A program made the position numbers and the translations under genes. DNA of 39,769 nucleotides from a virus (lineage: Duplodnaviria > Heunggongvirae > Uroviricota > Caudoviricetes). The DNA is taken from the IMG/VR virus record IMGVR_UViG_2541047701_000005, positions 1 to 39,769 of that record. One strand, given 5' to 3'. How positions within the stretch are numbered: position 1 is the first letter of the stretch; every line of letters starts with the position of its first letter. Below the pieces are notes generated by a model. It was given only the letters and a program-made list of their open reading frames with translations. It was not told where the DNA came from and searched no databases. Positions 1 through 39,769 of the stretch are shown here, in pieces.

Positions 1-2175
1 TCATTTCACCACCCAACCAGAATTCCAGCGACCTGATTCTTTGATGTAGAGTCTTCCATTTACGATATCTCGATACTCGCTTCCAGGTGTGGCTATTTGT
101 ACTCCTTCAGGATTTCCAGTGCCAGCAATTATACTGTAACTAACGTCTGTGGCTAAATTCCTAACAATGTTAGCAGGAGGGTAAACGTTATCTGCAACAA
201 TAATATTTGAGCAACTTGCTGTTACATCTACAAAAAACTCATTGCTTATCGAGTTGTGATAACAGTTGTTACTAATCACACCATTTTTAGCAGATGAATC
301 AATACCTATAACTGCGTCTCCAGTTATAGATTCAAATGAATTTGATGTCACAGTGAATCCGTGGCATTCGCAGTTAATATGGACGGCTCTTCTTCCGTTC
401 ATTGCTGTATTACCTACAATTGATATGTTTCTACTTAACAAAGTTCCTTTGTATTCGCCATCATCCTCAAATATATAGAATATCGCCTTAGTCGTATCAA
501 CTTTATTGTTGCTTGCAATCACATTAGCAATGTAATTCCCTCTAAGGAATATCCCATTACATGAATCGACTGTGTTTCCAGTGATGGAAACTCCGTCAAC
601 CCATCTCATATCAAGAATGGTGCCATCACAGGACTCAAAATTATTTCCTGATATCCTCCAGTCTCTGTGAAATATTCTACTACCTTTCAATCCGCTCTCA
701 ATAAATGTTGGTGTAAGGCATGATATCACAGAATTTCCAGTGCAATTTTTAAATGTATTATGATGTATACACACATCTCTTGATGTTTCCCGAAGAGTTG
801 TGCTTACTTTCCTCCCGGTAAATATTATTGCTGGATTAGTGAAGTTTATAAATGTGTTTGAACCAATGTCAACATTTTCCCACCTAGAAAAGCCACGAAT
901 GCCAGAATAAGAATTACCATCAAAAGTACAATGGTGGATTTTTATATCAATAACTGGCTGCGCTCCATCTGTTGAACCGTGATTCCCTACGCCAACAGCC
1001 CATGACGGTAGAGATTCTGACGGTCCAAAATAACAACCAGACACTTTAATGCTAGCGATATTATCATTGCTGGACAATGGTGTTTCAATCTGAATAGCAT
1101 CTGAAAAACGTCTGTTACCTGCCCAATCCATAAACCCCATAAAACGGCAGTTTTCAATACTAACATTTCTCACGCGAGACAAGTCTATAGCATGCGCCCC
1201 AGAAACATTAAGGAATGTGCAATCCCGAAATATAATCCCATTAGTAAAAACAAATTCAAATATACTGGCTTGGTTTTTGTATATATTGCCATTGTTATTA
1301 AAAACACCACCAAATACAGATATATTATTACCACATTCGACTTCAGATGTGTATATGCAAGCAAATGTATTTACACCTGTGTCTGAATTATCAAAAGCAC
1401 GAATAATAGTTGCACCTCGTAGATGTAAACTTGTGTTTGAGTATATCATTATTTTTTTTGTTATTTTTATAAGCCATTCACTACGAAAAGTTAAATTCAA
1501 ACATCCGTTTATCTTTGCGATATTTAAAGCATTCTGTAAGGCATCGCTATCGTCGCTTACACCATCACCTGTAACCCCAAACCATGACGGTGAAACCTCA
1601 TTCCCGTAAACCCTCTTCCACCTTCTACCGTTAAAACCTACAAGAATTGTTCCGTCATTATCTTCTGATGTCGTATCTGTTGGGTCAGCATAGAACACCC
1701 CATCACCGCCATCGAACAAATTATTTCTTCCATAACAGATTATTTTGTCATTTGTGCCATTATATGAACGTATGTCTGTATAATTACCACCTCCTAAATA
1801 CGATACCCCGTCAATCTGATTTAGTTTCTGCTGAAAAATGTCTGGATCATACTTCAGCACATTCGGAAAATAGAACTGCTGCGCACCATACGCATCATAA
1901 ACAGCCATAGAATGGCCTTGCACAGTTACGAACTTGGCAATCTGTCCGTTATATACCGGATATCCAGCAGCGTTAATGATGATTGGTTGCGAAACAGGAA
2001 CGTGAGAACCGTCTTCGTTCTCCACATAAACCTGAATCTGGTTTTCAGGATTTACCGGGTCAGTGTCAATTTTACCGATATAAATTTTGCCATTGGCTAC
2101 GGCTTTAAAAGAACGCGCCATAGTGAAGAGTTGCGAAGGCATACTCACTACAACATTGGCTGTAATGTCTGTCAT
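1..2175 (-). CDS. Tailspike protein: P22 gp9-type N-terminal capsid-binding domain fused to a divergent beta-helix receptor-binding domain
   Basis: 724-aa ORF. First ~110 aa ([11 protein letters not shown]...NVLKYDPD) closely match the P22 tailspike head-binding domain as I recall it; the rest is Asn/Gly/Cys-rich with repeats typical of right-handed beta-helix tailspikes. Located at the distal end of the virion operon. Confidence 0.85.
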
Positions 2176-2307
2176 TTAATTTGCTCCAGATACAAGGAAT
2201 CACCGCAGCGTGGCTACGGTTGGTATTTGTTGCATACCGAAACGGTACGATTGTTGATTTGTACAGTAGGTTTTACGATGCCATTCCACCCATTTGGTGA
2301 GGCATTG

Positions 2308-2565
2308 ATGATGTACAGCAAATACGATGAGGCGCAGTTCCACTTGAGGCTTACGCACGAGTTGCACGCTAAGATTAAGCAGCGTGCAAAAATGAATAAC
2401 AGGTCTATCAATTCCGAAATTGTGGCTACGATGGAAGAATCACTCTCCAAACCATCACCTGTAAGCGGGTATCGTGATGAAGAAGAGAGATTGGCCTCAT
2501 TAATCTCGGAGCGAGTAAAAGAAGTTGCGGCTGATATCCTTAGAAAAGAAAAAACCCGCGATTAA
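2308..2565 (+). CDS. mnt: Mnt-like ribbon-helix-helix repressor (85 aa)
   Basis: Internal ATG of listed ORF 1912..2565, preceded by GGTGAGG RBS. NNRSINSEIVATMEESLSKPSPVSGYRDEEERLA resembles P22 Mnt (NGRSMNSELL...SKPSPVTGYRNDAERLA). The upstream part of the listed ORF is antisense to the tailspike gene and not coding. Confidence 0.7.
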   Translation: MMYSKYDEAQFHLRLTHELHAKIKQRAKMNNRSINSEIVATMEESLSKPSPVSGYRDEEERLASLISERVKEVAADILRKEKTRD

Positions 2566-2573
2566 GCGGGTTT
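2530..2573 (-). terminator. Intrinsic terminator of the antirepressor operon (8-bp stem AAACCCGC/GCGGGTTT, loop GATTAA, U-tract on minus strand)
   Basis: Perfect inverted repeat at 2552-2573; on the minus strand it is followed by TTTTTTCTTTTCT. It overlaps the 3' end of the convergent mnt-like gene. Confidence 0.6.
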
Positions 2574-2579
2574 AGTTGG

Positions 2580-2801
2580 TTAGTTATCAAAAAGTCCGTA
2601 CGTTTCTTCTTCTTCAGGTGTAAGGGGAAGAATCTCTACTCTATCTATAGATACCTTTTCAATGTACCCATGAGGTCTACTTAAAATTAAAGCTCTCTCA
2701 TGCCACAGAACTCCAAGAATGTGATACCTTCCAGCATCGCCTTTTACCCTGGCTCTTCCTTTGATTCTTGGCGGCATAATGCCATATTTTTTCTTTGCCA
2801 T
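2580..2801 (-). CDS. Hypothetical protein (73 aa), last gene of antirepressor operon
   Basis: ATG start overlaps the stop of the upstream Ant gene (TAATG coupling). No recognisable motif. Confidence 0.5.
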   Translation of the reverse strand: MAKKKYGIMPPRIKGRARVKGDAGRYHILGVLWHERALILSRPHGYIEKVSIDRVEILPLTPEEEETYGLFDN

Positions 2802-3526
2802 TATGCAACATTACTCCCATGAATCAGGTGTTGTAGTGCTTTAACACCTTCCTCATTGTAGCGGAACGCTTCCACCTGTTTGCTGGAATGCGCAGATTTA
2901 TCCAGGAAGAACTTCCCGTACTGCTCAGTTTTGAGGTTGTTTGCGTTAGCAATGCGACCAATCTTGTTGGCCGTTACTCCAAGCTGCTCTGCAACCTCCC
3001 CTGCTGAGTAGTAATGCTCTTCTATTGCCGGAAGAGGTATTGCATTAAAACCAACGAGCGGGTTGATTATACTTGCTGCCGCTGTCTGCTTTGCCTCCGG
3101 CGCAAGATTTGGCATCAGATCGAACAGATTGGTAACAGCTTCAACCGTCATTTTCAATGTTCGCGCTTGACGATACTCAACAAGTCCACTCGCTGATTTA
3201 CCGCTTTTAATGTGCGCTTCCTGCATACTTTCAAGTTTGTCTACAAGTGTTCGGCGAACTGCTTTAGATTCGCGAGCAGCAACACGAAGCGCCTGCTTGA
3301 TAGTCATGGAGATAACATCAATGTCAGCCCCGTTTTTCCGACCTACACTTTTTGTGTAGGTCTCGCCTTCCAATTCATCCTCAATTTTCTCGATGAATTT
3401 GTTGTTACGTACTGATGGCTCTCCACATAACTTGCGAGCTTCATTAACCATCATCAGAAGACTTTGGCTGTCAATGGTTTTATCCGTGACAACGGATCCG
3501 ATGTTTGCTACATTCTTAAAAGTCAT
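2801..3526 (-). CDS. ant: Antirepressor Ant (KilAC/AntB-type C-terminal domain), 241 aa
   Basis: Start chosen at internal ATG 3526 (MTFKNVANIG...) with AAGGAA RBS. C-terminal region YSAGEVAEQLGVTANKIGRIANANNL...FRYNEEGV is typical of phage antirepressor C-terminal domains. Confidence 0.6.
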   Translation of the reverse strand: MTFKNVANIGSVVTDKTIDSQSLLMMVNEARKLCGEPSVRNNKFIEKIEDELEGETYTKSVGRKNGADIDVISMTIKQALRVAARESKAVRRTLVDKLESMQEAHIKSGKSASGLVEYRQARTLKMTVEAVTNLFDLMPNLAPEAKQTAAASIINPLVGFNAIPLPAIEEHYYSAGEVAEQLGVTANKIGRIANANNLKTEQYGKFFLDKSAHSSKQVEAFRYNEEGVKALQHLIHGSNVA

Positions 3527-3594
3527 TAGGCATTCCTTATGTGGTAGTAAGGGTGTGACATAGGCCGCCAGCAGCACACTGGCGGTTTTCTTTT
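3521..3594 (+). ncRNA. Candidate sar-like antisense RNA covering the ant RBS and start codon
   Basis: Plus-strand promoter-like GTGACA (3486-3491), 17-nt spacer, TGcTACATT extended -10 (3506-3514). Plus-strand intrinsic terminator CCGCCAG-CAGCACA-CTGGCGG (3565-3585) followed by TTTTCTTTT. Predicted ~70-75 nt transcript antisense to the ant translation initiation region, analogous to P22 sar. Confidence 0.35.
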
Positions 3595-3613
3595 GCGCCG
3601 TCCTGTGCACCAA

Positions 3614-4240
3614 TCAATGAATCCATTCCTCGCCGCGAAGTTTTGCCAGCATTGGCTGAGCGTTCTTTACGACAAAATTGTTGGTATCAAGATTCTTCAT
3701 TTCACGAAGAAGTGATTTCTTGGTTTCTTCTGACATGTAGCGAGTCTCATATGCAATATCGTAAATCCTTCCTGAAAGCTCAGAACCAATTTGCTTCATT
3801 CCTGGGTAGATGTGTTTGCACATTTGTTGACTCTTCTCCATCCACAATTGTAAGTAGCAGAGATTAACCAGTTCTTCGTCAGTAAACTGTTTTGCAATCG
3901 GTGAGCATTCTGCCTGCCGATCCAAAATATCCAGCACCCAGCGGCGGAACTCTTTGGCTACCGGAGTGCGAGCAAACATCGCGATTAGGTGGGCACCGCG
4001 TAGTGAGAAAACTCGCACTTTTTTGCGATAATTTCCTGAGGTACTCACTTCGAGTACCTGAGTCATTCCGGCGCTAAACTCATCGCTATACTTGTTATAA
4101 ATCATTGTTACTGCACGACTATTTGCGTATTTAAGTGCAGATGCAATATTAGATGATGTAAACCAAACACCATGCATATCACGGGTGGGCACCAACTCAA
4201 CTCCGTGGAAGTTGTAATCTGATTTTGCTACAATATTCAT
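3614..4240 (-). CDS. Bro-N domain protein (antirepressor N-terminal-type), 208 aa
   Basis: Start at internal ATG 4240 (MNIVAKSDYNFHG...) with AGGAAA RBS. Motifs HGVWFTSSNIASALKY...FRRWVLDIL are typical of Bro-N/AntA domains. Same frame as the downstream Ant ORF, separated by one TGA and 87 nt. Confidence 0.6.
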   Translation of the reverse strand: MNIVAKSDYNFHGVELVPTRDMHGVWFTSSNIASALKYANSRAVTMIYNKYSDEFSAGMTQVLEVSTSGNYRKKVRVFSLRGAHLIAMFARTPVAKEFRRWVLDILDRQAECSPIAKQFTDEELVNLCYLQLWMEKSQQMCKHIYPGMKQIGSELSGRIYDIAYETRYMSEETKKSLLREMKNLDTNNFVVKNAQPMLAKLRGEEWIH

Positions 4241-4313
4241 GTTAGTTTCCTTGCATACGGTTACTGACATAGAGGCCCGGTTTGTGTTCGCGCACTGCCG
4301 GGCTTCACTATTT

Positions 4314-4487
4314 TTATTGGATGACAACATCGCCCTTTGCCTCAAGTTTCATCAATAACTCCATTCGATAAGCTATCTCTGCCTGAATTGACCTATGGCA
4401 TCTTTTTGCTGATTCGCGGATATGTGAATCAACCTTTTCTGTAAAACGAACCTGACGCGGCTTGATGGAAGATATCTTTTCAGTCAT
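4314..4487 (-). CDS. arc: Arc-like ribbon-helix-helix repressor (57 aa), first gene of antirepressor operon
   Basis: Not in ORF track (<60 aa). ATG at 4487 with AGGAG RBS 7 nt upstream. Translation MTEKISSIKPRQVRFTEKVDSHIRESAKRCHRSIQAEIAYRMELLMKLEAKGDVVIQ has a beta-strand then two helices like Arc/MetJ family proteins. Confidence 0.55.
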   Translation of the reverse strand: MTEKISSIKPRQVRFTEKVDSHIRESAKRCHRSIQAEIAYRMELLMKLEAKGDVVIQ

Positions 4488-4586
4488 TATGCACTCCTGT
4501 TTTTAAAAAACTCATAATCTCACTTTTTGTAGTTTGATTATTCACTCACACTCACTATGAGTCAATGAATTTTTTATGGTGAACTA
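4488..4586. promoter_or_regulatory. Divergent promoter/operator region (Pant-like leftward; promoter of CI-like paralog rightward)
   Basis: 99-bp AT-rich intergenic region between divergent genes. Contains repeated CTCACT/ACTCA motifs and the inverted repeat ACTCA-cta-TGAGT. Confidence 0.35.
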
Positions 4587-5228
4587 ATGAATTTTGACGA
4601 TCAATTCCCATCAAGAGTATCTCTGGCAAGACAGTCCAGGGGTATGACGCAGGCGCAGTTGTCGAAATTAGCTGGTGTTGTTCAACGTCAAATAGCTGCA
4701 TACGAGGGTGGTGAGGCTAAACCACGGCTTCGGGTATTGCAGGCATTAGCCAACGCATTAGGTACTACGGCTGAGTGGTTAGCTCTAGGTGAAGGTCAGG
4801 GTCCGGGAACAAAAAACGTCATGCCTGACGTTCTGGTAAAGCAAATACCAATCCTCAAACTAGATGAAGTTATGCATTACCTAAACACAGGTGAACATTC
4901 ATCGTCTAGATTTCATCCAGCAATATACAATGTTGGTGACTCTGCATTTGCATTGACTATTGAAGGTGAAGCTATGACTACAAGTTCAGGTATTAGTTTT
5001 CCCAGAGGATCGGTTGTCACGTTCAGCCCTCTAGTAAAAGCTAAAAGCAAAGATTATGTAATAGCATCATTGGATAAAGAGCAAATATTGAGCTTCAAAC
5101 AGGTTTACATTGGTGAAATAGAGACAAACCTAGTATCCCTAAACCCAATGTATCCTAATATTCTTGTTAGAAATGAAGATGTTAGTATTTTGGCAACCGC
5201 AGTTTACCTTGAAATCCCGTTGCTTTGA
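4587..5228 (+). CDS. CI-like repressor paralog: HTH (XRE-type) N-terminal domain plus lambda-CI-like C-terminal (S24-type) domain lacking the catalytic Ser
   Basis: 213 aa. N-terminus RGMTQAQLSKLAGVVQRQIAAYEGG is an HTH. C-terminal DSAFALTIEGEAMTTSSGISFPRG...SFKQV...LNPMYPNIL aligns by eye with lambda [28 protein letters not shown]...FTFKKL...LNPQYPMIP; the Ser149 position is Ala and there is no Ala-Gly cleavage site in the linker. Confidence 0.6.
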   Translation: MNFDDQFPSRVSLARQSRGMTQAQLSKLAGVVQRQIAAYEGGEAKPRLRVLQALANALGTTAEWLALGEGQGPGTKNVMPDVLVKQIPILKLDEVMHYLNTGEHSSSRFHPAIYNVGDSAFALTIEGEAMTTSSGISFPRGSVVTFSPLVKAKSKDYVIASLDKEQILSFKQVYIGEIETNLVSLNPMYPNILVRNEDVSILATAVYLEIPLL

Positions 5229-5288
5229 TATCCTTTAGGAAGCAACACATTATCATCTGGTATCCTGCACAAAACTAAGGAGGTTGGT

Positions 5289-5678
5289 GTGAGGCAATTT
5301 CTTGCTGCTATGTTCTTATTCATATCTTTTGGGGCTACAGCAGAGTGCTGGGTAGTTGGAGATATGCGCGGAATAAGCTATTCAGAACGAAATAATTTCC
5401 AACCAGAAGAAGATGGTTTTAGTGGAACATTCATCATTAAGACAAGCGGTGAAGATGCCAGCATCACATATTCTGGGGCAGATGCGGGCGGCATGGTTTA
5501 CAAAGCATTGTCTAAAAACTCCATCATAGGAATCGGCGCAAATGGCGAAACTCAACGCGTTATCGACTCATGGGTAATACATCCTACTGGAACAGTTTTA
5601 ATGTCAAAAACCATTTCCGGTTATGGAAATATGGATTCAACCAAAGCTTTTGTTGGAAAAGTAAAAAGAAAATGTTAA
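5289..5678 (+). CDS. Secreted/periplasmic protein of unknown function (129 aa, N-terminal signal peptide)
   Basis: GTG start with AAGGAGG RBS. N-terminal MRQFLAAMFLFISFGATA is a signal peptide. Co-oriented with and 60 nt downstream of the CI-like paralog. Confidence 0.5.
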   Translation: MRQFLAAMFLFISFGATAECWVVGDMRGISYSERNNFQPEEDGFSGTFIIKTSGEDASITYSGADAGGMVYKALSKNSIIGIGANGETQRVIDSWVIHPTGTVLMSKTISGYGNMDSTKAFVGKVKRKC

Positions 5679-5702
5679 CGATTGAATCCAATTCCCCATA
5701 CG

Positions 5703-7532
5703 TTACTGCTGTGTTGCCTCAGTAGCAAACAGCGGTCTGATGGCATTCGCAGCATTATTCAGCGCTCTTTCATAAGCTGGCGTTCCAGCTTTAGTGTTTG
5801 CCAGACGTAAGAGCGCATTCCTTGTTGCTTTGGACTCATACAGGCGCATCATTGCACCGAAACCAGATTCAAGCGCCAGTGTTGCCCCAAGAGTCGCAGT
5901 TGCGCCAATCGTCCTTATCCTGTTAGCTTGCGATTGCCCCGTCTGAGTTACTACATTTGCGGTGTCTGACCTTGCTGTTTGCTGTAGAACTTCATGAAGA
6001 GCATCAAGCTCTTTCATGTGTCTCCCACTGAATATCGTGTTATAGATCTGACCGTCAGATTGCGACTTCAACTTATTTAACTCGGTAAGAAATTTTGTTG
6101 GCGAGTCTCCTGCTTTTTCTGCAATCTTGCTGATATAAGCAGCACGCATAGCGTTCTTTCCATCTTCACTAAGAGCAGGCCATATCCTCTTAATATCTGA
6201 TGGTTTTCTGCTGAATACAACGCTGTTTATTAGCTCTGGAGTAAACTCTTTTTTAGCTTTGTTGAGATTATTCGCAATCCTTTTATTGAGAACCTTATTG
6301 AAGACGTTGGAGTAGTCAGAGTTTGCTTTGACGTATCTGGCGGCCTCTCCAGCCCCCAAATACCGCGCTGCGTTATTCCTCAAATCTGCCCCCATTGCCC
6401 TCTCCACGGCATCAGTTGCGGCTTTCGCGCTATTAGGAAAAACCATGGCATCTCCCTGAATGCTTTCCCTCAAGGCTGACCGCAACTCTCTCAATAGACC
6501 AAAATCTATATCTGGTTTAGCAAGTTCTTCTCGCAAATCGGATAACCCGCGAATCAAATCCTTATTTGCCACTTTCCCAAGCCTGTTAGCTCTGGTAAGT
6601 ACGTTGTCGATAACCTTAATAGATTTTGATGTGTCAACTGGCGTGTCTCCCATTTTGGTTGTAATGTCTTCAATAACGCTTCCGGCCGACTCCTTCCTTG
6701 ACTTCAGAGAACCATACAGATCGTCAACAACAACTGATGGGCTGTATTCACCATATTTCTCAAGCTGTTTTTTAACTAGCTGACTTCTTTTTGCATACTG
6801 CTCAGCTCGCTTTGAGCCTGTTCCCAGCAAAGCCCCCTCAGCATCCTGAGTAAGACCACGAGTGAAAGCATTTTTCGGCGGGATAACATCAGATGTCATT
6901 GGTGTCACGCCCATCGATTCTGATGTGGCAATTTTCTTCGCCACTTCTGGCGCAATATCACCTTTTATAGCCGTTATTCCACGCCCTATTCCCTTTGCTG
7001 CTGCGGAAAGAACACCCTGAGCGGCAAGGTTAACTCCGGCATTTTTAGCTGCATTTTGTGCGAAATCACCTTTCTGATTTGCGGCCTCTGCCAGTGATCC
7101 AATAGCCATGCTTCCTGCCGTTCCAACTCCTGGAACTAAATACCCGCCAATTGTTTCTCCAGCTTGAGCGTAGGGGTCTGTCGGTCGATCGACTGGACGA
7201 TAGACATCATCCAAAACCTTGGGGCCACCAAGCCCCTGACTGATTGCATTAATCAGACTTGCGCCACCCTGCAATACGTCAAATGGTATGTTTACCAGAC
7301 CACGACCAGCCTGTTCTGCAATTTGCCCTGCACTTTGACCACCAGTGAGCCAATCGCCAGCTTGTTGCATCAATGATGGTTCTTCCCGTGTTGGTGCATT
7401 ATTGGCCTGATTAACTGTTTGTTGCTGAACAGCCTGACCAGCAAAATACTCATCAATGGCGGTGCCAATATCTTCCGTGCTCGTACCATCAGGGAAGGTA
7501 AATGTCTTACCGTTTGCAGTTACTTTCATCAT
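5703..7532 (-). CDS. Ejection (injection) protein, P22 gp16-like
   Basis: 609 aa, the same length as P22 gp16, and in the conserved position in the P22-like gene order (7-20-16). Confidence 0.8.
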
Positions 7533-8941
7533 TCCACCGTAAATTGAATGCCTGATTTTGAGGTATATGATCCAACCTGACTCCGTGGTTCTCCTGAAGG
7601 TGTCGAATCTTGTGCTGGCGCTGCGTCAGTATTCATTGACATATACCGCTTAACGGCACTCCCCAATGATTCACCTTTTTTAACATCCAACCCCAATATC
7701 TGACCGCCATTACGCGATTGTCCAGGGTTGCCATTCTCGCTCATCCACTCGGCTTTAAACTCATTAAACTGCGCGTTTCGTCGCTCAAGGTTTGCCATTG
7801 CATCAAGCCATCTTGCGACCGTCTCAGGGTTATCCATGTCAGTTGGCGCACCCTGTCTAACGATCTCAACGTCTTTATCCGTTGCTGGGCCGGGAGGTAG
7901 GAATTTAAGAACCTGACTGTTAACAAGGGCATTTTGGCGAATGCGCAAATCACGCAATGTCGTATCGCTTCCGGTAAGTTTTGCGAACATGTTCTGTGCG
8001 TTACCGAACAAACCTGTCGTTGGTTTTTCTGCTCTGAACTGTTGAGCAAGCGCACTCATGGAATTGGCTGAGTTTGATGATGCTGTGGCATTGTTTACAG
8101 CCGTCTCGATTCCTTTTTCCATGTTTACTGACAGCTTAGGTGCTTCGCTAATCAACTGCTGAGCCTTTTCCTGCGCTTGCTGCATCTTAAACCCGAACTC
8201 TTGCTGATCCAGAGCCAAGCGTTGTGCTGCGATATTGTGCCCAGTCATTGCTGACTGATAGGAAAGGTTTTGCCCTCTCGCCTGAAGTGCTTCACCAGCC
8301 TGATTGCTGCGGATTGTCTCTGCCAGCCTGCCTCGGTCAATTTCACGACCAGCCATCTTGTCCTGAACATTGAAGTAATCAATCGGACCAAGTGCAGCCA
8401 TTCCAAGGTGATCAACAAACTCACCAAATCCTGAAGGGTTCTGCTGATACATCTGAGCAACGCTGTTAGGGTCAACACCGACGCGAGTCAGTTCCTTGGC
8501 GTTGTTTTGCAGCCATGATTGCATTGCTTCTGGAGACGAGGCCGCAAGGCGTGCGCCAGCCGCTAAGGTGCCGATAGAATTGCGCTGGTCTTCGTCTGCC
8601 CACTTCATACCAGACTGAATCTTCTCTAATTGACGAGGATATTTGGTCATCAGATCTCGAACCTGCTGTCGATCACCGGACTGGATGGCTGCCGCATATT
8701 CTTTTTGGAATGCAGCATCCGCTTCCTGTTGCTTTGCGGCTTGATATGTTTGAGCGACACTACCAAGTCCCTGCAACGCCTGAAGGCCGATGTTATTGCG
8801 ACCTGAACGCTCCATTTCGTTGTTCTGGCGAATATAGGCCAACGCCTCACTTACATCACTTGCCTTTGGCGCATTTGAGTTTTGCCCACCGATACCAGCA
8901 AGAAAACCGCCTGAGTTGATTCCTTGTTGCCAAGTAGCCAT
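7529..8941 (-). CDS. Ejection protein, P22 gp20-like
   Basis: 470 aa (P22 gp20 ~471 aa), Gln/Ala-rich, position between gp7 and gp16 homologs, overlapping stop/start. Confidence 0.8.
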
Positions 8942-8950
8942 ATTCCCACC

Positions 8951-9625
8951 TTAAAACAATGATCCAAGACCACCGATAATACCGCCACCAATAGCGCCAA
9001 CAGCTGTACCTATTCCAGGTACCACAGAGCCAATCATCGCCCCTGATGCCGCACCGCTCATGGCACCTCCCAAGGCTGATTGCAGTCCTGATGGTCGGTT
9101 AGCATTAGCCGCAGATGCTGCTGCCTGCTGTTGATACAACTGGCTGACGTTGTTGGCGTAGTTCTGCCCGGCGTTTGCCTGACCTGTAAGAGCACCAAGG
9201 CCGATATTTGCCAGATTGTTGTAGTTGTTCATCTGACCTGACAGCCAGTTTTGACCGAGTGTAGGTGCGATTGCTGCTAACTGGTTTCCTGTTGCTGTAG
9301 AGCCTAATCCACCCGTTGCCTCTGCTGCTGCCAGACTCTGGTAACGCGCCTGCCCTGCAAGGTCTTTATACTGCTGGGAGTTGTAATACTGGTTAAGCGC
9401 CTGACCTTGCCCCTGAAGAGAGGAAAGATTCTGCAACTGTGATACGTACTGCTGAGCGAGTGGCGTGAACGGTGCAAGGTTTTGCATGTTCGTCTGCCAC
9501 ATTTCACGCTGCAGTTCGATGCCCTTTTCAGTTGCGCGTGCCTGGGCTTTTGAACCGCCATCACTGCCACCTTTGCAGTAAACAGTTTTGCTGAGGTGCT
9601 TATTGGCAATCTGGAAAATTAACAT
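8951..9625 (-). CDS. Ejection protein, P22 gp7-like
   Basis: 224 aa, GAGGAG RBS, Gly/Ala/Gln-rich with C-terminal Gly-rich hydrophobic segment; conserved position. Confidence 0.75.
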   Translation of the reverse strand: MLIFQIANKHLSKTVYCKGGSDGGSKAQARATEKGIELQREMWQTNMQNLAPFTPLAQQYVSQLQNLSSLQGQGQALNQYYNSQQYKDLAGQARYQSLAAAEATGGLGSTATGNQLAAIAPTLGQNWLSGQMNNYNNLANIGLGALTGQANAGQNYANNVSQLYQQQAAASAANANRPSGLQSALGGAMSGAASGAMIGSVVPGIGTAVGAIGGGIIGGLGSLF

Positions 9626-10082
9626 TCTTTAGCTCCTCGTATTTTGAGCGCGGTAACTGATAAATCGTGATGCCTACAGGCTTTCCATTGCTGGTATAAG
9701 CATCATCAAGGTGACCAACACGGGTAGCGCCAAGCAAACGGATAATTGCCCGTCCGTATTTCGTTGTGTCAGGAACCATGGTGATGCTGTTAAGGAATGG
9801 TGAGTTTTCGAGAAGCCATTTGCAGAATAATCGATGCCCTTGCAGTGCATATTCACCACGGAATCCGGGGTCGTACACCGCATGGCATTCAACAACGCTA
9901 TGCCAGAAGTTACGCACTTCATGAACGCCAGCCAGCACTAATCCTTCGTAGATGCCGAGGTATACCGCATCAGGCTTGATGTAGTATTTATCTCCACTGT
10001 CTACGATATTTCCCGTGTTTGCCGGGTTGTTAAGGAATTCTGCAAGCTTCACCGGATTATCGATGAGCTTTATTTCCATCAC
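9600..10082 (-). CDS. P22 gp14-like protein (DNA-ejection/assembly associated)
   Basis: 160 aa, located between tail needle and gp7 homologs as gene 14 is in P22. Confidence 0.65.
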
Positions 10083-11032
10083 TGCTCCGCAATGATTTTG
10101 ATGGTTGTGGCAGTAAACGCCGCACCATTTGACTGAATGGTTAACGTACTGCCATTTGTGGCAAGAAAGCCGTCTTTATCCACACTGAAGAACGTAGCTA
10201 ACAGGATGTTATCGGTCGTTGTCGCCGAGTTGCGACTGCTTACCAGTGTGTCAGGAACAGATCCGGAAAAGGTTAGCTGAATTGACCTGTTGGCGGTTCC
10301 GCTGGGCCACGCCCCGACGATCGACAGCTTGAAGAACAAGGTTTTGTTCTCGTTGAACACAACCATCTTGTTGTTAACGGTGTCGAAGAATGGTGCCAAC
10401 GTGCCGGATGCCGGCGTGAGCGTTTTCAGCAGGCTAACAAGGTTGGTCGGCGCTGTCGGGATGGTTACTGATACGCCAGAGTAAACAACCTCTGACTTCT
10501 TGCGAGTAGTGGCATACTCAAGCGCAGATATTCTTGTTGAGTGATCACCAACTGTGCTTTGAAGCGTCGAAATGCTTCCTTCAGCCGCTGTTAGCCTGGT
10601 ATCCAGTGCGTCGATATCTGTTGCATTCTGAGTTATGCGCGCATCATGGTTTGCTAACTCAGATTCATTGGCAGCAATTCGCGTCTCGTGATCAGCCAGC
10701 TCTGTTTCGGCAGCCGTAATCCTTGTTTCATGATCTGCAAGAGTGCTTTCCGCTGCTGTGATTCTATGTTCATGATTGACGAGAGTTTCTTCAGCAGTTT
10801 CAATTCTGGATTCATGGTCTGCAAGGGTGACATCCTGCTCATCATTCTTCACCTGTGCATCGTAAGCGCCCTTCCCTGCTTCGTTGGCCTTGTTCGCCAC
10901 GTTACCAACATCAGTGCCCTGTGCAATAACGTACAGCAGATACGACTGCGAGAAGATATTGCGTGGAAGGACTGATGTATCGAGCCGCGTAGCCTGGATG
11001 ATTACCGGCTCATTGAGATTCGAATCAGCCAT
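10079..11032 (-). CDS. Tail needle (P22 gp26-like) with extended C-terminal domain
   Basis: Start at internal ATG ([43 protein letters not shown]...) which closely matches the P22 gp26 N-terminus. Trimeric coiled-coil repeats (DHESRIE, NHEHRIT, DHETRIT...). 317 aa versus ~233 aa in P22. Confidence 0.85.
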
Positions 11033-12450
11033 TACTCGATCCTTATCTGGCAACCAGACAGAGTGACAGGTGACTTGGTGATAACGCGCAATTTGAAACC
11101 GACATTTTTCCTGATGCGCCCTACTCGCTTCCACAAAACGCGTTTGTCGTAAACGAACGGTTCATTCTGCTCAATCATCTGCTCACGCCCGTAATTGATG
11201 CCGTCAGTGGTTGCAGAGAGGAACAGGCGGTCGGCGTACTGAGCTACGCCAGTGGATGATTCCACCTCCAGATCGAAGCATCTGGCGTTATCTGCTTTGA
11301 ACAACGGAGTAAACAGCAGGTGTTCCTGTTGCTTGTCGTACTGGCTGCTGATATCGAACTGCAATTTCCCGGTCACGGACTCCAGCTTATCTCCGCACGT
11401 TATCTGATTGCCTTCATAAATGAAGTCGATAGCGCGGTACACATCGTCATACAGGCCTGTTTTCAACACACACCATTGCGGACCATTGGCGCTTGAAGAT
11501 GCGTCGTACACGAGGACGTGACGCGGAAGATGGATAATCAGCAACTCATGCGCATCAAACCGCAGCGATTCCATTACGCCATCAGCCAGTTCATCAGCAG
11601 TGTAGGAGCGGAGAATTTTCTCAATGCTCGCGCTGGCGATTGGTGATACCTGACCGGAACCGATGATGTACACAGACGGCGCACCTGTTGCCGGATTGCT
11701 GATGAACGCATACGAGTCAGCAAACGGCGTTTTGCAGTAGGTTCCGGCAATGCCTTTCTGCACCATCAGTGATGGCTGGGCGACATACAAAGCAGCACCA
11801 ACGGTGGTTGCACCAGTCAGGGAGAAATATTCAATCGTCGATGAACCAAAGCAGACGATGAAGTCTCGCCATGTGCCGATACCGATGATGCCGTCCGGCT
11901 GCGACTCGGCACGATATTGTGCGCTGTAGCGGTCAGGATGCGATTCATCTTCAAGGTCAGTGATAAACCATGAATCAGTTCCGTCTTTTGACCACGCATA
12001 ACGCCCACGTAAGCGCGTAATATCGCGGACTGAGCCTAACTCATACTGCGTGAATCCGCTGTCTGTAGGCCAGTTTGAGACGGTTTTAACCGTGCCATCA
12101 TAACGATACTCTACCAGTTGACCATTAACGCCTACCGCCTGTGATGTCCTACCATGCGCCATTGATACGCGACCACTTCCGGCAACATCACCGACTTCAC
12201 TTTCGCCTTTGTACAGCCTGCCACCACACACGCGATAAACAGCACTCTGCGCCATGTTGTACTCGACGCCGCGAGATACACCGTTCACATCAGATCGTTT
12301 GGCAATGCCCGGGAATGAGCGAAGATATCCGCTGCTGTTCAGGATTTCTTTGGGTGTAGCCAGCATATTCACTGGCAGATAGTCGATATAGTCGGCGTTT
12401 CGAAAGTCTTTGCCGACACCTTTCATAAGCGGAAGTTGCTGAATCGGCAT
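11032..12450 (-). CDS. Tail hub protein, P22 gp10-like
   Basis: 472 aa (same as P22 gp10), conserved position between gp4 and needle. Confidence 0.8.
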
Positions 12451-12459
12451 TTATTCACC

Positions 12460-12921
12460 TCACGTACTCGGATCATCTTTCTCGATGTAAAACCGATTCC
12501 ACGTAAACGCGCTTTTGTTACCACTACCGCGAGGCATGCCATTTCGCCGCTCAAGTGGTGGTATTTTGGTTAAAGCGATGCAGATTGTCTGATATGCACT
12601 GTCAGCAGCGGTAAGGAGAGCGTCTGACGGCTGAATGACGTTATCCATGCACACCTGCACAGCGAGCTTCAAAGCGACGCCATCATTTGCCCATGCAGGG
12701 ATACCTGAATCATCGTCAGGTAACGGCATGATGCCGTTTTCTGTATCAGCAAACTGATACCCAAGCTCGATACCTTTAGCCTGCCATGCTGCCATCATGT
12801 CTTCGAGGTCATTAATGGCATCTTCAATTGCCTGAGGGTCAGCATCTGTCAACGTGGCATTGGAATACAGCCCAGCTTTTCGTAAAGCCTTTAGAACGAG
12901 ATCACCCTTCGTTTTCGCCAT
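12460..12921 (-). CDS. Tail adaptor / head completion protein, P22 gp4-like
   Basis: 153 aa, position immediately downstream of coat region, N-terminus MAKTKGDLVLKALRKAGL. Confidence 0.75.
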   Translation of the reverse strand: MAKTKGDLVLKALRKAGLYSNATLTDADPQAIEDAINDLEDMMAAWQAKGIELGYQFADTENGIMPLPDDDSGIPAWANDGVALKLAVQVCMDNVIQPSDALLTAADSAYQTICIALTKIPPLERRNGMPRGSGNKSAFTWNRFYIEKDDPST

Positions 12922-13090
12922 CTTCTTCCGCCTTAGCCACTTTTTGCTTCGTTGCGGTTTCTTCAGGAGTTTTCACCCAACCTTTTTTCAGGTGAGATTT
13001 AACTTCTTCGTCATCAACAATGATGTAATCGACAGCAAACTGACCACAGGTGATCATGTTGCCAGGCTTATAGAGCATTGTTCGTGCCAT
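12902..13090 (-). CDS. Small hypothetical protein (62 aa) between coat and gp4
   Basis: Internal ATG at 13090 with GGGAGAAG RBS directly after the coat terminator; acidic C-terminus. Confidence 0.4.
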   Translation of the reverse strand: MARTMLYKPGNMITCGQFAVDYIIVDDEEVKSHLKKGWVKTPEETATKQKVAKAEEDGENEG

Positions 13091-13101
13091 TGTCTTCTCC
13101 C

Positions 13102-13124
13102 AATAAAAATGGGGCCGAAGCCCC
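13102..13124 (-). terminator. Intrinsic terminator after coat gene (GGGGCTTCGGCCCC hairpin plus U-tract)
   Basis: Perfect GC-rich hairpin with UUCG loop immediately after the coat stop codon, followed on the minus strand by ATTTTTATT. Confidence 0.65.
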
Positions 13125-13131
13125 ACCAAAA

Positions 13132-14385
13132 TTACTGCCCGGCAATAACGATGCCCGTATATTCAGGAACAAGTACAGAGCAACCGTACAGGGTGGTGAA
13201 ACGCGCAGTGGTTACGCCTTTGATGTGGTCGAAGGCGTAAGACATGATCAGCGTAGCGCCCTGCTCGGTGGTTGCTGTCATTACCTGTGGACCCTGACCA
13301 GTCGGGAACGCCAGTTTGCCGAACATCAGCTCAACAGAACCATCAGCCCAGAACAGGTTAGCCGGTGCGGCATTCTTGTTGAGAATGGTAATTGCTGCAC
13401 CATTTGACGCGTTAGCATCAACGTTTGCATATGGACGGCTGGCGACATCTGCGTTGTCAGGCGGAAGAATTTTCGGGGAGATAGTTACTGTCGTTCCGCT
13501 TACTGCCAGAACGCGGAATACCTGCGGCTGCCCGGTGGTGTCTTTGGTGATCTGGTGTACAGAATTCACGCCAGCAATGGTGAACGCATCGCCAACCTGC
13601 AAACCAGATGCAGATACCGTAATGGTCCCCTGTCGGTTATCCACTGGCATATCGTTGGCATCTTTCGCTTCAACCTTGTGCGCAGGTTCCGCCGCCAGTG
13701 TCAGGGAAGTTGCTGTACCCTTCGGAACACGACCAGAAATATCGGTCTTGTAGCTATCGAAGGACGCAACCGGAGGGATCTGCGCTTTTTCGTATGCTGT
13801 CAGGGTTGCGCCCTGAGCATAGGCACGGTGACCAAGCTCGCCAGCAAGGTCTTTGTAGTTGAAGGGGTTCCAGAAAGAGCGACGGTTGATACCCTGCGGT
13901 ACACCAATCGCCGTCATGGTGGCATCAATACCTGCCGCACAGTTCCACAAATCACGGCCCTGTGAACCAGTGGTTGAGTCAGCCATTGTGATCACGTTAG
14001 TAGCACGCTGCGTGACCATGGAAATCAGGTCAGAGTCAATCTGTGCAGCAAGGCGCATACCTGCGGCTCGACCAGCTTCAGTTTTATGTTCCGGGTCACG
14101 CATTTCACGCGCATCCAGAGTGTACAGAATGTTTTTCGGCTCCTTGAACACAGAAGGAACAAGGCGCTGAACCAGTGCTGTAGGCGTTTTGCCGCTGAGA
14201 TCGAGGCCTTCTTCAATGTTCATGTGGTAATGCTGCGGACGATACAGAACATCACCTGCTCGCTGCATTGCGGTATCACCGGGACGGAATTTTTTAGCGT
14301 TACGGGAAACTACGCAGGCGGCCTCAAAGCCTTCAACGTAGTTTTCGAACATGATTTCAAGGTCTTTTGCTAATTGGTTAGCCAT
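13132..14385 (-). CDS. Major capsid (coat) protein, P22 gp5-like
   Basis: 417 aa; position after scaffold; C-terminal region resembles P22-family coat proteins. Confidence 0.85.
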   Translation of the reverse strand: MANQLAKDLEIMFENYVEGFEAACVVSRNAKKFRPGDTAMQRAGDVLYRPQHYHMNIEEGLDLSGKTPTALVQRLVPSVFKEPKNILYTLDAREMRDPEHKTEAGRAAGMRLAAQIDSDLISMVTQRATNVITMADSTTGSQGRDLWNCAAGIDATMTAIGVPQGINRRSFWNPFNYKDLAGELGHRAYAQGATLTAYEKAQIPPVASFDSYKTDISGRVPKGTATSLTLAAEPAHKVEAKDANDMPVDNRQGTITVSASGLQVGDAFTIAGVNSVHQITKDTTGQPQVFRVLAVSGTTVTISPKILPPDNADVASRPYANVDANASNGAAITILNKNAAPANLFWADGSVELMFGKLAFPTGQGPQVMTATTEQGATLIMSYAFDHIKGVTTARFTTLYGCSVLVPEYTGIVIAGQ

Positions 14386-14403
14386 GCTTAATGCTCCGAT
14401 AGG

Positions 14404-15297
14404 TTATTTTTTTGCCTTTTTAGCGGCGAAATACGGCGTCCAGTCACCAGTTTCCAGCGCCTTGGCTTTAAGTTTGTCGAGGTTGTTGATTACTGCGCCG
14501 TTGCTCCACTTAACTGTCGGGGTTGTGGCTGCCGTGGTTTTTGCTTTTGGCATGATTCTGGCCTTCGATTCGATACGTTCCAGCAGACGACCAATTGCTA
14601 CGGGGTTGGTAGCTTCTGCCAGTTGCTTGCGCAGTTCAGCGTTGCGACCGAGCGCCAGAACAACGATTTCCGGCTTCTCTGACTCAAACAGGATCGCGTT
14701 TTGTGTCTCGATGGGGATTTCCTCGAGTACGGCCTGTTCTGCTTCCTGATAGCCAGGAACTTTGAGAGCCTTAACACGTTGCTGATATTTGGATAATCGC
14801 TCTTGATAGGCAGCCTGAAGCTCCTGCTCCTTCTGCTTGCGAGCCATCTCCTGTTGCTGGTACTTGCCGTTATCCTCTGCCCACTTAGCCATGCGTTGCT
14901 GGTAGATTTCTTCATCGAAACCGATGTCCTCATCGTCCAGTTTTGGCATTCGCGGTGGTTGAGTGATTACCGGCTGCTGCTCTACGGGTTTCTGAGACTG
15001 ACGCATCAGCTCTTTCAGCTCGCGGTCTTTCTCTTTAATCGTCTTGCGCAGGTGTTTTACCAGTCCATGCTCTGCGCCATCTTCGCTGGTTGGCGAATCC
15101 AGCTTTTCGTCACCAAAGTAGAATTCCTGTTCTGATTCGTCGTCATCAGTTTCAGTATCTTCCTCTGCATCATTGCCGGAGGACTCTCTGCCATCTTCTG
15201 TTTCGACTTCTTCAGCCCGTTCGACATCATCAGGAATCTGCTCTGACGCGTCGGTTTCGATTTCAACTTCTGGTGTGTTTTCTGCCATCTGGTCCAT
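14404..15297 (-). CDS. Scaffolding protein, P22 gp8-like
   Basis: 297 aa, highly acidic N-terminus, helical charged middle, basic C-terminal tail; between portal and coat. Confidence 0.8.
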   Translation of the reverse strand: MDQMAENTPEVEIETDASEQIPDDVERAEEVETEDGRESSGNDAEEDTETDDDESEQEFYFGDEKLDSPTSEDGAEHGLVKHLRKTIKEKDRELKELMRQSQKPVEQQPVITQPPRMPKLDDEDIGFDEEIYQQRMAKWAEDNGKYQQQEMARKQKEQELQAAYQERLSKYQQRVKALKVPGYQEAEQAVLEEIPIETQNAILFESEKPEIVVLALGRNAELRKQLAEATNPVAIGRLLERIESKARIMPKAKTTAATTPTVKWSNGAVINNLDKLKAKALETGDWTPYFAAKKAKK

Positions 15298-15387
15298 TTG
15301 TTACCCCTGTTTACTCGATGTTCAGCCCATCGGAAGGCAATAGGGCGCCAGGCCTCATAAAGACAGCCATTGCACGTTATGGGTTAA

Positions 15388-21399
<6,012 letters not shown>

Positions 21400-21401
21400 G
21401 T

Positions 21402-21644
21402 TTATGCTCCGGTAGTGAACAGGTCTGACGCTTCCTTCGATTTACGCACCGCTTCGATAGTGCGGGTCGTGATATCTGAATTAGCGCCGCCTGACTGGAA
21501 GTGAATTTTGAATAGCTCAAGCTTCAGCTCGTCAGTGCCGATGAATTGAAATGCTTCTTCTGCGGCTGCGTTCTGGTTCATGACCAGTTTGTAAATCTCT
21601 AGCTGGAATTTCTGTTCTTCAGTCATGGGAATAATCTCTGCCAT
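21402..21644 (-). CDS. Hypothetical protein (80 aa)
   Basis: ORF directly upstream of TerS, no recognisable motif. Confidence 0.4.
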   Translation of the reverse strand: MAEIIPMTEEQKFQLEIYKLVMNQNAAAEEAFQFIGTDELKLELFKIHFQSGGANSDITTRTIEAVRKSKEASDLFTTGA

Positions 21645-21900
21645 TGTTGGCTCCGTTTATCCGTTAAAAGGGATATCAGTTAAGTTATCCCGTGTAGGGT
21701 ATAAGCCATTGTCGAGACCACTCATTGAATGGCCTCTGCAATAACCGATGTCTTTCCATCAGTCCGCCACCACAAAGAATCTTTTTTGCCATAAGGCAGG
21801 AGGTTCATCTTTCAGTGGCTGCCAGTGTTATTTCCCCACTTACTGGCTTGGGTTGTTTCGCTGTACTGCCGTAATGCAAAAACTGGATTAACCTGCGAAA

Positions 21901-22431
21901 TCACACCATTCCGGGCAAATACATTTGCACTTCATTTGCCGCTCTCTCACGTGCAACATGAAGCAATCTTTTTCGCCCACCAACGCCCCACTTAGCCATT
22001 TGGCTTGCGCACTGGCTTATCGCTTTGGTTTCAGTATTGATGATGTGATCGATTCTATTCAGACGGGACATTGCGCCAACGCCGAGACGGACAACCGTTT
22101 TGAAAACTTCATAAACTTCGATTTCAAATTCCGGCTTAATCCATGCTGCATATCTGATTGCCAGAAGTTCAACACCCCACACACCTGGTTCTGCACCACC
22201 TTTGATTATTTTAAGTGGTTGAATTTGTTCCAAAGTGCTTTTTTGCACTTTGGCCTCCAGTGCTTTTATGAAGCGTTTTATCTGCGCGCTACGCAAAAAC
22301 TGGCTTGGGCGCTGTTGCTCTGTAGCCTCTCCATTTGCAACTGCTGCTGCATGGAGATCGTTTAAGTTGTAGCGTCCATCCTCATCAACACGAACGGACA
22401 CACCATTGACAATAACTGTTGGGTACTTCAT
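21901..22431 (-). CDS. KilA-N domain protein (moron between lysis and packaging genes)
   Basis: 176 aa; VSVRVDEDGRYNLNDLHAAA...GVWGVELLAIRYAAWIKPEFEIEVYEVF resembles KilA-N/APSES-type domains; flanked by ~200-250 bp non-coding DNA on both sides. Confidence 0.55.
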   Translation of the reverse strand: MKYPTVIVNGVSVRVDEDGRYNLNDLHAAAVANGEATEQQRPSQFLRSAQIKRFIKALEAKVQKSTLEQIQPLKIIKGGAEPGVWGVELLAIRYAAWIKPEFEIEVYEVFKTVVRLGVGAMSRLNRIDHIINTETKAISQCASQMAKWGVGGRKRLLHVARERAANEVQMYLPGMV

Positions 22432-22633
22432 CAGTGATCACCTTTTAGTGATGAACCTTGTCACACAGGATTCCGGCCCACAGAAAGGCACCGATCACCA
22501 AACCGGCATCCTCAAGGGTCATCCTGAAAGGTTCTGTGTTCATAAGTCGCGCGTGTGAAGCGCGTTTACTGCGGACATAAAAAAGCCCCGCATCGCGAGG
22601 CTCATTAAATGGACTTTGTGATTTGCAAAAAAA

Positions 22634-23071
22634 TTATTTCAGGCACTGAGTCCTGATGTACTCCTGCAGGTAGTTAACCTGCGCGGTTATCCTGTCGATT
22701 CCACTTCGGAGACGGTAATAATTGAGTTCAGCATCTGCTGTAAGTCTTGGGCTTTCTCCATCGCCCATGCTGCTGGCTCCGGTCGTTGACTTTGCACAGG
22801 TGGCGGAGACTTGCAGGCGCTTACGACCAGCAGAAACATCAGCACGGAGACTTTCGATAGTCGCGTTAGCATCAGCAAGCTCCTTTGTGTATCTGGCGTC
22901 GAGTTCTGCTACATCACGTTGACGCTTCTGCATGTCAGCGATGATGGATGTGACTTTATCGCGCTGCTCTTTGTAGGTCATGGCGTTATCACGGTAATGA
23001 TTAACCGCCCATGACAGGCAGACGATGATGCAGATAACCAGAGCGGAGATAATCGCGGTTAACCTGCTCAT
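22634..23071 (-). CDS. Rz: Spanin inner-membrane subunit Rz
   Basis: [30 protein letters not shown]... is near-identical in its N-terminus to lambda Rz; start overlaps the endolysin stop. Confidence 0.9.
22687..22878 (-). CDS. Rz1: Spanin outer-membrane lipoprotein subunit Rz1 (embedded in Rz, +1 frame)
   Basis: Embedded ORF with lipobox VVSAC and Pro-rich segment ([16 protein letters not shown]), as in lambda Rz1. Confidence 0.8.
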
Positions 23072-23571
23072 TGTTGCCCCCACAAACAGACTTCACGCTC
23101 AATCTCACGACGGGTCATCAGCCCTTTCCATTGCTTACCGCCAGCGTATGTCCAGCGCCGTAGCTGATCACATGCGCCCTTGATATCGCCCTGGTTTATT
23201 TTGCGAAGAAGCGTCGATGTTCTGAAATTGCCTGTGCCCACGTTATAGACGAACGAGTAAAGAGCGCCGCGCGTTGTTTCCGGTATATCGACTTTGATGT
23301 ACGGGTTAATTTGTCTGGCGACCGTGGCAAGGTCTTTATTCAGGAGGGCTTTGCATTCTGCTTCGGTATACGTTTTACCGAGCATGATGTCTTTTCCGGT
23401 GTGTCCGTGGCATACAGTCCATACACCAACAATATCTTTGTATGGTATGTAGCTGACACCTTCCAGACCATCGTTACCACTTGGTCCAGTGATTAACACA
23501 GATGCTATAGCAATAGCCCCGCCACTTATCGCCGCTATTACGCTATTTCGTAGTGCCGGTGACATTGCCAT
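23068..23571 (-). CDS. R: SAR endolysin (T4-lysozyme-type, phage 21 R-like)
   Basis: 167 aa; N-terminal Gly/Ala-rich signal-anchor-release segment [17 protein letters not shown] and catalytic region [25 protein letters not shown]; near-identical to phage 21 R as I recall it. Confidence 0.9.
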
Positions 23572-23746
23572 TCAATCTGTCCTCGCGCTCTTTGCGCTTG
23601 TAGTACCAGTTGATGCCAAATGTGCCGACAGTACAAAGAATACCAATGATGACAGCCCAGTCATTCAGGGAGAGAATGCCACCCATCGCAGTCAGTCCTC
23701 CGAAGCTGTAACTGAACCATTCTCTGATTTTGTCCATACGGTACAT
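23543..23746 (-). CDS. S: Class II holin (pinholin-like) with dual-start motif
   Basis: 67 aa; N-terminus MYRMDK (Met1/Met4 dual start), two TM segments, basic C-terminus; overlaps the start of the SAR endolysin. Confidence 0.8.
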
Positions 23747-23989
23747 GCTCTACCCCTTCATTGAGGGGATTTGCTCTATTTAATTAGGAATAAGGTCGAT
23801 TACTGATAGAACAAATCCAGGCTACTGTGTTTAGTAATCAGATTTGTTCGTTACCGATATGCACGGGCAAAACGGCAGGAGGTTGTTAGCGCAGCCTCTT
23901 GCCACCCGCTTTCACGAAGGTCATATGTAGAAGGCCGCAGCATAACTATCACTGATGAATTCAGGATAGCCAGTGGCTACGGCTCAGTT

Positions 23990-24070
23990 TGGGTTGTGGC
24001 GGCCGGAATCGAACCGGCTTCCATCGGTGCGCTGCCGATTGCAGTACGCGCGGCGGTCAGCTACATGACT
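23990..24070 (-). other. tRNA-like element (probable degenerate tRNA or tRNA remnant)
   Basis: Minus-strand canonical T-arm GCCGG-TTCGATT-CCGGC followed by CGCCACA-A-CC, and an anticodon-arm-like hairpin ATCGG-CAGCGCA-CCGAT 4 nt upstream of the T-stem. No convincing D-arm or acceptor 5' strand at the expected distance. Coordinates approximate. Confidence 0.3.
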
Positions 24071-24194
24071 AGTATTTTCACTATCGCCTATCTGCTAGCT
24101 CGCCATTGAGATTCACCACAACGATAAGAGCACTGCGCGGCACCTTTCACCAATTCCGCGAGGTCTGCGGGTTCAATGCTCTTACCTGTTGTGC

Positions 24195-24239
24195 AAATAA
24201 AAAAGCCACCGTTGCAACTTAAGAGTCACTAACGGCAGC
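24195..24239 (-). terminator. tR'-like intrinsic terminator downstream of pR'
   Basis: Minus-strand hairpin GCTGCCGTT...AACGGTGGC (with wobble pairs, internal palindrome GTTGCAAC) followed by TTTTTTATTT. Confidence 0.5.
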
Positions 24240-24249
24240 TTACCTTCTA

Positions 24250-24279
24250 ATTATGGCTAAATGGCTAATTGCATGTCAA
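24250..24279 (-). promoter_or_regulatory. Late promoter pR' (-35 TTGACA, 18-nt spacer, -10 CATAAT) overlapping the Q stop codon
   Basis: Consensus -35 hexamer at 24274-24279 and -10 at 24250-24255 on the minus strand, immediately at the 3' end of Q. Confidence 0.55.
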
Positions 24280-24775
24280 GGCTTTTAACAGCAACATGCT
24301 TAACTTTCTCAACACGTTTACGCATTTTGAAAGCATTTTGCATTGGTTGGTACAAAACAAATAACGACGCTTTCAGGATGTCGTCAATTTCGTTTCTACA
24401 GGTTGCCAGTGAAGGTTTTCTCCATCCCTCGCCACCACGTCCACACATCTTGCGTGGCTTTGCAGTCGCGTGATAGTAGGATGCAATTGCTCGCTTAGAT
24501 GAACCATGAGCGTAGTAGCTGAGGAGGATGCCAAAGGCTTTCTTGTCAATGTACATGACGGAATCGACGACCTGAGAAATCAACATTCCATCATCATCAT
24601 TACACATTGGCCTTGTCATAACTCTTCCCGGCTCTACGCTCTCCATGAACTTCGCTATTACGCTGCTCATGCGCTTTTCCAGACGACCTGAATAAACCCA
24701 TGCGCCCCACAGCTCAAGCCAGCCATTCAGCCAATCGTGCTGTTCTTTGGTGAGGTTTAGCTCTCTTATGCTCAT
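24257..24775 (-). CDS. Q: Late-gene antiterminator Q (phage 21/82-type family)
   Basis: 172 aa; ELWGAWVYSGR...TRPMCNDDDGMLISQVVDSV...YYAHGSSKRAIASYY resembles Q proteins of 21/82-type lambdoid phages; directly upstream of pR' and the lysis cassette. Confidence 0.75.
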   Translation of the reverse strand: MSIRELNLTKEQHDWLNGWLELWGAWVYSGRLEKRMSSVIAKFMESVEPGRVMTRPMCNDDDGMLISQVVDSVMYIDKKAFGILLSYYAHGSSKRAIASYYHATAKPRKMCGRGGEGWRKPSLATCRNEIDDILKASLFVLYQPMQNAFKMRKRVEKVKHVAVKSLDMQLAI

Positions 24776-24960
24776 CGTCTTCCCTTTTTTCCTGGCGTGA
24801 CCATCAGGACGCCGTTAACTATTACATGACGCTCGCCTTTGCTGTCTCGGTTGTACTTGAGCACTGTTCCTCTTGCGCAGGAAAGCATCCTTGCCACTTC
24901 GGTCTGATTGCCTCGTGTCTGGATAAGAAGCTCTGGTATCGTTTGAATTGTGGCGTTCAT
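24772..24960 (-). CDS. ninH: NinH
   Basis: 62 aa; TIPELLIQTRGNQTEVARMLSCARGTVLKYNRDSKGERHVIVNGVLMV closely resembles lambda NinH. Confidence 0.85.
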   Translation of the reverse strand: MNATIQTIPELLIQTRGNQTEVARMLSCARGTVLKYNRDSKGERHVIVNGVLMVTPGKKGRR

Positions 24961-25319
24961 ACGTTCTCCAGTTCGGTGATTTTTATTCCAAGCCGTCCGC
25001 CTGGTACTTTCACACCACGAATTACGCGAATGTCATCGAATTGCTCGTCGTCTTCCGCAAATCCGGCGTGGATAAGAGAGTCGAGTAAACCTTTCAGGAT
25101 GTTATCGAGGTCGCGGCGGCGGGAGTCTGGAACGTCTGCGATGACTTTGATACGGAGTCGTGATTTGGTGAAAATGTCTAACTTGAGTTGGCGGATGATT
25201 TGCTGAACGTCTTTTCGGTATTTCTGGCCTTTATCGCTGATGTAGTATTGGCTTCCCCGTCTTCGCCAGTAGGTGTTCAGCGACGGCGGATATGGAAGCA
25301 CAAACTGATATTCGTTCAT
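24957..25319 (-). CDS. rusA: Holliday-junction resolvase RusA
   Basis: 120 aa; VLPYPPSLNTYWRRRG...DSRRRDLDNILKGLLDSLIHAGF...GGRLGIKITE matches the RusA family. Confidence 0.9.
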   Translation of the reverse strand: MNEYQFVLPYPPSLNTYWRRRGSQYYISDKGQKYRKDVQQIIRQLKLDIFTKSRLRIKVIADVPDSRRRDLDNILKGLLDSLIHAGFAEDDEQFDDIRVIRGVKVPGGRLGIKITELENV

Positions 25320-25606
25320 GGCTTAATCTTCCCCTCCTTCAGCAGTATCGCCTGCGTCCTGATCACGCCTTCGAGGTGGTAAAGTCTGGCGTCTTTGTTG
25401 TCGAGGTTATGGGTGCGTCGGTCGATTTCATCGTGACACGCGCTACAAGCCCATGCGCCGATCAGGTCGTCAGGTTTCATTCCCGTTCCGCAAATTCCAG
25501 CCATCCGGTAATGTGCCAGAACTGTAGTTTCAGGATTGCCATTGCATATGCCGTAAATACGCACCTGGCATTCTCTGCCGCGCGCTTCTTTGCGTAGGTT
25601 AGCCAT
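25316..25606 (-). CDS. ybcO: YbcO-like protein (DUF1364, putative nuclease)
   Basis: 96 aa, Cys/His-rich (CQVRIYGICNG...CSACHDEID), located directly upstream of rusA as ybcO is in DLP12-type nin regions. Confidence 0.65.
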   Translation of the reverse strand: MANLRKEARGRECQVRIYGICNGNPETTVLAHYRMAGICGTGMKPDDLIGAWACSACHDEIDRRTHNLDNKDARLYHLEGVIRTQAILLKEGKIKP

Positions 25607-25811
25607 TTACCTTCCCTCGCAATTGAAGAATTGACTGAAGGTCTTTTTTAATAAATATGCGAGTGCGAATTGAGCAGTAGTTTTCCTTCATTCTGGCGTA
25701 GTAATAGTCCTTTCTTTGCTTAAGCTTGTTGGCATCCGCTGTCATCCAGTCTTTTACAGCAAACTTAATTAACCAGCGGTAACAGAGATACCATTTCAGG
25801 TAATCACTCAT
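25599..25811 (-). CDS. Hypothetical nin-region protein (70 aa)
   Basis: ORF between NinF and YbcO homologs with overlapping start/stop; no recognisable motif. Confidence 0.4.
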   Translation of the reverse strand: MSDYLKWYLCYRWLIKFAVKDWMTADANKLKQRKDYYYARMKENYCSIRTRIFIKKDLQSILQLRGKVNG

Positions 25812-25980
25812 CGTCTTCTTCCTCGTACATTGAGCTATTCGGATCGCTCATCAGTTCTGCGCAGCAATCGGAGCACACGTGAACTTCCAGCACATGTAGC
25901 TTCTGACCGCAGTTAGCGCACGTTAAAGCCCGCTCGACGCTTTCTTTCTGGTATTGAAGGGATTGGGATGGACTAAGCAT
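25804..25980 (-). CDS. ninF: NinF
   Basis: Internal start MLSPSQSLQYQKESVERALTCANCGQKLHVLEVHVCSDCCAELMSDPNSSMYEEEDDE closely resembles lambda NinF (Cys4 zinc-ribbon-like). Confidence 0.75.
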   Translation of the reverse strand: MLSPSQSLQYQKESVERALTCANCGQKLHVLEVHVCSDCCAELMSDPNSSMYEEEDDE

Positions 25981-26374
25981 GGCTTTCACCATTAAAAAGT
26001 CGCTTGTAAGCATCAATGTCTCGTTTTGCTTCACCAAGCTTTCGTCTTAATTCCATGTTTTCTGATTCAAGCTTTTCCATGTCTTGCTGGTATCGATCGC
26101 GGTGTTCTTTCCATGCTTTTTGATACGCCTTCATGTATGTCGTATTGGCCTTTCTCTTTGCCTGACGAACTGCGTGGTGGTTTTTCACAAACCAGTCAGG
26201 GTCGTTAAATGCTGCTCTGGCGCTTGCATACCAATAATTTGTTGCCTCCCTGTTTAGCCAATAAATACTGATAAATGGCAACTGTATCGACACCATTTTT
26301 CGTTGAGACTCTATCTCGCCAAACATGTGCCCTTTTTTGATGCTAAGGCCAAATCCAGGTTGAATTAAAAGCAT
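25973..26374 (-). CDS. Hypothetical nin-region protein (133 aa)
   Basis: Internal ATG at 26374 with GAGGAA RBS just after the NinE stop; basic/coiled C-terminal half. Confidence 0.45.
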   Translation of the reverse strand: MLLIQPGFGLSIKKGHMFGEIESQRKMVSIQLPFISIYWLNREATNYWYASARAAFNDPDWFVKNHHAVRQAKRKANTTYMKAYQKAWKEHRDRYQQDMEKLESENMELRRKLGEAKRDIDAYKRLFNGESHA

Positions 26375-26376
26375 TG

Positions 26377-26553
26377 TTATTTCCTCGCACGATGTCTTAG
26401 CCACCGGATATCCCACAGGTGAGCCGTGTAGTTGAAGGTTTTTACGTCAGATTCTTTTGGGATTGGCTTGCGTTTATTTCTGGAGCGTTTCGTTGGAAGG
26501 TATTTGCAGTTTTCGCAGATGATGTCGGTGATACTTCGTCGCTGTTGTCTCAT
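26377..26553 (-). CDS. ninE: NinE
   Basis: [58 protein letters not shown] is near-identical to lambda NinE. Confidence 0.9.
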
Positions 26554-26996
26554 ACTGCCCTCCCTGTTCGTTGTGACCACTCGTACTCTCGTCGGGAATC
26601 ATCACTCCATCGCACGTTGCGCTCTGAGCCGAACCAGAACATGATTTCGATAAGCTCAGTCATGCTGGCCTTTCGCATTTTGCTGGTACGCACGCCAAAC
26701 ATGACAACGCCACCGTCGATACCAGGCGCACTTCGTTGCTTCAGTTTTTTGGTCTTAAGCCACAGGGCAGTGAACAGGTCTTTCCAGTCTTCCGGCGCCA
26801 GCCGTTGACCATGCCATAGCACCTGACGCGAAACATCGTTCAGCATCGGCCACATACGGTCATTCTGCGCTTTGCTGCGCTTGGGTTCTTTAACGTGGAC
26901 TTCGTGAGGTGACCTGTCGTCGATCGGAAGTGAGAGTATTGCGTCTATGGCGTTATTTCTGATTGCTTCGTTGCGAAGCATGTATATTTGCTTCAT
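26550..26996 (-). CDS. ninB: NinB (recombination-associated, Orf-family)
   Basis: 148 aa; DQNRKLW-like core ([24 protein letters not shown]) and C-terminus matching lambda NinB. Confidence 0.85.
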
Positions 26997-27330
26997 CGAA
27001 ATTCTTCTCTTTAATTCCAGCGGCTCTGATAGCTTTCATTACTGCAATTACCGTTTTGTCTCTCCCATCCTCATAACCCATCGCATAAGCACCTTCTTCA
27101 CCATCTTTCCAAAAGTCGTCATTCGATTCGGGCCAGTCGATATCCAGTTCAATAGCTGCTCGCGATGCCTGCCACGTTTGCCAGTGGCCTTGAACATCGT
27201 CCATCACGTATTGACCACCAATATCACCACTGCCAATTTCATGGTGATTTTCAGGGTAACGGATAAGGTCTGAAGATTCGCCTCCACGTCGCAACCAACT
27301 TTCTTCAAACTGCTTTCTTGATTCGTCCAT
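26953..27330 (-). CDS. Hypothetical protein (125 aa), acidic
   Basis: ORF upstream of ninB with 44-nt overlap; Asp/Glu/Trp-rich; no recognisable motif. Confidence 0.4.
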   Translation of the reverse strand: MDESRKQFEESWLRRGGESSDLIRYPENHHEIGSGDIGGQYVMDDVQGHWQTWQASRAAIELDIDWPESNDDFWKDGEEGAYAMGYEDGRDKTVIAVMKAIRAAGIKEKNFDEANIHASQRSNQK

Positions 27331-27347
27331 CGATACTTATCCTCAGT

Positions 27348-27554
27348 TCAACTCAAAAAACGCCACGCCATTTTTGCTACAGCGACAGGCATAACACCGA
27401 TAATCACCCAGACAAATGCAGCGCAAAACAACGTACACCATGGCTCTTTACCGTCATTAACAAGACGAATGTAGCCATGCAGAACAATAAAAAACGTCAG
27501 AAGAATCCATCCAACGCCAACGCATTTGAGTGCGACGAGCATAAACTCAGCCAC
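27348..27554 (-). CDS. Small hydrophobic membrane protein (68 aa, two predicted TM helices)
   Basis: Two strongly hydrophobic segments; precedes the hypothetical at 26953. Confidence 0.4.
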   Translation of the reverse strand: MAEFMLVALKCVGVGWILLTFFIVLHGYIRLVNDGKEPWCTLFCAAFVWVIIGVMPVAVAKMAWRFLS

Positions 27555-27571
27555 GATTTACTCTCCCCCAA

Positions 27572-27600
27572 ATAAAAAAGCCTGCGATTACCAGCAGGCC
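27572..27600 (-). terminator. Intrinsic terminator (GCCTGCTGGTAATCGCAGGC hairpin plus TTTTTTATTT on minus strand)
   Basis: Inverted repeat GCCTGC...GCAGGC followed on the minus strand by a U-tract; lies between ren and the small membrane-protein gene. Confidence 0.5.
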
Positions 27601-27627
27601 TGTTATTAGCTACAGTGATGTAGATGG

Positions 27628-27918
27628 TCATTGCCTTACCTCCATAAGCGCCCTATTAATAAACGCCGTCATTGGATTTGCACATCCCCACCCCGTACCA
27701 TCTGGATTTCTTTTAATTGGCTCCTTCTTCACTTTGCGTTTTGCATAAATAACCGTCTTCCACTTACGCTCAACAACACTCAAATGCCCTTGTTTCACCA
27801 TATGCCTTGCTGCTTGAGCGATTCTGTTATTTGGTATTCCGGTGATCAGTGCTAATTCATGTGGGGAGAATTGTTCATGAGTTTTCAGATATTCCAGGAT
27901 GATTTCTTTTCCAGTCAC
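27628..27918 (-). CDS. ren: Ren-like protein
   Basis: 96 aa, N-terminus MTGKEIILEYLKTHEQF matches lambda Ren (MTGKEAIIHYLGTH...), same length and same position downstream of the replication genes. Confidence 0.7.
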   Translation of the reverse strand: MTGKEIILEYLKTHEQFSPHELALITGIPNNRIAQAARHMVKQGHLSVVERKWKTVIYAKRKVKKEPIKRNPDGTGWGCANPMTAFINRALMEVRQ

Positions 27919-28808
27919 GATCTGCTCCTGTAACTATCCCATGTAAACGCAAGAGTGCACCCGCCGCCATCATTCATTCTGTCAATAACACGCTCACCAA
28001 TGAATGCCGAAAGTTCATCTTTGCTCTGATTACTAATCAGGATTGTTGGCTTCATGTATTCATATCTGGTGTTGATAATTTCGAACATGATTAGCTTTTC
28101 AGCATCACTGCCGAACTGCACGCCAACCTCATCGATTATTAACAAGTCAGGATGCGTAAATTGCCTAATGACTTCTTCTTCAGTTCTGGTTGCGGCCTTA
28201 GACCATGTTGATTTGTACTCTCTGGCAATTTTCAACGCAGTGGTAAATATCACAGAGCTTTGATGCTCGATAATGGCGTTCCTAGCGATAGCCAGTGCAA
28301 GATGGTTCTTTCCAGTTCCAGGCTTACCACACATGACCAGTCCGCCACCTTTTTGAAGGCGTTCAGGCCACTTACTGGCATATGCCTGGCATACCTTAAG
28401 AACTCGCTTTGCATCATCGTTAACAGGCTCATAATTCTGAAGAGTGCAATTTTTGAACCTCTCTGGAATATTGAGAGAATTCAACAAGTATTCAATTTTT
28501 GATTGTCTTGCTCTTTGTTCTGCCTGCTCACGTTCAATCTCTTTCTTACGAATTTTCTCCTCAAGGCACTGTGGGCACTCAGATTTACTTGAAGTAATTC
28601 TTTTTCCTGAGATGGTCAGATATTTCTCATAGGAAGTATATTTACCGTGTTTCTCGCACTCTTCCACTGTGCTGGTAACTGACATTCCATCTGATGCTGA
28701 TCCAATTTTGCTAAACTCAAGTTTCTGTTTCAGATCAGAAATGTCATTGATTTTTGAGTCTACAAGTTGCCTTTGCAGTGCCAGATTGTAACCATTTGTC
28801 GTATTCAT
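27915..28808 (-). CDS. Replication protein, DnaC-like helicase loader
   Basis: Start at internal ATG 28808 (GGAG RBS, overlaps the O stop). Walker A GKPGTGKNHLALA and Walker B LLIIDEVG; N-terminal Cys-rich zinc-finger-like region (CPQC). Confidence 0.8.
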   Translation of the reverse strand: MNTTNGYNLALQRQLVDSKINDISDLKQKLEFSKIGSASDGMSVTSTVEECEKHGKYTSYEKYLTISGKRITSSKSECPQCLEEKIRKKEIEREQAEQRARQSKIEYLLNSLNIPERFKNCTLQNYEPVNDDAKRVLKVCQAYASKWPERLQKGGGLVMCGKPGTGKNHLALAIARNAIIEHQSSVIFTTALKIAREYKSTWSKAATRTEEEVIRQFTHPDLLIIDEVGVQFGSDAEKLIMFEIINTRYEYMKPTILISNQSKDELSAFIGERVIDRMNDGGGCTLAFTWDSYRSRS

Positions 28809-28810
28809 AT

Positions 28811-29656
28811 TCACTCCTGCGCCCATGAAGGCATTTCAGTTTGTCCGTAATCTTTAGCGGCAAAGTTTTCCTGCATAGCTCGATGCTGCGGCCTAGGTTG
28901 AGGTTTCCCCTTTGGAGTCTTGGGCTCAAAAATCCCCTGCCAACCACTGGCGATGCTCTGGTTTATAATTTCTTCAGGTGTATATCCCTTCTCCAGACTT
29001 CTGCTTAGAACGTTGATAGCCTGAGTGACACTTTGCTTAGACTTGATCGACTTACCTATCTCCTTGCGATAGGTAACCCACGACAACCATGTTTCTGCTG
29101 ATAACCAATCAGGCAACTCTGTTTCTAGCGGGTCGAACTTCTGAGAAACTTTTTTGGGGGATATAGGGGGTTTATTAATATTTTCTTTTGTCTTTAAAGA
29201 ATGTCTTTTGTGTGTCTCTAACTTCGAGACATTGAGTGTCTCTAATTTGGAGACATTTTTTGTCTCTAACTTCGAGACAAAGTTGCTAACTTGGAGACAC
29301 TTGCTGAATTGCCACGCAGATACCTCCCTGTTTACACCGATTTTATTTCCATCCATAAACAAGCAATTCATTGAAATCAGTTCTTTTTTAGCCTTGTTAA
29401 CATTCTGCCTTGACAGTCCTGTTAACTGAGCAATTTGCTCATCGGCTATTCGATCTGTTTTCTTATTGAATCCATATGTTTTCCGGACGTAGGCCAGCAT
29501 AACTTTCAACTGGCGAGCGGTTAAATCGGCACTTGCGATAGCTTCCAGCAGCTCGTTAGCGAATCTGGTGTAACCATCATCGATATCAGCCACTCTTAGC
29601 TCCTGTTCGGCAAAGTTACCTCTGCCGAAGTTGAGTATTTTTGCTGTATTTGCCAT
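28811..29656 (-). CDS. O: Replication initiator O-like protein (lambda-O-type N-terminal domain)
   Basis: N-terminus MANTAKILNFGRGNFAEQELRVADIDDGY is near-identical to lambda O; the internal repeated peptide SKLET corresponds to the DNA iterons. Confidence 0.85.
   Translation of the reverse strand: MANTAKILNFGRGNFAEQELRVADIDDGYTRFANELLEAIASADLTARQLKVMLAYVRKTYGFNKKTDRIADEQIAQLTGLSRQNVNKAKKELISMNCLFMDGNKIGVNREVSAWQFSKCLQVSNFVSKLETKNVSKLETLNVSKLETHKRHSLKTKENINKPPISPKKVSQKFDPLETELPDWLSAETWLSWVTYRKEIGKSIKSKQSVTQAINVLSRSLEKGYTPEEIINQSIASGWQGIFEPKTPKGKPQPRPQHRAMQENFAAKDYGQTEMPSWAQE
29161..29299. repeat. Replication origin: four ~19-bp iterons (TGTCTCTAAcTTcGAGACA type) with ~24-bp periodicity plus adjacent AT-rich region, inside the O gene
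   Basis: Iterons at about 29213-29231, 29237-29255, 29261-29279 and 29283-29299; each is internally palindromic (TGTCTC...GAGACA); AT-rich stretch 29161-29212. Confidence 0.8.
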
Positions 29657-29688
29657 AATGACTCCTGTGGATTGATCCAGTAATGACC

Positions 29689-29988
29689 TCAGAATTCCAT
29701 CTGGATTTGTTCAGAACGCTCGGTCTTGCACACCGGGCGTTTTTTATTGGTGAGTCCATCAAGCGCATACTTAAAAGCCCTGCTAATCGGACTGATATCT
29801 GATGCCATTCCGAAAGCACACAGGACCGAAGCAATAAATCTCCAGTCCGTTCTGCTTATCTTCGATTCATGACAGCCAATCATCTTTGCCAGACCGCGCT
29901 GTGTAAGCGTTGACAGGTTGATGAGTAAATCTGTTTCTGCGCGATCAACGTCGCGCTGTGATAGTTTGCTGTAACTTGTTTGTTCCAT
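29689..29988 (-). CDS. cII: CII-like transcriptional activator
   Basis: 99 aa; C-terminus LTNKKRPVCKTERSEQIQMEF is near-identical to lambda CII (ILTNKKRPAATERSEQIQMEF); N-terminal half diverged. Confidence 0.8.
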   Translation of the reverse strand: MEQTSYSKLSQRDVDRAETDLLINLSTLTQRGLAKMIGCHESKISRTDWRFIASVLCAFGMASDISPISRAFKYALDGLTNKKRPVCKTERSEQIQMEF

Positions 29989-30007
29989 TTCTTACTATTT
30001 CCATAGG

Positions 30008-30087
30008 TAAATAATCACTAATACTCATCTTTCGATGAGTGATTAATTAGTTACCGCGTTGTCGGCGGTGCAGATTGATAAAGAGCG
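30008..30087 (-). promoter_or_regulatory. nutR (boxA CGCTCTTTA; boxB ACCGCCGACAACGCGGT, P22-type GACAA loop) followed by tR1-like hairpin
   Basis: Minus-strand boxA at about 30079-30087, boxB stem-loop at about 30053-30069, hairpin ACTCATC-GAAA-GATGAGT at about 30023-30040 between cro and cII. Confidence 0.55.
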
Positions 30088-30094
30088 GTGTTAC

Positions 30095-30304
<210 letters not shown>

Positions 30305-30321
30305 TTAGTGCATGCAATCAT

Positions 30322-30385
30322 TATCACCGCTAGAGGTAAAATAGTCAACACGCACGGTGTTAGATATTTATCCCTTGCGGTGATA
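30322..30385. promoter_or_regulatory. Right operator OR1-OR2-OR3 with PR/PRM (lambda-type)
   Basis: 17-bp sites TATCACCGCTAGAGGTA (30322-30338, cro-proximal), CAACACGCACGGTGTTA (30346-30362) and TATCCCTTGCGGTGATA (30369-30385, cI-proximal). The latter two match lambda OR2/OR3 as I recall them. Confidence 0.85.
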
Positions 30386-30392
30386 GATTTAA

Positions 30393-31109
<717 letters not shown>

Positions 31110-31116
31110 CACGTAA

Positions 31117-31554
31117 ATGATTAAAGAACGTATTTCTTATATCATTCCGATTGCGATGGATGAAGGCAACCCCGTAACTCCAGTTCTTATCTATGAAATG
31201 GATAAAGACTCCCATGAAGTGGATCTGTCATTTGGCGCTTTTTTTATCGGCCTTAAGGCTACAAAAAAATATTCCATAGGCATTGAGGTTTTCAATGCTC
31301 AAGAAATACCGATACCAATTGACACAAAACTGTACTCCAACCATAAGTTTTTTACGGTAGCAGAAGCCAACGATGGAGAAACCATCGTATCAACTTCTAT
31401 GAGAATTAACTTCCCAAGGGTGAAAATTATCAAGCCTGGGATATTCGAAGTTAGAGCATCACTGGTTAATCCTGAGAAAGGCGAAGTAATTGATGTAAAA
31501 AGTTCGTTTTTTGACGTGAAGATAACAGGATCAGTTCGCGATGAGTTTAGATAA
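31117..31554 (+). CDS. Hypothetical protein (145 aa) in the rexA position downstream of cI
   Basis: ORF starts 8 nt after the cI stop; AT-rich codon usage; no resemblance to RexA that I can recognise. Confidence 0.5.
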   Translation: MIKERISYIIPIAMDEGNPVTPVLIYEMDKDSHEVDLSFGAFFIGLKATKKYSIGIEVFNAQEIPIPIDTKLYSNHKFFTVAEANDGETIVSTSMRINFPRVKIIKPGIFEVRASLVNPEKGEVIDVKSSFFDVKITGSVRDEFR

Positions 31555-31660
31555 CAAGGTTGCTCAGCTTCGTCCAAATCAAAACATATCTCGCCCAATT
31601 GGACACTATTCCACTGATGATGCATACTCTCGGCATGGTGGAGGAAACGGCGGAGGTAAC

Positions 31661-31912
31661 ATGCTTGAGGCTAGAGTTGCAAAGCTAGAGTCTGATGTTG
31701 AATACATCAAGCGCGATCTCGCTGAGGTAAAATCAGATATAAAATCTGTTGATTCTCGTCTGTCAGGTATTGAGACAAGTATTAGCTCAGCAAAAACCAC
31801 CATTAAGGCATCTGCGGTCGTTGTCAGTTTCGTGTTCGCATTTTGCGCCTACATTTTTGGAAGTTATGTTTCCAAAATCCTTGATGCCTTAAACGGACTC
31901 GTTCTTAAGTAA
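31661..31912 (+). CDS. Small coiled-coil membrane protein (83 aa from the GGAGG-preceded ATG; 123 aa if started at 31541) in the rexB position, XhlA-like architecture
   Basis: MLEARVAKLESDVEYIKRDLAEVKSDIKSVDSRLSGIETSI is an amphipathic coiled coil, followed by a single C-terminal TM helix AVVVSFVFAFCAYIFGSYV; the RBS GGAGGT sits 4 nt upstream of ATG 31661. Confidence 0.45.
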   Translation: MLEARVAKLESDVEYIKRDLAEVKSDIKSVDSRLSGIETSISSAKTTIKASAVVVSFVFAFCAYIFGSYVSKILDALNGLVLK

Positions 31913-31918
31913 CACACA

Positions 31919-31945
31919 ACCCGGCCTCAGTGCCGGGTTTTCTTT
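31919..31945 (+). terminator. Intrinsic terminator ending the cI-cassette transcript
   Basis: ACCCGGC-CTCAGT-GCCGGGT hairpin followed by TTTCTTTG, directly after the stop codon at 31912. Confidence 0.65.
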
Positions 31946-32096
31946 GCCTCTCGATCCCCCTTCCCAACAACACATAACCATTTGTATTTATTGGAAAACT
32001 AATAGATACAACTTGCTAAACAGTGCAATTCTGATCCCTCACCTACCTAACAATTCACCCCTGCAAAAAATAAATCCATATAAAAAACATACAGAT

Positions 32097-32160
32097 AACC
32101 ATCTGCGGTGATAAATTATCTCTGGCGGTGTTGACACAAATACCACTAGCGGTGATACTA
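32097..32160 (+). promoter_or_regulatory. Left operator OL3-OL2-OL1 with PL (-35 TTGACA, -10 GATACT), lambda-type
   Basis: AACCATCTGCGGTGATA, TATCTCTGGCGGTGTTG and TACCACTAGCGGTGATA at about 32097-32157; PL hexamers overlap OL2/OL1; transcription is rightward toward N. Coordinates approximate. Confidence 0.8.
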
Positions 32161-32204
32161 AACACATCAGCAGGACGCTGGAAGCCAAACGGAACAGATT
32201 GGCA

Positions 32205-32239
32205 TGCTCTTTAACTTCGATGGGGCGCTGACAAAGCGC
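32205..32239 (+). promoter_or_regulatory. nutL: boxA (TGCTCTTTAA) and boxB (GCGCTGACAAAGCGC, P22-type)
   Basis: boxA-like sequence followed 10 nt later by a 5-bp stem / GACAA loop hairpin matching the P22 boxB as I recall it. Coordinates approximate. Confidence 0.6.
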
Positions 32240-32403
32240 AAACAGATACCAAACGAGATGGGTTTGGGATTTGATGAATGTGCAGGTCGATGCACTAACG
32301 CTTAGCGGTGAGCACCTGCCTTTGGGGCAGGATGGGTAGCCGCAATCAGGAGATCGACACCTGACATCAAATCACCAAAGCCATTTCACATGGAGAAAAG
32401 AAA

Positions 32404-32523
32404 ATGCTGGAAATTATCACCAACCCAATTCTCGGTGGGGCAATCATCACTTTCGCAATCGGAATCGGATTCACTATCTGGTCTGAAGTAGATGACTGGA
32501 TGTGGGAGCGCAAAAACAAATAA
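32404..32523 (+). CDS. Candidate small ORF (39 aa, single TM helix) in the PL leader between nutL and N
   Basis: ATG preceded by GGAGAAAAG; translation MLEIITNPILGGAIITFAIGIGFTIWSEVDDWMWERKNK; below the ORF-track size cutoff. Confidence 0.3.
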   Translation: MLEIITNPILGGAIITFAIGIGFTIWSEVDDWMWERKNK

Positions 32524-32563
32524 TCATCGACACACATTCATGTGTGTCTTCACGGAGGTCATC

Positions 32564-32872
32564 ATGGCGGTAATCGTGTACGGGAAATCAACATTCGCAG
32601 GAAATGCCAAAACTCGCCGTCATGAGCGGCGCAGAAAGCTGGCTATCGAGCGTGATGCCATCTGCAACATCATTGATTCTATCTTCGGCACAGACAGTGA
32701 GGAACCTGTTCAGAAAGGCACGAGAAAGCGTTTAAGCCTTTCTGAAAAAGCAATATCACTCGGCAACATTCGTAACCAAAATACCGACGAATGCAGTGGA
32801 AGTATTTGCCTGCCAAACGTAGCCATTTACGCGGCAGGCTACCGGAAATCAAAACAACTGACAGCGAGGTAA
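32564..32872 (+). CDS. N: Antiterminator N (P22 gene 24-type arginine-rich motif)
   Basis: Internal ATG 32564 with GGAGG RBS; GNAKTRRHERRRKLAIERD matches the P22 N boxB-binding arginine-rich motif; located downstream of PL/nutL. Confidence 0.8.
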   Translation: MAVIVYGKSTFAGNAKTRRHERRRKLAIERDAICNIIDSIFGTDSEEPVQKGTRKRLSLSEKAISLGNIRNQNTDECSGSICLPNVAIYAAGYRKSKQLTAR

Positions 32873-32876
32873 TTAT

Positions 32877-33237
32877 GGGTCAGGAAGAAAAATATGAGCT
32901 TAAAAAGCTCATTGAAGAAGACGCCATAGAAGAAATTGCAGCATTAACAACAGCTATAAAGAATATTAGGTATGCGCTAAATACGCTTATCTCCTCATGC
33001 GACAAAAATAGCAGGGAATTTTTGATACTTGGCGCAGCTCTAGGAATAGTTGATGCGGCAACGCTTCACCTAATTACTCATGACGATATTCTTATTGAGC
33101 CGTATGAAACACTACTGCTTGTCAGGCAAAAAATGGCTGATGCCGCAGCAAATGGAGACCTTCAACTTTACATCGACTTAAGGAAAGCATTAAGGCGAAT
33201 GGTCAGAACTGAAGGAGATATCCCCCTGACAAAATAA
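32877..33237 (+). CDS. Hypothetical protein (120 aa) between N and cIII
   Basis: Internal ATG 32877 with GAGG RBS directly after the N stop; helical, acidic N-terminus; no recognisable motif. Confidence 0.45.
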
Positions 33238-33427
33238 GGGGGTGAGAGGATTTTACTATTTTTCTCGCTGTAGGGGTACACGAGAACCACCGAGCCTGAT
33301 GTGGTTAAAAGACAGGCATACTAATAAACACAGCACTGTGTATTCATTCCAACGAGTGAATACACGGAGCAATGTCGCTCGTAACTAAACAGGAGCCGAC
33401 TTGTTCTGATTATTGGAAATCTTTTTT

Positions 33428-33452
33428 GCCCTCCAATGTGAGGGCCTTTTTA
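33428..33452 (+). terminator. Intrinsic terminator (GCCCTC-CAATGT-GAGGGC plus TTTTTAT), tL-like
   Basis: Perfect 6-bp GC-rich stem followed by a T-tract, in the early-left operon between the 120-aa ORF and cIII. Confidence 0.55.
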
Positions 33453-33517
33453 TATGCATACCAATAACGCTTCACTCGAGGCGTTTTCGTTATGCAATCA
33501 AACAGAAGGAGCATCCT

Positions 33518-33688
33518 ATGCAACAGTTCGCTATTGCAGGGGCGGCATCGGTTCGCCCTTTCAACCCAATTTTATCGGTGCAGCATTCACGAAAAAACAT
33601 TTTAACCGGAGCAGACTTTAAACAACCAAGAATGAAAAGTTTGCTCGAAAAGCTTTGGGATATTTTGAAACAACAAGGCCGTCCATGA
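33518..33688 (+). CDS. cIII: CIII (FtsH inhibitor) homolog
   Basis: 56 aa, internal ATG with GAAGGAG RBS; MQQFAIAG...SLLEKLWDILKQQGRP resembles lambda CIII (MQYAIAGW...RLIDILNQPGVP). Confidence 0.7.
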   Translation: MQQFAIAGAASVRPFNPILSVQHSRKNILTGADFKQPRMKSLLEKLWDILKQQGRP

Positions 33689-33855
33689 GTTTTACAGATA
33701 ACTGGTCAGACGAAGAATTCATTCGTCAGATGAAAGAATTAATCGGTAACGAAGGAGATATTCATGTCACTTGCAACCACAGTGAAGGAGAGCAAGTTAC
33801 AGAGACGCATGTACACGCAGCAGGCGTTAATGTATCGCCAGAAGGGAGATCGTGA
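33685..33855 (+). CDS. Hypothetical small protein (56 aa), Kil-position
   Basis: ATGA stop/start overlap with cIII; acidic; no recognisable motif. Confidence 0.35.
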   Translation: MSFTDNWSDEEFIRQMKELIGNEGDIHVTCNHSEGEQVTETHVHAAGVNVSPEGRS

Positions 33856-33942
33856 AGGTGTTCGCGTATTTTTAAATGCGGCAAAGACCGAAGTATTAAA
33901 TCAGCGTTATTTACTTGGGCCGTGTCCATTCTGAGGTGAATT

Positions 33943-34650
33943 ATGGATTTGAATAAATTCAATGAGCCATTCAGCCCTGAAGATATCGAATGGCGAATAC
34001 AGCAAAGCGGTAAAACACGCGATGGCAAAGTGTGGGCTATGGTGCTGGCTTATGTCACGAACCGGGCAATCATGAAACGCCTGGACGATGTTTGCGGCAA
34101 AGCAGGATGGCGCAATGAATACCGCGATATTCCCAACAACGGCGGCGTTGAATGCGGCATATCAATAAAGATTGATTCCGAATGGGTAACCAAATGGGAT
34201 GCTGCTGAAAACACGCAGGTAGAAGCCGTCAAAGGTGGTCGTTCCGGTGCAATGAAGCGCGCTGCCGTTCAGTGGGGAATCGGTCGGTATCTGTATAACC
34301 TTGAGGAAGGTTTCGCACAAACATCTATCGATAAAAAGCAGGGATGGCACAGGGCAAAACTGAAGGATGGAACAGGATTTTACTGGCTCCCTCCATCGCT
34401 GCCGGGATGGGCAATCCCAGCATCAGATAACAAACCATCACCAGAAAATACCAACCAGAAATCTCCATCGGTTGACTGCGAACAAATCCTGAAAGACTTC
34501 AGCGATTATGCGTCAACAGAAACTGACAAGAAAAAACTCATCGCGCGTTATCAGCATGACTGGCAATTAATGGCTGGCAACGAGGAGGCGCAGGCTAAAT
34601 GCGTTCAGGTAATGAACATCAGAGTTAACGAACTAAAACAGGCGGCATAA
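33943..34650 (+). CDS. Single-strand annealing protein (Rad52/Sak-like recombinase)
   Basis: 235 aa; EDIEWRIQQSGK...VLAYVTNRAIMKRLDDVCGKAGWRNEY is reminiscent of phage Rad52-family annealases; position upstream of ssb in the early-left recombination module. Confidence 0.6.
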   Translation: MDLNKFNEPFSPEDIEWRIQQSGKTRDGKVWAMVLAYVTNRAIMKRLDDVCGKAGWRNEYRDIPNNGGVECGISIKIDSEWVTKWDAAENTQVEAVKGGRSGAMKRAAVQWGIGRYLYNLEEGFAQTSIDKKQGWHRAKLKDGTGFYWLPPSLPGWAIPASDNKPSPENTNQKSPSVDCEQILKDFSDYASTETDKKKLIARYQHDWQLMAGNEEAQAKCVQVMNIRVNELKQAA

Positions 34651-35166
34651 ATGGGAAGTAGAGGCGTAAATAAGGTGATCATTATTGGTCGCCTTGGGCA
34701 TGATCCAGAAATCAGATATTCACCATCAGGAACGGCATTTGCAAACCTTACAGTTGCTACGTCAGAACAATGGCGTGATAAGCAAACTGGAGAGCAAAAG
34801 GAGCAGACGGAGTGGCACCGTGTGGTAATGAGCGGGAAACTGGCAGAAATTGCCAGCGAATATCTGCGAAAAGGCTCTGAGGTTTATCTTGAAGGAAAAT
34901 TGCGGACAAGAAAATGGCAGGATCAAAGCGGACAGGATCGGTTCACTACCGAAGTTATCGTGGGCGTTGGTGGAACCATGCAAATGCTTGGTGGCAAGCA
35001 AGGAATCAATGAACAGTCTTCACCTCAGCGAAATAACGGTCAGCAACAAAAACAGCAGCCTCAGAAGCAGGTAAATCACAGCGAACCACCTATGGAGTTT
35101 GACGACGATATACCTTTTGCGCCAGTAACCCTCCCCTTCCCTCGTCACGCTATTCACGCAATTTAA
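34651..35166 (+). CDS. ssb: Single-stranded DNA-binding protein SSB, with a 15-residue extension after the DDDIPF motif
   Basis: OB-fold N-terminus ([35 protein letters not shown]), Gln/Gly-rich linker, EFDDDIPF followed by [15 protein letters not shown] before the stop. Confidence 0.85.
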
Positions 35167-35179
35167 TCAGGAGAAAATC

Positions 35180-35476
35180 ATGCCAGCGCCTCTGTATGGT
35201 GCGGACGACGCGCGCCGCTGTTCCGGCAATTCCGTATTGGAGGTGCTGGAAAATATCAAAAACAATTTCGATGCATTTCTTACTCTGCCACCAGAAACAA
35301 AAGCAGAACGGATGTACCGACGCGATATACAACTCGCGCTAAAACAGGAGAAGGACCGAACAAACGAAACAGCAATGAGACCGTTGCGAAAAGCGACAAT
35401 AGACAAATTCCCTGAATATATCGACCCGCGCCTGCGTAATTACCGCTCACGCTATGGCGCTATCAGTAATGACTGA
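35180..35476 (+). CDS. Abc2-like protein (possible anti-RecBCD function)
   Basis: 98 aa (similar to my recollection of P22 Abc2 length), directly downstream of the annealase/SSB genes, AGGAG RBS; assignment by position and size only. Confidence 0.35.
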
Positions 35477-35651
35477 GGAATTTACCATGAGAGGACTTGC
35501 ATACAATCCCGGCATTCTTCCGGCGGAAATGATTATTCGTCAACGCGTAAAGCCAATGCCATCGAGAGAGGAATTACTTAAGAGAAATTCTTTTCCTTCA
35601 GTGAATAAAAACAAATATCTGAATGCGATGTGGCGGAGTGGTAAGAAATGA
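35454..35651 (+). CDS. Hypothetical protein (65 aa)
   Basis: ORF in the early-left operon; start uncertain. Confidence 0.35.
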
Positions 35652-36046
35652 AACAAATGACACTAATTGAGATGGATGGTTTTCTGAAAGGCAAATGCAT
35701 CCCACGAGATTTAAAGGTTAACGAAACAAACGCTGAATATCTGGTGCGTAAATTTGCTGAAGCGGAGGCCAAGTGCGCGGCGCTGGCTGCTGAAGTTGAG
35801 GCTGTGAAATCAGCACATCAAGATGCTGTAAACACCATCATGTATACCGCCAATCGAACGGGTGTTTTATACACAGAGAAGGCAATTCAAATGTCCTGCA
35901 AAACCCCGGCCACCGACGCCTTCCTGGCTGAAGTGCGGGCGCAGGGGGTAGAGATGATGCGCGAACATCCATCAATCAAACTTTGCTCTTTGACGCACAT
36001 ATGTGACGAGTTAGCCGCCCAGCTTCGCAAAGGAGGCAACCAGTGA
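35648..36046 (+). CDS. Hypothetical protein (132 aa)
   Basis: Overlapping stop/start with neighbours; no recognisable motif. Confidence 0.45.
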
Positions 36047-36627
36047 GCGAGATTAACTATCAGGCACTGCGTGAGGCGGCACAGAACGCGAAAAATTTAG
36101 GTGGGATTAAGAATTACAAGCGAGGCGAGCAAGCTGTTGCCGAATTTAAGTCCTTGATAACGCCACATATTGTGCTGGCGCTTCTGGAAGAACGGGAAAG
36201 AAACCTGCAATACATCAAACGCCGTGACCAGGAGAACGAGGATATTGCGCTAACGGTAGGGAAGCTGCGCGTTGAGCTTGAAGCAGCAAAATCAAAACTC
36301 AACGAGCAGCGTGAATATTACGAAGGTGTTATCTCGGATGGGAGTAAGCGTATTGCTGAACTGGAAGCACGGGAAATAAAACCAGCCAAAGGTGAAGTTC
36401 TTGTCGTTGTTTCTGGTTTTACTGGTTGCGGAAAAAGCGCCATTGCCGGGGAAATAGAAATCGCGATGAAGGCTATTGGTGTACCGGTTAAGTGGACTAA
36501 TGGCGATGCAGAAAAGCGCATGACTGGCGCTGACTGGCTGACAGCGATTGAGATGTACAAACCAACTGTGCGCATCGTGGAAGTTAATGTGCCACGCGCC
36601 GCTGGCATTCGCATCAAAGGAGAGTGA
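36043..36627 (+). CDS. Hypothetical protein (194 aa)
   Basis: Coiled-coil N-terminal half; overlapping stop/start with the upstream gene. Confidence 0.45.
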   Translation: MSEINYQALREAAQNAKNLGGIKNYKRGEQAVAEFKSLITPHIVLALLEERERNLQYIKRRDQENEDIALTVGKLRVELEAAKSKLNEQREYYEGVISDGSKRIAELEAREIKPAKGEVLVVVSGFTGCGKSAIAGEIEIAMKAIGVPVKWTNGDAEKRMTGADWLTAIEMYKPTVRIVEVNVPRAAGIRIKGE

Positions 36628-36628
36628 T

Positions 36629-36916
36629 ATGGCAACTTTGCAGGAATTAATCGACCTGACGCCAGAACAGGAAAAAGCGTGGAATCGCCTTGTGAAGGCT
36701 GTAAAGGATTTCAGGGCAGCCGGAGGAAAGTTTTATAGCGTCCTGGACACGCTGAGCGCATACAACGGCGAGCACGTTGCCAGCATTGATAACGATAAGG
36801 GCTACCACACTGCAAGCGTCTATATGCCTAGCATTGATGCGCCAGGGCTAACCAGTTGGGCTGATGATTGGCACGGCATCACGCTGAAAGATGGCGTTGA
36901 AGTGGATGAGGACTAA
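36629..36916 (+). CDS. Hypothetical protein (95 aa)
   Basis: Internal ATG with AAGGAGAG RBS immediately after the stop of the upstream gene. Confidence 0.45.
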   Translation: MATLQELIDLTPEQEKAWNRLVKAVKDFRAAGGKFYSVLDTLSAYNGEHVASIDNDKGYHTASVYMPSIDAPGLTSWADDWHGITLKDGVEVDED

Positions 36917-36919
36917 CAT

Positions 36920-37870
36920 ATGACAACTTTCACCGACAAAGAACTGATTAAAGAAATCAAAGAGCGCATAGGCAGCCTGGACGTTCGAGACAATATTGAG
37001 CGCCGTGCTTATGAAATTGCACTGGCATCACTGGAAGCAAAACCAATAGGTGCATTCCACATTGCAGAACAGCAAGTTGACGGCACAAGTGACTACCTCA
37101 AGGATGGAGAATGGCCTATTGATAATGGGATTATTGAAGTATACGCCGCCCCTCCAATGCCAGTAGTACCTGAAGAAAAACCAATGCCCAACCCTCTTAA
37201 AATGTACGCGGTCGATGCTGTTGCCGCTATTGCAGAGGTGAGAGGCTGGAATGCCTGCCGCGCCGCCATGCTTCAGGGTGTCGAACCTGCAAGTAATCAT
37301 GAAGAGTTGTCAGAGGAGAACGGATCATCGCTTCAATTGCGCAATTTAATCCGGCAGCGCCATGCTGAATGGTCAGATAAGACGTTTGGCTGTGTTGGTC
37401 CAGTTGGCCCGCTGAAACATCTCTCAAAAGAGGCACTGGAAGCCGCAGCCGAACCAGACGATCTTAGCGAGTGGGCTGATATGCAGTTTCTGTTGTGGGA
37501 TGCACAGCGCCGTGCTGGCATCAGCGATGCTGAAATTACCGCTGCTATGGAAGATAAATTGAAGATCAACATGGAGCGCCAGTGGCCTGAGCCAAAAGAT
37601 GGTGAGCCTCGCTTGCACATTAAAGAACCCGGCAACTCTCCGGTAACTCCGGATGGTTGGATAAGCTGTAGTGAGCGAATGCCTGAAAAGGGCCAGAACG
37701 TGCTTATTTCGGTGAATTTCGATAGCTCTCTGGTTGAACCGCTAATATGCTCCGCACGCTATACCGGAAGCACCTTTCGGCGCGGAGATGCAACGATTAA
37801 GCAGGGTAATGGTATTGAGCAAGCAACTCACTGGATGCCGCTACCGGAACCGCCGCAGGAGGTGAAATGA
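36920..37870 (+). CDS. Ea22-like protein (possible DUF550/DUF551-type two-domain protein)
   Basis: 316 aa; central region HAEWSDKTFGCVGPVGPLKHLSKEALEAAAEPDDLSEWADMQFLLWDAQRRAG and C-terminal PDGWISCSERMPEKGQNVLIS...HWMPLPEPP are reminiscent of domains common in lambdoid early-left ORFs. Confidence 0.4.
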   Translation: MTTFTDKELIKEIKERIGSLDVRDNIERRAYEIALASLEAKPIGAFHIAEQQVDGTSDYLKDGEWPIDNGIIEVYAAPPMPVVPEEKPMPNPLKMYAVDAVAAIAEVRGWNACRAAMLQGVEPASNHEELSEENGSSLQLRNLIRQRHAEWSDKTFGCVGPVGPLKHLSKEALEAAAEPDDLSEWADMQFLLWDAQRRAGISDAEITAAMEDKLKINMERQWPEPKDGEPRLHIKEPGNSPVTPDGWISCSERMPEKGQNVLISVNFDSSLVEPLICSARYTGSTFRRGDATIKQGNGIEQATHWMPLPEPPQEVK

Positions 37871-37931
37871 TGCTTGGCCTGAAGTATTTTATGTAATTGG
37901 TATTGCTATATTTTTATCTGGGGATAAACGA

Positions 37932-38174
37932 ATGTTCTCTCTGATTCAACGTGGTCAGATATACACCGATAGCGCTGGCTATCCAGTAAAAATCATTCGT
38001 AGTACTGATCACTCAGTGTTCTTCAAGAGGATGGATGGCTATCCTGGAAGAGTGTGCATCAGAAAATTCAATAATTTATTCGAACACATTGATCACAGAG
38101 AATATCACCAGATCCTGGCTGAAACAGAGCAGGAGAACCATCTGAAAAAATTACGTGCCATGCAAAGGAGATAA
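37932..38174 (+). CDS. Hypothetical protein (80 aa)
   Basis: ORF upstream of xis; no recognisable motif. Confidence 0.4.
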   Translation: MFSLIQRGQIYTDSAGYPVKIIRSTDHSVFFKRMDGYPGRVCIRKFNNLFEHIDHREYHQILAETEQENHLKKLRAMQRR

Positions 38175-38292
38175 ACCGGTAAAGGTGTTCGCGATAAGGG
38201 TGAATATCAGCAATGAATAACAATCCTCGCATTCGCGGGGATTTCTTTTATCTGAACTAGCTACGGCGGGTTTTGTTTTATGGAGATGATAA

Positions 38293-38460
38293 ATGCACTT
38301 CCGAGTCACAGGTGAATGGAATGGAGAGCCATTCAACAGAGTTGTCGAAGCAGAGAACATCAACGACTGCTATGACCACTGGATGCTATGGGCGCAGATA
38401 GCACATGCAGACGTAACCAATATTCGAATTGAAGAACTGAAAGAACACCAAGCCGCCTGA
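38293..38460 (+). CDS. Hypothetical small protein (55 aa)
   Basis: ATG with GGAG RBS; ends at a hairpin GCCGCC-TGA-TGGCGG plus TTTTTTC (terminator-like); below ORF-track cutoff; coordinates approximate. Confidence 0.35.
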   Translation: MHFRVTGEWNGEPFNRVVEAENINDCYDHWMLWAQIAHADVTNIRIEELKEHQAA

Positions 38461-38499
38461 TGGCGGTTTTTTCTTGCGTGTAATTGCGGAGACTTTGCG

Positions 38500-38718
38500 A
38501 TGTACTTGACACTTCAGGAGTGGAACGCACGCCAGCGACGTCCAAGAAGCCTTGAAACAGTTCGTCGATGGGTACGCGAGTGCAGGATATTCCCTCCTCC
38601 GGTTAAGGATGGAAGAGAGTATCTGTTCCACGAATCAGCGGTAAAGGTTGACTTAAATCGACCAATAACAGGTAGCCTTTTGAAGAGGATCAAAAATGGG
38701 AAGAAGGCGAAGTCATGA
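38500..38718 (+). CDS. xis: Excisionase Xis (lambda-type)
   Basis: 72 aa, MYLTLQEWNARQRRPRSLETVRRWVRECRIFPPPVKDGREYLFHESAVKVDLNRP is essentially identical to lambda Xis. Confidence 0.95.
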   Translation: MYLTLQEWNARQRRPRSLETVRRWVRECRIFPPPVKDGREYLFHESAVKVDLNRPITGSLLKRIKNGKKAKS

Positions 38719-39769
38719 GCGCCGGGATTTACCCCCTAATCTTTATATAAGAAACAATGGATATTACTGCTACAGGGACCCAAGGACGGGTAAAGAGTTT
38801 GGATTAGGCCGAGACAGGAGGATAGCAATCACTGAAGCAATACAGGCCAATATTGAGTTACTCTCAGACAGCGGACGCAAATCACTGATAGACAGAATTA
38901 AAGGCGCTGACTCAATCACTCTTCATGTGTGGCTTGACCGATATGAAACAATTCTCAGCGAGAGGGGCATCAGACCGAAAACTCTACTCGACTACGCCAG
39001 CAAAATCAGGGCAATCCGAAGAAAATTGCCGGACAAACCGCTCGCTGACATATCAACGAAAGAGGTGGCAGCAATGCTAAACACCTACGTAGCAGAAGGT
39101 AAAGCGGCTTCCGCAAAATTAATCAGGTCAACCCTTGTTGACGTTTTTCGTGAGGCAATAGCCGAGGGGCATGTAGCAACGAATCCGGTAACAGCAACCC
39201 GTACAGCAAAGTCAGAAGTAAGGCGCTCAAGGCTGACAGCTAATGAGTATGTCGAGATTTACCATGCAGCCGAACCTCTCCCTATCTGGCTAAGGCTGGC
39301 GATGGATTTGGCCGTCGTTACAGGGCAGAGAGTCGGCGATTTGTGCAGAATGAAATGGTCAGACATAAACGACAACCATCTTCACATTGAACAGAGTAAA
39401 ACAGGGGCTAAACTCGCCATTCCGCTAACGCTAACGATTGACGCGCTCAATATCTCATTGGCTGATACACTACAGAAATGCAGGGAGGCCAGCAGCAGTG
39501 AAACTATAATCGCATCAAAGCATCACGATCCGCTTTCCCCGAAAACAGTATCAAAGTATTTTACAAAGGCGAGAAATGCATCTGGACTCTCATTTGATGG
39601 AAACCCGCCAACATTCCATGAACTGCGTAGCCTGTCAGCGAGGCTATACCGGAACCAGATTGGCGATAAGTTTGCTCAACGTCTTCTCGGGCATAAATCA
39701 GACTCAATGGCGGCGCGGTATAGGGACAGCCGTGGACGGGAATGGGACAAAATTGAAATCGACAAATGA
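38696..39769 (+). CDS. int: Integrase (tyrosine recombinase, lambda Int-type)
   Basis: 357 aa, N-terminus MGRRRSHERRDLPPNLYIRNNGYYCYRDPRTGKEFGLGRDRRIAITEAIQANIEL and catalytic region HELRSLSARLY...LLGHKSDSMAARY match lambda Int; overlaps xis as in lambda. Confidence 0.95.
   Translation: MGRRRSHERRDLPPNLYIRNNGYYCYRDPRTGKEFGLGRDRRIAITEAIQANIELLSDSGRKSLIDRIKGADSITLHVWLDRYETILSERGIRPKTLLDYASKIRAIRRKLPDKPLADISTKEVAAMLNTYVAEGKAASAKLIRSTLVDVFREAIAEGHVATNPVTATRTAKSEVRRSRLTANEYVEIYHAAEPLPIWLRLAMDLAVVTGQRVGDLCRMKWSDINDNHLHIEQSKTGAKLAIPLTLTIDALNISLADTLQKCREASSSETIIASKHHDPLSPKTVSKYFTKARNASGLSFDGNPPTFHELRSLSARLYRNQIGDKFAQRLLGHKSDSMAARYRDSRGREWDKIEIDK

Follow-up and report, generated by a model that had tools for sequence, protein, structure and literature searches.

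A P22-like prophage tailspike joins a conserved head-binding domain to a PfbA-like beta-helix module that may target the Escherichia coli K2 capsule

The tailspike gene and its prophage

The window analyzed here, a stretch of 39,769 nucleotides of viral DNA, has an edge that coincides exactly with the stop codon of a tailspike open reading frame (Table 1). Over nt 1-3626 it is 100% identical to the record of E. coli MS15236, where the product is annotated as 'phage tailspike protein' (WP_021518010.1), and the open reading frame matches PHROG 2234, 'tail spike protein' (E 5.5e-172). The prophage is P22-like and is flanked in E. coli by torS and torT; the MS15236 copy is nearly identical to the window, the place of an IS100, which in the window interrupts the terminase gene, being the sole difference. 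Its annotation includes the P22-like virion gene set (portal, gp4, gp10, needle and ejection proteins) together with the adjoining immI region, and the virion genes share 95-96% DNA identity with those of CUS-3, Kapi1 and Sf101. We also looked in the prophage for seroconversion or O-antigen-modifying genes (gtr, oac), which might account for a mismatch in O type, and found none there. The gene is best explained as encoding the receptor-binding tailspike of a temperate, P22-like podophage; its domain architecture, family membership, boundary and module exchange are established with near certainty. A tailspike is an ordinary kind of feature in such a genome; the specificity of this one is possibly new.

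Table 1. Tailspike gene, its domains and its putative active center, in window coordinates
Feature	Residues	Position (nt)	Strand	Basis or comment
Complete tailspike gene	1-724	1..2175	minus	Single open reading frame, ATG start, 724 aa (724 codons plus stop codon at 1-3)
P22 gp9-type head-binding (particle-binding) domain	1-112	1840..2175	minus	Pfam Head_binding PF09008, E 2.4e-66
Linker with short helix	113-131	1783..1839	minus	Likeness to other P22-like tailspikes ends; megablast ends at nt 1814-1850
Small beta 'neck' domain, D3' type	~132-193	1597..1782	minus	Pfam PF27114 Phage_tail_beta; directly before the beta-helix
Right-handed parallel beta-helix, PfbA-like family	194 to ~665	181..1596	minus	Presumed polysaccharide-binding and polysaccharide-cleaving domain
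Short C-terminal beta domain	~666-724	4..180	minus	Family consensus and modeled strands
Putative active center codons	H328, D331, D359, Q362, E364, H399	979..1194 (1192-1194, 1183-1185, 1099-1101, 1090-1092, 1084-1086, 979-981)	minus	Conservation and PfbA alignment

An earlier note on this DNA had proposed that only the first ~110 residues form a conserved P22-type capsid-binding domain, and the extent of the Pfam match and the stopping points of the DNA and protein matches bear this out. Matches in the PDB are to Sf6 gp14 (7sg7) and the P22 tailspike (2vky, 1lkt, 8tvr), with E values of 1e-45 to 1e-65; in the printed alignments, residues 1-112 are ~93% identical to Sf6 gp14, identity to N-terminal fragments of the P22 tailspike is ~75%, and the Sf6 and P22 chain matches stop at residues 114-118. 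At the DNA level, megablast against 50,697 phage records matched 32 of them, each over nt ~1814-2175 only, and none of the 32 covers the rest of the gene. In the AlphaFold2 monomer model the N-terminus is poor, much of residues 1-110 having a pLDDT below 50; a helix spans residues 111-118, and the stretch after it is of low confidence. As a standard gp9-type domain, residues 1-112 would dock the trimer onto the tail hub, and a recombination boundary near residue 112-120 joins them to a foreign cassette, which is made up of the D3'-type neck, the PfbA-like beta-helix and the small C-terminal domain.

This layout, a conserved adaptor followed by a swappable receptor-destroying domain, is that of P22 gp9, Sf6 gp14, HK620 gp9 and the CUS-3 endosialidase tailspike. 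The gene also has the location shared by these tailspikes, where the virion module ends next to the immI/arc region, and the breakpoint likewise falls after approximately residue 112; in the CUS-3 record, a feature named 'boundary sequence' lies under the matching stretch. Unlike them, the tailspike described here has the extra D3'-type neck, and its putative target is the K2 capsule; its receptor module bears no sequence relationship to the endorhamnosidase of P22 and Sf6, the endo-N-acetylglucosaminidase of HK620 and the endosialidase of CUS-3.

Composition, architecture and exchange of the receptor module

The earlier note had described the remaining ~610 residues as an Asn/Gly/Cys-rich, beta-helix-like domain with lower GC than the virion genes. 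The composition agrees: GC is 0.374 over nt 1-1839 (GC3 0.289), compared with 0.4375 over nt 1840-2175, 0.497 in the virion genes at 6000-26000 and 0.470 in the whole window, and residues 113-724 contain 10.5% Asn, 10.1% Gly and 2.8% Cys (17 Cys, against none in residues 1-112). The structure prediction that the note had suggested as a check does show a beta-helix in the monomer model; the region is not one domain, however, but a linker, a D3'-type neck, the beta-helix and a C-terminal domain.

Residues ~132-190 of the neck match residues 42-132 of the Acinetobacter phage AM24 tailspike (5W5P; phmmer E 3.9e-16), in which residues 37-96 form the D3' domain directly preceding the beta-helix (PMC7506556). 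The PF27114 assignment was precomputed for the 724-aa cluster representative, and our local copy of Pfam did not report it in the query. The neck is modeled with a pLDDT of ~77-88, and copies ~50% identical to it occur in otherwise unrelated tailspikes (P0019, P0022, P0025 and P0028). D3' necks likewise stand directly before the beta-helix in CBA120 TSP2 and TSP4 and in the tailspikes of Acinetobacter phages (AM24, 5W5P; Fri1, 6C72; AS12, 6EU4), whereas the neck found here follows a P22-type head-binding domain, and the downstream beta-helices are unrelated beyond their fold.

Block-mean pLDDT in the beta-helix is mostly 80-97 over residues 194-660, apart from the loops 265-281 and 493-499, where confidence is low, and nine conserved Asn (440, 473, 511, 534, 557, 589, 612, 637 and 663) recur at a spacing of 23-38 residues. 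In the C-terminal domain, the consensus G.PEGV..A..GS......GG.....Y.KESG.G.TGWV.K is kept across homologues, with G707 invariant, and the model has strands at 680-723 (pLDDT ~79-90). By analogy with other tailspikes, this domain probably stabilizes the trimer.

That the module is horizontally exchanged, as the note had also proposed, is supported because related modules sit on siphovirus tailspikes that have a different adaptor. Two metagenome-assembled contigs of 43-48 kb encode tailspikes that are 50-55% identical to ours across the whole beta-helix and C-terminal domain (P0003, 55% from residue 194; P0004, 50% from approximately residue 138); both bear a TSP1/gp66-type Tail_spike_N adaptor, and their genes adjoin tape-measure and tail-assembly genes. 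The prophage of a second E. coli genome, E3, is otherwise mosaic relative to the window and is 99% identical to it over nt 1-2220 only, a pattern that supports movement of the tailspike gene as a unit among P22-like prophages that are mosaic elsewhere. A donor of the low-GC module was sought and none was identified: against 37% GC here, the siphovirus modules have 48-49% and a Vectrevirus homologue 41%.

The PfbA-like family and its putative active center

The beta-helix has the same fold as PfbA of Streptococcus pneumoniae (PDB 3ZPP, 4MR0), which it matches with a phmmer E value of 1.7e-12, improving to 6.5e-72 with a profile of 42 homologues. The N-cap motif and the conserved center are common to both proteins. 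PfbA, in contrast, is a cell-wall-anchored bacterial adhesin and a monomer in the crystal, whereas the tailspike is part of a phage virion, has a particle-binding domain and is presumed to trimerize through its C-terminus.

Across 108 homologues, H328, Q362, G397 and H399 are 100% conserved, position 331 is Asp in 86% and position 359, an Asp in our tailspike, is Glu in 96%; E364 belongs to an IQIE/IQLD motif (Glu or Asp in the aligned sequences) and falls below the 60% single-residue threshold. Residues H328, D331, Q362, E364 and H399 align with PfbA H293, Q296, Q331, E333 and H377, PfbA having Gln where the tailspike has D331, and these five PfbA residues have been named its 'putative active centre' (PMC3718772). 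Together with D359, the tailspike residues likely form a catalytic or binding center on three successive coils. As in every characterized tailspike of such architecture, the beta-helix would bind a surface polysaccharide along its groove and cleave it, and this cleavage would let the virion work its way down to the outer membrane, thereby setting host range.

A search with residues 120-724, a second check that the note had suggested, returned the second tailspikes of Vectrevirus phages (LL11, vKMB47 and vB_EcoP-101101UKE1) as the closest GenBank phage relatives, at 26-27% identity over 85% of the query. These proteins have the same active-center motifs but a T7-like adaptor and neither a head-binding nor a D3' domain, and at ~27% identity their specificity need not be the same. 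The LL11 tailspike is also the closest viral fold match, with a target-normalized TM-score of 0.82.

Two other assignments were considered. Beta-helix polysaccharide lyases taken into account were K1 lyase (7W1C), K5 lyase, RbmB and the AlgE4-type epimerase/lyase. RbmB is the third-best PDB profile match; the alignment spans only the N-cap and generic repeats, and the RbmB segment with the catalytic K227/E253 does not align with the conserved center. An endosialidase as in CUS-3 was rejected, since it was suggested only by a sub-threshold, 23-residue match to End_N_terminal, which is the common N-cap motif.

Surface polysaccharides of the carriers and the candidate receptor

The material that bears on the receptor comprises two lysogens and a phage homologue that is 27% identical. 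Searches that included sensitive blastn found the module in two of 5,426 complete E. coli genomes, MS15236 and E3, in copies that are 99.5% identical; the chromosomal backbones are only 96-97% identical. Three IMG/VR contigs have the same module, and the protein cluster contains ~70 draft-genome members, among them E. coli UMEA 3097-1 and UMEA 3341-1 and the sources of WP_021552850, WP_021518010 and WP_021571694. MS15236 has an O6 O-antigen cluster (wzx/wzy), with an IS1 inside one of its glycosyltransferase genes, and E3 has an O18-family wzx with rmlBDAC. The five-gene kps region 2, in contrast, is 99.94% identical between the two and 98.3% identical to that of CFT073 (O6:K2:H1), and MS15236 has been published as ST127 O6:K2:H31. 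Because a K2-type region-2 segment occurs in 141 of the 5,426 genomes (2.6%), the chance that both carriers would be K2-type is ~(0.026)^2 = 7e-4 if they are independent. The K2 group-2 capsule locus includes a gene for a CDP-glycerol glycerophosphotransferase, and K2 is a galactose/glycerol-phosphate, teichoic-acid-like polymer. The structure of its repeat unit was not found in the literature checked, which does mention acetylation of galactose. The surface of a lysogen may change after lysogeny.

Because the same module occurs in carriers with different O-antigen clusters but one K2 locus, its receptor is probably not the O antigen. The reading that we favor, although we regard the call as evenly balanced, is that of a P22-like receptor-binding spike whose receptor is the K2 group-2 capsule and which acts as a K2-capsule depolymerase. 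vKMB47, a relative of LL11, was propagated on CFT073, and a sibling phage with a different second spike did not infect that strain. As K2 contains no uronic acid, cleavage would be hydrolytic, by a glycosidase or phosphodiesterase, rather than by beta-elimination. The earlier claim that the module determines O-antigen specificity thus finds no support in the two carriers; the accompanying claim, that it defines the serotype range of the host, is reasonable as regards a role in host range, with the amendment that the type concerned is probably K rather than O (n = 2 genomes).

We consider it unlikely, but worth serious attention, that the tailspike is instead an O-antigen-specific endoglycosidase for one E. 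coli O serogroup (O6 or O18 family), as in P22, Sf6 and HK620. Characterized P22-like tailspikes are mostly O-antigen enzymes, those of Lederbergvirus are usually O-antigen specific and the receptor-binding proteins of its prophages usually match the serogroup of the host (PMC10408124); in addition, MS15236 is O6, and vKMB47, whose second tailspike is distantly homologous, grows on an O6 strain. Yet near-identical copies of the module reside in carriers whose O-antigen clusters are unrelated, so that one receptor-binding subtype does not correspond here to one O serogroup (n = 2), and the carriers do share a capsule type (n = 2). By the criterion of Pas et al. (2023, PMC10408124), a prophage receptor-binding protein shared by lysogens of several serogroups most likely has a different receptor as its target, which here points away from the O antigen.

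A depolymerase for a common envelope polysaccharide, such as colanic acid, enterobacterial common antigen or the LPS core, would make the O and K types of the lysogens irrelevant, and we think this improbable. Residues 1-659 do match PHROG 8280 ('tail spike protein with colonic acid degradation activity'; E 5.8e-113), both hosts carry wca clusters, and the structural neighbors of the beta-helix include lyases of acidic polysaccharides (K1 lyase and AlgE4). The PHROG 8280 match, however, starts at residue 1, and the head-binding domain alone scores 221.5 bits (Pfam Head_binding) against 380.6 bits for the whole match. Moreover, a ubiquitous receptor would predict neither the rarity of the module among complete genomes nor that both rare carriers should have a capsule locus present in so few of them.

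There is a similarly slim chance that the spike only binds. As a lectin-like beta-helix adhesin, its conserved cluster would be structural or ligand-binding; this concerns mechanism only and fits any receptor. PfbA, the closest solved relative, did not act as a lyase on any of a panel of polysaccharides and has no demonstrated catalytic machinery (PMC3718772). Its relatives are 'non-classified' in CAZy, and our literature search found no proven enzymatic activity for any member of the family. Nevertheless, two His and one Gln are invariant in the 108 diverged homologues, which include tailspikes of phages that infect Gram-positive or Gram-negative bacteria; such conservation is more typical of a catalytic center, and related Vectrevirus phages give haloed plaques. 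P22-like virions, furthermore, need to destroy their receptor to reach the membrane, as established for P22, Sf6 and HK620.

A canonical P22 endorhamnosidase domain that has diverged beyond easy recognition, the alternative that the earlier note itself had raised, has practically no chance of being correct, as sequence and structure comparison exclude the catalytic beta-helix of that enzyme, nothing past residue ~118 matches the P22, Sf6 or HK620 chains in sequence and the signature motifs of the family are those of PfbA.

Tailspike receptor modules decide which strains can be infected and are a source of depolymerases against encapsulated pathogens. The K2 capsule is common among extra-intestinal pathogenic E. 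coli, including CFT073 and the ST127 meningitis isolate that bears this prophage, and it does not appear among the K antigens that PMC12488582 lists as having known phage depolymerases. If the K2 assignment is true, the gene would offer a ready-made K2-specific probe or enzyme and a first way into the function of PfbA-like beta-helix proteins; if it fails, the gene would be one more case of the well-known modular exchange of P22-like tailspikes. For genome-based host prediction we would add a caution, namely that the tailspike of an E. coli P22-like prophage need not report the O serogroup.

A more speculative extension, to which we give rather little credence in its family-wide form, is that PfbA-like proteins as a family are enzymes acting on glycosylated polyol-phosphate polymers through an invariant His...(Asp/Glu)-x-x-Gln-x-(Glu/Asp)...His center; the module described here would, on the evenly balanced K2 reading, be the first identified E. 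coli K2 depolymerase. Were the extension true, it would give an activity to an orphan family that CAZy leaves unclassified and would connect coliphages that target capsules with Gram-positive phages that target teichoic acid. The family takes in SPO1 gp18.3 as well as tailspikes from further phages of Bacillus and Staphylococcus, which adsorb to wall teichoic acid, and the active-center motifs are present in both SPO1 gp18.3 and the second tailspike of KMB47.

Architecture of the tailspike and its prophage

We found the tailspike to be built from a gp9-type adaptor, then a D3′ neck, then a β-helix like that of PfbA (a Streptococcus pneumoniae adhesin) with a conserved polar centre, and finally a C-terminal domain. 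Its gene closes one end of the window, the whole of which is a P22-like prophage cut exactly at the stop codons of the tailspike and integrase genes (window 1 and 39769), with virion genes 95–96% identical to those of CUS-3, Kapi1, Sf101 and related phages. The same prophage lies between torS and torT (torS annotated as frameshifted) in Escherichia coli MS15236 (NZ_CP082094, 1,003,139-1,042,907), at 100% identity except for the position of one IS100 copy.

Features of the window discussed in the text
Feature	Position	Strand	Remarks
Tailspike ORF	1–2175	−	Single ORF, 724 codons; stop codon is window bases 1–3
Arc/Mnt-family repressor gene	2311–2565	+	Directly upstream of the tailspike gene, opposite strand
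Small ORFs and antirepressor-like gene (Bro-N/P22AR-type)	2580–4345	−	After the Arc/Mnt-family gene
IS100 copy (IS21-family)	17620–19574		5-bp target duplication ACTGG

The IS100 copy in the window interrupts the terminase large-subunit gene within its final ~9 codons, leaving an ORF of 482 aa versus 471 aa in MS15236, and puts ~2 kb between terminase and portal; this prophage copy may be packaging-defective. In MS15236 the terminase site is intact; there, an IS100 with 99.5% identity to the window copy lies within the antirepressor-like gene instead, at window-equivalent position 3626, and has the duplication ATCCA.

As an earlier note had proposed, only the first ~110 residues of the tailspike are P22-like. 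Residues 1–112 are the Pfam Head_binding domain (PF09008, E = 2.4e-66), with identities, counted from printed alignments, of ~93% to Sf6 and ~75% to P22; the solved chains of Sf6 gp14 and P22 gp9 align to residues 1 to ~116 and nothing further, so the C-terminal part is not the P22 endorhamnosidase; and a megablast search against 50,697 phage records matched 32, all confined to nt ~1814–2175. The description of the remainder as Asn/Gly/Cys-rich and lower in GC also held: Asn makes up 10.5% and Gly 10.1% of residues 113–724, which include 17 Cys (0 Cys in residues 1–112), and GC is 0.374 (GC3 0.289) over nt 1–1839, versus 0.4375 in the head-binding part and 0.497 in the virion genes.

These ~610 residues do differ from P22 and contain a β-helix, but they are several domains rather than the single one first described. 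A short linker helix occupies residues 111–118. Residues ~132–193 match residues 42–132, in the N-terminal region, of the tailspike from Acinetobacter phage AM24 (5W5P, E = 3.9e-16). This region is the D3′ neck domain, which in CBA120 TSP2/TSP4 and Acinetobacter phage spikes is described as always lying ahead of the β-helix (PMC7506556), and which precomputed annotations assign to Pfam PF27114. Tailspikes that are otherwise unrelated, a Proteus P22-type spike (P0025) among them, carry ~50%-identical copies of the neck alone, which makes the neck a shuffling unit in its own right. In an AlphaFold2 model, a confident right-handed β-helix begins at residue 194, and the N-terminal 110 residues have low confidence because alignment depth is lacking. 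The β-helix shows an N-cap motif (23 residues) and a ladder of conserved Asn, and residues ~666–724 form a short conserved C-terminal β domain.

Exchange and relatives of the receptor-binding module

Horizontal exchange of the module, also suggested earlier, is well supported by siphovirus modules behind another adaptor and by a cassette shared with a second lysogen. Two metagenome-derived tailspikes, P0003 (55% identical from residue 194) and P0004 (50% from ~residue 138), carry a Tail_spike_N (TSP1/gp66-type) adaptor in place of the P22 head-binding domain; their genes adjoin tape-measure and tail-assembly chaperone genes on 43–48-kb contigs, which identifies them as siphovirus tailspikes. 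In E. coli E3, where the torS–torT site is empty, a distinct mosaic P22-like prophage (retrieved locus NZ_CM130010 1826827-1868666) lies at dacD/sbcB, beside the his operon and O-antigen region. It is 99% identical to the window over nt 1–2220 (the tailspike gene and the 45 nt preceding it), with no similarity again until nt 5258; on this alignment, the whole tailspike gene travels as a cassette between P22-like prophages. The segment upstream of it, with the repressor, small ORFs and antirepressor-like gene, is the immI-like region of P22-like phages and is completely different between MS15236-type and E3 prophages. Conserved DNA of phage origin extends ~200 nt past the tailspike stop in both strains (retrieved locus L001, 19800–20000), placing the prophage end outside the window. 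Comparison of GC among related modules found no low-GC donor.

The module matched PfbA at E = 1.7e-12 as a single sequence and at E = 6.5e-72 as a 42-sequence profile. When 1.84 billion cluster representatives were searched exhaustively with HMMER, 923 related clusters came up at E ≤ 1e-3 and just 31 at E ≤ 1e-30, the nearest 55% and the next 34% identical, which sets the module on an isolated branch. A conserved adaptor with an exchangeable receptor-destroying module is textbook P22-like design, and RefSeq already names the product 'phage tailspike protein'; what is new is a module without a characterised close relative, belonging to a functionally orphan PfbA-like family.

Candidate receptor

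Among 5,426 complete E. coli genomes, sensitive blastn included, only MS15236 and E3 carry the module. Their chromosomal backbones are only 96–97% identical, and MS15236 has an O6 wzx/wzy cluster and E3 an O-antigen region with rmlBDAC and an O18-family wzx; the two strains belong to separate lineages, and their O antigens are unrelated. Both have the same group-2 capsule locus, whose five-gene region 2 includes a 3.8-kb CDP-glycerol glycerophosphotransferase gene and is 99.94% identical between them (5 mismatches in 7.8 kb). With backbones that differ by 3–4%, the locus itself must have passed between lineages recently. CFT073, the O6:K2:H1 prototype, has a region 2 with 98.3% identity to this one, and the published type of MS15236 is ST127 O6:K2:H31 (Nhu et al. 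2024, supplementary file 1). With a chimeric query, the K2-type region-2 segment was found in 141 of the 5,426 genomes, both carriers included; the chance of both being K2-type is ~7e-4 if they are independent (n = 2). The allele is present at ≥99% identity in ~13 genomes (11 by K2-segment search plus MS15236 and E3) and at 95–99% in the other 128, and region 2 has a GC of 30.6% (retrieved loci L010, 8100–15900, and L011, 22808–30607).

The best viral fold match and the closest GenBank phage relatives are the second tailspikes of Vectrevirus, whose best-known members, K1-5 and relatives, are capsule-specific (PMC12488582). Vectrevirus vKMB47 was propagated on CFT073, and vKMB14, differing mainly in the second spike, does not infect that strain. 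The list quoted in PMC12488582, of K antigens for which phage depolymerases are known, does not include K2.

This new genomic evidence from two lysogens points to the K2 capsule, to which we give an even chance of being the receptor because the O clusters differ, the K2 locus is shared, Vectrevirus offers the hints described, the prophage contains no gtr/oac seroconversion genes able to blur an O-antigen link, and a prophage receptor-binding protein found across several serogroups most likely has a non-O-antigen receptor (Pas et al. 2023, PMC10408124). The O antigen, favoured by the earlier note, now appears an unlikely receptor. An IS1 splits a glycosyltransferase gene within the MS15236 O6 cluster (L004, 20290–22272), so the O antigen of this lysogen may be altered or absent, which bears on the O-type argument. 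A widely shared polysaccharide seems quite improbable, and we assigned a small remaining share of confidence to no reading.

Conserved centre and proposed mode of action

All 108 homologues keep H328, Q362, G397 and H399; 86% have D331, and at position 359, which is Asp in this protein, 96% have Glu. The motifs of this centre, HA(I/L)D ... (D/E)(A/S)IQ(I/L)(E/D) ... GCYFGP ... G(V/I)GNH, recur in the vKMB47 second tailspike and Bacillus phage SPO1 gp18.3; SPO1 adsorption depends on teichoic acid. In the HMMER alignment H328, D331, Q362, E364 and H399 map to PfbA H293, Q296, Q331, E333 and H377 (chain and paper numbering are offset by 117, consistently at 5/5 positions checked), precisely the site named 'putative active centre' in the paper on the PfbA structure, which reported no recognisable catalytic machinery there and no lyase activity on a polysaccharide panel (PMC3718772). 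A binding-only spike, as proposed for PfbA, seems unlikely here, since two His and one Gln are strictly conserved across very distant phage spikes. Our literature search found no paper assigning an activity to the PfbA-like family.

The tailspikes of P22, Sf6, HK620 and CUS-3 are trimers on the tail hub that bind and cleave chains, bringing the virion to the membrane. By analogy, trimers of this tailspike would be mounted on the hub and bind polysaccharide chains along the β-helix, and cutting these chains would open the virion's way down to the membrane. The K2 polymer is built of galactose and glycerol phosphate and contains no uronic acid, so if it is the substrate, cleavage would be hydrolytic (glycosidase or phosphodiesterase), not lytic; region-2 gene content and a literature mention of galactose acetylation are consistent with such a polymer. 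The vKMB47 second tailspike (Escherichia phage vB-Eco-KMB47, OR424385) is a 556-aa ORF (L017, 3399–5066), of which the record annotates only the last 229 codons, as a 'hypothetical protein' (CDS 4380–5069).

Follow-up and report, generated by a model that had tools for sequence, protein, structure and literature searches.

Two common cassettes, a probable antirepressor switch with a CI-like gene and a separate Mnt-type repressor gene, in the variable gene 16-tailspike interval of a P22-like Escherichia coli prophage

The DNA analysed here (the window, 39,769 nucleotides in full) is a P22-like (Lederbergvirus) prophage of Escherichia coli. Its gene 16 and tailspike homologues flank, within a P22-like late operon, the interval that has been called the hypervariable 'ant moron' and in which orphan mnt genes of unknown role have been noted (PMC2629481; bioRxiv 10.1101/2020.10.05.325894). 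The region belongs to this known type of variable region, in a form previously undescribed, and a check of the open reading frames in the window found them in the order and on the strands that an earlier sequence-only reading had given. The frame of the interval is as follows:

1-2175, minus strand: tailspike gene, with a P22-type head-binding N-terminal domain (Pfam Head_binding, 2.4e-66)
5289-5678, plus strand: orf129, function unknown (phrog_2651, 3.8e-60), downstream of and co-oriented with the CI-like gene
5703-7532: gene 16 homologue (phrog_770, 1.4e-260)

Most of the space between is taken up by an antirepressor operon of four genes and a divergent repressor gene:

4587-5228, plus strand: CI/LexA-fold repressor (HTH_3, 9.3e-13; Peptidase_S24, 1.3e-12), divergent from the antirepressor operon
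4314-4487, minus strand: Arc-like 57-aa protein, probably RHH (phrog_10182), first gene of the operon
3614-4240, minus strand: Ant1, antirepressor homologue (Pfam Bro-N, 2.2e-10, and P22_AR_C, 4.6e-14; phrog_245, anti-repressor Ant, 2e-53)
2801-3526, minus strand: Ant2, conserved phage protein of 241 aa with a C-terminal MerR/Xis-type winged HTH
2580-2801, minus strand: orf73 (phrog_4977, 5.5e-54), without annotated function, last gene of the operon

It had been proposed that the operon consists of an arc-like gene, a separate Bro-N gene, ant and a gene of 73 aa, and whilst this order stands, two of the names do not. The supposed Bro-N gene, Ant1, also carries P22_AR_C, its C-terminus shares 29% identity with the C-terminus of P22 Ant and it follows directly after the sar-like element described below, and it is on these grounds that it is regarded as the true Ant homologue, a P22-type antirepressor, which starts at ATG 4240 and not at TTG 4345. 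The gene that had been called ant, Ant2, has no match in Pfam or NCBIfam and no similarity to P22 Ant, with its sole anti-repressor label coming from PHROG (phrog_1726); as its homologues are 241 aa in length its real start is taken to be ATG 3526. The start of orf73 overlaps the stop of the gene upstream (TAATG), and the gene is found in some relatives and is missing from others. The 57-aa product of the first gene can be assigned with moderate confidence as an Arc-like RHH protein. It aligns in register with Arc/Mnt (hhalign probability 72%, E 3.5e-5), profile comparison with the PDB gives pArc, CopG, Arc and AmrZ (E 0.03-0.4, below threshold), and members of its family match RHH_5, Arc and ParD_like, with the best PDB and Pfam matches, all sub-threshold, being to RHH families. 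The AF2 model made from the single sequence is one long helix and is uninformative.

Transcription of this operon is predicted to start from the best promoter of the region, which overlaps a set of candidate operator sequences:

4537-4565, minus strand: antirepressor operon promoter, TTGACT-17-AATAAT, 10 of 12 consensus positions
4510-4562: candidate operator region, whole span
4550-4562, between the -35 and -10 of that promoter: candidate operator, a 13-bp palindrome ACTCACTATGAGT, unique in the window
4510-4516 and 4555-4561: ACTCATA and TATGAGT, candidate operator half-sites in inverted orientation (inverted-repeat search)

The -35 block GAGTCAATG is invariant across all diverged relatives, and the candidate half-sites vary between lineages. 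No promoter for the CI-like gene with 8 or more of the 12 sigma-70 consensus positions was found in the 99-bp spacer. Each of the candidate operators could belong to the CI-like or to the Arc-like protein.

The CI-like protein has the N-terminal HTH and C-terminal S24 fold of its class, yet neither the serine nucleophile nor the Ala-Gly site of a self-cleaving S24 repressor. Its motif GEAM aligns with GNSM of the immC repressor of the window and with GDSM of distant homologues, which places alanine where the nucleophile should be; the lysine (FKQ) is retained, and the alignment shows no Ala-Gly opposite the QAG of the immC repressor at the cleavage site. Judged from these residues the protein is probably unable to cleave itself. 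In P22 the place divergent from Pant is held by Mnt, with an operator overlapping the Pant start, and here the CI-like HTH/S24 protein is found there instead. The suggestion that it has taken over the place of Mnt beside this promoter is borne out by the relatives, in which the head of the ant1-ant2-orf73 operon alternates between CI-like plus Arc-like (19 loci) and Arc plus a second, canonical Mnt (21 loci). It also agrees with the constant pairing of the CI-like gene with a divergent 57-aa RHH gene and ant1, some 99 bp apart, in relatives with as little as 41% identity, an arrangement that is also present in contigs without any of the P22-like markers used.

Two short RNAs may be transcribed against this operon, each from a promoter within coding sequence:

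4206-4316, plus strand: candidate sar-like antisense RNA, diverged, with homology to the arc-ant spacer; RNA predicted from 4241 to about 4316
3486-3598, plus strand: candidate second antisense RNA, 'sar2', with promoter and terminator found by sequence

The first element aligns with the arc-ant spacer of P22. Its promoter has an extended -10, TGcTACAAT (4226-4234), after which come a stem-loop at the 5' end of the RNA and the hairpin of a terminator (4272-4306), and the predicted product has the two-hairpin fold of P22 sar (-33.3 kcal/mol, z -6.2). The Rfam sar model (RF00262) gives no match on 4190-4345 at E up to 10, so that the gathering threshold is not reached, whereas P22 scores 97.8 bits. 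The architecture is that of sar nonetheless, with a predicted RNA of about 70 nt that is antisense to the ant ribosome binding site and has its promoter within the first ant codons; it recurs in nine diverged loci, the window not counted, and in the terminator 7 of 12 pairs show compensatory changes. The sar2 candidate has a promoter, GTGACA-17-TGcTACATT (3486-3514), a predicted start near 3521 and a terminator hairpin (3564-3586) followed by a T-run, such that the RNA would cover the start codon and Shine-Dalgarno (SD) sequence of Ant2. Five lineages in which Ant2 identity is 44-69% retain the extended -10, the hairpin and the T-run, and two pairs of the stem have compensatory changes; the fold overall has a z of only -2.0. 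Since the sar2 promoter lies in coding sequence, its conservation could partly reflect that of the protein. sar2 is best described as a putative antisense RNA.

On the far side of the operon, towards the tailspike, lies a small cassette of a different kind:

2308-2565, plus strand: orphan Mnt-like RHH repressor gene (Pfam Arc, 4e-15; 47% identity to P22 Mnt over residues 7-79)
2251-2279, plus strand: weak candidate promoter of the Mnt-like gene, TTGTTG-17-TACGAT, 7 of 12 consensus positions
2234-2248: candidate operator of the Mnt-like protein, a 15-bp palindrome GTACCGTTTCGGTAT as read on the minus strand, aligning with P22 Omnt
2202-2220, minus strand: 'boundary sequence' hairpin, a conserved element of the tailspike leader that lies shortly before the SD of that gene (2185-2188)
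2552-2573, both strands: bidirectional intrinsic terminator serving both the Mnt-like gene and the operon convergent with it, with a perfect 8-bp stem AAACCCGC/GCGGGTTT and a T-run on the minus strand

The Mnt-like protein belongs to the Mnt family, as the Arc/Mnt RHH domain lies at its N-terminus and its homology to P22 Mnt extends into the C-terminal half, where this family has its tetramerisation helix. Its conserved start is probably the second ATG (2311), as relatives lack an ATG at the first. The predicted palindromic operator stands beside the gene's own candidate promoter at the position of P22 Omnt, with the promoter-operator geometry being that of P22 Pmnt/Omnt, and the -10 block (ATCGTA on the opposite strand) is invariant among relatives. 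The operator also aligns with the palindrome of phages L and SE1, AAGACCACCGTGGTCTT, and its sequence shifts with the beta-strand of Mnt in three classes (QFHLRL, PQFNLRL and HFNFRM). What is absent is the arrangement by which a Mnt protein would repress the antirepressor promoter of its own phage, as no arc-ant genes lie downstream of the operator, which occurs once in the window, and the antirepressor promoter region has no copy of it. The gene is intact in all 81 IMG/VR relatives, with a median dN/dS of 0.11 that falls to 0.03 in the N-terminal, DNA-binding half; one Citrobacter copy has a stop codon. Among relatives the remnant of Pant has degenerated, whereas the operator, Pmnt and mnt are retained. 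The boundary hairpin is likewise widespread, being present in about 100 P22-like phage records. Two copies of it lie upstream of P22 gene 9, in CUS-3 it is annotated bsq, and its stem is preserved via G-C/G-U switches.

The arrangement as a whole is shared with phage JEP4 at 98% identity, is matched over 80% or more of the query by 12 complete genomes of E. coli and recurs in about 25 IMG/VR contigs. The idea of a displacement is not upheld by this comparison. The words 'rearranged' and 'displaced' are an interpretation with which the relatives compared do not agree, and that reading is rejected. The Mnt-like gene sits at the P22 mnt position minus arc-ant, and one relative (L021), which has a full P22 immI as well as the CI-like cassette, retains the P22 order of Omnt, arc and ant between its Mnt-like gene and the tailspike. 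The same mnt-tailspike pairing is found in phages L, SE1, Sf101, IME10, VSe13 and 720R6 as well as JEP4. Within the 80 closest relatives of the Mnt-like gene, every one of the 79 with the tailspike in view has the block of mnt, operator and hairpin at the tailspike start. Four of them have an insertion there, which is an HNH gene in three cases and in the fourth a truncated ant. Ant genes are absent altogether from 27 of the 80, the CI-like cassette is found without a Mnt gene in three loci (L014, L017 and L031), and operons headed by a second Mnt are accompanied by the present type of Mnt too. Both regulatory cassettes are therefore common and independent of one another, one a proposed antirepressor switch and the other a Mnt-type repressor gene that stands by itself and has a candidate operator of its own.

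These observations lead to a reading of the interval that is considered likely as a whole, covering both its composition of two independently assorting modules and the way in which the first of them works:

2580-5228: Module A, a putative complete immI-type switch in which a CI/LexA-fold repressor takes the place of Mnt
2176-2573: Module B, the orphan Mnt cassette of gene, weak promoter and 15-bp operator
24257-24775: Q antiterminator homologue

On entry into a cell without the CI-like repressor the strong promoter of Module A would fire, and the Arc-like RHH protein, Ant1, Ant2 and orf73 would be made, with Ant1 acting to inactivate repressors of the CI/C2 type and the Arc-like protein exerting feedback on the promoter. 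In a lysogen the operon would be kept off by the CI-like protein, in the manner of Mnt in P22. As this protein has alanine for the nucleophile and no Ala-Gly site it should ignore RecA, and SOS induction would fall to the intact immC repressor (30396-31109). The two antisense RNAs, one for each ant ribosome binding site, may block translation when Q-antiterminated late transcription reads through towards the tailspike, a route for which the Q homologue provides support. Module B would hold the ancestral mnt position from which the intervening arc-ant genes of P22 have gone, and the Mnt-like protein would bind its own operator only, autoregulating its gene and leaving Module A outside its control.

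The likeness of Module A to P22 immI (mnt, Pant/Pmnt, arc, sar and ant, upstream of gene 9) is extensive. Both lie in the late operon after gene 16 and ahead of the tailspike, and Module A shares a small, probably RHH gene that opens the operon, an Ant with P22_AR_C, a divergently transcribed repressor proposed to serve for maintenance and a terminator ahead of the tailspike, together with a homologous arc-ant spacer predicted to give an antisense RNA of the same two-hairpin shape from an extended -10 promoter in the first ant codons. It differs in that the proposed maintenance repressor is a CI/LexA-fold HTH protein and not Mnt, that Ant has 208 aa and a Bro-N N-terminus as against the 300 aa of P22 Ant, that Ant2, orf73 and a second candidate antisense RNA are added, and that its sar-like RNA goes unscored by the Rfam model. 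The window also has a separate Mnt gene beside the tailspike, without arc-ant.

Control of antirepressors by a repressor of the LexA/CI fold has precedents in the Fels prophages, in Tum of coliphage 186 and in phage SPC32H. The antirepressors of the Gifsy prophages are repressed by LexA (PMC7067206). In all of these a LexA-fold protein holds the antirepressor operon off, as is proposed for Module A, and it is the host LexA that is cleaved in the SOS response, making the antirepressor an induction signal. The repressor in the window differs in being phage-encoded and in having neither nucleophile nor cleavage site, so that it should be blind to SOS and in this respect like Mnt.

What the orphan Mnt does is a more tentative matter. 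The role favoured here, a proposal we put forward with some reserve, is that of an 'immunity-only' repressor that would act in trans on the antirepressor promoters of incoming relatives with a matching operator. A target of this kind exists for another operator class, as in the element L282 a phage-L-type operator lies at an intact promoter (TTGACA-17-TATCTT) followed by arc and ant. For the operator class of the window no such antirepressor promoter was found among the IMG/VR matches listed or in the genome collection. In that other class there are about 35 orphan Mnt genes for each possible target, a ratio that makes a purely trans role hard to reconcile with the strong purifying selection.

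The main rival to this trans-acting role is a control by the Mnt-like protein over transcription that enters the tailspike gene, either by repressing a promoter at or near its operator, which would be silent in the lysogen and active early in infection, or by acting as a roadblock that throttles late read-through. An effect of Mnt and Arc on read-through into gene 9 has been speculated upon by Villafane et al. (PMC2629481), and the location is suggestive, since the only operator in the window precedes the start codon (ATG) of the tailspike by some 60-75 bp, the pairing of operator and tailspike is unbroken in the 79 relatives described above and holds in 35 of 36 phage-L-type loci with a P22-like context, and the gene is under strong purifying selection though no other target in cis is visible. 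A weak candidate promoter, TCGTAA-17-AACAAT, would moreover start within the operator. Against this, the best tailspike-facing promoter matches 7 of 12 positions, which is chance level, and no conserved promoter towards the tailspike was found among the relatives compared. Where P22 has Pant, the corresponding positions have degenerated, with a -10 of TACAAA, TATATC or TGTATC and a spacer of 13 to 17 nt across relatives, and the stretch between operator and hairpin is unconserved. Ancestry also explains the adjacency, as it is the P22 order minus arc-ant. Taking the two forms together, control of the tailspike is thought unlikely, if worth keeping in mind.

That the gene is instead a decaying, functionless remnant of a lost immI was raised in the phage L genome paper for the orphan mnt of that phage (bioRxiv 10.1101/2020.10.05.325894), and the decay of the Pant remnant and the stop codon in the Citrobacter copy would fit with this. 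It is nevertheless very improbable for a gene with the intactness and dN/dS values given above, with an operator and -10 block kept across lineages whose flanks have diverged, and with an operator that co-varies with the recognition strand. The P22 Mnt protein is the natural repressor of ant, and in the window the operon and the Mnt-like gene run towards each other and end at a common terminator, from which a second layer of antirepressor control beside the CI-like repressor, exerted at the arc-proximal promoter or by convergent transcription, had been suggested; it hardly merits belief, as 4488-4586 has neither operator nor half-site and a search for shared operator palindromes found no common 7-mer or longer between it and 2176-2307, the window has no second copy of the Mnt operator, each gene set is found without the other and operons headed by a second Mnt have this Mnt as well.

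Module B has its closest counterparts in phages L, ST64T, ST104, SE1, Sf101 and IME10, described as moron variants of unknown role (PMC2629481; bioRxiv 10.1101/2020.10.05.325894). In these too mnt and the tailspike gene diverge, a palindromic operator and the boundary hairpin separate them, and mnt has no arc-ant genes to control. The window differs from these in its recognition strand, QFHLRL as against PQFNLRL, in its operator, GTACCGTTTCGGTAT as against AAGACCACCGTGGTCTT, and in the complete second antirepressor cassette on the other side of mnt. A further parallel, by description, is STnc6030 of the P22-like phage BTP1, an antisense RNA expressed from the prophage at the gene 16-tailspike junction that confers superinfection immunity (PMC7067206), in that it is a lysogen-expressed transcript in the direction of mnt at the 5' end of the tailspike. 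STnc6030 is non-coding, exceeds 700 nt and overlaps coding sequence, whereas the transcript in the window encodes a repressor and would overlap the non-coding leader of the late message only. At the other end of the interval, the N-terminus of orf129 resembles a signal peptide, and in relatives its slot is filled by sieA-like genes.

The window holds an E. coli prophage of the P22-like (Lederbergvirus) kind, set in the opposite orientation to the standard P22 map. Its minus strand carries the late genes, the tailspike and a Q-type antiterminator (24257-24775), the integrase lies at its right end, and it has an immunity repressor of its own:

30396-31109: immC repressor of the lambda CI type, with its S24 domain intact

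Variation among P22-like phages classically concentrates between gene 16 and the tailspike, and to our knowledge only the P22 version of this region has been studied. The interval was named the 'ant moron' by Villafane et al. 2008, with ten types in sixteen genomes, mnt-only morons being among the types listed (PMC2629481). The Escherichia phage JEP4 matches positions 2000-5800 at 98% identity over 77% of the length and is annotated with the same gene order as the window; 12 complete E. coli genomes cover at least 80% of this stretch, and about 25 IMG/VR contigs also carry it. It is apparent that the region is a real, common mosaic variant of an already known region, and there is no new kind of system among the results. 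No paper describing this particular arrangement was found in the literature, and Kapi1 and CUS-3, considered as published equivalents, were rejected as both have other moron variants. In E. coli NZ_CP082094.1, which is 100% identical to 2000-5800, the match is split into two pieces by an IS100-type (IS21 family) insertion.

All of the open reading frames, with their order and strands, that the sequence-only reading had claimed were confirmed by an ORF check, and the Mnt-like gene (2308-2565) is clearly a relative of mnt. The suggestion that this gene has been displaced to the tailspike is not supported. P22 itself runs from a leftward mnt through Pmnt/Pant/Omnt, arc, sar, ant, a terminator and the boundary hairpin to gene 9; with arc-ant taken out, this becomes exactly the order of the window, namely mnt, operator, boundary hairpin and tailspike. 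Synteny with relatives agrees, as the pairing of mnt and tailspike is near-universal: of the 80 IMG/VR loci with the closest relatives of this Mnt, 79 have the tailspike in view, and in all 79 the mnt-operator-hairpin block lies at its start; three of them carry an inserted HNH endonuclease gene a short way into the tailspike and one an ant remnant. The pairing is also found in the isolated phages L, SE1, Sf101, IME10, VSe13 and 720R6, ant genes are absent in 27 of the 80 relatives, and the CI-like cassette also occurs without a Mnt gene. In one of the compared loci, L021, a P22-type Omnt, arc and ant lie between the window-type mnt, whose C-terminal half is identical to that of the window, and the tailspike, with a CI-like cassette on the far side; judged by gene order this locus is intermediate between P22 and the window. 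A further locus, L039, retains a truncated ant as a remnant.

The phage L genome paper left it open whether its orphan mnt has possibly acquired another function or is a remnant (bioRxiv 10.1101/2020.10.05.325894). All 81 IMG/VR copies examined are intact, with a median dN/dS of 0.11 that falls to 0.03 in the DNA-binding half, which indicates that the Mnt-like gene is functional and not a decaying remnant; a stop codon was seen in one Citrobacter copy in the genome collection. With intact genes, strong purifying selection and a co-evolving operator, the question of debris or not that the literature leaves open becomes one for direct experiment. The Mnt genes are also mosaic (L021, L096 and L111-L117 compared with 2308-2565), with N-terminal DNA-binding halves of three specificity classes joined to varied C-terminal tetramerisation halves and the crossover near a conserved SKPSPV linker.

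The putative site of action of this protein lies in the same position relative to mnt as Omnt does in P22:

2234-2248: candidate Mnt operator, a 15-bp palindrome, GTACCGTTTCGGTAT

The operator is kept whilst its flanks diverge, and its sequence varies with the recognition strand of the protein.

Recognition beta-strand of Mnt and the operator found with it
QFHLRL: GTACC(G/A)TTT(C/A)GGTA, in the window and close relatives
PQFNLRL: AAGACCAC(C/T)GTGGTCTT, in phages L, SE1 and ST64T
HFNFRM: AGGTCCACGGTGGACCT, in P22

What the orphan repressor does in the cell can be read in more than one way, and a role in immunity acting in trans is placed slightly ahead of a gate on the tailspike. Mnt of P22 acts in trans on superinfecting genomes, and the Mnt-like protein may do likewise, with Pant having decayed whilst the operator, Pmnt and mnt persist; at L282, in another element, an operator of the phage L type lies at an intact Pant-like promoter (TTGACA-17-TATCTT) that is followed by arc and ant. 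However, for the operator class of the window itself no target was found, either among the IMG/VR matches listed, where the 15-mer hits were mostly due to chance and all 15 in a P22-like context were the same arrangement, or at the 5 loci of the genome collection, none of which has arc-ant beside the operator, and orphans are far more numerous than possible targets. The L282 site (740-1150, on an element in a 70-kb contig) is the only case found, among the matches listed, of an 'orphan-class' operator at a real antirepressor operon.

It is also possible, though unlikely, that Mnt and its operator are a selected device in which a repressor tetramer some 60-75 bp upstream of gene 9 controls transcription into the tailspike. 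The device would either shut off, in lysogens, a tailspike promoter of early infection or limit read-through by late transcription, and an influence of Mnt and Arc on read-through into the tailspike has been speculated upon before (Villafane et al. 2008, PMC2629481). At the same junction BTP1 has an antisense RNA that is expressed in lysogens and gives superinfection immunity (Owen et al. 2020, PMC7067206). Against control of the tailspike, the best promoter match facing it is only 7/12, the positions homologous to Pant have lost the final T that is critical in a -10 and vary in spacing, and the sequence past the operator shows no conservation. Were such a gate real, the dosage of the tailspike would be under repressor control in hundreds of P22-like phages, L, ST64T and SE1 among them. 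When immunity in trans is set against a second layer of control over the antirepressor, as the sequence-only reading had offered, immunity stands well ahead, with no second copy of the Mnt operator elsewhere in the window and none at the ant promoter, and with 2176-2310 and 4488-4586 sharing no k-mer of 7 or more and neither having the half-sites of the other.

Two hairpins flank this operator. That at 2287-2299 on the plus strand overlaps the ribosome-binding site of mnt, and its two arms co-vary by lineage (CACC/GGTG in the window, CACTT/AAGTG for the phage L type, CCAGT/ACTGG for the L098 type and CACT/AGTG for P22), pointing to a structure that is conserved in the leader RNA of mnt. Nearly all P22-like phages have the 'boundary sequence' hairpin (2202-2220, minus strand) immediately before the ribosome-binding site of the tailspike, and P22 has it twice (near 4552 and 4660 of its locus, L004); G-C/G-U switches leave its stem intact, in keeping with a structure formed in RNA of the tailspike sense strand. 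Beyond it, three relatives (L048 at 2816-3358, L054 and L058) carry a gene for a 180-aa homing endonuclease of the HNH/AP2 type after the first four to five codons of the tailspike, which restarts downstream with a new N-terminus, and in Kapi1 (L127, 5054-5554) an HNH endonuclease lies just upstream of the tailspike.

The antirepressor operon itself is led by the CI-like gene and a divergent Arc-like gene, and the following sites are found between them:

Arc-like/CI-like intergenic spacer of 99 bp, minus strand: ant operon promoter, TTGACT-17-AATAAT, the highest-scoring promoter match of the region
4550-4562: perfect 13-bp palindrome, a candidate operator, unique in the window

The first large gene of the operon had been read as a separate Bro-N gene; the reading frame is there (3614-4240, ATG at 4240), but the label was wrong, as the product is an Ant homologue with Bro-N and P22_AR_C domains that matches the PHROG 'anti-repressor Ant' families and shares 29% identity with P22 Ant at the C-terminus. 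It is here called Ant1, with Ant2 following. The Arc-like protein is probably RHH: hhalign aligns it in register with Arc/Mnt at 72% probability, and its top hits in PDB and Pfam all belong to RHH families, though they fall below threshold. A single-sequence AF2 model, a single long helix, was discarded as uninformative.

The placing of the CI-like gene in the position of mnt at the arc promoter is borne out, as the ant1-ant2(-orf73) operon has interchangeable heads, CI-like with Arc-like in 19 of the 80 sampled loci and P22-type Arc with a second Mnt in 21. These alternatives on the one operon put the CI-like gene in the functional slot of Mnt and support its replacement of Mnt there, so that the regulatory head is a swappable part. 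The CI-like gene, the divergent 57-aa RHH gene about 99 bp away and the Bro-N antirepressor that follows are kept together in relatives down to 41% CI-like identity, and the arrangement also occurs in contigs that gave no hit to the P22-like markers used. The -35 block of the ant promoter, GAGTCAATG, is invariant in relatives, and the core promoter is flanked by inverted half-sites that vary by lineage; assignment of the sites at 4510-4562 to the CI-like or Arc-like protein from co-variation across lineages did not give a clean pattern. No convincing promoter was found for the CI-like gene, TTGATT-15-TATGAG, first taken as one overlapping the ant promoter, having been dropped as scoring did not support it. 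A LexA box at the ant promoter was likewise rejected, since by inspection CTGTTTTTAAAAAACT does not match CTGT-N8-ACAG.

The CI-like repressor has HTH_3 and Peptidase_S24 domains, with G-E-A-M where its relatives and the immC repressor of the window have G-(N/D)-S-M, and it has no Ala-Gly at the position that aligns with the cleavage site, though the Lys is retained. LexA and CI cleave themselves by a Ser-Lys mechanism, and with the Ser lost the repressor should be incapable of self-cleavage. A homologue 81% identical still has the Ser, therefore the loss of the nucleophile is recent. It is thus predicted that a phage-encoded, SOS-blind repressor of the LexA fold without its nucleophile can stand in for Mnt as maintenance repressor.

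Within the operon the P22 arc-ant spacer aligns with that between the Arc-like gene and ant1, and candidate antisense elements are found ahead of both antirepressor genes:

4241 to ~4316, plus strand: candidate sar-like RNA with the fold of P22 sar (5' stem-loop and terminator, -33.3 kcal/mol, z -6.2)
3486-3514, plus strand: promoter of a second candidate antisense RNA, GTGACA-17-TGcTACATT, upstream of Ant2

The promoter of the sar-like RNA, with an extended -10 of TGcTACAAT, lies within the first ant1 codons as it does in P22, and the promoter, 5' stem and terminator are kept in nine diverged loci besides the window, with compensatory changes in 7 of the 12 terminator pairs. The Rfam sar model, which finds P22 (97.8 bits), has no hit in the window, where the sole match is a weak and insignificant SymR; the element is therefore a diverged sar relative and not a scored member. 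The second candidate would start near 3521, immediately ahead of the sequence complementary to the start codon and Shine-Dalgarno of Ant2, and end in a GC-rich hairpin and T-run that terminates on the plus strand only. Its extended -10 (TACATT, TAAATT, TAAAGT, TATATT), hairpin and T-run are kept in five lineages at 44-69% Ant2 identity, from which we infer a second antisense RNA, albeit one with its promoter within coding sequence and an overall fold z of only -2.0. In P22, sar blocks the synthesis of Ant from late read-through transcripts, and as a late transcript here too can reach the tailspike only by passing through the cassette and the terminator at 2552-2573, there is the same need for sar function. 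Each of the two antirepressor genes may thus have its own sar-type RNA; we know of a single example of sar so far, and two such RNAs, if so, would extend it to a repeated design.

Downstream of the CI-like gene and co-oriented with it is orf129 (5289-5678, plus strand; phrog_2651), with a signal-peptide-like N-terminus (MRQFLAAMFLFISFGATAEC). As sieA-like genes fill this slot in relatives, it may be an exclusion or conversion gene expressed from the prophage. A related cassette is found in the Salmonella siphovirus SPN3UB (L248, 2184-4374), where the position of Ant2, after Mnt-like, Arc-like and Ant genes, is taken by a 262-aa 'transcriptional regulator'; if this protein is an Ant2 relative, the Ant1-Ant2 pairing moves between phage types.

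Follow-up and report, generated by a model that had tools for sequence, protein, structure and literature searches.

Does the promoter-like site that fires outward from the first codons of an antirepressor-type gene in a P22-like phage, together with the hairpin that follows it, form a gene for a small antisense RNA of the kind known as sar in phage P22? Antirepressors decide on prophage silence, and induction, cross-talk between prophages and superinfection immunity are all affected by how tightly they are controlled. The window, i.e., the whole 39.7-kb stretch of DNA that was analysed, is a P22-like (Lederbergvirus) E. coli phage genome, and Escherichia phage JEP4 is 98% identical to it over the ant region.

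The ant operon and the unit opposite ant2

An immI-type 'ant moron' is present on the minus strand, between a gene-16-type DNA-transfer gene and the tailspike gene. The order of the operon is Pant-like promoter, Arc-like gene, ant1, a spacer of 87 nt, ant2, an ORF of 73 amino acids (orf73) and a terminator, and a Mnt-like gene faces it from the other strand:

4537..4565, minus strand: Pant-like promoter, TTGACT-17-AATAAT, with 10 of 12 matches to the consensus (consensus scan)
4314..4487, minus strand: Arc-like ribbon-helix-helix gene of 57 aa, heading the operon (weak ParD-like match)
3614..4240, minus strand: ant1, 208 aa, antirepressor with Bro-N and P22_AR_C domains (domain search)
2801..3526, minus strand: ant2, 241 aa, 'anti-repressor' of PHROG 1726 (PHROG match)
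2552-2573, minus strand: terminator hairpin of the operon (sequence)
2308-2565, plus strand: Mnt-like gene, convergent with the ant operon

Judging from its position, the Pant-like promoter would serve the arc-like gene, ant1, ant2 and orf73. RefSeq names a protein identical to the 57-aa Arc-like product 'Arc family DNA-binding protein'. The C-terminus of ant1 is homologous to P22 Ant (E=1e-9), and its stop codon lies upstream of the ant2 ATG, 87 nt away. RefSeq coordinates seemed to suggest another start of ant1; the discrepancy reflects an indel by which the strains differ, and the ATG at 4240 (MNIVAK) was kept.

For the second gene, a similarity to P22 Ant is not detectable (BLASTP E=59), and searches of Pfam (E≤10), NCBIfam and PDB profiles returned nothing past a weak hint of an HTH. 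PHROG 1726 provides the sole functional label for ant2, which can be regarded on this match as a putative antirepressor. The gene had previously been presented simply as the antirepressor "ant"; the label agrees with PHROG 1726, and the kinship with P22 Ant that the name implies is not borne out. The translation signals of ant2 on the minus strand are a Shine-Dalgarno (SD) sequence TAAGGAA at 3539-3533 and an ATG at 3526-3524. Opposite this start, the plus strand carries the following elements:

3486..3491, plus strand: -35 hexamer GTGACA of the promoter Psar2, within ant2 codons 12-14 (sequence, consensus scan)
3506..3514, plus strand: extended -10 element TGc-TACATT of Psar2, within ant2 codons 5-7 (sequence, consensus scan)
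3521..3594, plus strand: predicted antisense RNA, here called sar2, of about 72-74 nt, with +1 at A3521 and its 3' end inside the U-tract
3522..3559, plus strand: 5' domain of sar2, a hairpin with imperfect pairing and a GUC(A)/(U)GAC closing stem (fold)
3562..3594, plus strand: intrinsic terminator, a stem-loop at 3562-3588 and then a U-tract at 3586-3594

Psar2 is predicted to be a sigma-70 promoter with an extended -10 element: its hexamers are separated by 17 nt (17±1 nt being expected), a TGn lies upstream of the -10, and the consensus scan counts 9 of 12 matches plus the TG. Since the ant2 ATG occupies 3526-3524, the promoter falls within ant2 codons 5-14, at nt +13 to +41 of the gene, read antisense. 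A3521, 7 nt past the -10 and thus at the expected start, coincides with the third position of ant2 codon 2. With the ATG and the SD placed as above, a transcript from about 3521 covers both, and sar2 is by position perfectly complementary to positions -68 to +6 (approximate limits) of the ant2 mRNA, SD and AUG included.

The core stem of the terminator (3565-3571 / 3579-3585) consists of seven Watson-Crick pairs, six G-C and one A-U, and is extended by two G-U pairs and one A-U pair to 3562-3588, for a total of 10 pairs. The loop measures 7 nt and the tail at 3586-3594 reads TTTTCTTTT, so that the region 3562-3594 combines a G+C-rich stem-loop with a U-tract on the transcribed strand, as expected of an intrinsic terminator. 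Read on the minus strand, the hairpin leads into CTATGTCACACCC, devoid of a U-tract, and a role of 3562-3588 as a minus-strand terminator is ruled out on this ground. A small peptide encoded within 3521-3594 was also ruled out, as the single ATG gives M-W-stop.

Most of this anatomy had been anticipated in the earlier note. The plus-strand GTGACA / 17 nt / TG-n-TACATT that it placed in the early codons of ant is present at 3486-3514, in agreement with our scan, and the complementarity that it predicted between the RNA and the ribosome-binding site and start codon of ant is confirmed, 3521 to about 3594 spanning both 3533-3539 and 3524-3526. It was also right that the hairpin, which on the minus strand leads into CTATGTCACACCC and not into a U-tract, does not terminate transcription there. 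The strong plus-strand terminator that it described retains its 7-nt loop and its U-tract, the "7-bp GC stem" being a slight overstatement of six G-C pairs and one A-U pair.

The predicted fold of sar2 has a free energy of -25.1 kcal/mol, only modestly better than that of shuffles (z = -2.2). Both the anti-SD sequence UUCCUUA and the bases complementary to the start codon are located in the 5' domain. The anti-SD is placed by the predicted fold in a stem and not in an exposed loop, so that a fast kissing-loop pairing in the P22 style is not evident for sar2. We regard sar2 as very probably a small antisense RNA gene (~73 nt) lying over the SD and start codon of ant2, a reading that the comparative data given below strengthen considerably.

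Promoter-like sites as such are not informative: five are present in the window against 7.1±2.6 expected from shuffles, and a 9/12 match such as that of Psar2 is, taken alone, as frequent as chance would produce. When a strong terminator is also required on the same strand, 30-90 nt past the promoter, two cases are left in the window, against a mean of 0.01 in 100 composition-matched first-order Markov sequences (whole 39.7-kb window, both strands). The second case is:

29631-29743: promoter-terminator unit, OOP-type antisense RNA

This unit runs from within the start of a replication gene into the 3' end of a cII/C1-like gene, which is the OOP arrangement; the promoter-terminator combination thus also finds a recognised kind of phage antisense RNA.

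Conservation of the promoter and the terminator

We collected loci encoding Ant2 relatives, 80 from IMG/VR and 34 from bacterial genomes sampled at one per species (among them Serratia, Citrobacter, Proteus, Erwinia, Kluyvera and Buttiauxella), from which 59 distinct upstream/5' sequences were derived. The motif GTGACA-N17-TGn-TAnAnT is found at an identical distance from the ATG in 56 of these 59 loci. The three others have no cassette and a different N-terminus, indicating that an Ant2-type protein can exist without the sar2 cassette.

A codon-level analysis was performed on 30 distinct 5' coding sequences whose proteins share 60-100% identity. All five wobble sites located within the promoter elements, those of the -35 (gene nt 36 and 39) and those of the extended -10 (nt 15, 18 and 21), are invariant in the 30 sequences. 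The wobble base of codon 2 (nt 6), corresponding to A3521, the predicted +1, is invariant as well. Codons 2-30 contain 23 further third positions, all of which vary except nt 48 and the G of a Met codon (nt 78). The chance of finding the five promoter wobble sites among the eight invariant ones is C(8,5)/C(29,5) ≈ 5e-4. The protein itself is poorly conserved at residues 2-12, with N/T, V/L, A/T/S and V/I/T/A/S encoded by codons 5, 6, 7 and 12, respectively. All these replacements retain the promoter-critical bases, and variation is confined to positions 3 and 5 of the -10, which are those carrying the least information. As the invariant promoter bases lie upstream of the predicted transcript, RNA-RNA pairing does not explain them. 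The simplest explanation of this pattern is that Psar2 is under purifying selection that extends to synonymous sites, which would make sar2 a clean example of a promoter held by selection at synonymous coding positions.

The terminator alignment (A3) comprises 21 distinct lineages. Its stem is paired in 95.2% of the cells, and four of the 10 pairs display changes on both sides, such as CCAG/CUGG to CCAA/UUGG in Erwinia. Entirely different stems, AGCCGAUAG/CUAUCGGCU and ACCAGCAG/CUGCUGGU, are present in Kluyvera and another enterobacterium. The terminator reaches a covariation score of 0.289, versus a shuffle mean of 0.156 (none of 500 shuffles as high), with slid controls not exceeding 0.103. 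A U-rich tract is found on the antisense strand in all 21 lineages and on the sense strand in none, and the G-U pairs of the lower stem are valid on the plus strand only, corresponding to C-A mismatches on the sense strand. In the 5' domain, the closing stem forms in 84.5% of the cells, with one pair changed on both sides; the interior of this domain is not alignable between lineages.

A covariance model built on sar2 (R1) has a single match in the window, at 3521-3597 (79.7 bits), which is a match by construction. The model also matches independent relatives, namely the Klebsiella phages KP12 and phiKp_30, plus SPN3UB. Of 5,426 complete E. coli genomes, 84 contain the sar2 element, which also occurs in prophages across many Enterobacterales.

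Relation to P22 sar and other phage antisense RNAs

In P22, sar is annotated at 15021-15090 of NC_002371 (70 nt), starting at position -1 of the ant ATG; its promoter corresponds to ant nt +7 to +35 and its terminator adjoins the end of arc. P22 sar and sar2 are both cis-antisense RNAs of about 70 nt whose promoter lies in the first ~40 nt of the gene and fires outward. Both RNAs run across the upstream spacer and the SD, with a 5' hairpin and then a terminator hairpin, and end between two cistrons of a Pant-type operon that is flanked by gene 16 and the tailspike gene. They differ in that the sar2 promoter is 6 nt deeper, so that the RNA also covers the AUG, and in that the terminator of sar2 has a classical U-tract where P22 sar has CUUCAACUUUA at its end. 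In addition, the target of sar2 is unrelated to P22 Ant and the gene upstream is a second ant rather than arc.

The likeness does not extend to sequence. The Rfam sar model (RF00262), which scores 97.8 bits on P22 as a positive control, has no match in the whole window at its gathering score (43 bits) and none in 3300-3800 even at E≤10. No Rfam family at all reaches its gathering score in the window, and in 3300-3800 and 4100-4450 at E≤10 the only matches are sub-threshold and driven by terminators (SgrS, ctRNA, SymR). Pairwise alignment of sar2 with P22 sar revealed no meaningful similarity. With the sar family, sar2 shares an antisense promoter inside the 5' end of its target and a ~73-nt RNA, close to the 68-70 nt of sar, over the ribosome-binding site with a terminator in the spacer; it lacks a match to RF00262, and its target is not a P22 Ant homologue preceded by arc. 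Hence sar2 is outside the Rfam sar family and is sar-like in layout only. The comparison with P22 sar made in the earlier note is accordingly retained for the layout and dropped for the rest, given the absence of an RF00262 match, a target that is not P22 Ant, and ant1 as the upstream gene.

The same operon contains another element of this type, over the start of ant1:

4226..4316, plus strand: sar1, a diverged homologue of P22 sar, with its RNA at 4241 to about 4316 (alignment with P22 sar)

The -10 of its promoter is TGc-TACAAT at 4226-4234, and the predicted +1 is G4241, directly after the CAT of ant1. In the RNA, GUUAGU/ACUGAC would form the 5' hairpin and 4272-4306 that of the terminator; a U-run (4311-4315) overlaps the stop codon of the arc-like gene, and the fold has a z of -5.3. 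Its TTGCTACAATATTCATGTTAG resembles TTGCTATACTATTCATGTTGG of P22 sar, and sar1 can be aligned with P22 sar and 19 further elements of this type, the alignment containing five pairs that covary. In the window itself sar1 is below the Rfam thresholds; the same position in the related loci L073, L089 and L091 passes the sar gathering score. The true sar homologue of this phage is thus sar1, over the start of ant1, with sar2 over that of ant2. The two share operon, strand and architecture, xTA-GCA codons encoding the TGC-TA of the extended -10, and the string TGACATAG just ahead of the terminator; sar1 aligns with P22 sar and sar2 does not. The sar2 covariance model matches neither sar1 nor P22 sar at E≤10, and a distant common origin of sar1 and sar2 is possible.

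Neither sar1 nor sar2 is annotated in the records that we inspected, and the searchable literature describes only the P22 sar/immI system, with no second sar-type RNA found in it. The analogy with the P22 immI region is based on the papers on phages epsilon34 and UAB_Phi20; according to the epsilon34 paper, 'ant morons' of the HS-1 type seem to lack arc. Here, one phage would carry two sar-type RNAs in one operon. The presence of a sequence-unrelated RNA before an unrelated gene of the antirepressor class indicates that sar-type control extends beyond P22 ant.

Two other phage RNAs can be compared with sar2. The OOP RNA of lambda and P22 is likewise a short cis-antisense RNA with a constitutive-looking promoter and an intrinsic terminator, but it overlaps the 3' end of cII/c1; OOP acts via RNase III-dependent decay and not by occlusion of a ribosome-binding site. 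The c4 RNA of P1 and P7 (immI, Rfam C4) blocks translation of the icd-ant antirepressor operon by pairing around the ribosome-binding site. Unlike sar2, c4 lies upstream on the same strand and is released from the operon transcript by processing; its pairing in trans involves short segments. With its location on the opposite strand, sar2 is not of the c4 type, which is defined by a same-strand, co-transcribed RNA matching Rfam C4.

Proposed role, alternatives and modularity of the cassette

Sar-type control as a class of mechanism has been known since 1987, and the P22-type mechanism reportedly goes back to work by Liao and by Wu and their colleagues in that year. We propose, with a probability of about three in four, that the plus strand at 3486-3594 is a small-RNA gene, sar2, whose product pairs with the ant2 mRNA and blocks ribosome binding. 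We infer the transcription of sar2, its exact RNA ends, the translational repression and the timing of expression, with a mechanism modelled on that of P22 by analogy. Psar2 would start transcription at about A3521 and the polymerase would stop at the intrinsic terminator, at about 3592-3594, yielding an RNA of ~73 nt that would pair over ~73 nt with the ant2 mRNA (-68 to +6) and exclude ribosomes; the pairing may also trigger cleavage of the duplex. The ant2 mRNA could originate from the Pant-like promoter or from read-through of the late operon toward the tailspike gene. Arc-type repression would be unable to silence such read-through, whereas one antisense RNA per initiation region could. 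In this manner sar2 would keep a second antirepressor-type protein off when unwanted, as P22 sar does for ant. The head-on orientation of Psar2 may add transcriptional interference, and the sar2 terminator may also halt antisense read-through from the convergent Mnt-like gene.

Interference might also be the main effect, the promoter being real and acting through polymerase collision, with the short RNA as a by-product. Psar2 indeed fires head-on into the ant operon, only ~35 nt inside ant2; the predicted fold hides the anti-SD in a stem, and the inner 5' domain is poorly conserved. However, interference alone needs no defined, conserved 3' end, and in every lineage a strong, covarying terminator bounds a ~73-nt RNA across the initiation region. 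P22 sar, moreover, is said to have been found by Wu and colleagues in 1987 to act in trans. We consider this account unlikely. Still less likely, in our opinion, is that the terminator alone is functional, stopping plus-strand read-through that comes from the Mnt-like gene via orf73 and ant2, next to an incidental promoter-like site. Such sites are common, and read-through is plausible, the hairpin of the Mnt-like gene (2552-2573) being followed on the plus strand by AGTTGGTT, a poor U-tract. Yet a lone terminator leaves unexplained the five invariant wobble bases of the promoter, the invariant +1 and the fixed offset between promoter and ATG, and the cassette is kept despite a differing downstream context in SPN3UB, KP12 and phiKp_30.

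We give the same low credence to a structure in the sense mRNA, in which the ant1-ant2 spacer would hide the SD and its stem-loop would process or stabilise the transcript, setting the ant1:ant2 ratio with no antisense RNA involved. Mirror hairpins can form on the minus-strand RNA, and TAAGGA of the SD can pair with an upstream CCUUA. Nonetheless, shuffled sequences fold as well as the ant2 sense leader (z = -0.47 versus -2.2 for the antisense strand), the G-U pairs of the stem become C-A mismatches, the U-tract is confined to the antisense side, and the conservation of a promoter inside the gene is left without explanation. A sense-strand structure and an antisense RNA could coexist. As for a chance juxtaposition devoid of function, the promoter score by itself is unremarkable, but promoter and terminator together would arise by chance 0.01 times per window and all elements are conserved across genera; the comparative data effectively refute this reading, in which we place hardly any belief.

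With sar2 retained as the antisense regulator of ant2, the operon would have one private antisense cassette per ant gene, sar1 for ant1 and sar2 for ant2. The main value of the locus lies in the synonymous-site evidence, in the pairing of one RNA with each antirepressor and in the putative portability of the cassette. The gene before ant2 is nearly always an ant1 of the Bro-N type whose C-terminus varies, and where other genes are upstream, homology stops immediately past the U-tract. Salmonella phages of the SPN3UB type share the 3' end of ant1 and the hairpin, followed by a different gene of the antirepressor class (ORF6N). The early codons of this gene in SPN3UB (gp22) read TCGACA-17-TGcTACATT in antisense, within a related N-V-A-x4-V-V peptide, and the sar2 model scores 50.5 bits (E=1e-8) at the gp22 locus. 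From these comparisons, the sar2 cassette appears to behave as a unit able to precede different genes, with its terminator at a mosaic joint.

A broader proposal, which we advance tentatively and at slightly worse than even odds, is that portable antisense cassettes accompany non-homologous genes of the antirepressor class, the promoter shaping the N-terminus of the protein and the terminator serving as recombination joint, with control exerted gene by gene. If so, each antirepressor of a tandem ant operon would be tuned independently by its private RNA. The unit would consist of the promoter in the first ~14 codons, the 5' leader and the terminator, and the genes concerned would be PHROG 1726 Ant2, the ORF6N gp22 of SPN3UB and the Bro-N Ant1 with a classical sar. 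Within such a unit, the promoter would dictate an N-terminal motif of the form ...N/T-V/L-A-x4-x-V-T/D...

A predicted antisense RNA gene at the start of ant1

In addition to sar2, the predicted antisense RNA over the ant2 start, the window carries a second predicted antisense RNA gene, sar1, which overlies the start of ant1:

4226-4316, plus strand, sar1

Its promoter element is an extended -10 (TGcTACAAT) with a predicted +1 at G4241, and the RNA is predicted to begin with a 5' hairpin (GUUAGU/ACUGAC) and to end with a terminator hairpin at 4272-4306, the U-run of which overlaps the stop codon of the arc-like gene. sar1 is homologous to P22 sar but has diverged from it, and its score in the window falls under the Rfam thresholds.

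Regulatory genes around the ant operon and an OOP-type unit

Three further features concern regulatory or replication genes:

4587-5228, plus strand, HTH and Peptidase_S24 (LexA/cI-type) repressor gene, divergent from the Pant-like promoter
within 2308-2573, plus strand, Arc/Mnt-family gene (85 aa), convergent with the ant operon
29631-29743, plus strand, OOP-type antisense unit (TG-extended promoter and terminator)

The repressor gene occupies the position held in P22 by mnt. A further repressor, C2, is found in immC of phage JEP4, which suggests that expression of the ant operon may be tied to RecA/SOS by way of a second cleavable repressor. At the other end of the operon, the 3' end of the Arc/Mnt-family gene is overlapped by a hairpin (2552-2573) that is a good terminator on the minus strand (TTTTTTCTTTT); because the sequence following this hairpin on the plus strand is AGTTGGTT, antisense transcription may continue past it into orf73 and ant2.

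The OOP-type unit is, besides sar2, the sole pair of a promoter and a strong terminator in the window. Its promoter lies in the start region of the replication-initiator gene (minus strand, ATG at 29656) and its terminator (29713-29743) falls within a 99-aa cII/C1-like gene (29689-29988, minus strand), at the 3' end. The Rfam search of the window returned no family match for this unit.

Distribution of the antisense cassette

Two weak sub-threshold matches to the sar2 covariance model in the window (E≈0.5-1.3) are probably merely terminator-like hairpins:

24194-24266, minus strand, 16.8 bits
31862-31946, plus strand, 14.9 bits

Three IMG/VR loci (L042, L043 and L046) encode Ant2 homologues with 92% identity over residues 5-237, a different N-terminus and a GTG start; they have no promoter/terminator cassette and no match to the sar2 model. 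A typical enterobacterial ant1-sar2-ant2 locus is present on a contig labelled Chryseobacterium sp. 18061 (L093), an assembly that is possibly contaminated or mislabelled.

In Salmonella phage SPN3UB (NC_019545, L003; locus 2412-2533), homology to the window starts at window position 3561, just upstream of the hairpin, and the window's terminator hairpin recurs 3' of an ant1-type gene. The following gene encodes an ORF6N antirepressor-class protein and carries TCGACA-17-TGcTACATT on the antisense strand in its first codons; the sar2 model scores 50.5 bits at this locus. In Erwinia tracheiphila (L108) and Pseudomonas (L110 and L115), the Ant2 N-terminal region has distant relatives whose genes likewise have an antisense-oriented hairpin and T-run directly 5' of the start codon, upstream of locus position 1501, which hints that antisense cassettes before antirepressor-like genes are widespread.

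Follow-up and report, generated by a model that had tools for sequence, protein, structure and literature searches.

Does the tRNA-like element on the minus strand of the window (the whole analysed stretch of 39,769 nt from a virus of the Caudoviricetes) represent a decayed tRNA gene, a tRNA with an insertion or another tRNA-like structure? An earlier note had raised these possibilities for positions 23960-24110, having recognized a T-arm, a 3' acceptor-like segment and an anticodon-arm-like hairpin. All three are present on the minus strand, at 24018..24002 (GCCGG-UUCGAUU-CCGGC; helix 7 in our pair counts), 24001..23993 and 24039..24023 (AUCGG-CAGCGCA-CCGAU), respectively. The element is therefore real, but it extends further than had been assumed, as the module reaches 24122 and an associated upstream hairpin reaches 24193 (-).

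The element is located in a late leader. The Q gene (24775..24257, -) is followed just downstream by a pR'-like late promoter (TTGACA-18-CATAAT at 24250..24279, -; 11 of 12 consensus matches) and by the tR' hairpin GCUGCCGUU...AACGGUGGC, then UUUUUUAUUU (24196..24239, -), as read from the sequence. In the record of phage HK75, pR' and Tr' are annotated at the equivalent position, and the Tr' annotation ends exactly at the start of a 98%-identical match. Between tR' and the module lies a hairpin, P1, whose 5' strand CACAAC-AGG-UAAGAGCAUUG (24174..24193, -) pairs with the 3' strand CAGUGCUCUUAUC-GUUGUG (24117..24135, -). The last 6 nt of the latter also form part of the module's acceptor helix, GUUGUG being complementary to CACAAC both upstream (24193..24188) and downstream (23998..23993). 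The P1 pattern was found in at least 120 viral contigs, and its helix, of 13-19 bp, covaries and occurs in four versions. The apical insert 1 (24136..24173, -) is hypervariable between phages, with 30-200 nt of unrelated sequence between invariant P1 strands, and phages in which another module follows downstream also carry the insert of the window. In insert 1 of another locus (L105), a hammerhead-like string, CUGACGAG...CGAAAC, was discarded, having no Rfam hammerhead match at the gathering score.

Alignment A1, RNAalifold, pair counts and covariance model R1 delimit the tRNA-shaped module, here termed type A, to 130 nt at 23993..24122 (-). Model R1, with the window sequence in its training set, scored 148.9 bits over 24122..23989. 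The module is closed by an acceptor-like helix of 9 bp (helix 1), formed by the 5' strand GUUGUGGUG (24114..24122, -) and the 3' strand CGCCACAAC (CGCCACA(AC); 23993..24001, -). The motif TGTGGTG (24120..24114, -), previously regarded as the best candidate for the 5' strand yet ~55 nt too far upstream, lies within GUUGUGGUG, and this distant strand is the true partner of CGCCACAAC in a covarying helix. In the window copy, CCA directly follows the 3' strand (23992..23990, -). A proper D-arm had likewise not been found, but comparison revealed one, A-UCUC/AAUGGC/GAGC-U at 24097..24112 (-), with the stem-loop itself at 24111..24098, based on the alignment, RNAalifold and pair counts (helix 2, 99.4% paired). 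The consensus strand of the D-stem is GCUC, and a G->U substitution at 24111 breaks one pair in the window copy. Among the 32 aligned sequences, this substitution is limited to the window and one identical locus (L053), and the mismatch is the sole departure of the window copy from the consensus structure.

The ~55 nt that separate these parts, which the earlier note considered a possible insertion, form a conserved additional arm (24041..24095, -), consisting of a 3-bp basal stem (GCA/UGC), an internal loop in which AUAG and GCGCGUA (24051..24045) are invariant, a covarying upper helix and an apical loop of ~20 nt with the self-complementary hexamer ACUAGU (24068..24073, -). Interpreting the internal loop as a K-turn is at odds with the consensus, and a pseudoknot between GCGCG (24051..24047) and GCGC in the AUCGG hairpin loop is unsupported, as both are invariant and three single variants are uncompensated. 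The AUCGG-CAGCGCA-CCGAU hairpin has the dimensions of an anticodon arm and occupies the position of a variable arm. The sequence GGTTCGATTCC occurs only once in the whole window, and the agreement of the helix strands greatly exceeds what chance would give. No intrinsic terminator or U-tail was found right after the module in the window, where CCCAAACUGAGCC follows instead, and the nearest hairpin with a short U-run lies 90 nt downstream.

The fold is based on a homologue set of 57 distinct versions with one architecture; 32 homologues of this type were aligned (alignment A1), and RNAalifold derived from them a five-helix cloverleaf-like consensus. Across the 32 sequences, 97.8% of the cells were paired, versus 32-46% with partners slid by 1-3 columns, and 14 pairs showed compensatory change, versus 3-4 in the slid controls; none of 500 shuffles reached the observed pairing values. 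Many copies are recent horizontal transfers, so that independent compensatory events are fewer than these cell counts suggest, although the homologues comprise six lineages with different arms and are thus not one recent clone. Compensatory changes occurred at four of the nine pairs of the acceptor-like helix, at three of the five pairs of the T-stem (e.g. GCAGG/CCUGU, GCAUG/CAUGC and GAUGG/CCAUC) and at five of the seven pairs in helices 3 and 4 of the long arm, the inner hairpin of which was found in 36 distinct sequences. The AUCGG/CCGAU hairpin was nearly invariant, also in copies found without this hairpin as probe, and adds no covariation support because it does not vary, partly as a result of its use as a search probe. 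G-U pairs accounted for ~5% of the cells, so that the fold is favoured on the late-sense strand. Over the 134-nt module, identity was 78-99% in otherwise unrelated phages, with compensatory substitutions.

Folding of the single sequence gave an energy no lower than that of shuffles (z = 0.36; z = -1.85 in a second run) and recovered neither the D-arm nor the AUCGG hairpin; comparative data are therefore needed for this fold. Judged from the alignments, selection on the module sequence is purifying and maintains a defined fold. A protein-coding reading, to which short plus-strand ORFs at 23973..24068 and 23996..24109 would correspond, was rejected, as the substitutions are compensatory in helices. 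The reading as the 3' half of a tRNA of the attP type was likewise rejected, as the 5' half is present and covaries.

The likeness to tRNA is considerable, which bears out the suggestions of a tRNA-like structure and of a tRNA with an insertion, but incomplete. Like canonical tRNA, the module has an acceptor-type closing helix, a T-arm of 5 bp and 7 nt with the loop UUCGA(U/C)U throughout the family and a closing G-C pair (cf. UUCRANY, G53-C61), and a D-arm, GCUC-AAUGGC-GAGC in the family, with an invariant GG corresponding to G18 G19. It differs from canonical tRNA in its length of 130 nt, rather than ~76 nt (range 70-95 nt), its 9-bp rather than 7-bp acceptor helix and its extra arm. The only other hairpin of 5 bp and 7 nt is not a canonical anticodon arm: its loop CAGCGCA has A at 33 and C at 37, which confirms the earlier observation that U33 and a purine at 37 are lacking. 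The encoded tail varies with context, with CCAA in 56 of 76 late-leader copies and, as a component of the stalk, ACCA in 20 of the 22 copies in N leaders; no encoded CCA was found in the copies of Skatevirus phages or of the two-terminator context described below.

ARAGORN found 0 genes in the window and never called the module, either here or in more than 60 related loci, and Rfam gave nothing for the whole window at the gathering score. At E <= 10 on 23700..24400, the best Rfam match was a sub-threshold tmRNA (RF00023; 20.2 bits versus a gathering score of 47), which extended from the T-arm through the acceptor 3' strand to the CCA-like end and skipped 316 model positions. The module lacks the tag reading frame and pseudoknots of tmRNA and, unlike it, has a full D-arm; nor did ARAGORN find a tmRNA. 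In the same search, the tRNA model (RF00005; gathering score 29) remained below 20.2 bits, SNORA40 and ctRNA_p42d matched by chance, and C4 gave no match. The absence of a tRNA or covariance-model call, which had been named as the outcome that would speak against the element, is thus formally the case, yet the structure is conserved. Missing calls of these finders show only absence from curated families, not absence of structure. Genuine tRNAs, too, are recognized by the family's covariance model, at 16-31 bits, and one GenBank record labels the last 58 nt of the module tRNA-Ser, a truncated call without D-arm.

These results leave little room for a decayed tRNA gene, that is, a functionless drifting relic of lambdoid tRNA genes. 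Such a relic would account for the slot, which is that of real tRNA genes, for the missing tRNA-finder calls, for the loop without U33 and R37 and for the D-stem mismatch of the window copy. Drift would not produce the compensatory pairs, the degree of pairing and the single architecture of 57 versions described above, or identities of 78-94% between unrelated phage groups, and the supposed insertion is itself a conserved, covarying arm. We therefore regard decay as extremely improbable.

The apical loop of the long arm contains a second covarying feature. Columns 52-57 of the alignment hold a self-complementary word in every one of the 32 sequences, with six different words (ACUAGU, UCUAGA, GCUAGC, UCGCGA, ACCGGU and UCUGGA) whose three pairs are UA (16), AU (13) or GC (3); CG (32); and UA (22), GC (7), UG (2) or CG (1). 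No other varying six-column window is self-complementary in this way, as others with more than 50% are near-invariant or consist of single-lineage words. Significance holds for this position-specific test, which replaced a test that accepted palindromes at any position in the loop; the latter was not significant, as 51% of shuffled loops passed. A changing yet self-complementary six-base word in an apical loop is likewise found in the HIV-1 dimerization signal DIS and in ROOL, GOLLD and OLE, bacterial RNAs that self-assemble (PMC12286853). The covarying word suggests that the module forms kissing-loop dimers. The loop of ~20 nt differs from the 9-nt loop of signals such as HIV-1 DIS, the module RNA is much smaller than ROOL or GOLLD, and its dimers are a prediction from sequence.

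A total of 124 module copies sorted into three flank contexts. In the first, that of the window, the module follows tR' behind the covarying P1 hairpin. In the second, it separates nutL from gene N and is mounted on a stalk of 20 bp with homology to the lambda N-leader hairpin; this closing helix has one bulged A, pairing in ~96.5-98% of its cells and compensatory change in 5 of 11 extension pairs. In the window, such a stalk is replaced by P1 abutting the 9-bp helix. In a third context, the module lies between two terminators. In Skatevirus, it is found beside real tRNA genes: 143 nt are 94% identical in ~100 Salmonella Skatevirus records, which otherwise have nothing in common with the window phage, and here the module and a tRNA-Ile form one unit that lies downstream of sigma-70-like promoters and runs antisense to the structural genes next to it. 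Of 5426 complete E. coli genomes, 146 also contain the module, where it is not annotated. A 19-mer scan of genome contigs gave mostly chance matches in G+C-rich genomes, of which the covariance model confirmed three only. The ~100 Salmonella phage records lack a correct RNA-gene annotation, and some overlay spurious ORFs. Some records annotate 'polyubiquitin-A' or 'hypothetical protein' over the module.

Real tRNAs adjoin the module in many loci, and in one (L011) a real tRNA-Arg(UCU) replaces it precisely after ...CCGUUGUG. Real tRNAs or other structured RNAs, including Rfam STnc100, form the cargo of this slot in other phages, and the closing helices are kept whatever the cargo. As judged from these flanks and replacements, the module is a discrete, mobile and exchangeable cassette in phage operon leaders. 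Such swapping between conserved flanks could also reflect a feature of DNA only, with inverted repeats that act as recombination boundary sequences or as a protein-binding palindrome and have no role in RNA, and in the CUS-3 record this stretch is flanked by two annotated boundary sequences, bsq4 and bsq3. The G-U pairs make the helices strand-specific, however, and covariation keeps pairing despite sequence change, which neither a protein site nor a recombination target needs. Moreover, the orientation of the module always agrees with transcription and with adjacent tRNAs. A DNA-only role therefore seems very improbable, although the two readings are compatible, as conserved flanks can serve both.

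The contexts further bear on whether the module and P1 act purely in cis and, by way of processing or stability, determine the level of lysis-gene or N expression, or its timing. Once excised, the piece would then be functionless in itself, the usual assumption for the hairpin of the lambda N leader. This agrees with the constant sense orientation in the leaders of two antiterminated operons, with the homology of the flanks to those of the N-leader hairpin and with the retention of closing helices irrespective of cargo. In the Skatevirus RNA-only unit with tRNA-Ile, however, the module is conserved with no mRNA following, and in the third context it lies between two terminators; in these settings it would appear to behave as a product RNA. 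A mere stuffer would also not keep the T-loop, the GG of the D-loop, GCGCGUA and the covarying palindrome across three contexts. We consider a purely cis-acting role unlikely on balance.

Several leader RNAs are comparable. Phage 933W carries ileZ-argN-argO at the 5' end of its late operon. The 5' end of lambdoid late operons is likewise the site of tRNA genes in phage L (Asn/Leu) and Sf6 (Asn/Thr) (PMC8022706). Late-operon tRNA genes share both the slot, from pR'/tR' to the lysis genes, and the strand with the window module. The lambda N-leader has in common with the N-leader copies of the module the flanks gcuuugGGGUGUG...CACACC-A-CCAaagc and the long stalk with a bulged A, but its cargo is an irregular hairpin without T-arm, and the window module differs in having P1 before it in the late leader rather than a 20-bp stalk beneath it. 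The N-leader hairpin of lambda is said, in work by Kameyama in 1991 and Wilson in 2002, to be cut by RNase III, relieving N autorepression. Other tRNA-like RNAs are cut from longer transcripts, namely MALAT1 mascRNA, the C4 RNA of phages P1/P7, the P4 CI RNA and the T4 stable RNAs species 1 and 2, and the C4 and CI antisense RNAs are matured by RNase P. By analogy, the module probably works like these RNAs, as an embedded tRNA-shaped fold that recruits RNase P or tRNA 3' processing and gives rise to a small, stable RNA, although none of them is related to it by sequence or covariance model. Literature searches did not find an earlier description of a tRNA-like RNA in lambdoid leaders.

The closest resemblance among small RNAs is to STnc100 (RF02076), whose closing helix UGGUGAAU...CACCA is the same and which is located 80 nt away from one type A copy; the counterpart of this helix in the window is GUGGUGAAU at 24119..24111, with the T-arm abutting CGCCAC. 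The RF02076 model gave no match in 23700..24400 at E <= 10, yet it finds its own members in two other loci (L130 and L163), and the resemblance is at the superfamily level only. The shared helix, together with the RNase P-matured C4 and CI, would be consistent with a base-pairing regulatory sRNA like STnc100, PasD, AgvB or AsxR, in which the tRNA-like part serves as scaffold or processing handle and the loop as seed. Pas/STnc100 sRNAs have been reported from the late leaders of Stx-type prophages (bioRxiv 10.64898/2026.05.13.724894). STnc100 and PasD thus occur in the same phage neighbourhood as the module, and their hairpin likewise abuts the 3' strand, but they lack the T-loop, D-arm and long arm, end in an intrinsic terminator and are reported to be Hfq-type base-pairing sRNAs. 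The window module is not directly followed by the terminator and U-tail that form the usual Hfq handle, the only loop that varies retains no fixed seed but remains self-complementary, and its invariant segments are G+C-rich and structured. A regulatory sRNA of this type is therefore improbable.

From the observed fold, its conservation and covariation, the cassette behaviour and the contexts, we infer processing, dimerization and a function in trans. The explanation that we favour, with reasonable but limited confidence, is that the locus is an intact cassette for a ~130-nt tRNA-shaped RNA that is excised from the leader, pairs tip to tip and probably acts in trans. In the window, the module would be transcribed only when Q reads through tR', and its D-arm and T-arm could form a tRNA elbow. 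Host RNases most likely excise the module as a stable tRNA-shaped RNA, with RNase III presumably cutting the long double-stranded stalks and RNase P and 3' trimming presumably acting on the tRNA-like end. The cut would part the pR'/tR' leader from the lysis-gene mRNA and free the RNA, two copies of which may pair tip to tip via the palindromic loop, and the freed RNA would most likely act in trans on a host factor that recognizes the tRNA shape. The 9-bp acceptor helix is a non-standard substrate for RNase P and counts against this explanation, as do the context-dependent CCA and the D-stem mismatch of the window copy.

A broader version is more doubtful, and we put it forward tentatively: lambdoid phages may use the leaders of their two antiterminated operons, like those of rRNA operons, as launch pads for cargo RNAs on stalks cleavable by RNase III or RNase P, with type A as a dimerizing tRNA mimic of a hitherto undescribed phage RNA class that binds host factors. 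The mimic would be cut out, perhaps completed with CCA, and would bind or titrate a host factor responsive to the tRNA shape, such as a defence nuclease directed at tRNA, an enzyme of modification or the translation apparatus, and it would be exchanged among temperate and Skate-type phages in the form of a mobile cassette of 140 nt.

For annotators, the locus illustrates that a missing tRNAscan or ARAGORN call does not equal a pseudogene. Provided that the RNA is made and stable, the leaders downstream of nutL and tR', which rank among the most thoroughly studied parts of phage genomes, would carry a family of unannotated structured RNA genes. This would link the lambda N-leader hairpin, the late-operon tRNA genes and STnc100/PasD, hitherto considered separately, which look like interchangeable cargoes of a single cassette system whose closing helices are conserved, and a dimerizing tRNA-shaped RNA would offer a cheap handle on phage tRNA mimicry directed against the host machinery that recognizes tRNA.

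The window derives from a lambdoid phage or prophage, and its late operon, encoded on the minus strand, comprises Q (24775..24257), a pR'-like promoter (24279..24250), the tR' hairpin and U-run (24239..24196) and the genes for holin (23746..23543), endolysin (23571..23068) and Rz (23083..22634). HK75, which is 98% identical over this stretch, has pR' and Tr' annotated at the corresponding places. Between tR' and the holin gene, where the earlier note had located a tRNA-like remnant, lies a 130-nt tRNA-shaped element (24122..23993, minus strand), here called the module or type A. The parts described there are present on the minus strand, namely the T-arm GCCGG-UUCGAUU-CCGGC (24018..24002), the acceptor-like 3' strand CGCCACAAC (24001..23993) followed by CCA, the hairpin AUCGG-CAGCGCA-CCGAU (24039..24023), with neither U33 nor a purine at 37 in its loop, and TGTGGTG (24120..24114).

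Alignment of 32 module versions (A1) yielded, with RNAalifold, a five-helix, cloverleaf-like consensus fold, consisting of a 9-bp acceptor-like helix, a D-arm GCUC-AAUGGC-GAGC, a 3-bp stem opening into a long arm, a 5-bp/7-nt hairpin and the T-arm. Standard pairs occupy 97.8% of cells, versus 32-46% in slid controls with helix partners displaced by 1-3 columns, and 14 pairs show compensatory change versus 3-4, although many copies are recent transfers, so that the cell counts overstate the number of independent compensatory events. None of 500 shuffles attained any of the observed measures. The acceptor helix covaries, for example as GUUGUGGUG/CGCCACAAC, GGUGAGGUG/CACCUCACC and AUUGUGAUG/CUUCACAAU. 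The AUCGG/CCGAU hairpin, whose sequence served as one search probe, does not vary in any version. The D-arm missed on first reading thus exists in the comparative fold, the 5' strand judged about 55 nt too far upstream is the true, covarying partner of the 3' strand, and the "extra" nucleotides form a conserved additional arm. In the window copy and one identical locus, a G to U change at 24111 breaks one D-stem pair. An encoded CCA is present in some contexts, not all.

ARAGORN found no tRNA or tmRNA anywhere in the window, and Rfam gave no match in the window at gathering score; the sole related match (23700..24400, E <= 10) was tmRNA, scoring 20.2 bits where the gathering score is 47. By the refuting condition named in the earlier note, the reading as a tRNA fails, but the comparison of homologues contradicts an absence of structure. 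With a covariance model trained on A1, the window copy, itself one of the training sequences, reaches 148.9 bits; the model also detects genuine tRNAs at other loci, with scores of 16-31 bits, and so is truly tRNA-shaped. Judged by arm order at the junction, the anticodon position falls to the long arm and the variable-arm position to the hairpin, as in class II tRNAs; judged by size, it is the hairpin that corresponds to the anticodon arm, with the long arm inserted at position 26. The sequence alone is compatible with either middle arm as the counterpart of the anticodon arm.

In the apical loop of the long arm, every one of the 32 sequences of A1 has a self-complementary six-base word, of which there are six forms (ACUAGU, UCUAGA, GCUAGC, UCGCGA, ACCGGU and UCUGGA), with outer pairs UA, AU or GC and inner pairs UA, GC, CG or UG; the window has ACUAGU (24073..24068, minus strand). 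In a position-specific test, no other variable six-column window of the arm kept self-complementarity likewise, the others above 50% being the near-invariant GCGCG segment and one single-lineage word; a looser test, for any palindrome anywhere in the apical loop, was not significant. Since the six bases are unable to fold on themselves, and the CGCG and CCGG variants are unable to pair with the invariant CUAG beside the D-arm, the simplest reading is that the palindrome would pair between two module molecules. The invariant GCGCGUA (24045..24051, minus strand) is also self-complementary (CGCGCG), and complementary to GCGC of the hairpin loop (24032..24029); it could provide a second contact between molecules or form a pseudoknot.

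Eight lambdoid phages, HK75 and vB_EcoP-611R6 among them, matched over the entire stretch in a megablast search of phage records. In about 100 Salmonella Skatevirus records, a 143-nt piece with sharp boundaries (24135..23993) is 94% identical, and beyond it these records have nothing in common with the window phage. More distant copies (78-81%) occur in two other Salmonella phages and, found by blastn, in Pantoea phage PdC23. Two pattern scans of IMG/VR matched at least 120 and at least 119 contigs, with at least 57 distinct module versions among the matches listed. Of 5426 complete E. coli genomes, 146 carry the window version, in every case on the chromosome and without annotation, and the covariance model confirmed copies in Klebsiella pneumoniae and Enterobacter; together with the Pantoea phage copy, these extend the module's range to the Enterobacterales. 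In public phage records the module is covered by spurious or partial annotations, such as "polyubiquitin-A", small opposite-strand "hypothetical proteins" and a 58-nt "tRNA-Ser" (ON470589/ON470594, MH321493, PQ186186). No prior description was found in the literature searched, and papers beyond that set may mention it. With a fold that is conserved, mobile and marked by compensatory changes, the decayed tRNA proposed in the earlier note is rejected, and its option of a tRNA-like structure is upheld by the comparative fold.

Directly 3' of tR', the module is preceded by P1 (24117..24193, minus strand), a hairpin of 13-19 bp in which CACAAC-AGGUAAGAGCAUUG (24193..24174) pairs with CAGUGCUCUUAUC-GUUGUG (24135..24117). 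Its strands hardly vary, whereas the insert at its apex is hypervariable, measuring 30-200 nt in other phages. Covariation of P1 is seen in four versions: the lambdoid form, GGUAAUGGCACU/AGUGCCAUUACC (19 of 19 positions paired), GGAAAUCGCUUUG/CAAAGCGAUCCCC and GGAGAGAGUAU/AAGUACUCUCUUC. The terminal GUUGUG can pair with the upstream CACAAC or with the downstream CACAAC of the acceptor helix, and in the lineage of comparison locus L163 all three change jointly (CACAAU/AUUGUG/CACAAU); P1 may thus serve as a site of processing or act as a structural switch. T-loop-like hairpins, e.g. GGTTCGAATCC and GGTTCAACTCC, lie in the P1 inserts of L009, L017, L028, L099 and L100, so T-loop motifs recur in this first slot too. 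The 200-nt insert of L105 contains a hammerhead-like string, CCTGACGAGTCC...GGACGAAACGC, with no Rfam hammerhead match at gathering score. In L068, directly upstream of P1 (2710..2786), Rfam isrJ, a Salmonella island sRNA, is matched; since the short pR'-to-tR' transcript comes from this position, IsrJ appears to be a 6S-type leader RNA of a Gifsy-like late promoter.

At least 126 loci have P1, and the position scored for slot content follows ...CCGUUGUG. Type A occupies it in 24 of the 126, a second module (type B) in 46 and the lambda version in 10, with at least 25 other sequences, and L011 and L081 carry a real tRNA-Arg(UCU). Almost all contents terminate with a strand able to pair with GUUGUGGUG. 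Type B comprises two hairpins with complementary loops, GCUGA/UCAGC, and compensatory variants GUCGA/UCGAC and ACUGA/UCAGU, and therefore looks like an imitation of the D/T elbow. The CUS-3 record has "boundary sequences" annotated on both sides of exactly the variable stretch. L051 and L120 contain two complete P1-plus-module units in tandem, the 3' CACAAC of one abutting ACACAACAGG of the next, which looks like a cassette array.

Among at least 124 type A copies, 76 stand behind P1 in the late leader, as in the window, and 24 behind a variant P1 before an intrinsic terminator; in these, Rfam STnc100 lies 80 nt beyond. The STnc100 consensus, GcaUGGUGAAUCC...CCGGGAGGCACCCGGCACCAu.gC, makes at least one curated sRNA family another cargo of the type A slot. 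STnc100 is related to PasD, and such sRNAs occur in Stx-phage late regions, according to a 2026 preprint that has no description of the tRNA-like module (bioRxiv 10.64898/2026.05.13.724894). A further 22 copies, from lambdoid phages, occupy the interval from nutL to gene N; at one of these loci, L127, boxA/boxB are those of lambda and the N protein starts with MDAQTRRRERRAEKQAQWKAANPL. In N leaders the closing helix gains 11 bp past a bulged A (96.5% of cells paired, 5 of 11 pairs compensatory), and lambda's N leader has flanks, gcuuugGGGUGUG...CACACC-A-CCAaagc, identical to those around these copies. RNase III reportedly cuts the lambda N-leader stem, relieving repression of N translation.

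The N leaders of L144, L190 and L196 hold tandem arrays of type B or a 71-nt tRNA-like sequence (in L190 ARAGORN identifies it as tRNA-Ser(UGA)) with type A about 120 nt later, each member flanked by ...guuuugG and ACCAaagcauuuc. Lambda has its own cargoes in both slots, the N-leader hairpin (L228, 35380..35500, minus strand) and a late-leader module (L229, 44780..44940; GUUGUGCUG...CAGCACAAC-CCA), with closing helices homologous to those around type A; we know of no described function for the latter. In the window, boxA-like GCTCTTTAA and CGCTCTTTAT, at 32206 (plus strand) and 30086 (minus strand), probably mark nutL and nutR, and the covariance model gave one match in the whole window, leaving its N leader without type A. 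In phage Skate, a unit of P1, type A and tRNA-Ile lies antisense to the surrounding structural genes, with sigma-70-like promoters upstream, and is a predicted RNA-only operon.

From its fold, conservation, mobility and contexts we conclude, by comparative sequence analysis, that the module is a functional RNA gene or cassette and no relic. Host enzymes would excise it from the leader: RNase III would cleave the long stalks, a step whose one experimental support is the reported cleavage of the lambda N-leader hairpin, and the tRNA-like end would be processed by RNase P and by 3' trimming, the 9-bp acceptor helix being a non-standard RNase P substrate. A hairpin 90 nt downstream of the module (23865..23903, minus strand; GGCAAGAGGC...CCUCCUGCC, then GUUUUGCCC), conserved with lambda (GGCAGGAGG...CCUCCUGCCGUUUUGCCC), is terminator-like with a short U-run, is absent from the terminator scan output, and could be a 3' end of a leader-derived RNA. 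The cuts would sever the leader from the downstream mRNA and also release a stable tRNA-shaped RNA able to dimerise. A purely cis role is argued against by the Skate and terminator-flanked contexts; that the released RNA would act in trans on something recognising the tRNA shape is the weakest step of the proposal. The element is a tRNA-like phage RNA in a tRNA/sRNA slot, and what was unexpected is its extra arm, its covarying palindrome and a cassette system held in common with lambda's N-leader hairpin.

Follow-up and report, generated by a model that had tools for sequence, protein, structure and literature searches.

A two-gene cassette in place of rexA-rexB behind a lambda-type cI gene as a candidate phage-exclusion module

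Introduction

Textbooks assign the stretch between the repressor gene cI and the promoter PL to RexAB, which was described before any other abortive-infection system and is still poorly understood. In the viral genome considered here (Caudoviricetes; IMG/VR record IMGVR_UViG_2541047701_000005, whose 39,769 nucleotides we refer to as the window), this stretch carries two other genes. The locus therefore raises the question of what these genes encode, and whether they might do for a lysogen what Rex does for a lambda lysogen.

Several repressor-linked genes are known to act against incoming phages. The tyrosine kinase of phage 933W and Hex of phage 434, the latter a small overlapping ORF, are described as repressor-linked exclusion functions (PMC3564112), and BstA is a repressor-linked, DNA-binding abortive-infection protein encoded in a slot known as a hotspot of mosaicism (PMC8585504). 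Like the cassette studied here, all three are encoded 3' of a prophage repressor gene and co-transcribed with it, and they exclude heterologous phages. They differ from the cassette in being single, unrelated proteins, none of which has a membrane coiled-coil component.

Results

A compact insert between cI and the terminator

The lambda-type repressor gene cI (237 aa; 30396-31109, plus strand) is the first gene of the cassette-bearing operon. Its region (30300-31105) shares 91.9% nucleotide identity with lambda by blastn, and a protein from a related locus that is at least 90% identical to this cI matches HTH_3 and Peptidase_S24. Similarity to lambda stops at 31105 and restarts at 31918, breakpoints that delimit a plus-strand segment of 812 bp (31106-31917) in place of the 1,404 bp that hold rexA and rexB in lambda. 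Within the segment lie ORF1 (145 aa; 31117-31554), which starts 7 nt after the cI stop codon and has an in-frame TAA directly 5' of it, and ORF2 (123 aa; 31541-31912), which overlaps ORF1 by 14 nt; in lambda, by comparison, the spacing after cI is 112 nt. Both are encoded on the plus strand. Thus, the two same-strand ORFs that a preliminary description had placed between a lambda-type cI and a terminator followed by OL and PL are where it put them, and the homology breakpoints bear out its view that the pair sits at the rex position in the repressor operon.

The pair is followed by an intrinsic terminator (31918-31945, plus strand; 8-bp stem with six GC pairs and a T-run) at the position of t_imm. 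This terminator is common to lambda, and its first base is the point at which similarity to lambda restarts. Our terminator scan returned none between cI and 31918, and the element is predicted from its sequence to end a cI-ORF1-ORF2 transcription unit. On its 3' side, the slot is bounded by the operators and the promoter PL (32097-32163, plus strand), with OL3, OL2 and OL1 at 32097-32157 and PL having its -35 element at 32131 and its -10 element at 32154, as located from the sequence, the promoter scan and the lambda annotation. Since the promoter scan found no promoter-like site between cI and ORF1, and no convincing one belonging to the cassette itself, the pair presumably uses PRM. A site inside ORF2 (31600-31628) was rejected as an internal promoter, as it matches only 9 of 12 consensus positions and such matches occur at background frequency. 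Likewise, a minus-strand ORF of 108 aa (31299-31625) was discarded because it is the plus-strand frames that show selection, match PHROG families and yield a confident fold.

With 40.3% GC, the cassette lies in the 5th percentile of 812-bp windows of this genome (mean of the window 47.0%, sd 3.9). The suggestion that it is more AT-rich than its flanks holds clearly for ORF1 (37.9% GC) only, ORF2 being at 42.5%, when set against cI (43.8%) and the stretch from the terminator to PL (41.8%). A moron is an extra gene unit inserted into a conserved phage backbone. The cassette has three traits of such a unit, being present between conserved flanks in only some close relatives, having its own intrinsic terminator and deviating in base composition.

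ORF1 is a soluble beta-sandwich protein

ORF1 matches phrog_5893 over its full length (E=3.4e-64). Its AF2 model is an all-beta sandwich of eight strands (pLDDT 91.5, pTM 0.86), and the protein is free of any hydrophobic segment (maximum KD19 0.81), in agreement with the soluble 145-aa product that had been described. Relative to both close and distant homologues, dN/dS is ~0.1; for ORF2, it is ~0.05-0.28 in most comparisons and 0.44 in one. Values of ~0.1 indicate that the frames of ORF1 and ORF2 are under purifying selection.

As the preliminary description had advised, both proteins were subjected to profile searches and the ORF1 model to a Foldseek search, and no curated family was returned above threshold: neither protein matched a Pfam, NCBIfam or PADLOC family at that level. 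In PADLOC-DB v2.0.0, ORF1 had 0 matches, and ORF2 had weak coiled-coil matches only (E of at least 0.0046). ORF1 gave no HTH or RHH match, and a PDB sequence search returned nothing; a DotH/IcmK match of ORF1 (E=0.054) was dismissed as noise. Against the PDB, Foldseek returned only generic Ig-like sandwiches at TM ~0.5 (GH2 domain, CBM, RhoGDI, MD-2/NPC2), and no lipid-binding role was read from these matches. The best viral structure matches were uncharacterised phage proteins of ~140 aa (TM 0.65). Throughout the ORF1 family, the invariant residues are hydrophobic, glycine or proline without exception, and none is catalytic. As these residues make up the core rather than an active site, and as the Ig-like fold is of a binding type, ORF1 looks like a binding module, and we propose from the model that it may act as the specificity (sensor) or adaptor subunit of the pair, hereafter partner type A.

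ORF2 combines a coiled coil with a single membrane helix

ORF2 matches phrog_6136 over its full length (E=2.9e-46). In its AF2 model, residues 1-40 are disordered and residues 41-121 form one long helix. Family alignments delimit an N-terminal tail (residues 1-32; 31541-31636), which is hypervariable from one subfamily to another and inherited together with the partner encoded upstream, and a near-invariant glycine-rich linker, GGGNGGGN (GGGNGGG; residues 33-40; 31637-31660). The coiled coil that follows (residues 41-91; 31661-31813) opens with the signature MLEARVAKLESDVEYIKRD and keeps a single heptad register over residues 41-92, with hydrophobic residues at 14 of the 15 a/d positions. It leads into a transmembrane helix (residues 92-110; 31814-31870; Kyte-Doolittle 19-residue maximum 2.1) and a C-terminal tail of 13 residues that extends to 31909, all of these parts being encoded on the plus strand. 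Near-invariant positions are R45, V46, A47, L49, E50, D52, Y55, I56, D59 and D66. Heptad analysis, hydropathy and the AF2 model hence agree on the coiled coil and one C-terminal membrane helix that had been noticed at the outset. CorA-like and LmuB matches of ORF2 were put down to noise or generic coiled-coil similarity.

The likening of ORF2 to XhlA stands as far as general architecture goes and falls at the profile level, as PF10779 aligns with residues 42-95 at 21.6 bits (E=2.4e-4) against a gathering cutoff of 34.7; a longer relative of ORF2 scores 17.9 bits. Like ORF2, XhlA of the Bacillus subtilis element PBSX is short, starts with a coiled coil and ends with one membrane helix, a layout of proteins of ~90-120 aa, and it is reportedly needed for holin-dependent lysis. 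In contrast to XhlA, the cassette belongs to an immunity operon of phages with Gram-negative hosts, and the glycine-rich linker and variable N-tail of ORF2 are not XhlA features. Given its strong coiled coil and single membrane helix, an architecture shared with XhlA-like small phage proteins, ORF2 looks membrane-active, and we propose from the model that it may be a membrane effector or anchor.

This resemblance invites a role in lysis or induction, with ORF2 as an XhlA-type holin partner or with the pair modulating the lysis-lysogeny switch in the manner of RexA and 434 Hex. Such a role would agree with the weak Pfam match, with the name 'hemolysin XhlA' that NCBI genome annotation gives to some ORF2 copies, with the occurrence of the pair in late (tail) gene clusters as well, and with the finding that repressor-cotranscribed genes can affect induction (PMC3564112). 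However, the sub-cutoff score could reflect generic coiled-coil similarity, the cassette lies in the lysogenic operon on the strand opposite to the late genes, and no holin or endolysin gene adjoins the pair in the loci examined. The many unrelated repressors found upstream of the pair (see below) also argue against a repressor-specific regulatory partner. A lysis pair of the XepA-XhlA type, in which a beta-rich protein accompanies XhlA, finds no support: neither XepA, encoded beside xhlA in PBSX, nor YomS is among the best 50 Foldseek PDB matches of ORF1, and the gene context is wrong. Altogether, we regard a lysis or induction accessory as quite improbable.

Partners are exchanged at the glycine-rich linker

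The pair, called unrecognised at the outset, is not a one-off. Its relatives in epsilon34, HK542 and HK544 are annotated solely as hypothetical proteins, and our literature search found no paper mentioning the ORF1 or ORF2 proteins. The same pair constitutes gp45/gp44 of phage epsilon34 and is also found as gp40/39 of g341c and in NM-3. In epsilon34, as in the window, it directly follows the repressor gene, ahead of OL and PL; the ORF1 proteins are 73% identical, and the N-tail and linker of ORF2 are conserved. The two phages differ in the repressor (gp46 in epsilon34) and in the coiled-coil and membrane part of ORF2, which is a different variant joined at the linker, such that the shared block comprises the C-terminal domain of cI and ORF1 and runs up to 31657. 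More generally, megablast and blastn matches either stop at about query position 541 (window 31657) or begin at about 518 (window 31634), and in one relative, a C-terminal part with 99% identity is attached to an unrelated N-tail. Judging from these alignments, the glycine-rich linker is the mosaic joint of the ORF2 family.

Other phages carry more distant versions. A tblastn search of phages with ORF2 returned few records, and a scan of genome contigs returned distant relatives only. HK542/HK244 and HK544 have cassettes in the rex slot after a lambda-type cI. In HK542, a 144-aa protein matches the ORF1 profile (E=4.7e-17), and next in order comes a 206-aa protein with a coiled coil and a C-terminal membrane helix; this relation is a distant one, and the second protein lacks the linker signature. 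In HK544, the ORF2 profile detects gp40 (183 aa; E=1.8e-13), which differs from ORF2 in its longer N-terminal domain and in its partner, gp41 (93 aa), which is of a third type. Elsewhere, the slot behind a lambda-type cI holds rexAB, hicAB (in mEp234 and HK106) or other cassettes, and the family of a partner plus an ORF2-like protein accounts for three of the seven types of cassette observed there.

The window pair has the full set of family traits: a variable N-tail, a glycine-rich linker, a coiled coil of the form M(L)EARVA(K/R)LESDV and a C-terminal membrane helix in ORF2, with a small soluble partner encoded directly 5' of the ORF2-like gene, overlapping or abutting it. The upstream partners of ORF2-like proteins are of at least three unrelated types, namely the beta-sandwich (A), a Zn-ribbon protein, phrog_4293 (B), and a protein of ~90 aa (C), with type A accounting for 82 and type B for 25 of the pairs among 144 sources. 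Linker, coiled coil and membrane helix are conserved in the family, and N-tails are hypervariable and partners swapped. This conservation of the membrane part alongside an exchanged partner and N-tail lends indirect support to the idea of a sensor acting on a membrane effector, yet the co-variation of N-tail and partner could reflect simple physical linkage.

The pair keeps company with repressor genes of unrelated types

Of the 66 non-redundant contexts in which the pair was surveyed, at least 42 have a repressor-type gene directly 5' of it. Among the 66 genes directly upstream, 37 carry HTH_3, 24 Peptidase_S24 and 14 Phage_CI_repr domains, and Arc and Mnt are represented five times and once, respectively. 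The repressors ahead of the pair comprise the lambda, P22, Rac and Arc/Mnt types, which are unrelated, and this recurrence suggests that the position of the pair is selected. The horizontal acquisition that had been suspected is borne out here, with the same pair standing behind unrelated repressors in other phages.

In other contexts, the pair forms a terminator-flanked insert within tail gene clusters. In those of Photorhabdus and Xenorhabdus, an intrinsic terminator directly follows it, which is the signature of an insert; terminators after the pair were located at 5311-5330 of locus L024 and at 5438-5455 of locus L028. The promoter scan yielded only weak 9/12 matches for the tail-cluster copies. 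Among 72,556 plasmids, ORF1 had 0 matches and ORF2 one marginal match, and this near-absence points to a prophage-bound pair. Three alphaproteobacterial MAGs nevertheless carry type-B pairs between gap and pgk, which means that the module is not strictly phage-borne. A core-genome context of this kind hints at a cellular rather than an anti-phage role, and these few chromosomal copies call for caution in assigning the latter.

The occurrence data bear on a toxin-antitoxin-like function, in which ORF2 would be a membrane toxin and ORF1 its antitoxin, stabilising the prophage or tuning its induction. The small upstream gene does overlap the downstream membrane gene by some nucleotides, as in many type II pairs, the architecture of ORF2 resembles that of membrane-active peptides, and in mEp234 and HK106 this very slot is held by hicAB, as mentioned above. 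Yet ORF1 is a stable-looking beta-sandwich without DNA-binding or protease-labile antitoxin features, the DNA-binding antitoxin and autoregulated promoter of type II systems are missing from the cassette, and it would be unusual for one toxin to be paired with three unrelated families of 'antitoxin'. Besides, addiction modules abound on plasmids, where the pair is nearly absent; instead of the broad plasmid and chromosomal occurrence of type II systems, its contexts are overwhelmingly prophage. Taken together, we consider this function improbable.

The cassette is rare, with 16 carriers among 5,426 complete genomes of E. coli, and it occurs in pathogenic isolates, including the EPEC strain E2348/69. 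Together with the chromosomal gap-pgk copies and the 'hemolysin' label on some database entries, the latter finding could be taken to mean that the pair confers a phage-independent benefit on the lysogen, related to membrane stress, the envelope or a haemolysin-like activity. However, the label presumably came along with Pfam PF10779 during annotation and does not count as evidence, both proteins lack a signal peptide and any other secretion feature, and the tie to repressor genes, along with the rarity of the cassette, would better fit a conflict between phages. Conversion of host physiology or virulence is the least probable of the readings considered here.

Discussion

Of the explanations weighed here, the one we put forward, tentatively and at less than even confidence, is that the cassette is a mobile two-component phage-exclusion module, Rex-like by analogy rather than by homology. 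This role is favoured by the characterised occupants of the slot (RexAB, the 933W kinase, 434 Hex and BstA), which exclude phages or abort their infections, and by the short gap after cI, the lack of any earlier terminator in our scan and the exact exchange for rexA-rexB. In the lysogen, PRM would drive the cassette along with cI, with transcription ending at the t_imm-like terminator, and the overlap of the two genes may couple the amounts of their products. ORF2 would be tail-anchored in the inner membrane, its coiled coil and disordered N-tail facing the cytoplasm, and ORF1, a non-enzymatic Ig-like beta-sandwich, could dock on the N-tail as a sensor subunit. Upon infection by a heterologous phage, ORF1 might bind a phage component and thereby alter how the coiled coil and membrane helix of ORF2 oligomerise, which would permeabilise or depolarise the membrane and so abort the infection. 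On the other hand, PRM-cotranscribed genes are not all purely defensive, as exemplified by 434 Hex, which also modulates induction (PMC3564112), and an ORF2 of this size with a single membrane helix could be an anchor only, rather than a pore former.

The last point leads to an explanation that would spare the infected cell. In superinfection exclusion, ORF2 would anchor its partner on the cytoplasmic side of the inner membrane and the complex would block DNA entry, its targets being the ejection or tape-measure proteins of the incoming phage or the host channel that these use. The arguments from position and expression apply here exactly as they do to the exclusion module, the tethering of a non-enzymatic binding domain to the membrane fits well, and interchangeable partners could suit the entry proteins of different phages. 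Besides, some pairs are located 3' of Arc/Mnt-like repressor genes, and an immI-type region with such repressors is where P22 keeps sieA. Nevertheless, neither protein resembles known Sie proteins in Pfam or PADLOC, a periplasmic domain is absent, and conservation is strongest in the coiled coil and linker instead of on a phage-contacting surface; a pure anchor would have no need of a near-invariant signature of 25 residues. We therefore rate superinfection exclusion as unlikely.

The likeness of the exclusion module to RexAB lies in its organisation. Both occupy the slot from the end of cI to t_imm and are co-transcribed with the repressor, and both are two-gene units of one soluble and one membrane protein that are swapped among near-identical immunity regions. 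RexAB acts by depolarising the membrane, which excludes phages of the T4 rII type. The proteins themselves are another matter. RexB (144 aa) is a polytopic membrane protein, unlike ORF2 with its coiled coil and one C-terminal membrane helix, and RexA, with 279 aa, is much longer than the beta-sandwich of ORF1. In hhalign comparisons, the ORF1 family profile matched lambda RexA with a probability of 0.1% and the ORF2 profile matched lambda RexB with one of 0.4%, and PADLOC gave no Rex match; homology to Rex is thereby ruled out, as the initial impression from the translations had already held. RexA has been described as a DNA-binding protein (PMC11077077).

A further parallel, from other hosts and phage lineages, concerns two-gene prophage defences of mycobacteriophages, such as gp30 and gp31 of Butters, where a lysogen-expressed soluble protein works with a membrane protein. 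The membrane partner there is polytopic, and the likeness is one of logic alone.

Looking beyond the window, the pair may belong to an unrecognised, widespread and modular immune family of prophages, a view to which we give some credence without favouring it over its negation. At the heart of this putative family would be a conserved ORF2-type effector (GGGNGGG-MLEARVAKLESDV) into which at least three unrelated cytoplasmic sensors are plugged via the N-tail; the family, rather than Rex, would be a common tenant of repressor operons in Enterobacterales prophages and may descend from a cellular module of the gap-pgk kind.

In summary, an unrelated and much smaller pair of genes repeatedly fills the slot of RexAB, behind several types of repressor. 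With 0.8 kb, the cassette is a compact and genetically tractable candidate in which to study the control of a membrane effector by a soluble sensor. Should it prove active, it would enlarge the set of prophage defences by one family and explain genes of epsilon34, HK542/HK244, HK544 and EPEC E2348/69 that have long been listed as 'hypothetical'. Even if the pair is not defensive, the fact that it is so strictly linked to repressor genes suggests some lysogeny-associated function.

Immunity region and the replacement of rexA-rexB

The + strand of the window carries the leftward arm of a lambdoid immunity region. Its cI (30396-31109, +), 91.9% identical in DNA to lambda over 30300-31105, is divergent from cro (30095-30295), cII (29689-29988), an O-like replication gene (28811-29656) and the gene of a DnaC-like loader (27915-28826), all on the - strand. 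ORF1 (31117-31554, +; 145 aa) starts 7 bases past the cI stop, right after an in-frame TAA, and ORF2 (31541-31912, +; 123 aa) starts 14 nt before the ORF1 stop, with an AGGA 10-13 nt upstream. Five bases past the ORF2 stop stands an intrinsic terminator (31918-31945, +; AACCCGGC-CTCAGT-GCCGGGTT-TTCTTT), followed by OL3, OL2 and OL1 (32097-32157), PL and a nutL boxB (32225-32239). The two-gene cassette that a preliminary description had placed downstream of cI, ahead of a terminator and OL/PL, was borne out by this layout.

From its appearance, we take the boxB to be of P22 type. The gene beyond it matched an N-like antiterminator PHROG family, and the arginine-rich N-terminus of its product presumably is P22-like as well. 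Between boxB and this gene, where the PL transcript has only just begun, lies a 39-aa ORF (32404-32523, +; MLEIITNPILGGAIITFAIGIGFTIWSEVDDWMWERKNK) with a good ribosome-binding site, encoding a small membrane protein with a single transmembrane (TM) helix that matched phrog_7482 (unknown function, E=1e-22). In positions 1-27000, - strand ORFs of 732, 482, 417, 297, 609 and 724 aa look, by their sizes alone, like a P22-like virion module. The window may therefore join a P22-like structural genome, an N-like antiterminator, a P22-type-looking boxB and Erf/SSB recombination genes with a lambda immunity region.

In blastn comparisons, lambda homology ended at 31105, in the last cI codons, and restarted with the terminator stem, whose first base is 31918; in lambda, this stem comes after the rexB stop. 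Hence, 812 bp (31106-31917) stand in place of 1,404 bp of lambda containing rexA and rexB, and the cassette is an exact swap for the two genes. Profile comparisons linked neither the ORF1 family with RexA (probability 0.1%) nor the ORF2 family with RexB (0.4%), in agreement with the initial impression that neither protein resembles its lambda counterpart. At 40.3%, the GC content of the cassette falls on the 5th percentile of the window (mean 47.0%, sd 3.9). The proposal that the segment is more AT-rich than its flanks held for ORF1 (37.9%), to which the dip is chiefly due, but not for ORF2 (42.5%), which is similar to cI (43.8%) and the terminator-PL interval (41.8%).

In lambda-immunity phages, the interval from cI to OL/PL is occupied by no fewer than seven different cassettes, namely rexAB, hicAB and five more. 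In HK542 (HK244-like), the first protein of this slot (144 aa) matched the ORF1 profile (E=4.7e-17) and the second (206 aa) combines a coiled coil with a C-terminal TM helix, while HK544 gp40, a match to the ORF2 profile (E=1.8e-13), follows a different partner, the ~90-aa type C protein. Three of the seven cassette types thus belong to the ORF1/ORF2 family, all of them annotated as hypothetical. Further uncharacterised cassettes, unrelated to the ORF1-ORF2 pair, occupy the same slot in the lambda-immunity phage loci L060, L061, L062 (mEp332, 937-1974) and L063 (PhiR5_2, 946-1707); they encode, for instance, a protein of 345 aa whose TM helix lies centrally and whose annotation reads 'T2SS GspM containing', and one of 253 aa.

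The two proteins

Both ORFs are real genes: dN/dS was ~0.1 for either frame when near-identical copies were compared, and most comparisons to distant relatives gave 0.1-0.3 (0.44 in one ORF2 comparison). ORF1 matched phrog_5893 (function unknown) over its full length (E=3e-64), and hydropathy analysis revealed no hydrophobic segment. A confident AlphaFold model (pLDDT 91.5, pTM 0.86; 77-sequence alignment) predicts an eight-stranded beta-sandwich, for which Foldseek returned only generic Ig-like sandwiches from the PDB (TM ~0.5; a GH2 domain, a carbohydrate-binding module, RhoGDI, MD-2/NPC2) and, as best viral matches, uncharacterised ~140-aa phage proteins (TM 0.65). The positions invariant among the 77 relatives (I6, P22, F39, G40, Y52, L116, F132) are core residues rather than a catalytic set, and we read ORF1 as a putative binding module. 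When all 1.84 billion cluster representatives were searched, only ~120 families emerged; their proteins nearly all are stand-alone (135-155 aa), and all named members are 'hypothetical protein' from Enterobacterales.

ORF2 matched phrog_6136, likewise of unknown function, over its full length (E=3e-46). Its model consists of 40 disordered residues and a single long helix (41-121), with hydrophobic residues at 14 of the 15 a/d heptad positions within residues 41-92 and a TM helix at 92-110 (KD 2.1), followed by 13 residues. Since ORF2 lacks a signal peptide and its TM helix comes after a charged N-terminal part of 90 residues, we infer a tail-anchored protein with a cytoplasmic N-terminus. Against the Pfam XhlA model, ORF2 scored 21.6 bits, below the 34.7-bit cutoff, and no function should be read from the name 'hemolysin XhlA' in some genome annotations. 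An alignment of 69 relatives resolved four parts, namely a hypervariable N-tail (25-38 residues), a near-invariant, glycine-rich linker (GGGNGGG), a signature, M(L)EARVA(K/R)LESDVE(H/Y)IK, and a coiled coil that varies in length and leads into the C-terminal TM helix.

A mobile, modular pair

The ORF1-ORF2 pair is a conserved, mobile unit. At ≥95% identity, the cassette was present in 16 of 5,426 complete E. coli genomes, always on the chromosome, and in EPEC E2348/69 it follows the same cI as here. It also corresponds to gp45/gp44 of Salmonella phage epsilon34, right behind a different repressor and ahead of OL/PL, and occurs in g341c and NM-3. Relatives in Enterobacter prophages, with only 22-47% ORF1 identity, lie behind 241-aa HTH+S24 or 128/143-aa Rac-type repressors. 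A scan of every ORF in the fetched loci with both family HMMs placed an ORF1-like gene immediately before the ORF2-like gene in 26 of the first 58, including loci from Kluyvera, Phaseolibacter, Photorhabdus, Xenorhabdus, Morganella and Entomohabitans. Among 72,556 plasmids, ORF1 had no match and ORF2 a single marginal one.

Within the pair, the membrane protein is constant and the partner variable. DNA mosaic joints fall at the ORF2 glycine linker: the match to the window stops at ~31657 in epsilon34 and two E. coli genomes and starts only at ~31634 in Enterobacter phage ENT1, and the ORF2 variant P0023 joins an unrelated tail to a 99%-identical C-terminal part. The exchanged units are partner plus N-tail and linker plus coiled coil plus TM helix. 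The epsilon34 repressor gp46 shares 74.6% nucleotide identity with the S24 (C-terminal) half of the window cI (30701-31657 vs 3060-4041 of the epsilon34 locus L001), and this block continues past cI through ORF1 to the ORF2 linker, which implies that recombination took place within the repressor gene as well as at the linker. Loci without an ORF1-like (type A) gene have other upstream partners, either the type C protein or a Zn-ribbon-like type B protein (105-128 aa, two CxxC pairs; phrog_4293, E down to 1e-25), the latter in ENT1, Xenorhabdus, Photorhabdus, Yersinia, Serratia, Vibrio and others. Among 144 sources, type A accounted for 82 pairs and type B for 25, with several more being divergent type A or type C; the rest were chance coiled-coil matches in unrelated chromosomes.

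In three MAGs of Hyphomicrobiales/Alphaproteobacteria (L037, L045, L051; ~4600-5400), a type B partner and an ORF2-like gene (G-linker, MLEQRVARLEADVSEIK, TM) lie between gap (GAPDH) and pgk. This non-prophage, core-genome context suggests a cellular origin or role of the module and counts against phage exclusion. A host function independent of phages is the least probable of the specific alternatives considered here.

The position of the pair is non-random. The gene directly upstream was taken for each locus (same strand, usually within 100 nt), and a Pfam scan of the resulting 66 non-redundant proteins returned HTH_3 (37), Peptidase_S24 (24), HTH_31 (15), Phage_CI_repr (14), Arc (5) and Mnt (1), so that repressor-type DNA binders, belonging to several unrelated kinds, make up at least 42 of the 66. 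In five contexts (IMG/VR contigs L094, L099, L110, L136 and L137; ~3200-4300), the pair directly follows an Arc-like ribbon-helix-helix repressor, in one case also Mnt-like, rather than a CI-type one; we take this position to be the immI-type region, where P22 has sieA. Most other copies reside in tail or baseplate gene clusters of Photorhabdus, Xenorhabdus and Morganella, where small signal-peptide ORFs adjoin and an intrinsic terminator lies directly 3' of ORF2, a classic mark of accessory units that have been inserted. Just upstream of the pair, nine such loci (L024, L027, L028, L030-L033, L048, L054; ~3800-4500) have ORFs of 119-158 aa with signal-peptide-like N-termini, possibly further cargo genes at the same insertion site.

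Possible function

Lying within a repressor transcription unit, the pair is predicted to be expressed in the lysogen. Where genes that share a transcript with a lambdoid repressor have been characterised, they act to exclude other phages or abort their infection, as exemplified by RexAB, the 933W tyrosine kinase and 434 Hex (PMC3564112) as well as by BstA (PMC8585504), and mosaicism is known to concentrate in the interval between cI and N (PMC8585504). Here, overlapping genes encode a predicted soluble, binding-type fold and a predicted membrane-anchored coiled coil. Rex-like abortive infection is the reading we tentatively put forward, at less than even confidence. The ORF2 tail would be the docking site for ORF1 on the cytoplasmic side of the inner membrane, ORF1 would provide specificity, binding of a component of the infecting phage would change ORF2 oligomerisation, and this change would compromise the membrane, amounting to a Rex-like logic built from unrelated parts. 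The co-variation of N-tail and partner could reflect linkage alone rather than the predicted ORF1-ORF2 contact. That the tethered complex blocks DNA entry instead seems unlikely; the pair showed no homology to known Sie proteins. It likewise showed none to XhlA or to the systems in PADLOC, whose models matched neither protein, a point against the exclusion reading. We consider it improbable that the pair stabilises the prophage in a toxin-antitoxin-like manner, and a lysis or induction accessory is slightly less probable still. As 434 Hex illustrates, repressor-linked genes can also tune induction (PMC3564112), which counts against a purely exclusion-type reading. The remaining probability goes to something else.

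Literature searches found no mention of either protein, a further point against the exclusion reading. On the abortive-infection reading, the cassette would be similar to RexAB in mode of action, although no test revealed homology to RexAB. It has the structure of an inserted accessory unit (a 'moron'), and we file it as a candidate repressor-operon exclusion cassette of unrelated parts, from an uncharacterised family of modular pairs. Many candidate systems already populate the field, and the present one would be a candidate by position and architecture. It is a well-defined, compact and testable candidate at a locus of historical importance, and the modular family to which it belongs was unexpected.

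Follow-up and report, generated by a model that had tools for sequence, protein, structure and literature searches.

The leader of the early leftward (pL) operon in the phage DNA analysed here holds, between a P22-type nutL and the antiterminator gene N, a small open reading frame that is very probably a real and so far unannotated protein-coding gene. The frame is judged to be coding because comparison of its copies reveals a conserved reading frame, conserved signals and purifying selection. We consider it probable that this gene specifies an accessory immediate-early membrane microprotein, that is, a translated product with one transmembrane helix that acts via its peptide. The lambda-type early leftward operon is a textbook circuit whose leader is regarded as non-coding, being made up of nutL, a processing stem and then N, and the unusual point of the present case is the location of a coding gene inside the N leader. 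We know of no coding sequence in the pL leader of lambda and, to our knowledge, a coding gene in an N leader has not been described; a literature search by peptide motif and by topic returned no such description.

A conserved 39-codon frame between nutL and N

The DNA analysed, called here the window, is the whole of a 39,769-nucleotide stretch (Caudoviricetes; IMG/VR record IMGVR_UViG_2541047701_000005, positions 1 to 39,769). Its early-left and immunity region is lambdoid and lies on the + strand, with a cI-like repressor (30396-31109, HTH_3 and Peptidase_S24 domains) and a terminator (31918-31939) that follows two genes in the rex position. The features of the leader are collected in Table 1. 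The small ORF runs from its ATG to a TAA at 32521-32523, as read from the sequence and the ORF list (MLEIITNPILGGAIITFAIGIGFTIWSEVDDWMWERKNK). The arginine-rich motif of the window N matches the P22 N peptide sequence quoted in PMC11480772, and the window boxB is identical to the 15-mer P22 boxB quoted in the same paper; this boxB is invariant in an alignment with 1H12, SH2026Stx1 and phiKp_30. In the promoter scan, pL was the sole sigma-70-like site on the + strand upstream of the small ORF, and no promoter-like site was detected between pL and the ORF. The earlier note had described a 39-codon ORF with a GGAG-type ribosome-binding site in the PL leader between nutL and N, and both the sequence and the ORF list bear this out: 8 nt separate the GGAG from the ATG, and the distance of 40 nt that it gave between the end of the ORF and the N start is exact (32524-32563).

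Table 1. Coordinates of the features of the pL leader and of N in the window
Feature	Position	Strand	Basis
OL operators and pL promoter (-35 TTGACA 32131-32136, -10 GATACT 32154-32159)	32098..32159	+	Promoter scan, 10/12 matches; lambda-like operator repeats in the sequence
nutL: boxA-like GCTCTTTAAC (32206-32215) and boxB GCGCTGACAAAGCGC (32225-32239)	32206..32239	+	Sequence
Large cloverleaf-like leader RNA, three arms closed by a long stem, 3' side ...AUCACCAAAGCCAUUUC	32255..32387	+	RNA fold
GGAG Shine-Dalgarno of the small ORF	32392..32395	+	Homologous to the N Shine-Dalgarno in phages without the block (alignment A1)
160-nt block: last bases before the ATG, ORF, hairpin and new Shine-Dalgarno of N	32400..32559	+	Gapped columns 303-462, alignment A1 versus 1H12, SH2026Stx1 and phiKp_30
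39-codon ORF, predicted single-helix membrane microprotein, PHROG 7482 family	32404..32523	+	ORF list, profile match, conservation, selection, model
Hairpin GACACACA-uuca-UGUGUGUC, between ORF stop and N Shine-Dalgarno	32529..32548	+	Fold -11.2 kcal/mol, 8-bp stem
GGAGG Shine-Dalgarno of N, 5 nt before the ATG	32554..32558	+	Sequence
N antiterminator, P22 gp24 type, arginine-rich motif GNAKTRRHERRRKLAIERD	32564..32872	+	PF25694 N_peptide E 1e-39; phrog_271 E 3e-39

A lone ORF of 39 codons says little because such sizes occur everywhere: 60 ORFs of at least 25 aa overlap the 3.5 kb around it. Taken alone, the small ORF is not beyond chance, and it is its conservation that lifts it above chance. 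Copies were gathered from E. coli prophages, IMG/VR contigs, Logan and ENA assemblies and protein databases. They amount to 33 loci, which correspond to 14 distinct DNA variants and 10 peptides, every one of 39 codons and opened by an ATG. A Shine-Dalgarno sequence (GGAG, GAGG or AGGAG) is found 5-9 nt before this ATG in all clades, and it is kept in loci L030, L031 and L040 despite their unrelated upstream sequence. The proteins found in databases, from Escherichia and Citrobacter, are either 39 aa long or 5'-extended versions of the microprotein; the 5' extensions of these longer models are mostly unrelated to one another and the shared core begins at the Met of the small ORF. In every locus the small gene lies between a cI-type repressor/pL and an N-type gene.

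The pattern of substitutions is that of a coding sequence. Variable sites among the copies are distributed 13/10/26 over the three codon positions, a third-position bias that fits the sense frame, and pairwise Nei-Gojobori omega values range from 0.05 to 0.3 with dS of 0.5-1.7. In three phylogenetically independent pairs (Sd 32, Nd 31), 51% of the differences are synonymous versus 21% expected and the sense frame gives a pN/pS of 0.25 (p = 9.5e-8), values that, the family being small, come from about 117 nt and few lineages. Between distant copies, identity reaches 80-85% inside the ORF versus 50-68% in the flanks, the conserved island thus coinciding with the ORF.

It is very improbable that there is no gene here, the ORF being either the by-product of a conserved RNA element or the counterpart of a real gene on the other strand, an antisense ORF of 56 aa (32367-32537, - strand). 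The antisense frame contains no stop in any variant and displays a weak synonymous excess (34% versus 24% expected, pN/pS 0.59, p = 0.03), and PGAP leaves the sense ORF unannotated in the five RefSeq loci inspected, the feature names of the other matches being those that N carries. However, the sense signal is much stronger (p = 1e-7 when rounded) and its third-position bias fits the sense frame, whereas the antisense ORF varies in its start (ATG, TTG, GTG or none) and in its ends, is under weaker selection and faces no promoter-like site, none being detected on the minus strand of 31850-33400 by a consensus scan only. The antisense ORF was rejected, and its signal appears, as expected, to be the shadow of the sense gene. 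As regards an RNA element, Rfam returned no family at the small ORF or at the hairpin that follows it, and locus L040 changes many synonymous sites, which argues against constraint at the RNA level. Four of the other five frames carry stops in most variants; an overlapping ORF in the +1 frame (32390-32491) was also discarded, with 3-4 stops in other clades.

The encoded peptide and its family

The product of the small ORF matches phrog_7482 over its full length (E 1e-22, 80.7 bits, residues 1-39 on profile positions 1-39 of 46), and on this profile match it is assigned to PHROG 7482, a family with no function, name or literature. No match to the peptide was obtained in Pfam, NCBIfam or PADLOC. 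A profile search against 1.84 billion representatives gave no remote relatives and returned only the family itself, in which four clusters at 50% identity match full-length, two truncated fusions and repeat noise. The named sources of the family are Escherichia albertii, E. coli and three Citrobacter taxa. The two fusions, proteins P0010 and P0011, consist of the first 20-24 residues of the microprotein followed by unrelated sequence, which in one of them is similar to the window ORF 33764-33934; this arrangement suggests deletions that removed N in decayed prophages.

The family consensus, with rare exceptions, is M-[LIQF]-[ED]-[IV]-[IM]-[TSCA]-NPILG-G-x-[IV]-x-T-F-x-[IL]-x-x-x-F-T-x-W-[SA]-x-[VI]-x-D-W-[ML]-W-x-R-K-x-x. 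Both ends are near-invariant, with an N-terminal cap (TNPILGG) and a Trp-rich basic C-terminal tail (DWMWxRKNK), and the core between them is variable yet hydrophobic across variants; small-residue motifs, GG and GxG, are present. The peptide had been described beforehand as a single, very hydrophobic helix. A single helix is indeed what AlphaFold2 predicts (residues 8-38, mean pLDDT 86), whereas "very" slightly overstates the composition of a Gly-rich sequence whose best 19-residue Kyte-Doolittle mean is 1.86 (residues 9-27) for a usual cut-off of 1.6. On the Hessa scale, the glycines bring the best 19-residue window to a borderline sum of about +0.6 kcal/mol. All three Lys/Arg of the peptide sit in the C-terminal tail and none at the N-terminus, a placement that, taken by itself, suggests an N-out, C-in orientation.

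Since selection covers the whole peptide, the peptide itself would be the functional entity, and a specific contact at the membrane can be argued because the hydrophobic helix has conserved ends. The comparison supports the first reading of the earlier note, that of a small membrane peptide: frame, length, start and Shine-Dalgarno are conserved, selection is purifying, the core is hydrophobic and a helix is predicted.

It is quite unlikely that the peptide belongs with the type I toxins or holin-like peptides and is toxic, forms pores or depolarises the membrane, in the service of early host shut-off or abortive infection. Peptides of the Ldr, Hok and TisB type are 30-50 aa long, with one hydrophobic helix and C-terminal Trp and basic residues. 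The microprotein is similar to them in size, in its single hydrophobic helix and in its Trp-rich basic tail, a resemblance only and one of general build, and the GG and GxG motifs would favour helix packing; in addition the lysogen would keep the gene repressed, a requirement for a toxin. Against this reading, the searches cited above gave no similarity to toxin families and no remote homologue, and a phage that made a strongly toxic product at time zero, from the strongest early promoter, would harm itself. The small gene also differs from the Ldr, Hok and TisB loci in lacking sequence similarity and any antisense RNA signal, with neither a minus-strand promoter-like site for such an RNA nor a promoter of its own, and in sharing its transcript with the other genes of an operon in which it comes first; as the consensus scan gave no antisense signal, we do not regard it as a type I toxin locus.

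Gain and loss of the gene and its relation to N

Three relatives, 1H12, SH2026Stx1 and the Klebsiella phage phiKp_30, have the same nutL and the same N and align with the window on both sides, but they lack the 160-nt block that contains the small ORF. In alignment A1, the relatives have CACATGAGGAAAAcatcATG directly before the ATG of N and the window has CACATGGAGAAAAgaaaATG before the small ORF. The homologous Shine-Dalgarno sequence, CACATGGAGAAAA in the window, hence precedes the small ORF in the one case and serves N in the other. Phages P6, HK620 and mEp213 likewise have the same nutL and N without the small gene, N being of the type of locus L007 in HK620 and mEp213. The phages devoid of the gene display two different junctions: that of the 1H12 type retains the upstream Shine-Dalgarno, whereas HK620 and mEp213 retain the downstream GGAGG, the same GGAGGTCAaCATG serving N in these two phages. 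Two different junctions imply at least two independent gains or losses, and on this comparison the gene is accessory, dispensable and gained or lost more than once. It had been proposed earlier that conservation in related phages be checked and that absence from close relatives would count against the ORF. Both situations occur, the ORF being kept in related loci and absent from close relatives; this absence points to accessory status and does not refute the gene.

Of 5,426 complete E. coli genomes, 31 contain the 160-nt block, in each case as part of the chromosome, and we recognise none of these 31 genomes as a model strain. Among 50,697 phage records, blastn with the block gave no match and tblastn with the peptide gave nothing, although the low-complexity filter may have masked the peptide query; the absence from these records is taken as real because the blastn search of the block was empty as well. 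A scan of one genome per species yielded a single 18-residue match, in a Clostridia MAG, which was dismissed as spurious. Across the loci fetched, the peptide is 77-100% identical to that of the window and stands ahead of at least seven types of N arginine-rich motif. The ORFs downstream of the small gene fall into one cluster in 19 of the 20 loci clustered and have in common the C-terminal motif CLPxVAxYxAG. A search for a co-occurring partner gene found nothing beyond cI, cII and N.

The large leader RNA that precedes the gene is very stable (-63.1 kcal/mol, z = -5.96; none of 200 shuffles was as stable) and ends 4 nt before the Shine-Dalgarno of the small ORF, so that it is context outside the ORF. 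Its closing stem is common to 1H12, AR_0058 and HK620 and covaries across phages. The interior differs between them and is a swappable cassette. Salmonella phage P6 and E. coli AR_0058 and EC20 have a tRNA-like interior that ends with ...CACCACCA (L005 1429-1509; L042, which is P6, about 515-597); it scores 38.2 bits on the Rfam tRNA model (gathering score 29), has a 15-nt anticodon loop and is called tRNA-Pro(tgg) by ARAGORN and tRNA-OTHER by PGAP. The cloverleaf-like interior of the window was not recognised as a tRNA. The leader structure could be an RNase III or RNase P processing site that separates nutL from the N message.

The place of the gene relative to this stem varies. It lies 3' of the leader stem in the window and in the L005 and L007 types, and 5' of the stem in L040. 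In the clade formed by L039-L041 (positions 2501-2680), the small gene directly follows nutL and precedes the leader stem (GGTGGTGG...CCACCACCAAAGC); the Shine-Dalgarno beside the stem remains with N, which has a further type of arginine-rich motif, GRRRERRAALQNE. In L031 (2362-2502), the leader stem with its Shine-Dalgarno is followed by an additional 46-codon ORF, and the ATG of the small gene overlaps the stop of this ORF (CAATGTTAG), which gives two small cistrons ahead of N.

In all copies a hairpin lies between the stop of the small gene and the Shine-Dalgarno of N. Nine variants yield the consensus RCACA-N4-UGUGY, whose 5-bp stem contains one covarying pair and is broken in two cases, and in L031 and L040 this site is occupied by hairpins that are stronger and unrelated in sequence. 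The hairpin of the window excludes the Shine-Dalgarno of N, and it was rejected as a + strand terminator as it has no T-run. An ATG in its 3' arm (window 32541-32566, + strand) is in frame with N, 8 codons upstream (MCVFTEVIM...); it is in frame in most copies with a 40-nt spacer and out of frame in L030 and L038, and it has no properly spaced Shine-Dalgarno, so that it is probably not used.

This arrangement leads to the other role put forward in the earlier note, that of an upstream ORF affecting N translation or antitermination. Stated more broadly, translation of the ORF would matter mainly in cis, for N or for the transcript, by opening or closing structure at the N Shine-Dalgarno, delivering ribosomes, shielding the leader from Rho or RNases, or shifting N autoregulation to another cistron, all of which would be compatible with a peptide function too. 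We hold such a role to be unlikely, although several observations speak for it. The ORF is immediately upstream of N for all seven N types, with a stop 39-61 nt from the N ATG across loci, and a hairpin always intervenes, also in L031 and L040 with their unrelated hairpin sequences. In the window, 5 nt separate the stop from the hairpin, and a terminating ribosome would thus melt the 5' arm. The ORF of the window has also taken over the Shine-Dalgarno that adjoins the leader stem. Work of Wilson and co-workers from 1997 and 2002, cited in PMC5725501, is reported to place at the corresponding lambda site the control of N translation by N and RNase III. On the other hand, purifying selection extends over the whole peptide, N-terminal cap and hydrophobic core included, something for which a role purely in cis would have no need, and there is neither overlap nor close coupling with the N start, N having its own GGAGG. 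RNA folding gives the N Shine-Dalgarno an unpaired probability of 0.19-0.54 with no conserved pairing partner, and the conserved CTCGG of codons 10-11 was considered as a long-range partner for this Shine-Dalgarno but rejected for poor complementarity, L040 altering those codons synonymously. Moreover, the gene precedes the leader stem in some phages and follows it in others, and isolated phages have the same nutL and N without the ORF. The upstream-ORF role received no positive support.

A possible role and the relation to known systems

If the small gene acts through its peptide, as we favour, it would be the first cistron of the pL transcript. With pL as its predicted sole promoter, it would be off in the lysogen, where cI represses pL, and on immediately at infection or induction. 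Synthesis of the microprotein would be independent of antitermination because transcription reaches the gene before N and before any terminator at which N is needed, and the left operon would have two immediate-early products, N and the microprotein. In the window, the microprotein would be translated from the Shine-Dalgarno that serves N in sister phages, and N would be translated independently from the second GGAGG, past the small hairpin. The product would insert in the inner membrane, most likely with its basic C-terminus in the cytoplasm, and would most likely act on a host envelope target early in lytic growth. Exclusion, host takeover and counter-defence are possible roles. They are guesses, as is the class of target, because no functional homologue of the microprotein was found.

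A bolder version, to which we give only a small chance, is that a peptide acting at the membrane is required by these phages at time zero, for example to block a membrane-based host defence or further DNA entry before the N-dependent genes are expressed, or that N synthesis is tied to translation of the peptide; in that case lambdoid phages would have in the pL leader, with its tRNA-like inserts, a hitherto unrecognised site for accessory functions of the immediate-early kind. This version is suggested by the fixed place of the gene ahead of at least seven unrelated N specificities and by the hairpin that always comes after it.

Comparison with known systems helps to situate the membrane microprotein that we propose. 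The pL leader of lambda has the same place in the operon, a long stable stem between nutL and the next Shine-Dalgarno and N as the next gene; by contrast, in the window the stem-adjacent Shine-Dalgarno is used by the 39-codon gene and N has a second one. The superinfection exclusion proteins T4 Imm and HK97 gp15, which are of moron type, are likewise small, dispensable and patchy in distribution, with junctions at the gene edges, and the microprotein shares with them a predicted inner-membrane location. It has no homology to them, however, is much shorter and would be repressed in the lysogen; as the gene has neither promoter nor terminator of its own, it is not a strict moron. The SecM-secA and MifM-yidC2 pairs are built in a similar way: the ORF that comes first has a hydrophobic N-terminal part and a highly conserved C-terminus, and a hairpin and the next Shine-Dalgarno come after it. 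Here the hairpin does not contain the N Shine-Dalgarno and sister phages have no need of the ORF, and the hydrophobic segment of a 39-residue product would still be largely inside the ribosome tunnel at termination. The small gene is consequently not a monitor of the SecM/MifM type, because the hairpin lacks the Shine-Dalgarno and the peptide is too short. By its profile match it belongs to the catalogued PHROG 7482 and, judging by its predicted features, its product is in kind a small accessory phage membrane protein.

The gene would add to the leader a product made alongside N and independently of antitermination, and it changes which ribosome-binding site adjoins the regulated leader stem. 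It is also, for the loci inspected, a concrete case of a gene under selection that a standard annotation pipeline skips. If a role in exclusion, takeover or counter-defence proved true, the microprotein would represent a compact tool and a new early phage function; if tuning of N proved true, the model of lysis-lysogeny timing would be altered for these phages.

Regarding the neighbouring genes of the window, a 56-codon ORF (33518-33688, + strand) that starts with MQQFAIAG and ends with ...SLLEKLWDILKQQGRP is lambda CIII-like by eye, an identity that Pfam and the Rfam cIII thermoregulator model did not confirm; the idea that the microprotein replaces cIII is unsupported. Two overlapping genes on the + strand (31117-31554 and 31541-31912) occupy the rexA/rexB position between cI and the immunity terminator and match phrog_5893 and phrog_6136, which have no assigned function. 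The second of them has a coiled-coil part with weak XhlA/hemolysin-like matches and a hydrophobic C-terminus, and the two genes are a candidate exclusion or defence pair expressed from the prophage.

Follow-up and report, generated by a model that had tools for sequence, protein, structure and literature searches.

The window, the whole stretch of 39,769 nt considered here, is as a unit a P22-like mosaic phage genome, and its ssb gene is placed in a lambdoid recombination module. The gene lies between a gene for a Rad52/Rad22-family single-strand annealing protein and abc2, which encodes anti-RecBCD protein 2. The ssb annotation is also given in the near-identical phage ECP1 and in E. coli RefSeq genomes. 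The features of the locus are listed below.

33943..34650, plus strand: gene upstream of ssb for the Rad52/Rad22-family single-strand annealing protein, 235 aa (Pfam PF04098, E = 9.4e-26)
34651..35166, plus strand: ssb, ATG start, 171 codons and TAA (open reading frame list, Pfam, structure alignment)
34666..34965, plus strand: OB-fold DNA-binding and tetramerisation domain, residues 6-105 (Pfam PF00436, E = 2.1e-38)
34987..35085, plus strand: Gln-rich linker (Gln/Pro-rich, low-complexity), about residues 113-145, variable among relatives, with few invariant columns in a 23-protein alignment
35086..35118, plus strand: conserved acidic tip, residues 146-156, with P146, P147, M148, F150, D152, P155 and F156 invariant in the 23-protein alignment
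35101-35118, plus strand: DDDIPF, residues 151-156, read directly from the sequence
35119..35163, plus strand: 15-codon extension, family consensus [AS][PQ][VIL][TG]LPF[PQ]RH[ATS][IVM][HY][ASV][IVL]
35164..35166, plus strand: TAA stop, common to extended ssb alleles and, in HNH-containing phages, to the HNH ORF
35180..35476, plus strand: abc2, downstream of ssb, 98 aa (Pfam PF11043, E = 1e-37)

The TAA of the annealing gene abuts the ssb ATG (TAAATG, 34648-34653), which suggests translational coupling of the two genes. This Rad52-family protein is labelled 'Erf-like' in several phage records. Other extended alleles have a DnaQ-like exonuclease gene or another gene downstream, so the tail stays with ssb whatever comes next.

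The window protein carries an OB-fold core, a disordered linker and a DDDIPF motif, as bacterial-type SSBs do. The free alpha-carboxylate on the last Phe is missing, since 15 residues follow F156, and likewise in 166 fetched loci. The core matches the E. coli SSB structures 1eqq and 4mz9 with E = 3.4e-63. Solved E. coli-type SSBs align with E values from 3e-63 to 4e-64, and the alignment stops at F156, which corresponds to the chains' own ...DDDIPF end; the window tip is matched to the C-terminal ...PPMDFDDDIPF of the solved protein. The first-pass annotation had described a 15-residue extension at 35101-35166, past a DDDIPF motif that normally forms the free C-terminus. These coordinates are exact, the 15 codons between tip and TAA are real, and the solved chains do end at the motif.

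Compared with bacterial SSBs (PF00436), the window protein shares the OB-fold core, the low-complexity linker and the PPM[DE]FDDDIPF tip. It differs in that the tip is internal, with 15 conserved residues after the Phe, and in that the linker is short and Gln-rich. AlphaFold2 (AF2) gives pLDDT below 50 over residues 106-171; the model of the extended SSB has a mean pLDDT of 50 and a tail below 40, and gives nothing on tail conformation. No second copy of the tail motif occurs in any plausible ORF of the window. A separate observation concerns residues 60-61 (34828-34833), which are Met-Ser or x-Ser in the window SSB and most extended relatives and Leu-Phe in E. coli SSB, where Phe60 is a known ssDNA-contacting aromatic. 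Some Klebsiella-type extended SSBs keep the host-like LF core.

The tip/tail junction and its HNH cassette

The main structural fact lay beyond the reach of the first-pass annotation: the tip/tail junction is an HNH insertion site, and the HNH product shares the same 14 C-terminal residues. Two further features of the locus belong here.

35118..35119, strand unassigned: tip/tail junction, the empty HNH site (two-piece BLAST, Sf6 and Huey annotation and sequence, census)
35089..35118, plus strand: 30-nt divergent patch, carrying all of the approximately 10 nearly fixed differences between HNH-less and HNH alleles

The BLAST match to this region of the window splits in two around an insert of about 450 nt in Sf6, IME10, N7 and others. 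The Sf6-type and Huey-type insert is in frame and measures 444 nt, made up of a stop codon, a spacer and an HNH ORF lacking a stop of its own. In Sf6, the SSB (gp27) ends ...NFDDSDIPF at its stop, and gene 26 ('endonuclease') starts nine bases on in the same frame; its last 14 codons and TAA are those of the window SSB. Huey carries an endonuclease homologue, 48% identical, in the same place behind another SSB core, and its final 14 residues are again the same ones. In three HNH copies the sequence is ...PDEA-PVTL, which extends the stretch common to HNH and SSB to 15 codons.

On this comparison of sequences, a mobile HNH cassette inserts exactly at the tip/tail junction, and the window holds the HNH-less, extended allele. 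Where the cassette is present, the reading frames indicate that the SSB is cut to a canonical, free ...DIPF end and that the HNH gene borrows 14 tail codons and the ssb stop. Among closest relatives the dimorphism is strict: ssb is either extended without HNH or canonical with HNH.

The tail is not native to the HNH endonuclease. It lies outside the PHROG 2340 profile, which spans residues 1-143 of the 159-aa Sf6 gp26, and outside the predicted fold (AF2 pLDDT of about 98 for the fold and about 50 for the tail). HNH homologues are conserved as far as ...PIYP[DE][ED], and their C-termini beyond differ by locus. In locus L210 a 2-nt indel makes the HNH protein read ...PREGSITPYPSLATQYTHSK up to its stop, and the former frame still encodes PFPRHSIHAL followed by a stop. 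With a tail foreign to it, the HNH ORF is left without its own stop and continues into host sequence.

An allele-frequency differentiation scan set 27 HNH-containing against 15 extended alleles, both with abc2 context. Outside the 30-nt patch, the other 440 nt of ssb and 365 nt downstream are undifferentiated. Because the fixed differences are confined to the last 30 nt, the mobile unit comprises the recoded tip as well as the stop, spacer and HNH ORF. The patch is a candidate region for recognition by the endonuclease or for immunity to it.

Free-standing HNH (His-Me finger) homing endonuclease genes are known from phages, for example the T4 mob genes and the I-HmuI-type genes of SPO1 and SP82. 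The Sf6/Huey insert resembles them in several respects: it is present or absent at one precise site in otherwise near-identical genomes, is flanked by a short divergent patch, is sporadically distributed (the Sf6-type insert occurs in 99 of 5,426 E. coli genomes), is tied to the same conserved target gene in unrelated phages, and includes degenerate, decaying copies. It is unlike them in lying inside the 3' end of a host ORF, in supplying a stop that truncates the SSB by 15 residues and in ending in host codons. The insert is a putative homing endonuclease cassette. HNH homologues directly behind genes with SSB-type tips in a Vibrio phage, a Pectobacterium phage and Cronobacter-type prophages suggest that tip-coding DNA is the putative target of this HNH family. 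A 2025 survey treats such HNH genes as possible nucleases of recombination modules (PMC12315714).

Inactivating damage to the HNH gene itself takes the form of the otherwise invariant HHCDY motif changed to HQCDY in three loci and a stop at Q10 in one (L146, L154, L155, L161). Two proteins (P0014, P0011) are SSB::HNH deletion fusions, with SSB residues 1-114 joined to the C-terminal half of HNH. Chimeric ORFs among P0014, P0011, P0024 and P0053 include an HNH tail frameshifted into the exonuclease gene and an HNH N-terminus with an exonuclease C-terminus; together they indicate ongoing deletion and decay around the cassette.

Several other loci merit description in their own right. In Vibrio phage 252E42.2 (L010, 872-1420 and 1489-1926), ssb reads ...PPSDFDDD-RS and a stop, and then, in frame, DIPF and a stop. 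The tip is broken by a 9-nt stop-containing insert, CGGTCTTAG, immediately 5' of an Sf6-type HNH homologue; given the stop in this insert, the SSB there would be without IPF. In Pectobacterium phage DU_PP_I (L009), positions 269-1486 encode a 405-aa 'hypothetical protein' ending ...DVDFDLDIPF at its stop. An HNH homologue at 1486-1926 overlaps this gene with its start (ATGA) and ends ...NNDPVY without a tail. The 405-aa product is probably an ssDNA-binding protein that has escaped annotation, and its gene has a member of this endonuclease family at the 3' end. Salmonella phage 103203_sal5 (L004, 1972-2532) and ES18 carry a Pfam HNH_3 domain (E = 1.7e-13) downstream of a canonical ssb (...DDEIPF and stop), so the ssb 3' end hosts at least two unrelated HNH gene families. 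On the E. coli EJN001 chromosome (L352, 1504-2005), a 480-nt HNH ORF in the 500-nt gap from ssb to the anti-RecBCD gene is uncalled by RefSeq/PGAP. In the sampled rows of the E. coli insert search, 'ssb' is the sole annotation listed under the insert. In nine IMG/VR loci (L220, L223, L228, L237, L247, L249, L272, L277, L280), a conserved element ...CACCTCACGGAGGCGGGTTAACCACACCCGC... follows some 40-70 nt after a canonical ssb stop and could be a structured RNA or a regulatory site.

Distribution of the tail and selection upon it

The first-pass annotation had proposed a comparison with SSBs of related prophages and had named the same extension being widespread and functional in related phage SSBs as a finding that would refute its reading. 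Widespread it is, and under purifying selection. ECP1 encodes the same 171-aa protein, and the SSBs of HK75, mEp235, epsilon34 and CP-1639, whose cores reach only about 73% DNA identity, have these same 15 residues at their ends; in this set ssb is followed by abc2 or by a DnaQ-like exonuclease gene. Overall, at least three divergent SSB cores bear a tail of constant 15 aa, and the phages and prophages concerned come from Escherichia, Salmonella, Klebsiella, Citrobacter, Enterobacter and related genera.

An unbiased sample was obtained by gathering relatives through the SSB core only, without reference to the tail. Among the 80 closest IMG/VR relatives found by this core search, about 40, or roughly half, are extended without HNH, and about 38 end ...NFDDSDIPF at a stop that precedes an HNH gene; the remaining two end ...DDEIPF and are followed by other DNA. 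A third, quite different core (MAINTITVSG...) is extended in about 23 of 80 relatives, always by 15 aa, in at least five different downstream contexts. Its tail variants have [A/T/S]IH[A/S/V][I/V/L] or [V/L] endings and APITL... or SPVTL... starts.

Searches by sequence pattern broaden this picture. The back-translated tail pattern matched at least 119 IMG/VR contigs, and in at least 92 of them the tail belongs to an SSB. Of 5,426 complete E. coli genomes, 263 match a 51-nt probe with the junction at its centre, and the gene is annotated throughout as plain ssb. A protein search recovered 171-aa extended SSBs throughout Klebsiella and also in Citrobacter, Enterobacter and Salmonella, with one cluster of 1,030 members. 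A 40-aa tail query of proteins gave 11 matches, all partial proteins. When the degenerate LPFPRHxIH pattern was run as DNA on species-representative genomes, most matches were due to chance, roughly a dozen from enterobacteria were genuine and two had the look of contamination; in these genomes extended ssb was also found in Atlantibacter, Kluyvera, Pseudescherichia and Buttiauxella. Loci assigned to 'Chryseobacterium sp. 18061' (L346) and 'MAG: Actinomycetes bacterium' (L335) contain E. coli-type extended ssb or Sf6-type HNH sequences, and these non-enterobacterial assignments most likely reflect contamination or mis-binning.

The tail DNA resolves into 27 nucleotide haplotypes that translate into only a few conservative peptide variants. 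A read-through of 15 codons is not improbable by length alone, so the case for non-randomness rests on recurrence and conservation. Selection was examined in 67 loci with 22 haplotypes, all of them recovered independently of the tail. Counted along a minimum-spanning network, 43.8 changes are synonymous (on 12.4 sites) and 18.2 nonsynonymous (on 32.6 sites), which corresponds to a tail omega of 0.157 (binomial p = 1.4e-12). Variable sites at codon positions 1, 2 and 3 number 8, 3 and 13. The 22 haplotypes encode 10 peptides in the ssb frame, against 20-22 in the other two frames; neither of the latter is conserved, and most +1-frame translations contain stops. P158, L161, P162, F163, R165, H166 and I168 are invariant, each with two to four synonymous codons except F163, for which all 22 haplotypes use the single codon TTC. 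In the 23-protein alignment, T160-H166 (TLPFPRH) is invariant, with conservation equal to that of the tip, and the linker is not conserved.

Stop-gain alleles add a natural control. In eight loci TAA stands in place of the first tail codon, so that the SSB ends ...DDDAPF or ...DDDTPF; the remnants behind it measure 42, 43, 45, 46 or 47 nt instead of 48 and carry radical replacements, though they are still recognisable. In translated tails the number of indels is zero. Synonymous excess, frame specificity and decay behind a stop tie the constraint to translation as part of the SSB. Where the HNH gene is present, the tail codons are translated in that same frame, and the HNH protein could in principle account for some of the constraint, a point against the explanation preferred below; this source is disfavoured because of the L210 frame, the divergent HNH C-termini and the decay after stop gain. 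Judged by these patterns, the 15 residues are a genuine, translated and evolutionarily maintained C-terminal module of a large family of temperate-phage SSBs in Enterobacteriaceae.

Possible functions and origins of the tail

In published work, partner docking is lost once the SSB C-terminus is blocked. RecO Arg132 anchors the carboxyl end of SSB-Ct (PMC3152348), and an SSB-GFP C-terminal fusion retains normal ssDNA binding, does not detectably bind ExoI and has a dominant-negative effect when supplied at high copy on a plasmid (Dubiel et al. 2020, PMC7293020). This fusion is the best experimental analogue of a capped tip, since its tip C-terminus is blocked as in the window SSB. Its cap, however, is an artificial folded domain of 27 kDa, whereas that of the window SSB is a natural, selected 15-residue peptide with an invariant motif.

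From this literature, altered interaction specificity, one of the two options in the first-pass annotation, emerges as the most plausible function of the tail. Partners would dock the SSB tip through the terminal Phe and its free alpha-carboxylate, and the tail should prevent or weaken such canonical docking. The host SSB-interacting proteins affected would be ExoI, RecQ, RecO, PriA and others, with ssDNA binding left intact. Capped SSB, alone or in tetramers mixed with host SSB, would then keep the host SSB interactome away from the phage ssDNA that it coats. Mixed tetramers may form, as the core is close to host SSB and in some extended alleles is nearly host-identical. The invariant TLPFPRH would probably serve as an alternative docking motif for another partner, and HNH insertion would incidentally return the SSB to canonical form. 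The tail thus probably masks the tip and may add a new docking motif.

Taken as a whole, a selected tail module with an HNH cassette at its junction, acting through tip masking and alternative docking, is the explanation we favour, at somewhat better than even confidence. Further considerations weigh against it. Sf6-like phages with an HNH-truncated SSB are common and evidently viable, which makes the tail dispensable in at least some backgrounds. A flexible 15-residue peptide also obstructs far less than GFP does, and DDDIPF in its internal position may still be bound by some partners. A more far-reaching version, which we put forward tentatively, as one piece and as less likely than not, is a 'capped tip' family: an SSB invisible to host partners, possibly poisoning host SSB tetramers and redirected through TLPFPRH, with HNH toggling it between capped and canonical states across phage populations. 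The redirected partner would be a phage recombination protein, an anti-RecBCD protein or the host clamp. No linkage to a partner emerged from the neighbouring genes, as tailed SSBs accompany annealing proteins of the Rad52-like and the ERF type alike, and the gene after them may be abc2, an exonuclease gene or another.

A precedent for a phage SSB working with a phage partner comes from HK620. Hutinet et al. (2018, PMC5928155) report that single-strand annealing by Sak4 is stimulated by the cognate SSB (HkaK, 'SSB-2'). This lambdoid-phage SSB occupies the same position in the recombination module as the window SSB. HkaK is not homologous to bacterial SSB (PMC12315714), and it lacks the DDDIPF-plus-tail arrangement of the window protein.

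A tolerated appendage is the alternative that survives best, although we regard it as unlikely. The tail would then be mildly constrained, for instance by stability, solubility or avoidance of proteolysis, with partner binding unchanged because DDDIPF works internally or no partners are needed. The coexistence at similar frequency of canonical phages with HNH and extended phages fits this, as do the lack of a partner association and a tail predicted as disordered or uncertain. Yet seven consecutive invariant residues, TLPFPRH, conserved at the level of the tip within a disordered region, look like a binding motif, and the literature cited above indicates that the free C-terminus matters (PMC3152348, PMC7293020).

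The tail could also be a functionless scar: what remains of an HNH gene's 3' end after a deletion joined it in frame to ssb. Such an origin would account for the identity of the last 14 residues with the C-termini of Sf6 gp26 and the Huey endonuclease, for the three copies with ...PDEA-PVTL, and for tail DNA that hardly varies across E. coli-type alleles with SSB cores at only about 73% identity; true ssb-HNH deletion fusions do exist (P0014, P0011). We nevertheless consider it improbable. The tail lies outside the HNH profile and fold, HNH homologues elsewhere end differently, and L210 keeps the tail out of the HNH frame. Purifying selection acts in lineages that mostly lack HNH, and the tail decays once a stop separates it from the SSB. 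In addition, about 10 substitutions and one codon immediately 5' of the junction separate HNH-less from HNH alleles, so simple deletion does not yield the extended allele.

These observations bear on the direction of evolution. At the ssb locus, the favoured order suggested by the alleles makes the extended form the older state and the HNH cassette an insertion. This order is preferred because the tail is selected in HNH-free lineages and is independent of the HNH fold, because identical junctions occur on different SSB cores, as site-specific insertion predicts, and because some HNH-less alleles bear 'cassette-type' tips (NFDDEIPF-APV... in CP-1639, L217 and L218; NFDDSDIPF-APV... in P0195). 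Two other proposals were considered and rejected. Had the extended allele come from simple deletion between short direct repeats (gacga), IPF would have been lost at the junction, and many substitutions lie beside it. The string 'DEE-PVT-LPF' in the HNH C-terminus was considered as a decayed SSB tip, and no homologues ending in a tip were found. The tail itself could have arisen, to give one example, by ancient read-through into the 3' untranslated region.

As a specific, speculative form of the docking idea, PVTLPF might be a putative beta-clamp-binding type of sequence that tethers the phage SSB to host DnaN, for which the chance is as small as for the scar. The beta-clamp-binding consensus is QL[SD]LF, or QLxLxL in the hexamer class, as in QLSLPL of Hda. 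The fit extends to the hydrophobic residues at positions 2, 4 and 6 and to the Pro at position 5. L, P and F never vary, changes within positions 1-3 are conservative (V/I/L, T/G), and one natural variant, AQVTLPF, restores the Gln. The resemblance nonetheless covers six residues, the signature Gln is normally absent, and the invariant PRH is left unexplained.

Conservation of the 45 nt as DNA or RNA, as an endonuclease target or a downstream translation signal with incidental coding, is very improbable. The stretch is an endonuclease insertion site and lies directly 5' of the abc2 ribosome-binding site. Third codon positions, however, vary at 13 of 15 sites as against 3 of 15 second positions, and the tail stays with ssb while the gene downstream varies among abc2, exonuclease and others. 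Finally, a sequencing or assembly error or a recent stop loss private to the window genome, the other option of the first-pass annotation, has nothing beyond the unusual motif position in its favour and can practically be dismissed, given nine independent loci with an identical 45-nt haplotype, 166 fetched loci with a 15-aa tail of this family, and the tail in cultured, sequenced phages and in 263 complete E. coli genomes.

Implications for phage SSBs and their annotation

The sole prior trace of the extension is a single line in the GenBank entry for Sf6 (NC_005344; Casjens et al. 2004), which states that gp26 has 14 contiguous amino acids identical to 14 in E. coli SSB; no description of an SSB extension was found in the searched literature. 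That record notes the identity of the same 14 residues and does not read them as an SSB extension, a selected module or an insertion site. The SSBs of Sf6 and ES18 'have not been studied experimentally' (PMC12315714). What appears new here is an SSB whose tip bears a selected cap, together with the HNH insertion polymorphism to which this cap is coupled.

For annotation, the finding concerns an HNH ORF left uncalled in at least one RefSeq E. coli record examined and extended SSBs labelled as ordinary ssb. It also concerns lambdoid recombination modules, in which the HNH gene has so far been counted as a possible module nuclease, and it is relevant to the choice of cognate SSBs in phage-derived recombineering systems.

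More broadly, the SSB tip with its free carboxylate is regarded as the universal docking handle of a bacterial genome-maintenance hub and as a target for drugs and for the design of recombineering. Extended phage SSBs form a large, natural and selected class in which this handle is buried. Capped and uncapped alleles, one cassette apart in otherwise identical phages, offer a natural experiment on tip accessibility in vivo, one that also bears on how phages insulate recombination intermediates from host proteins.
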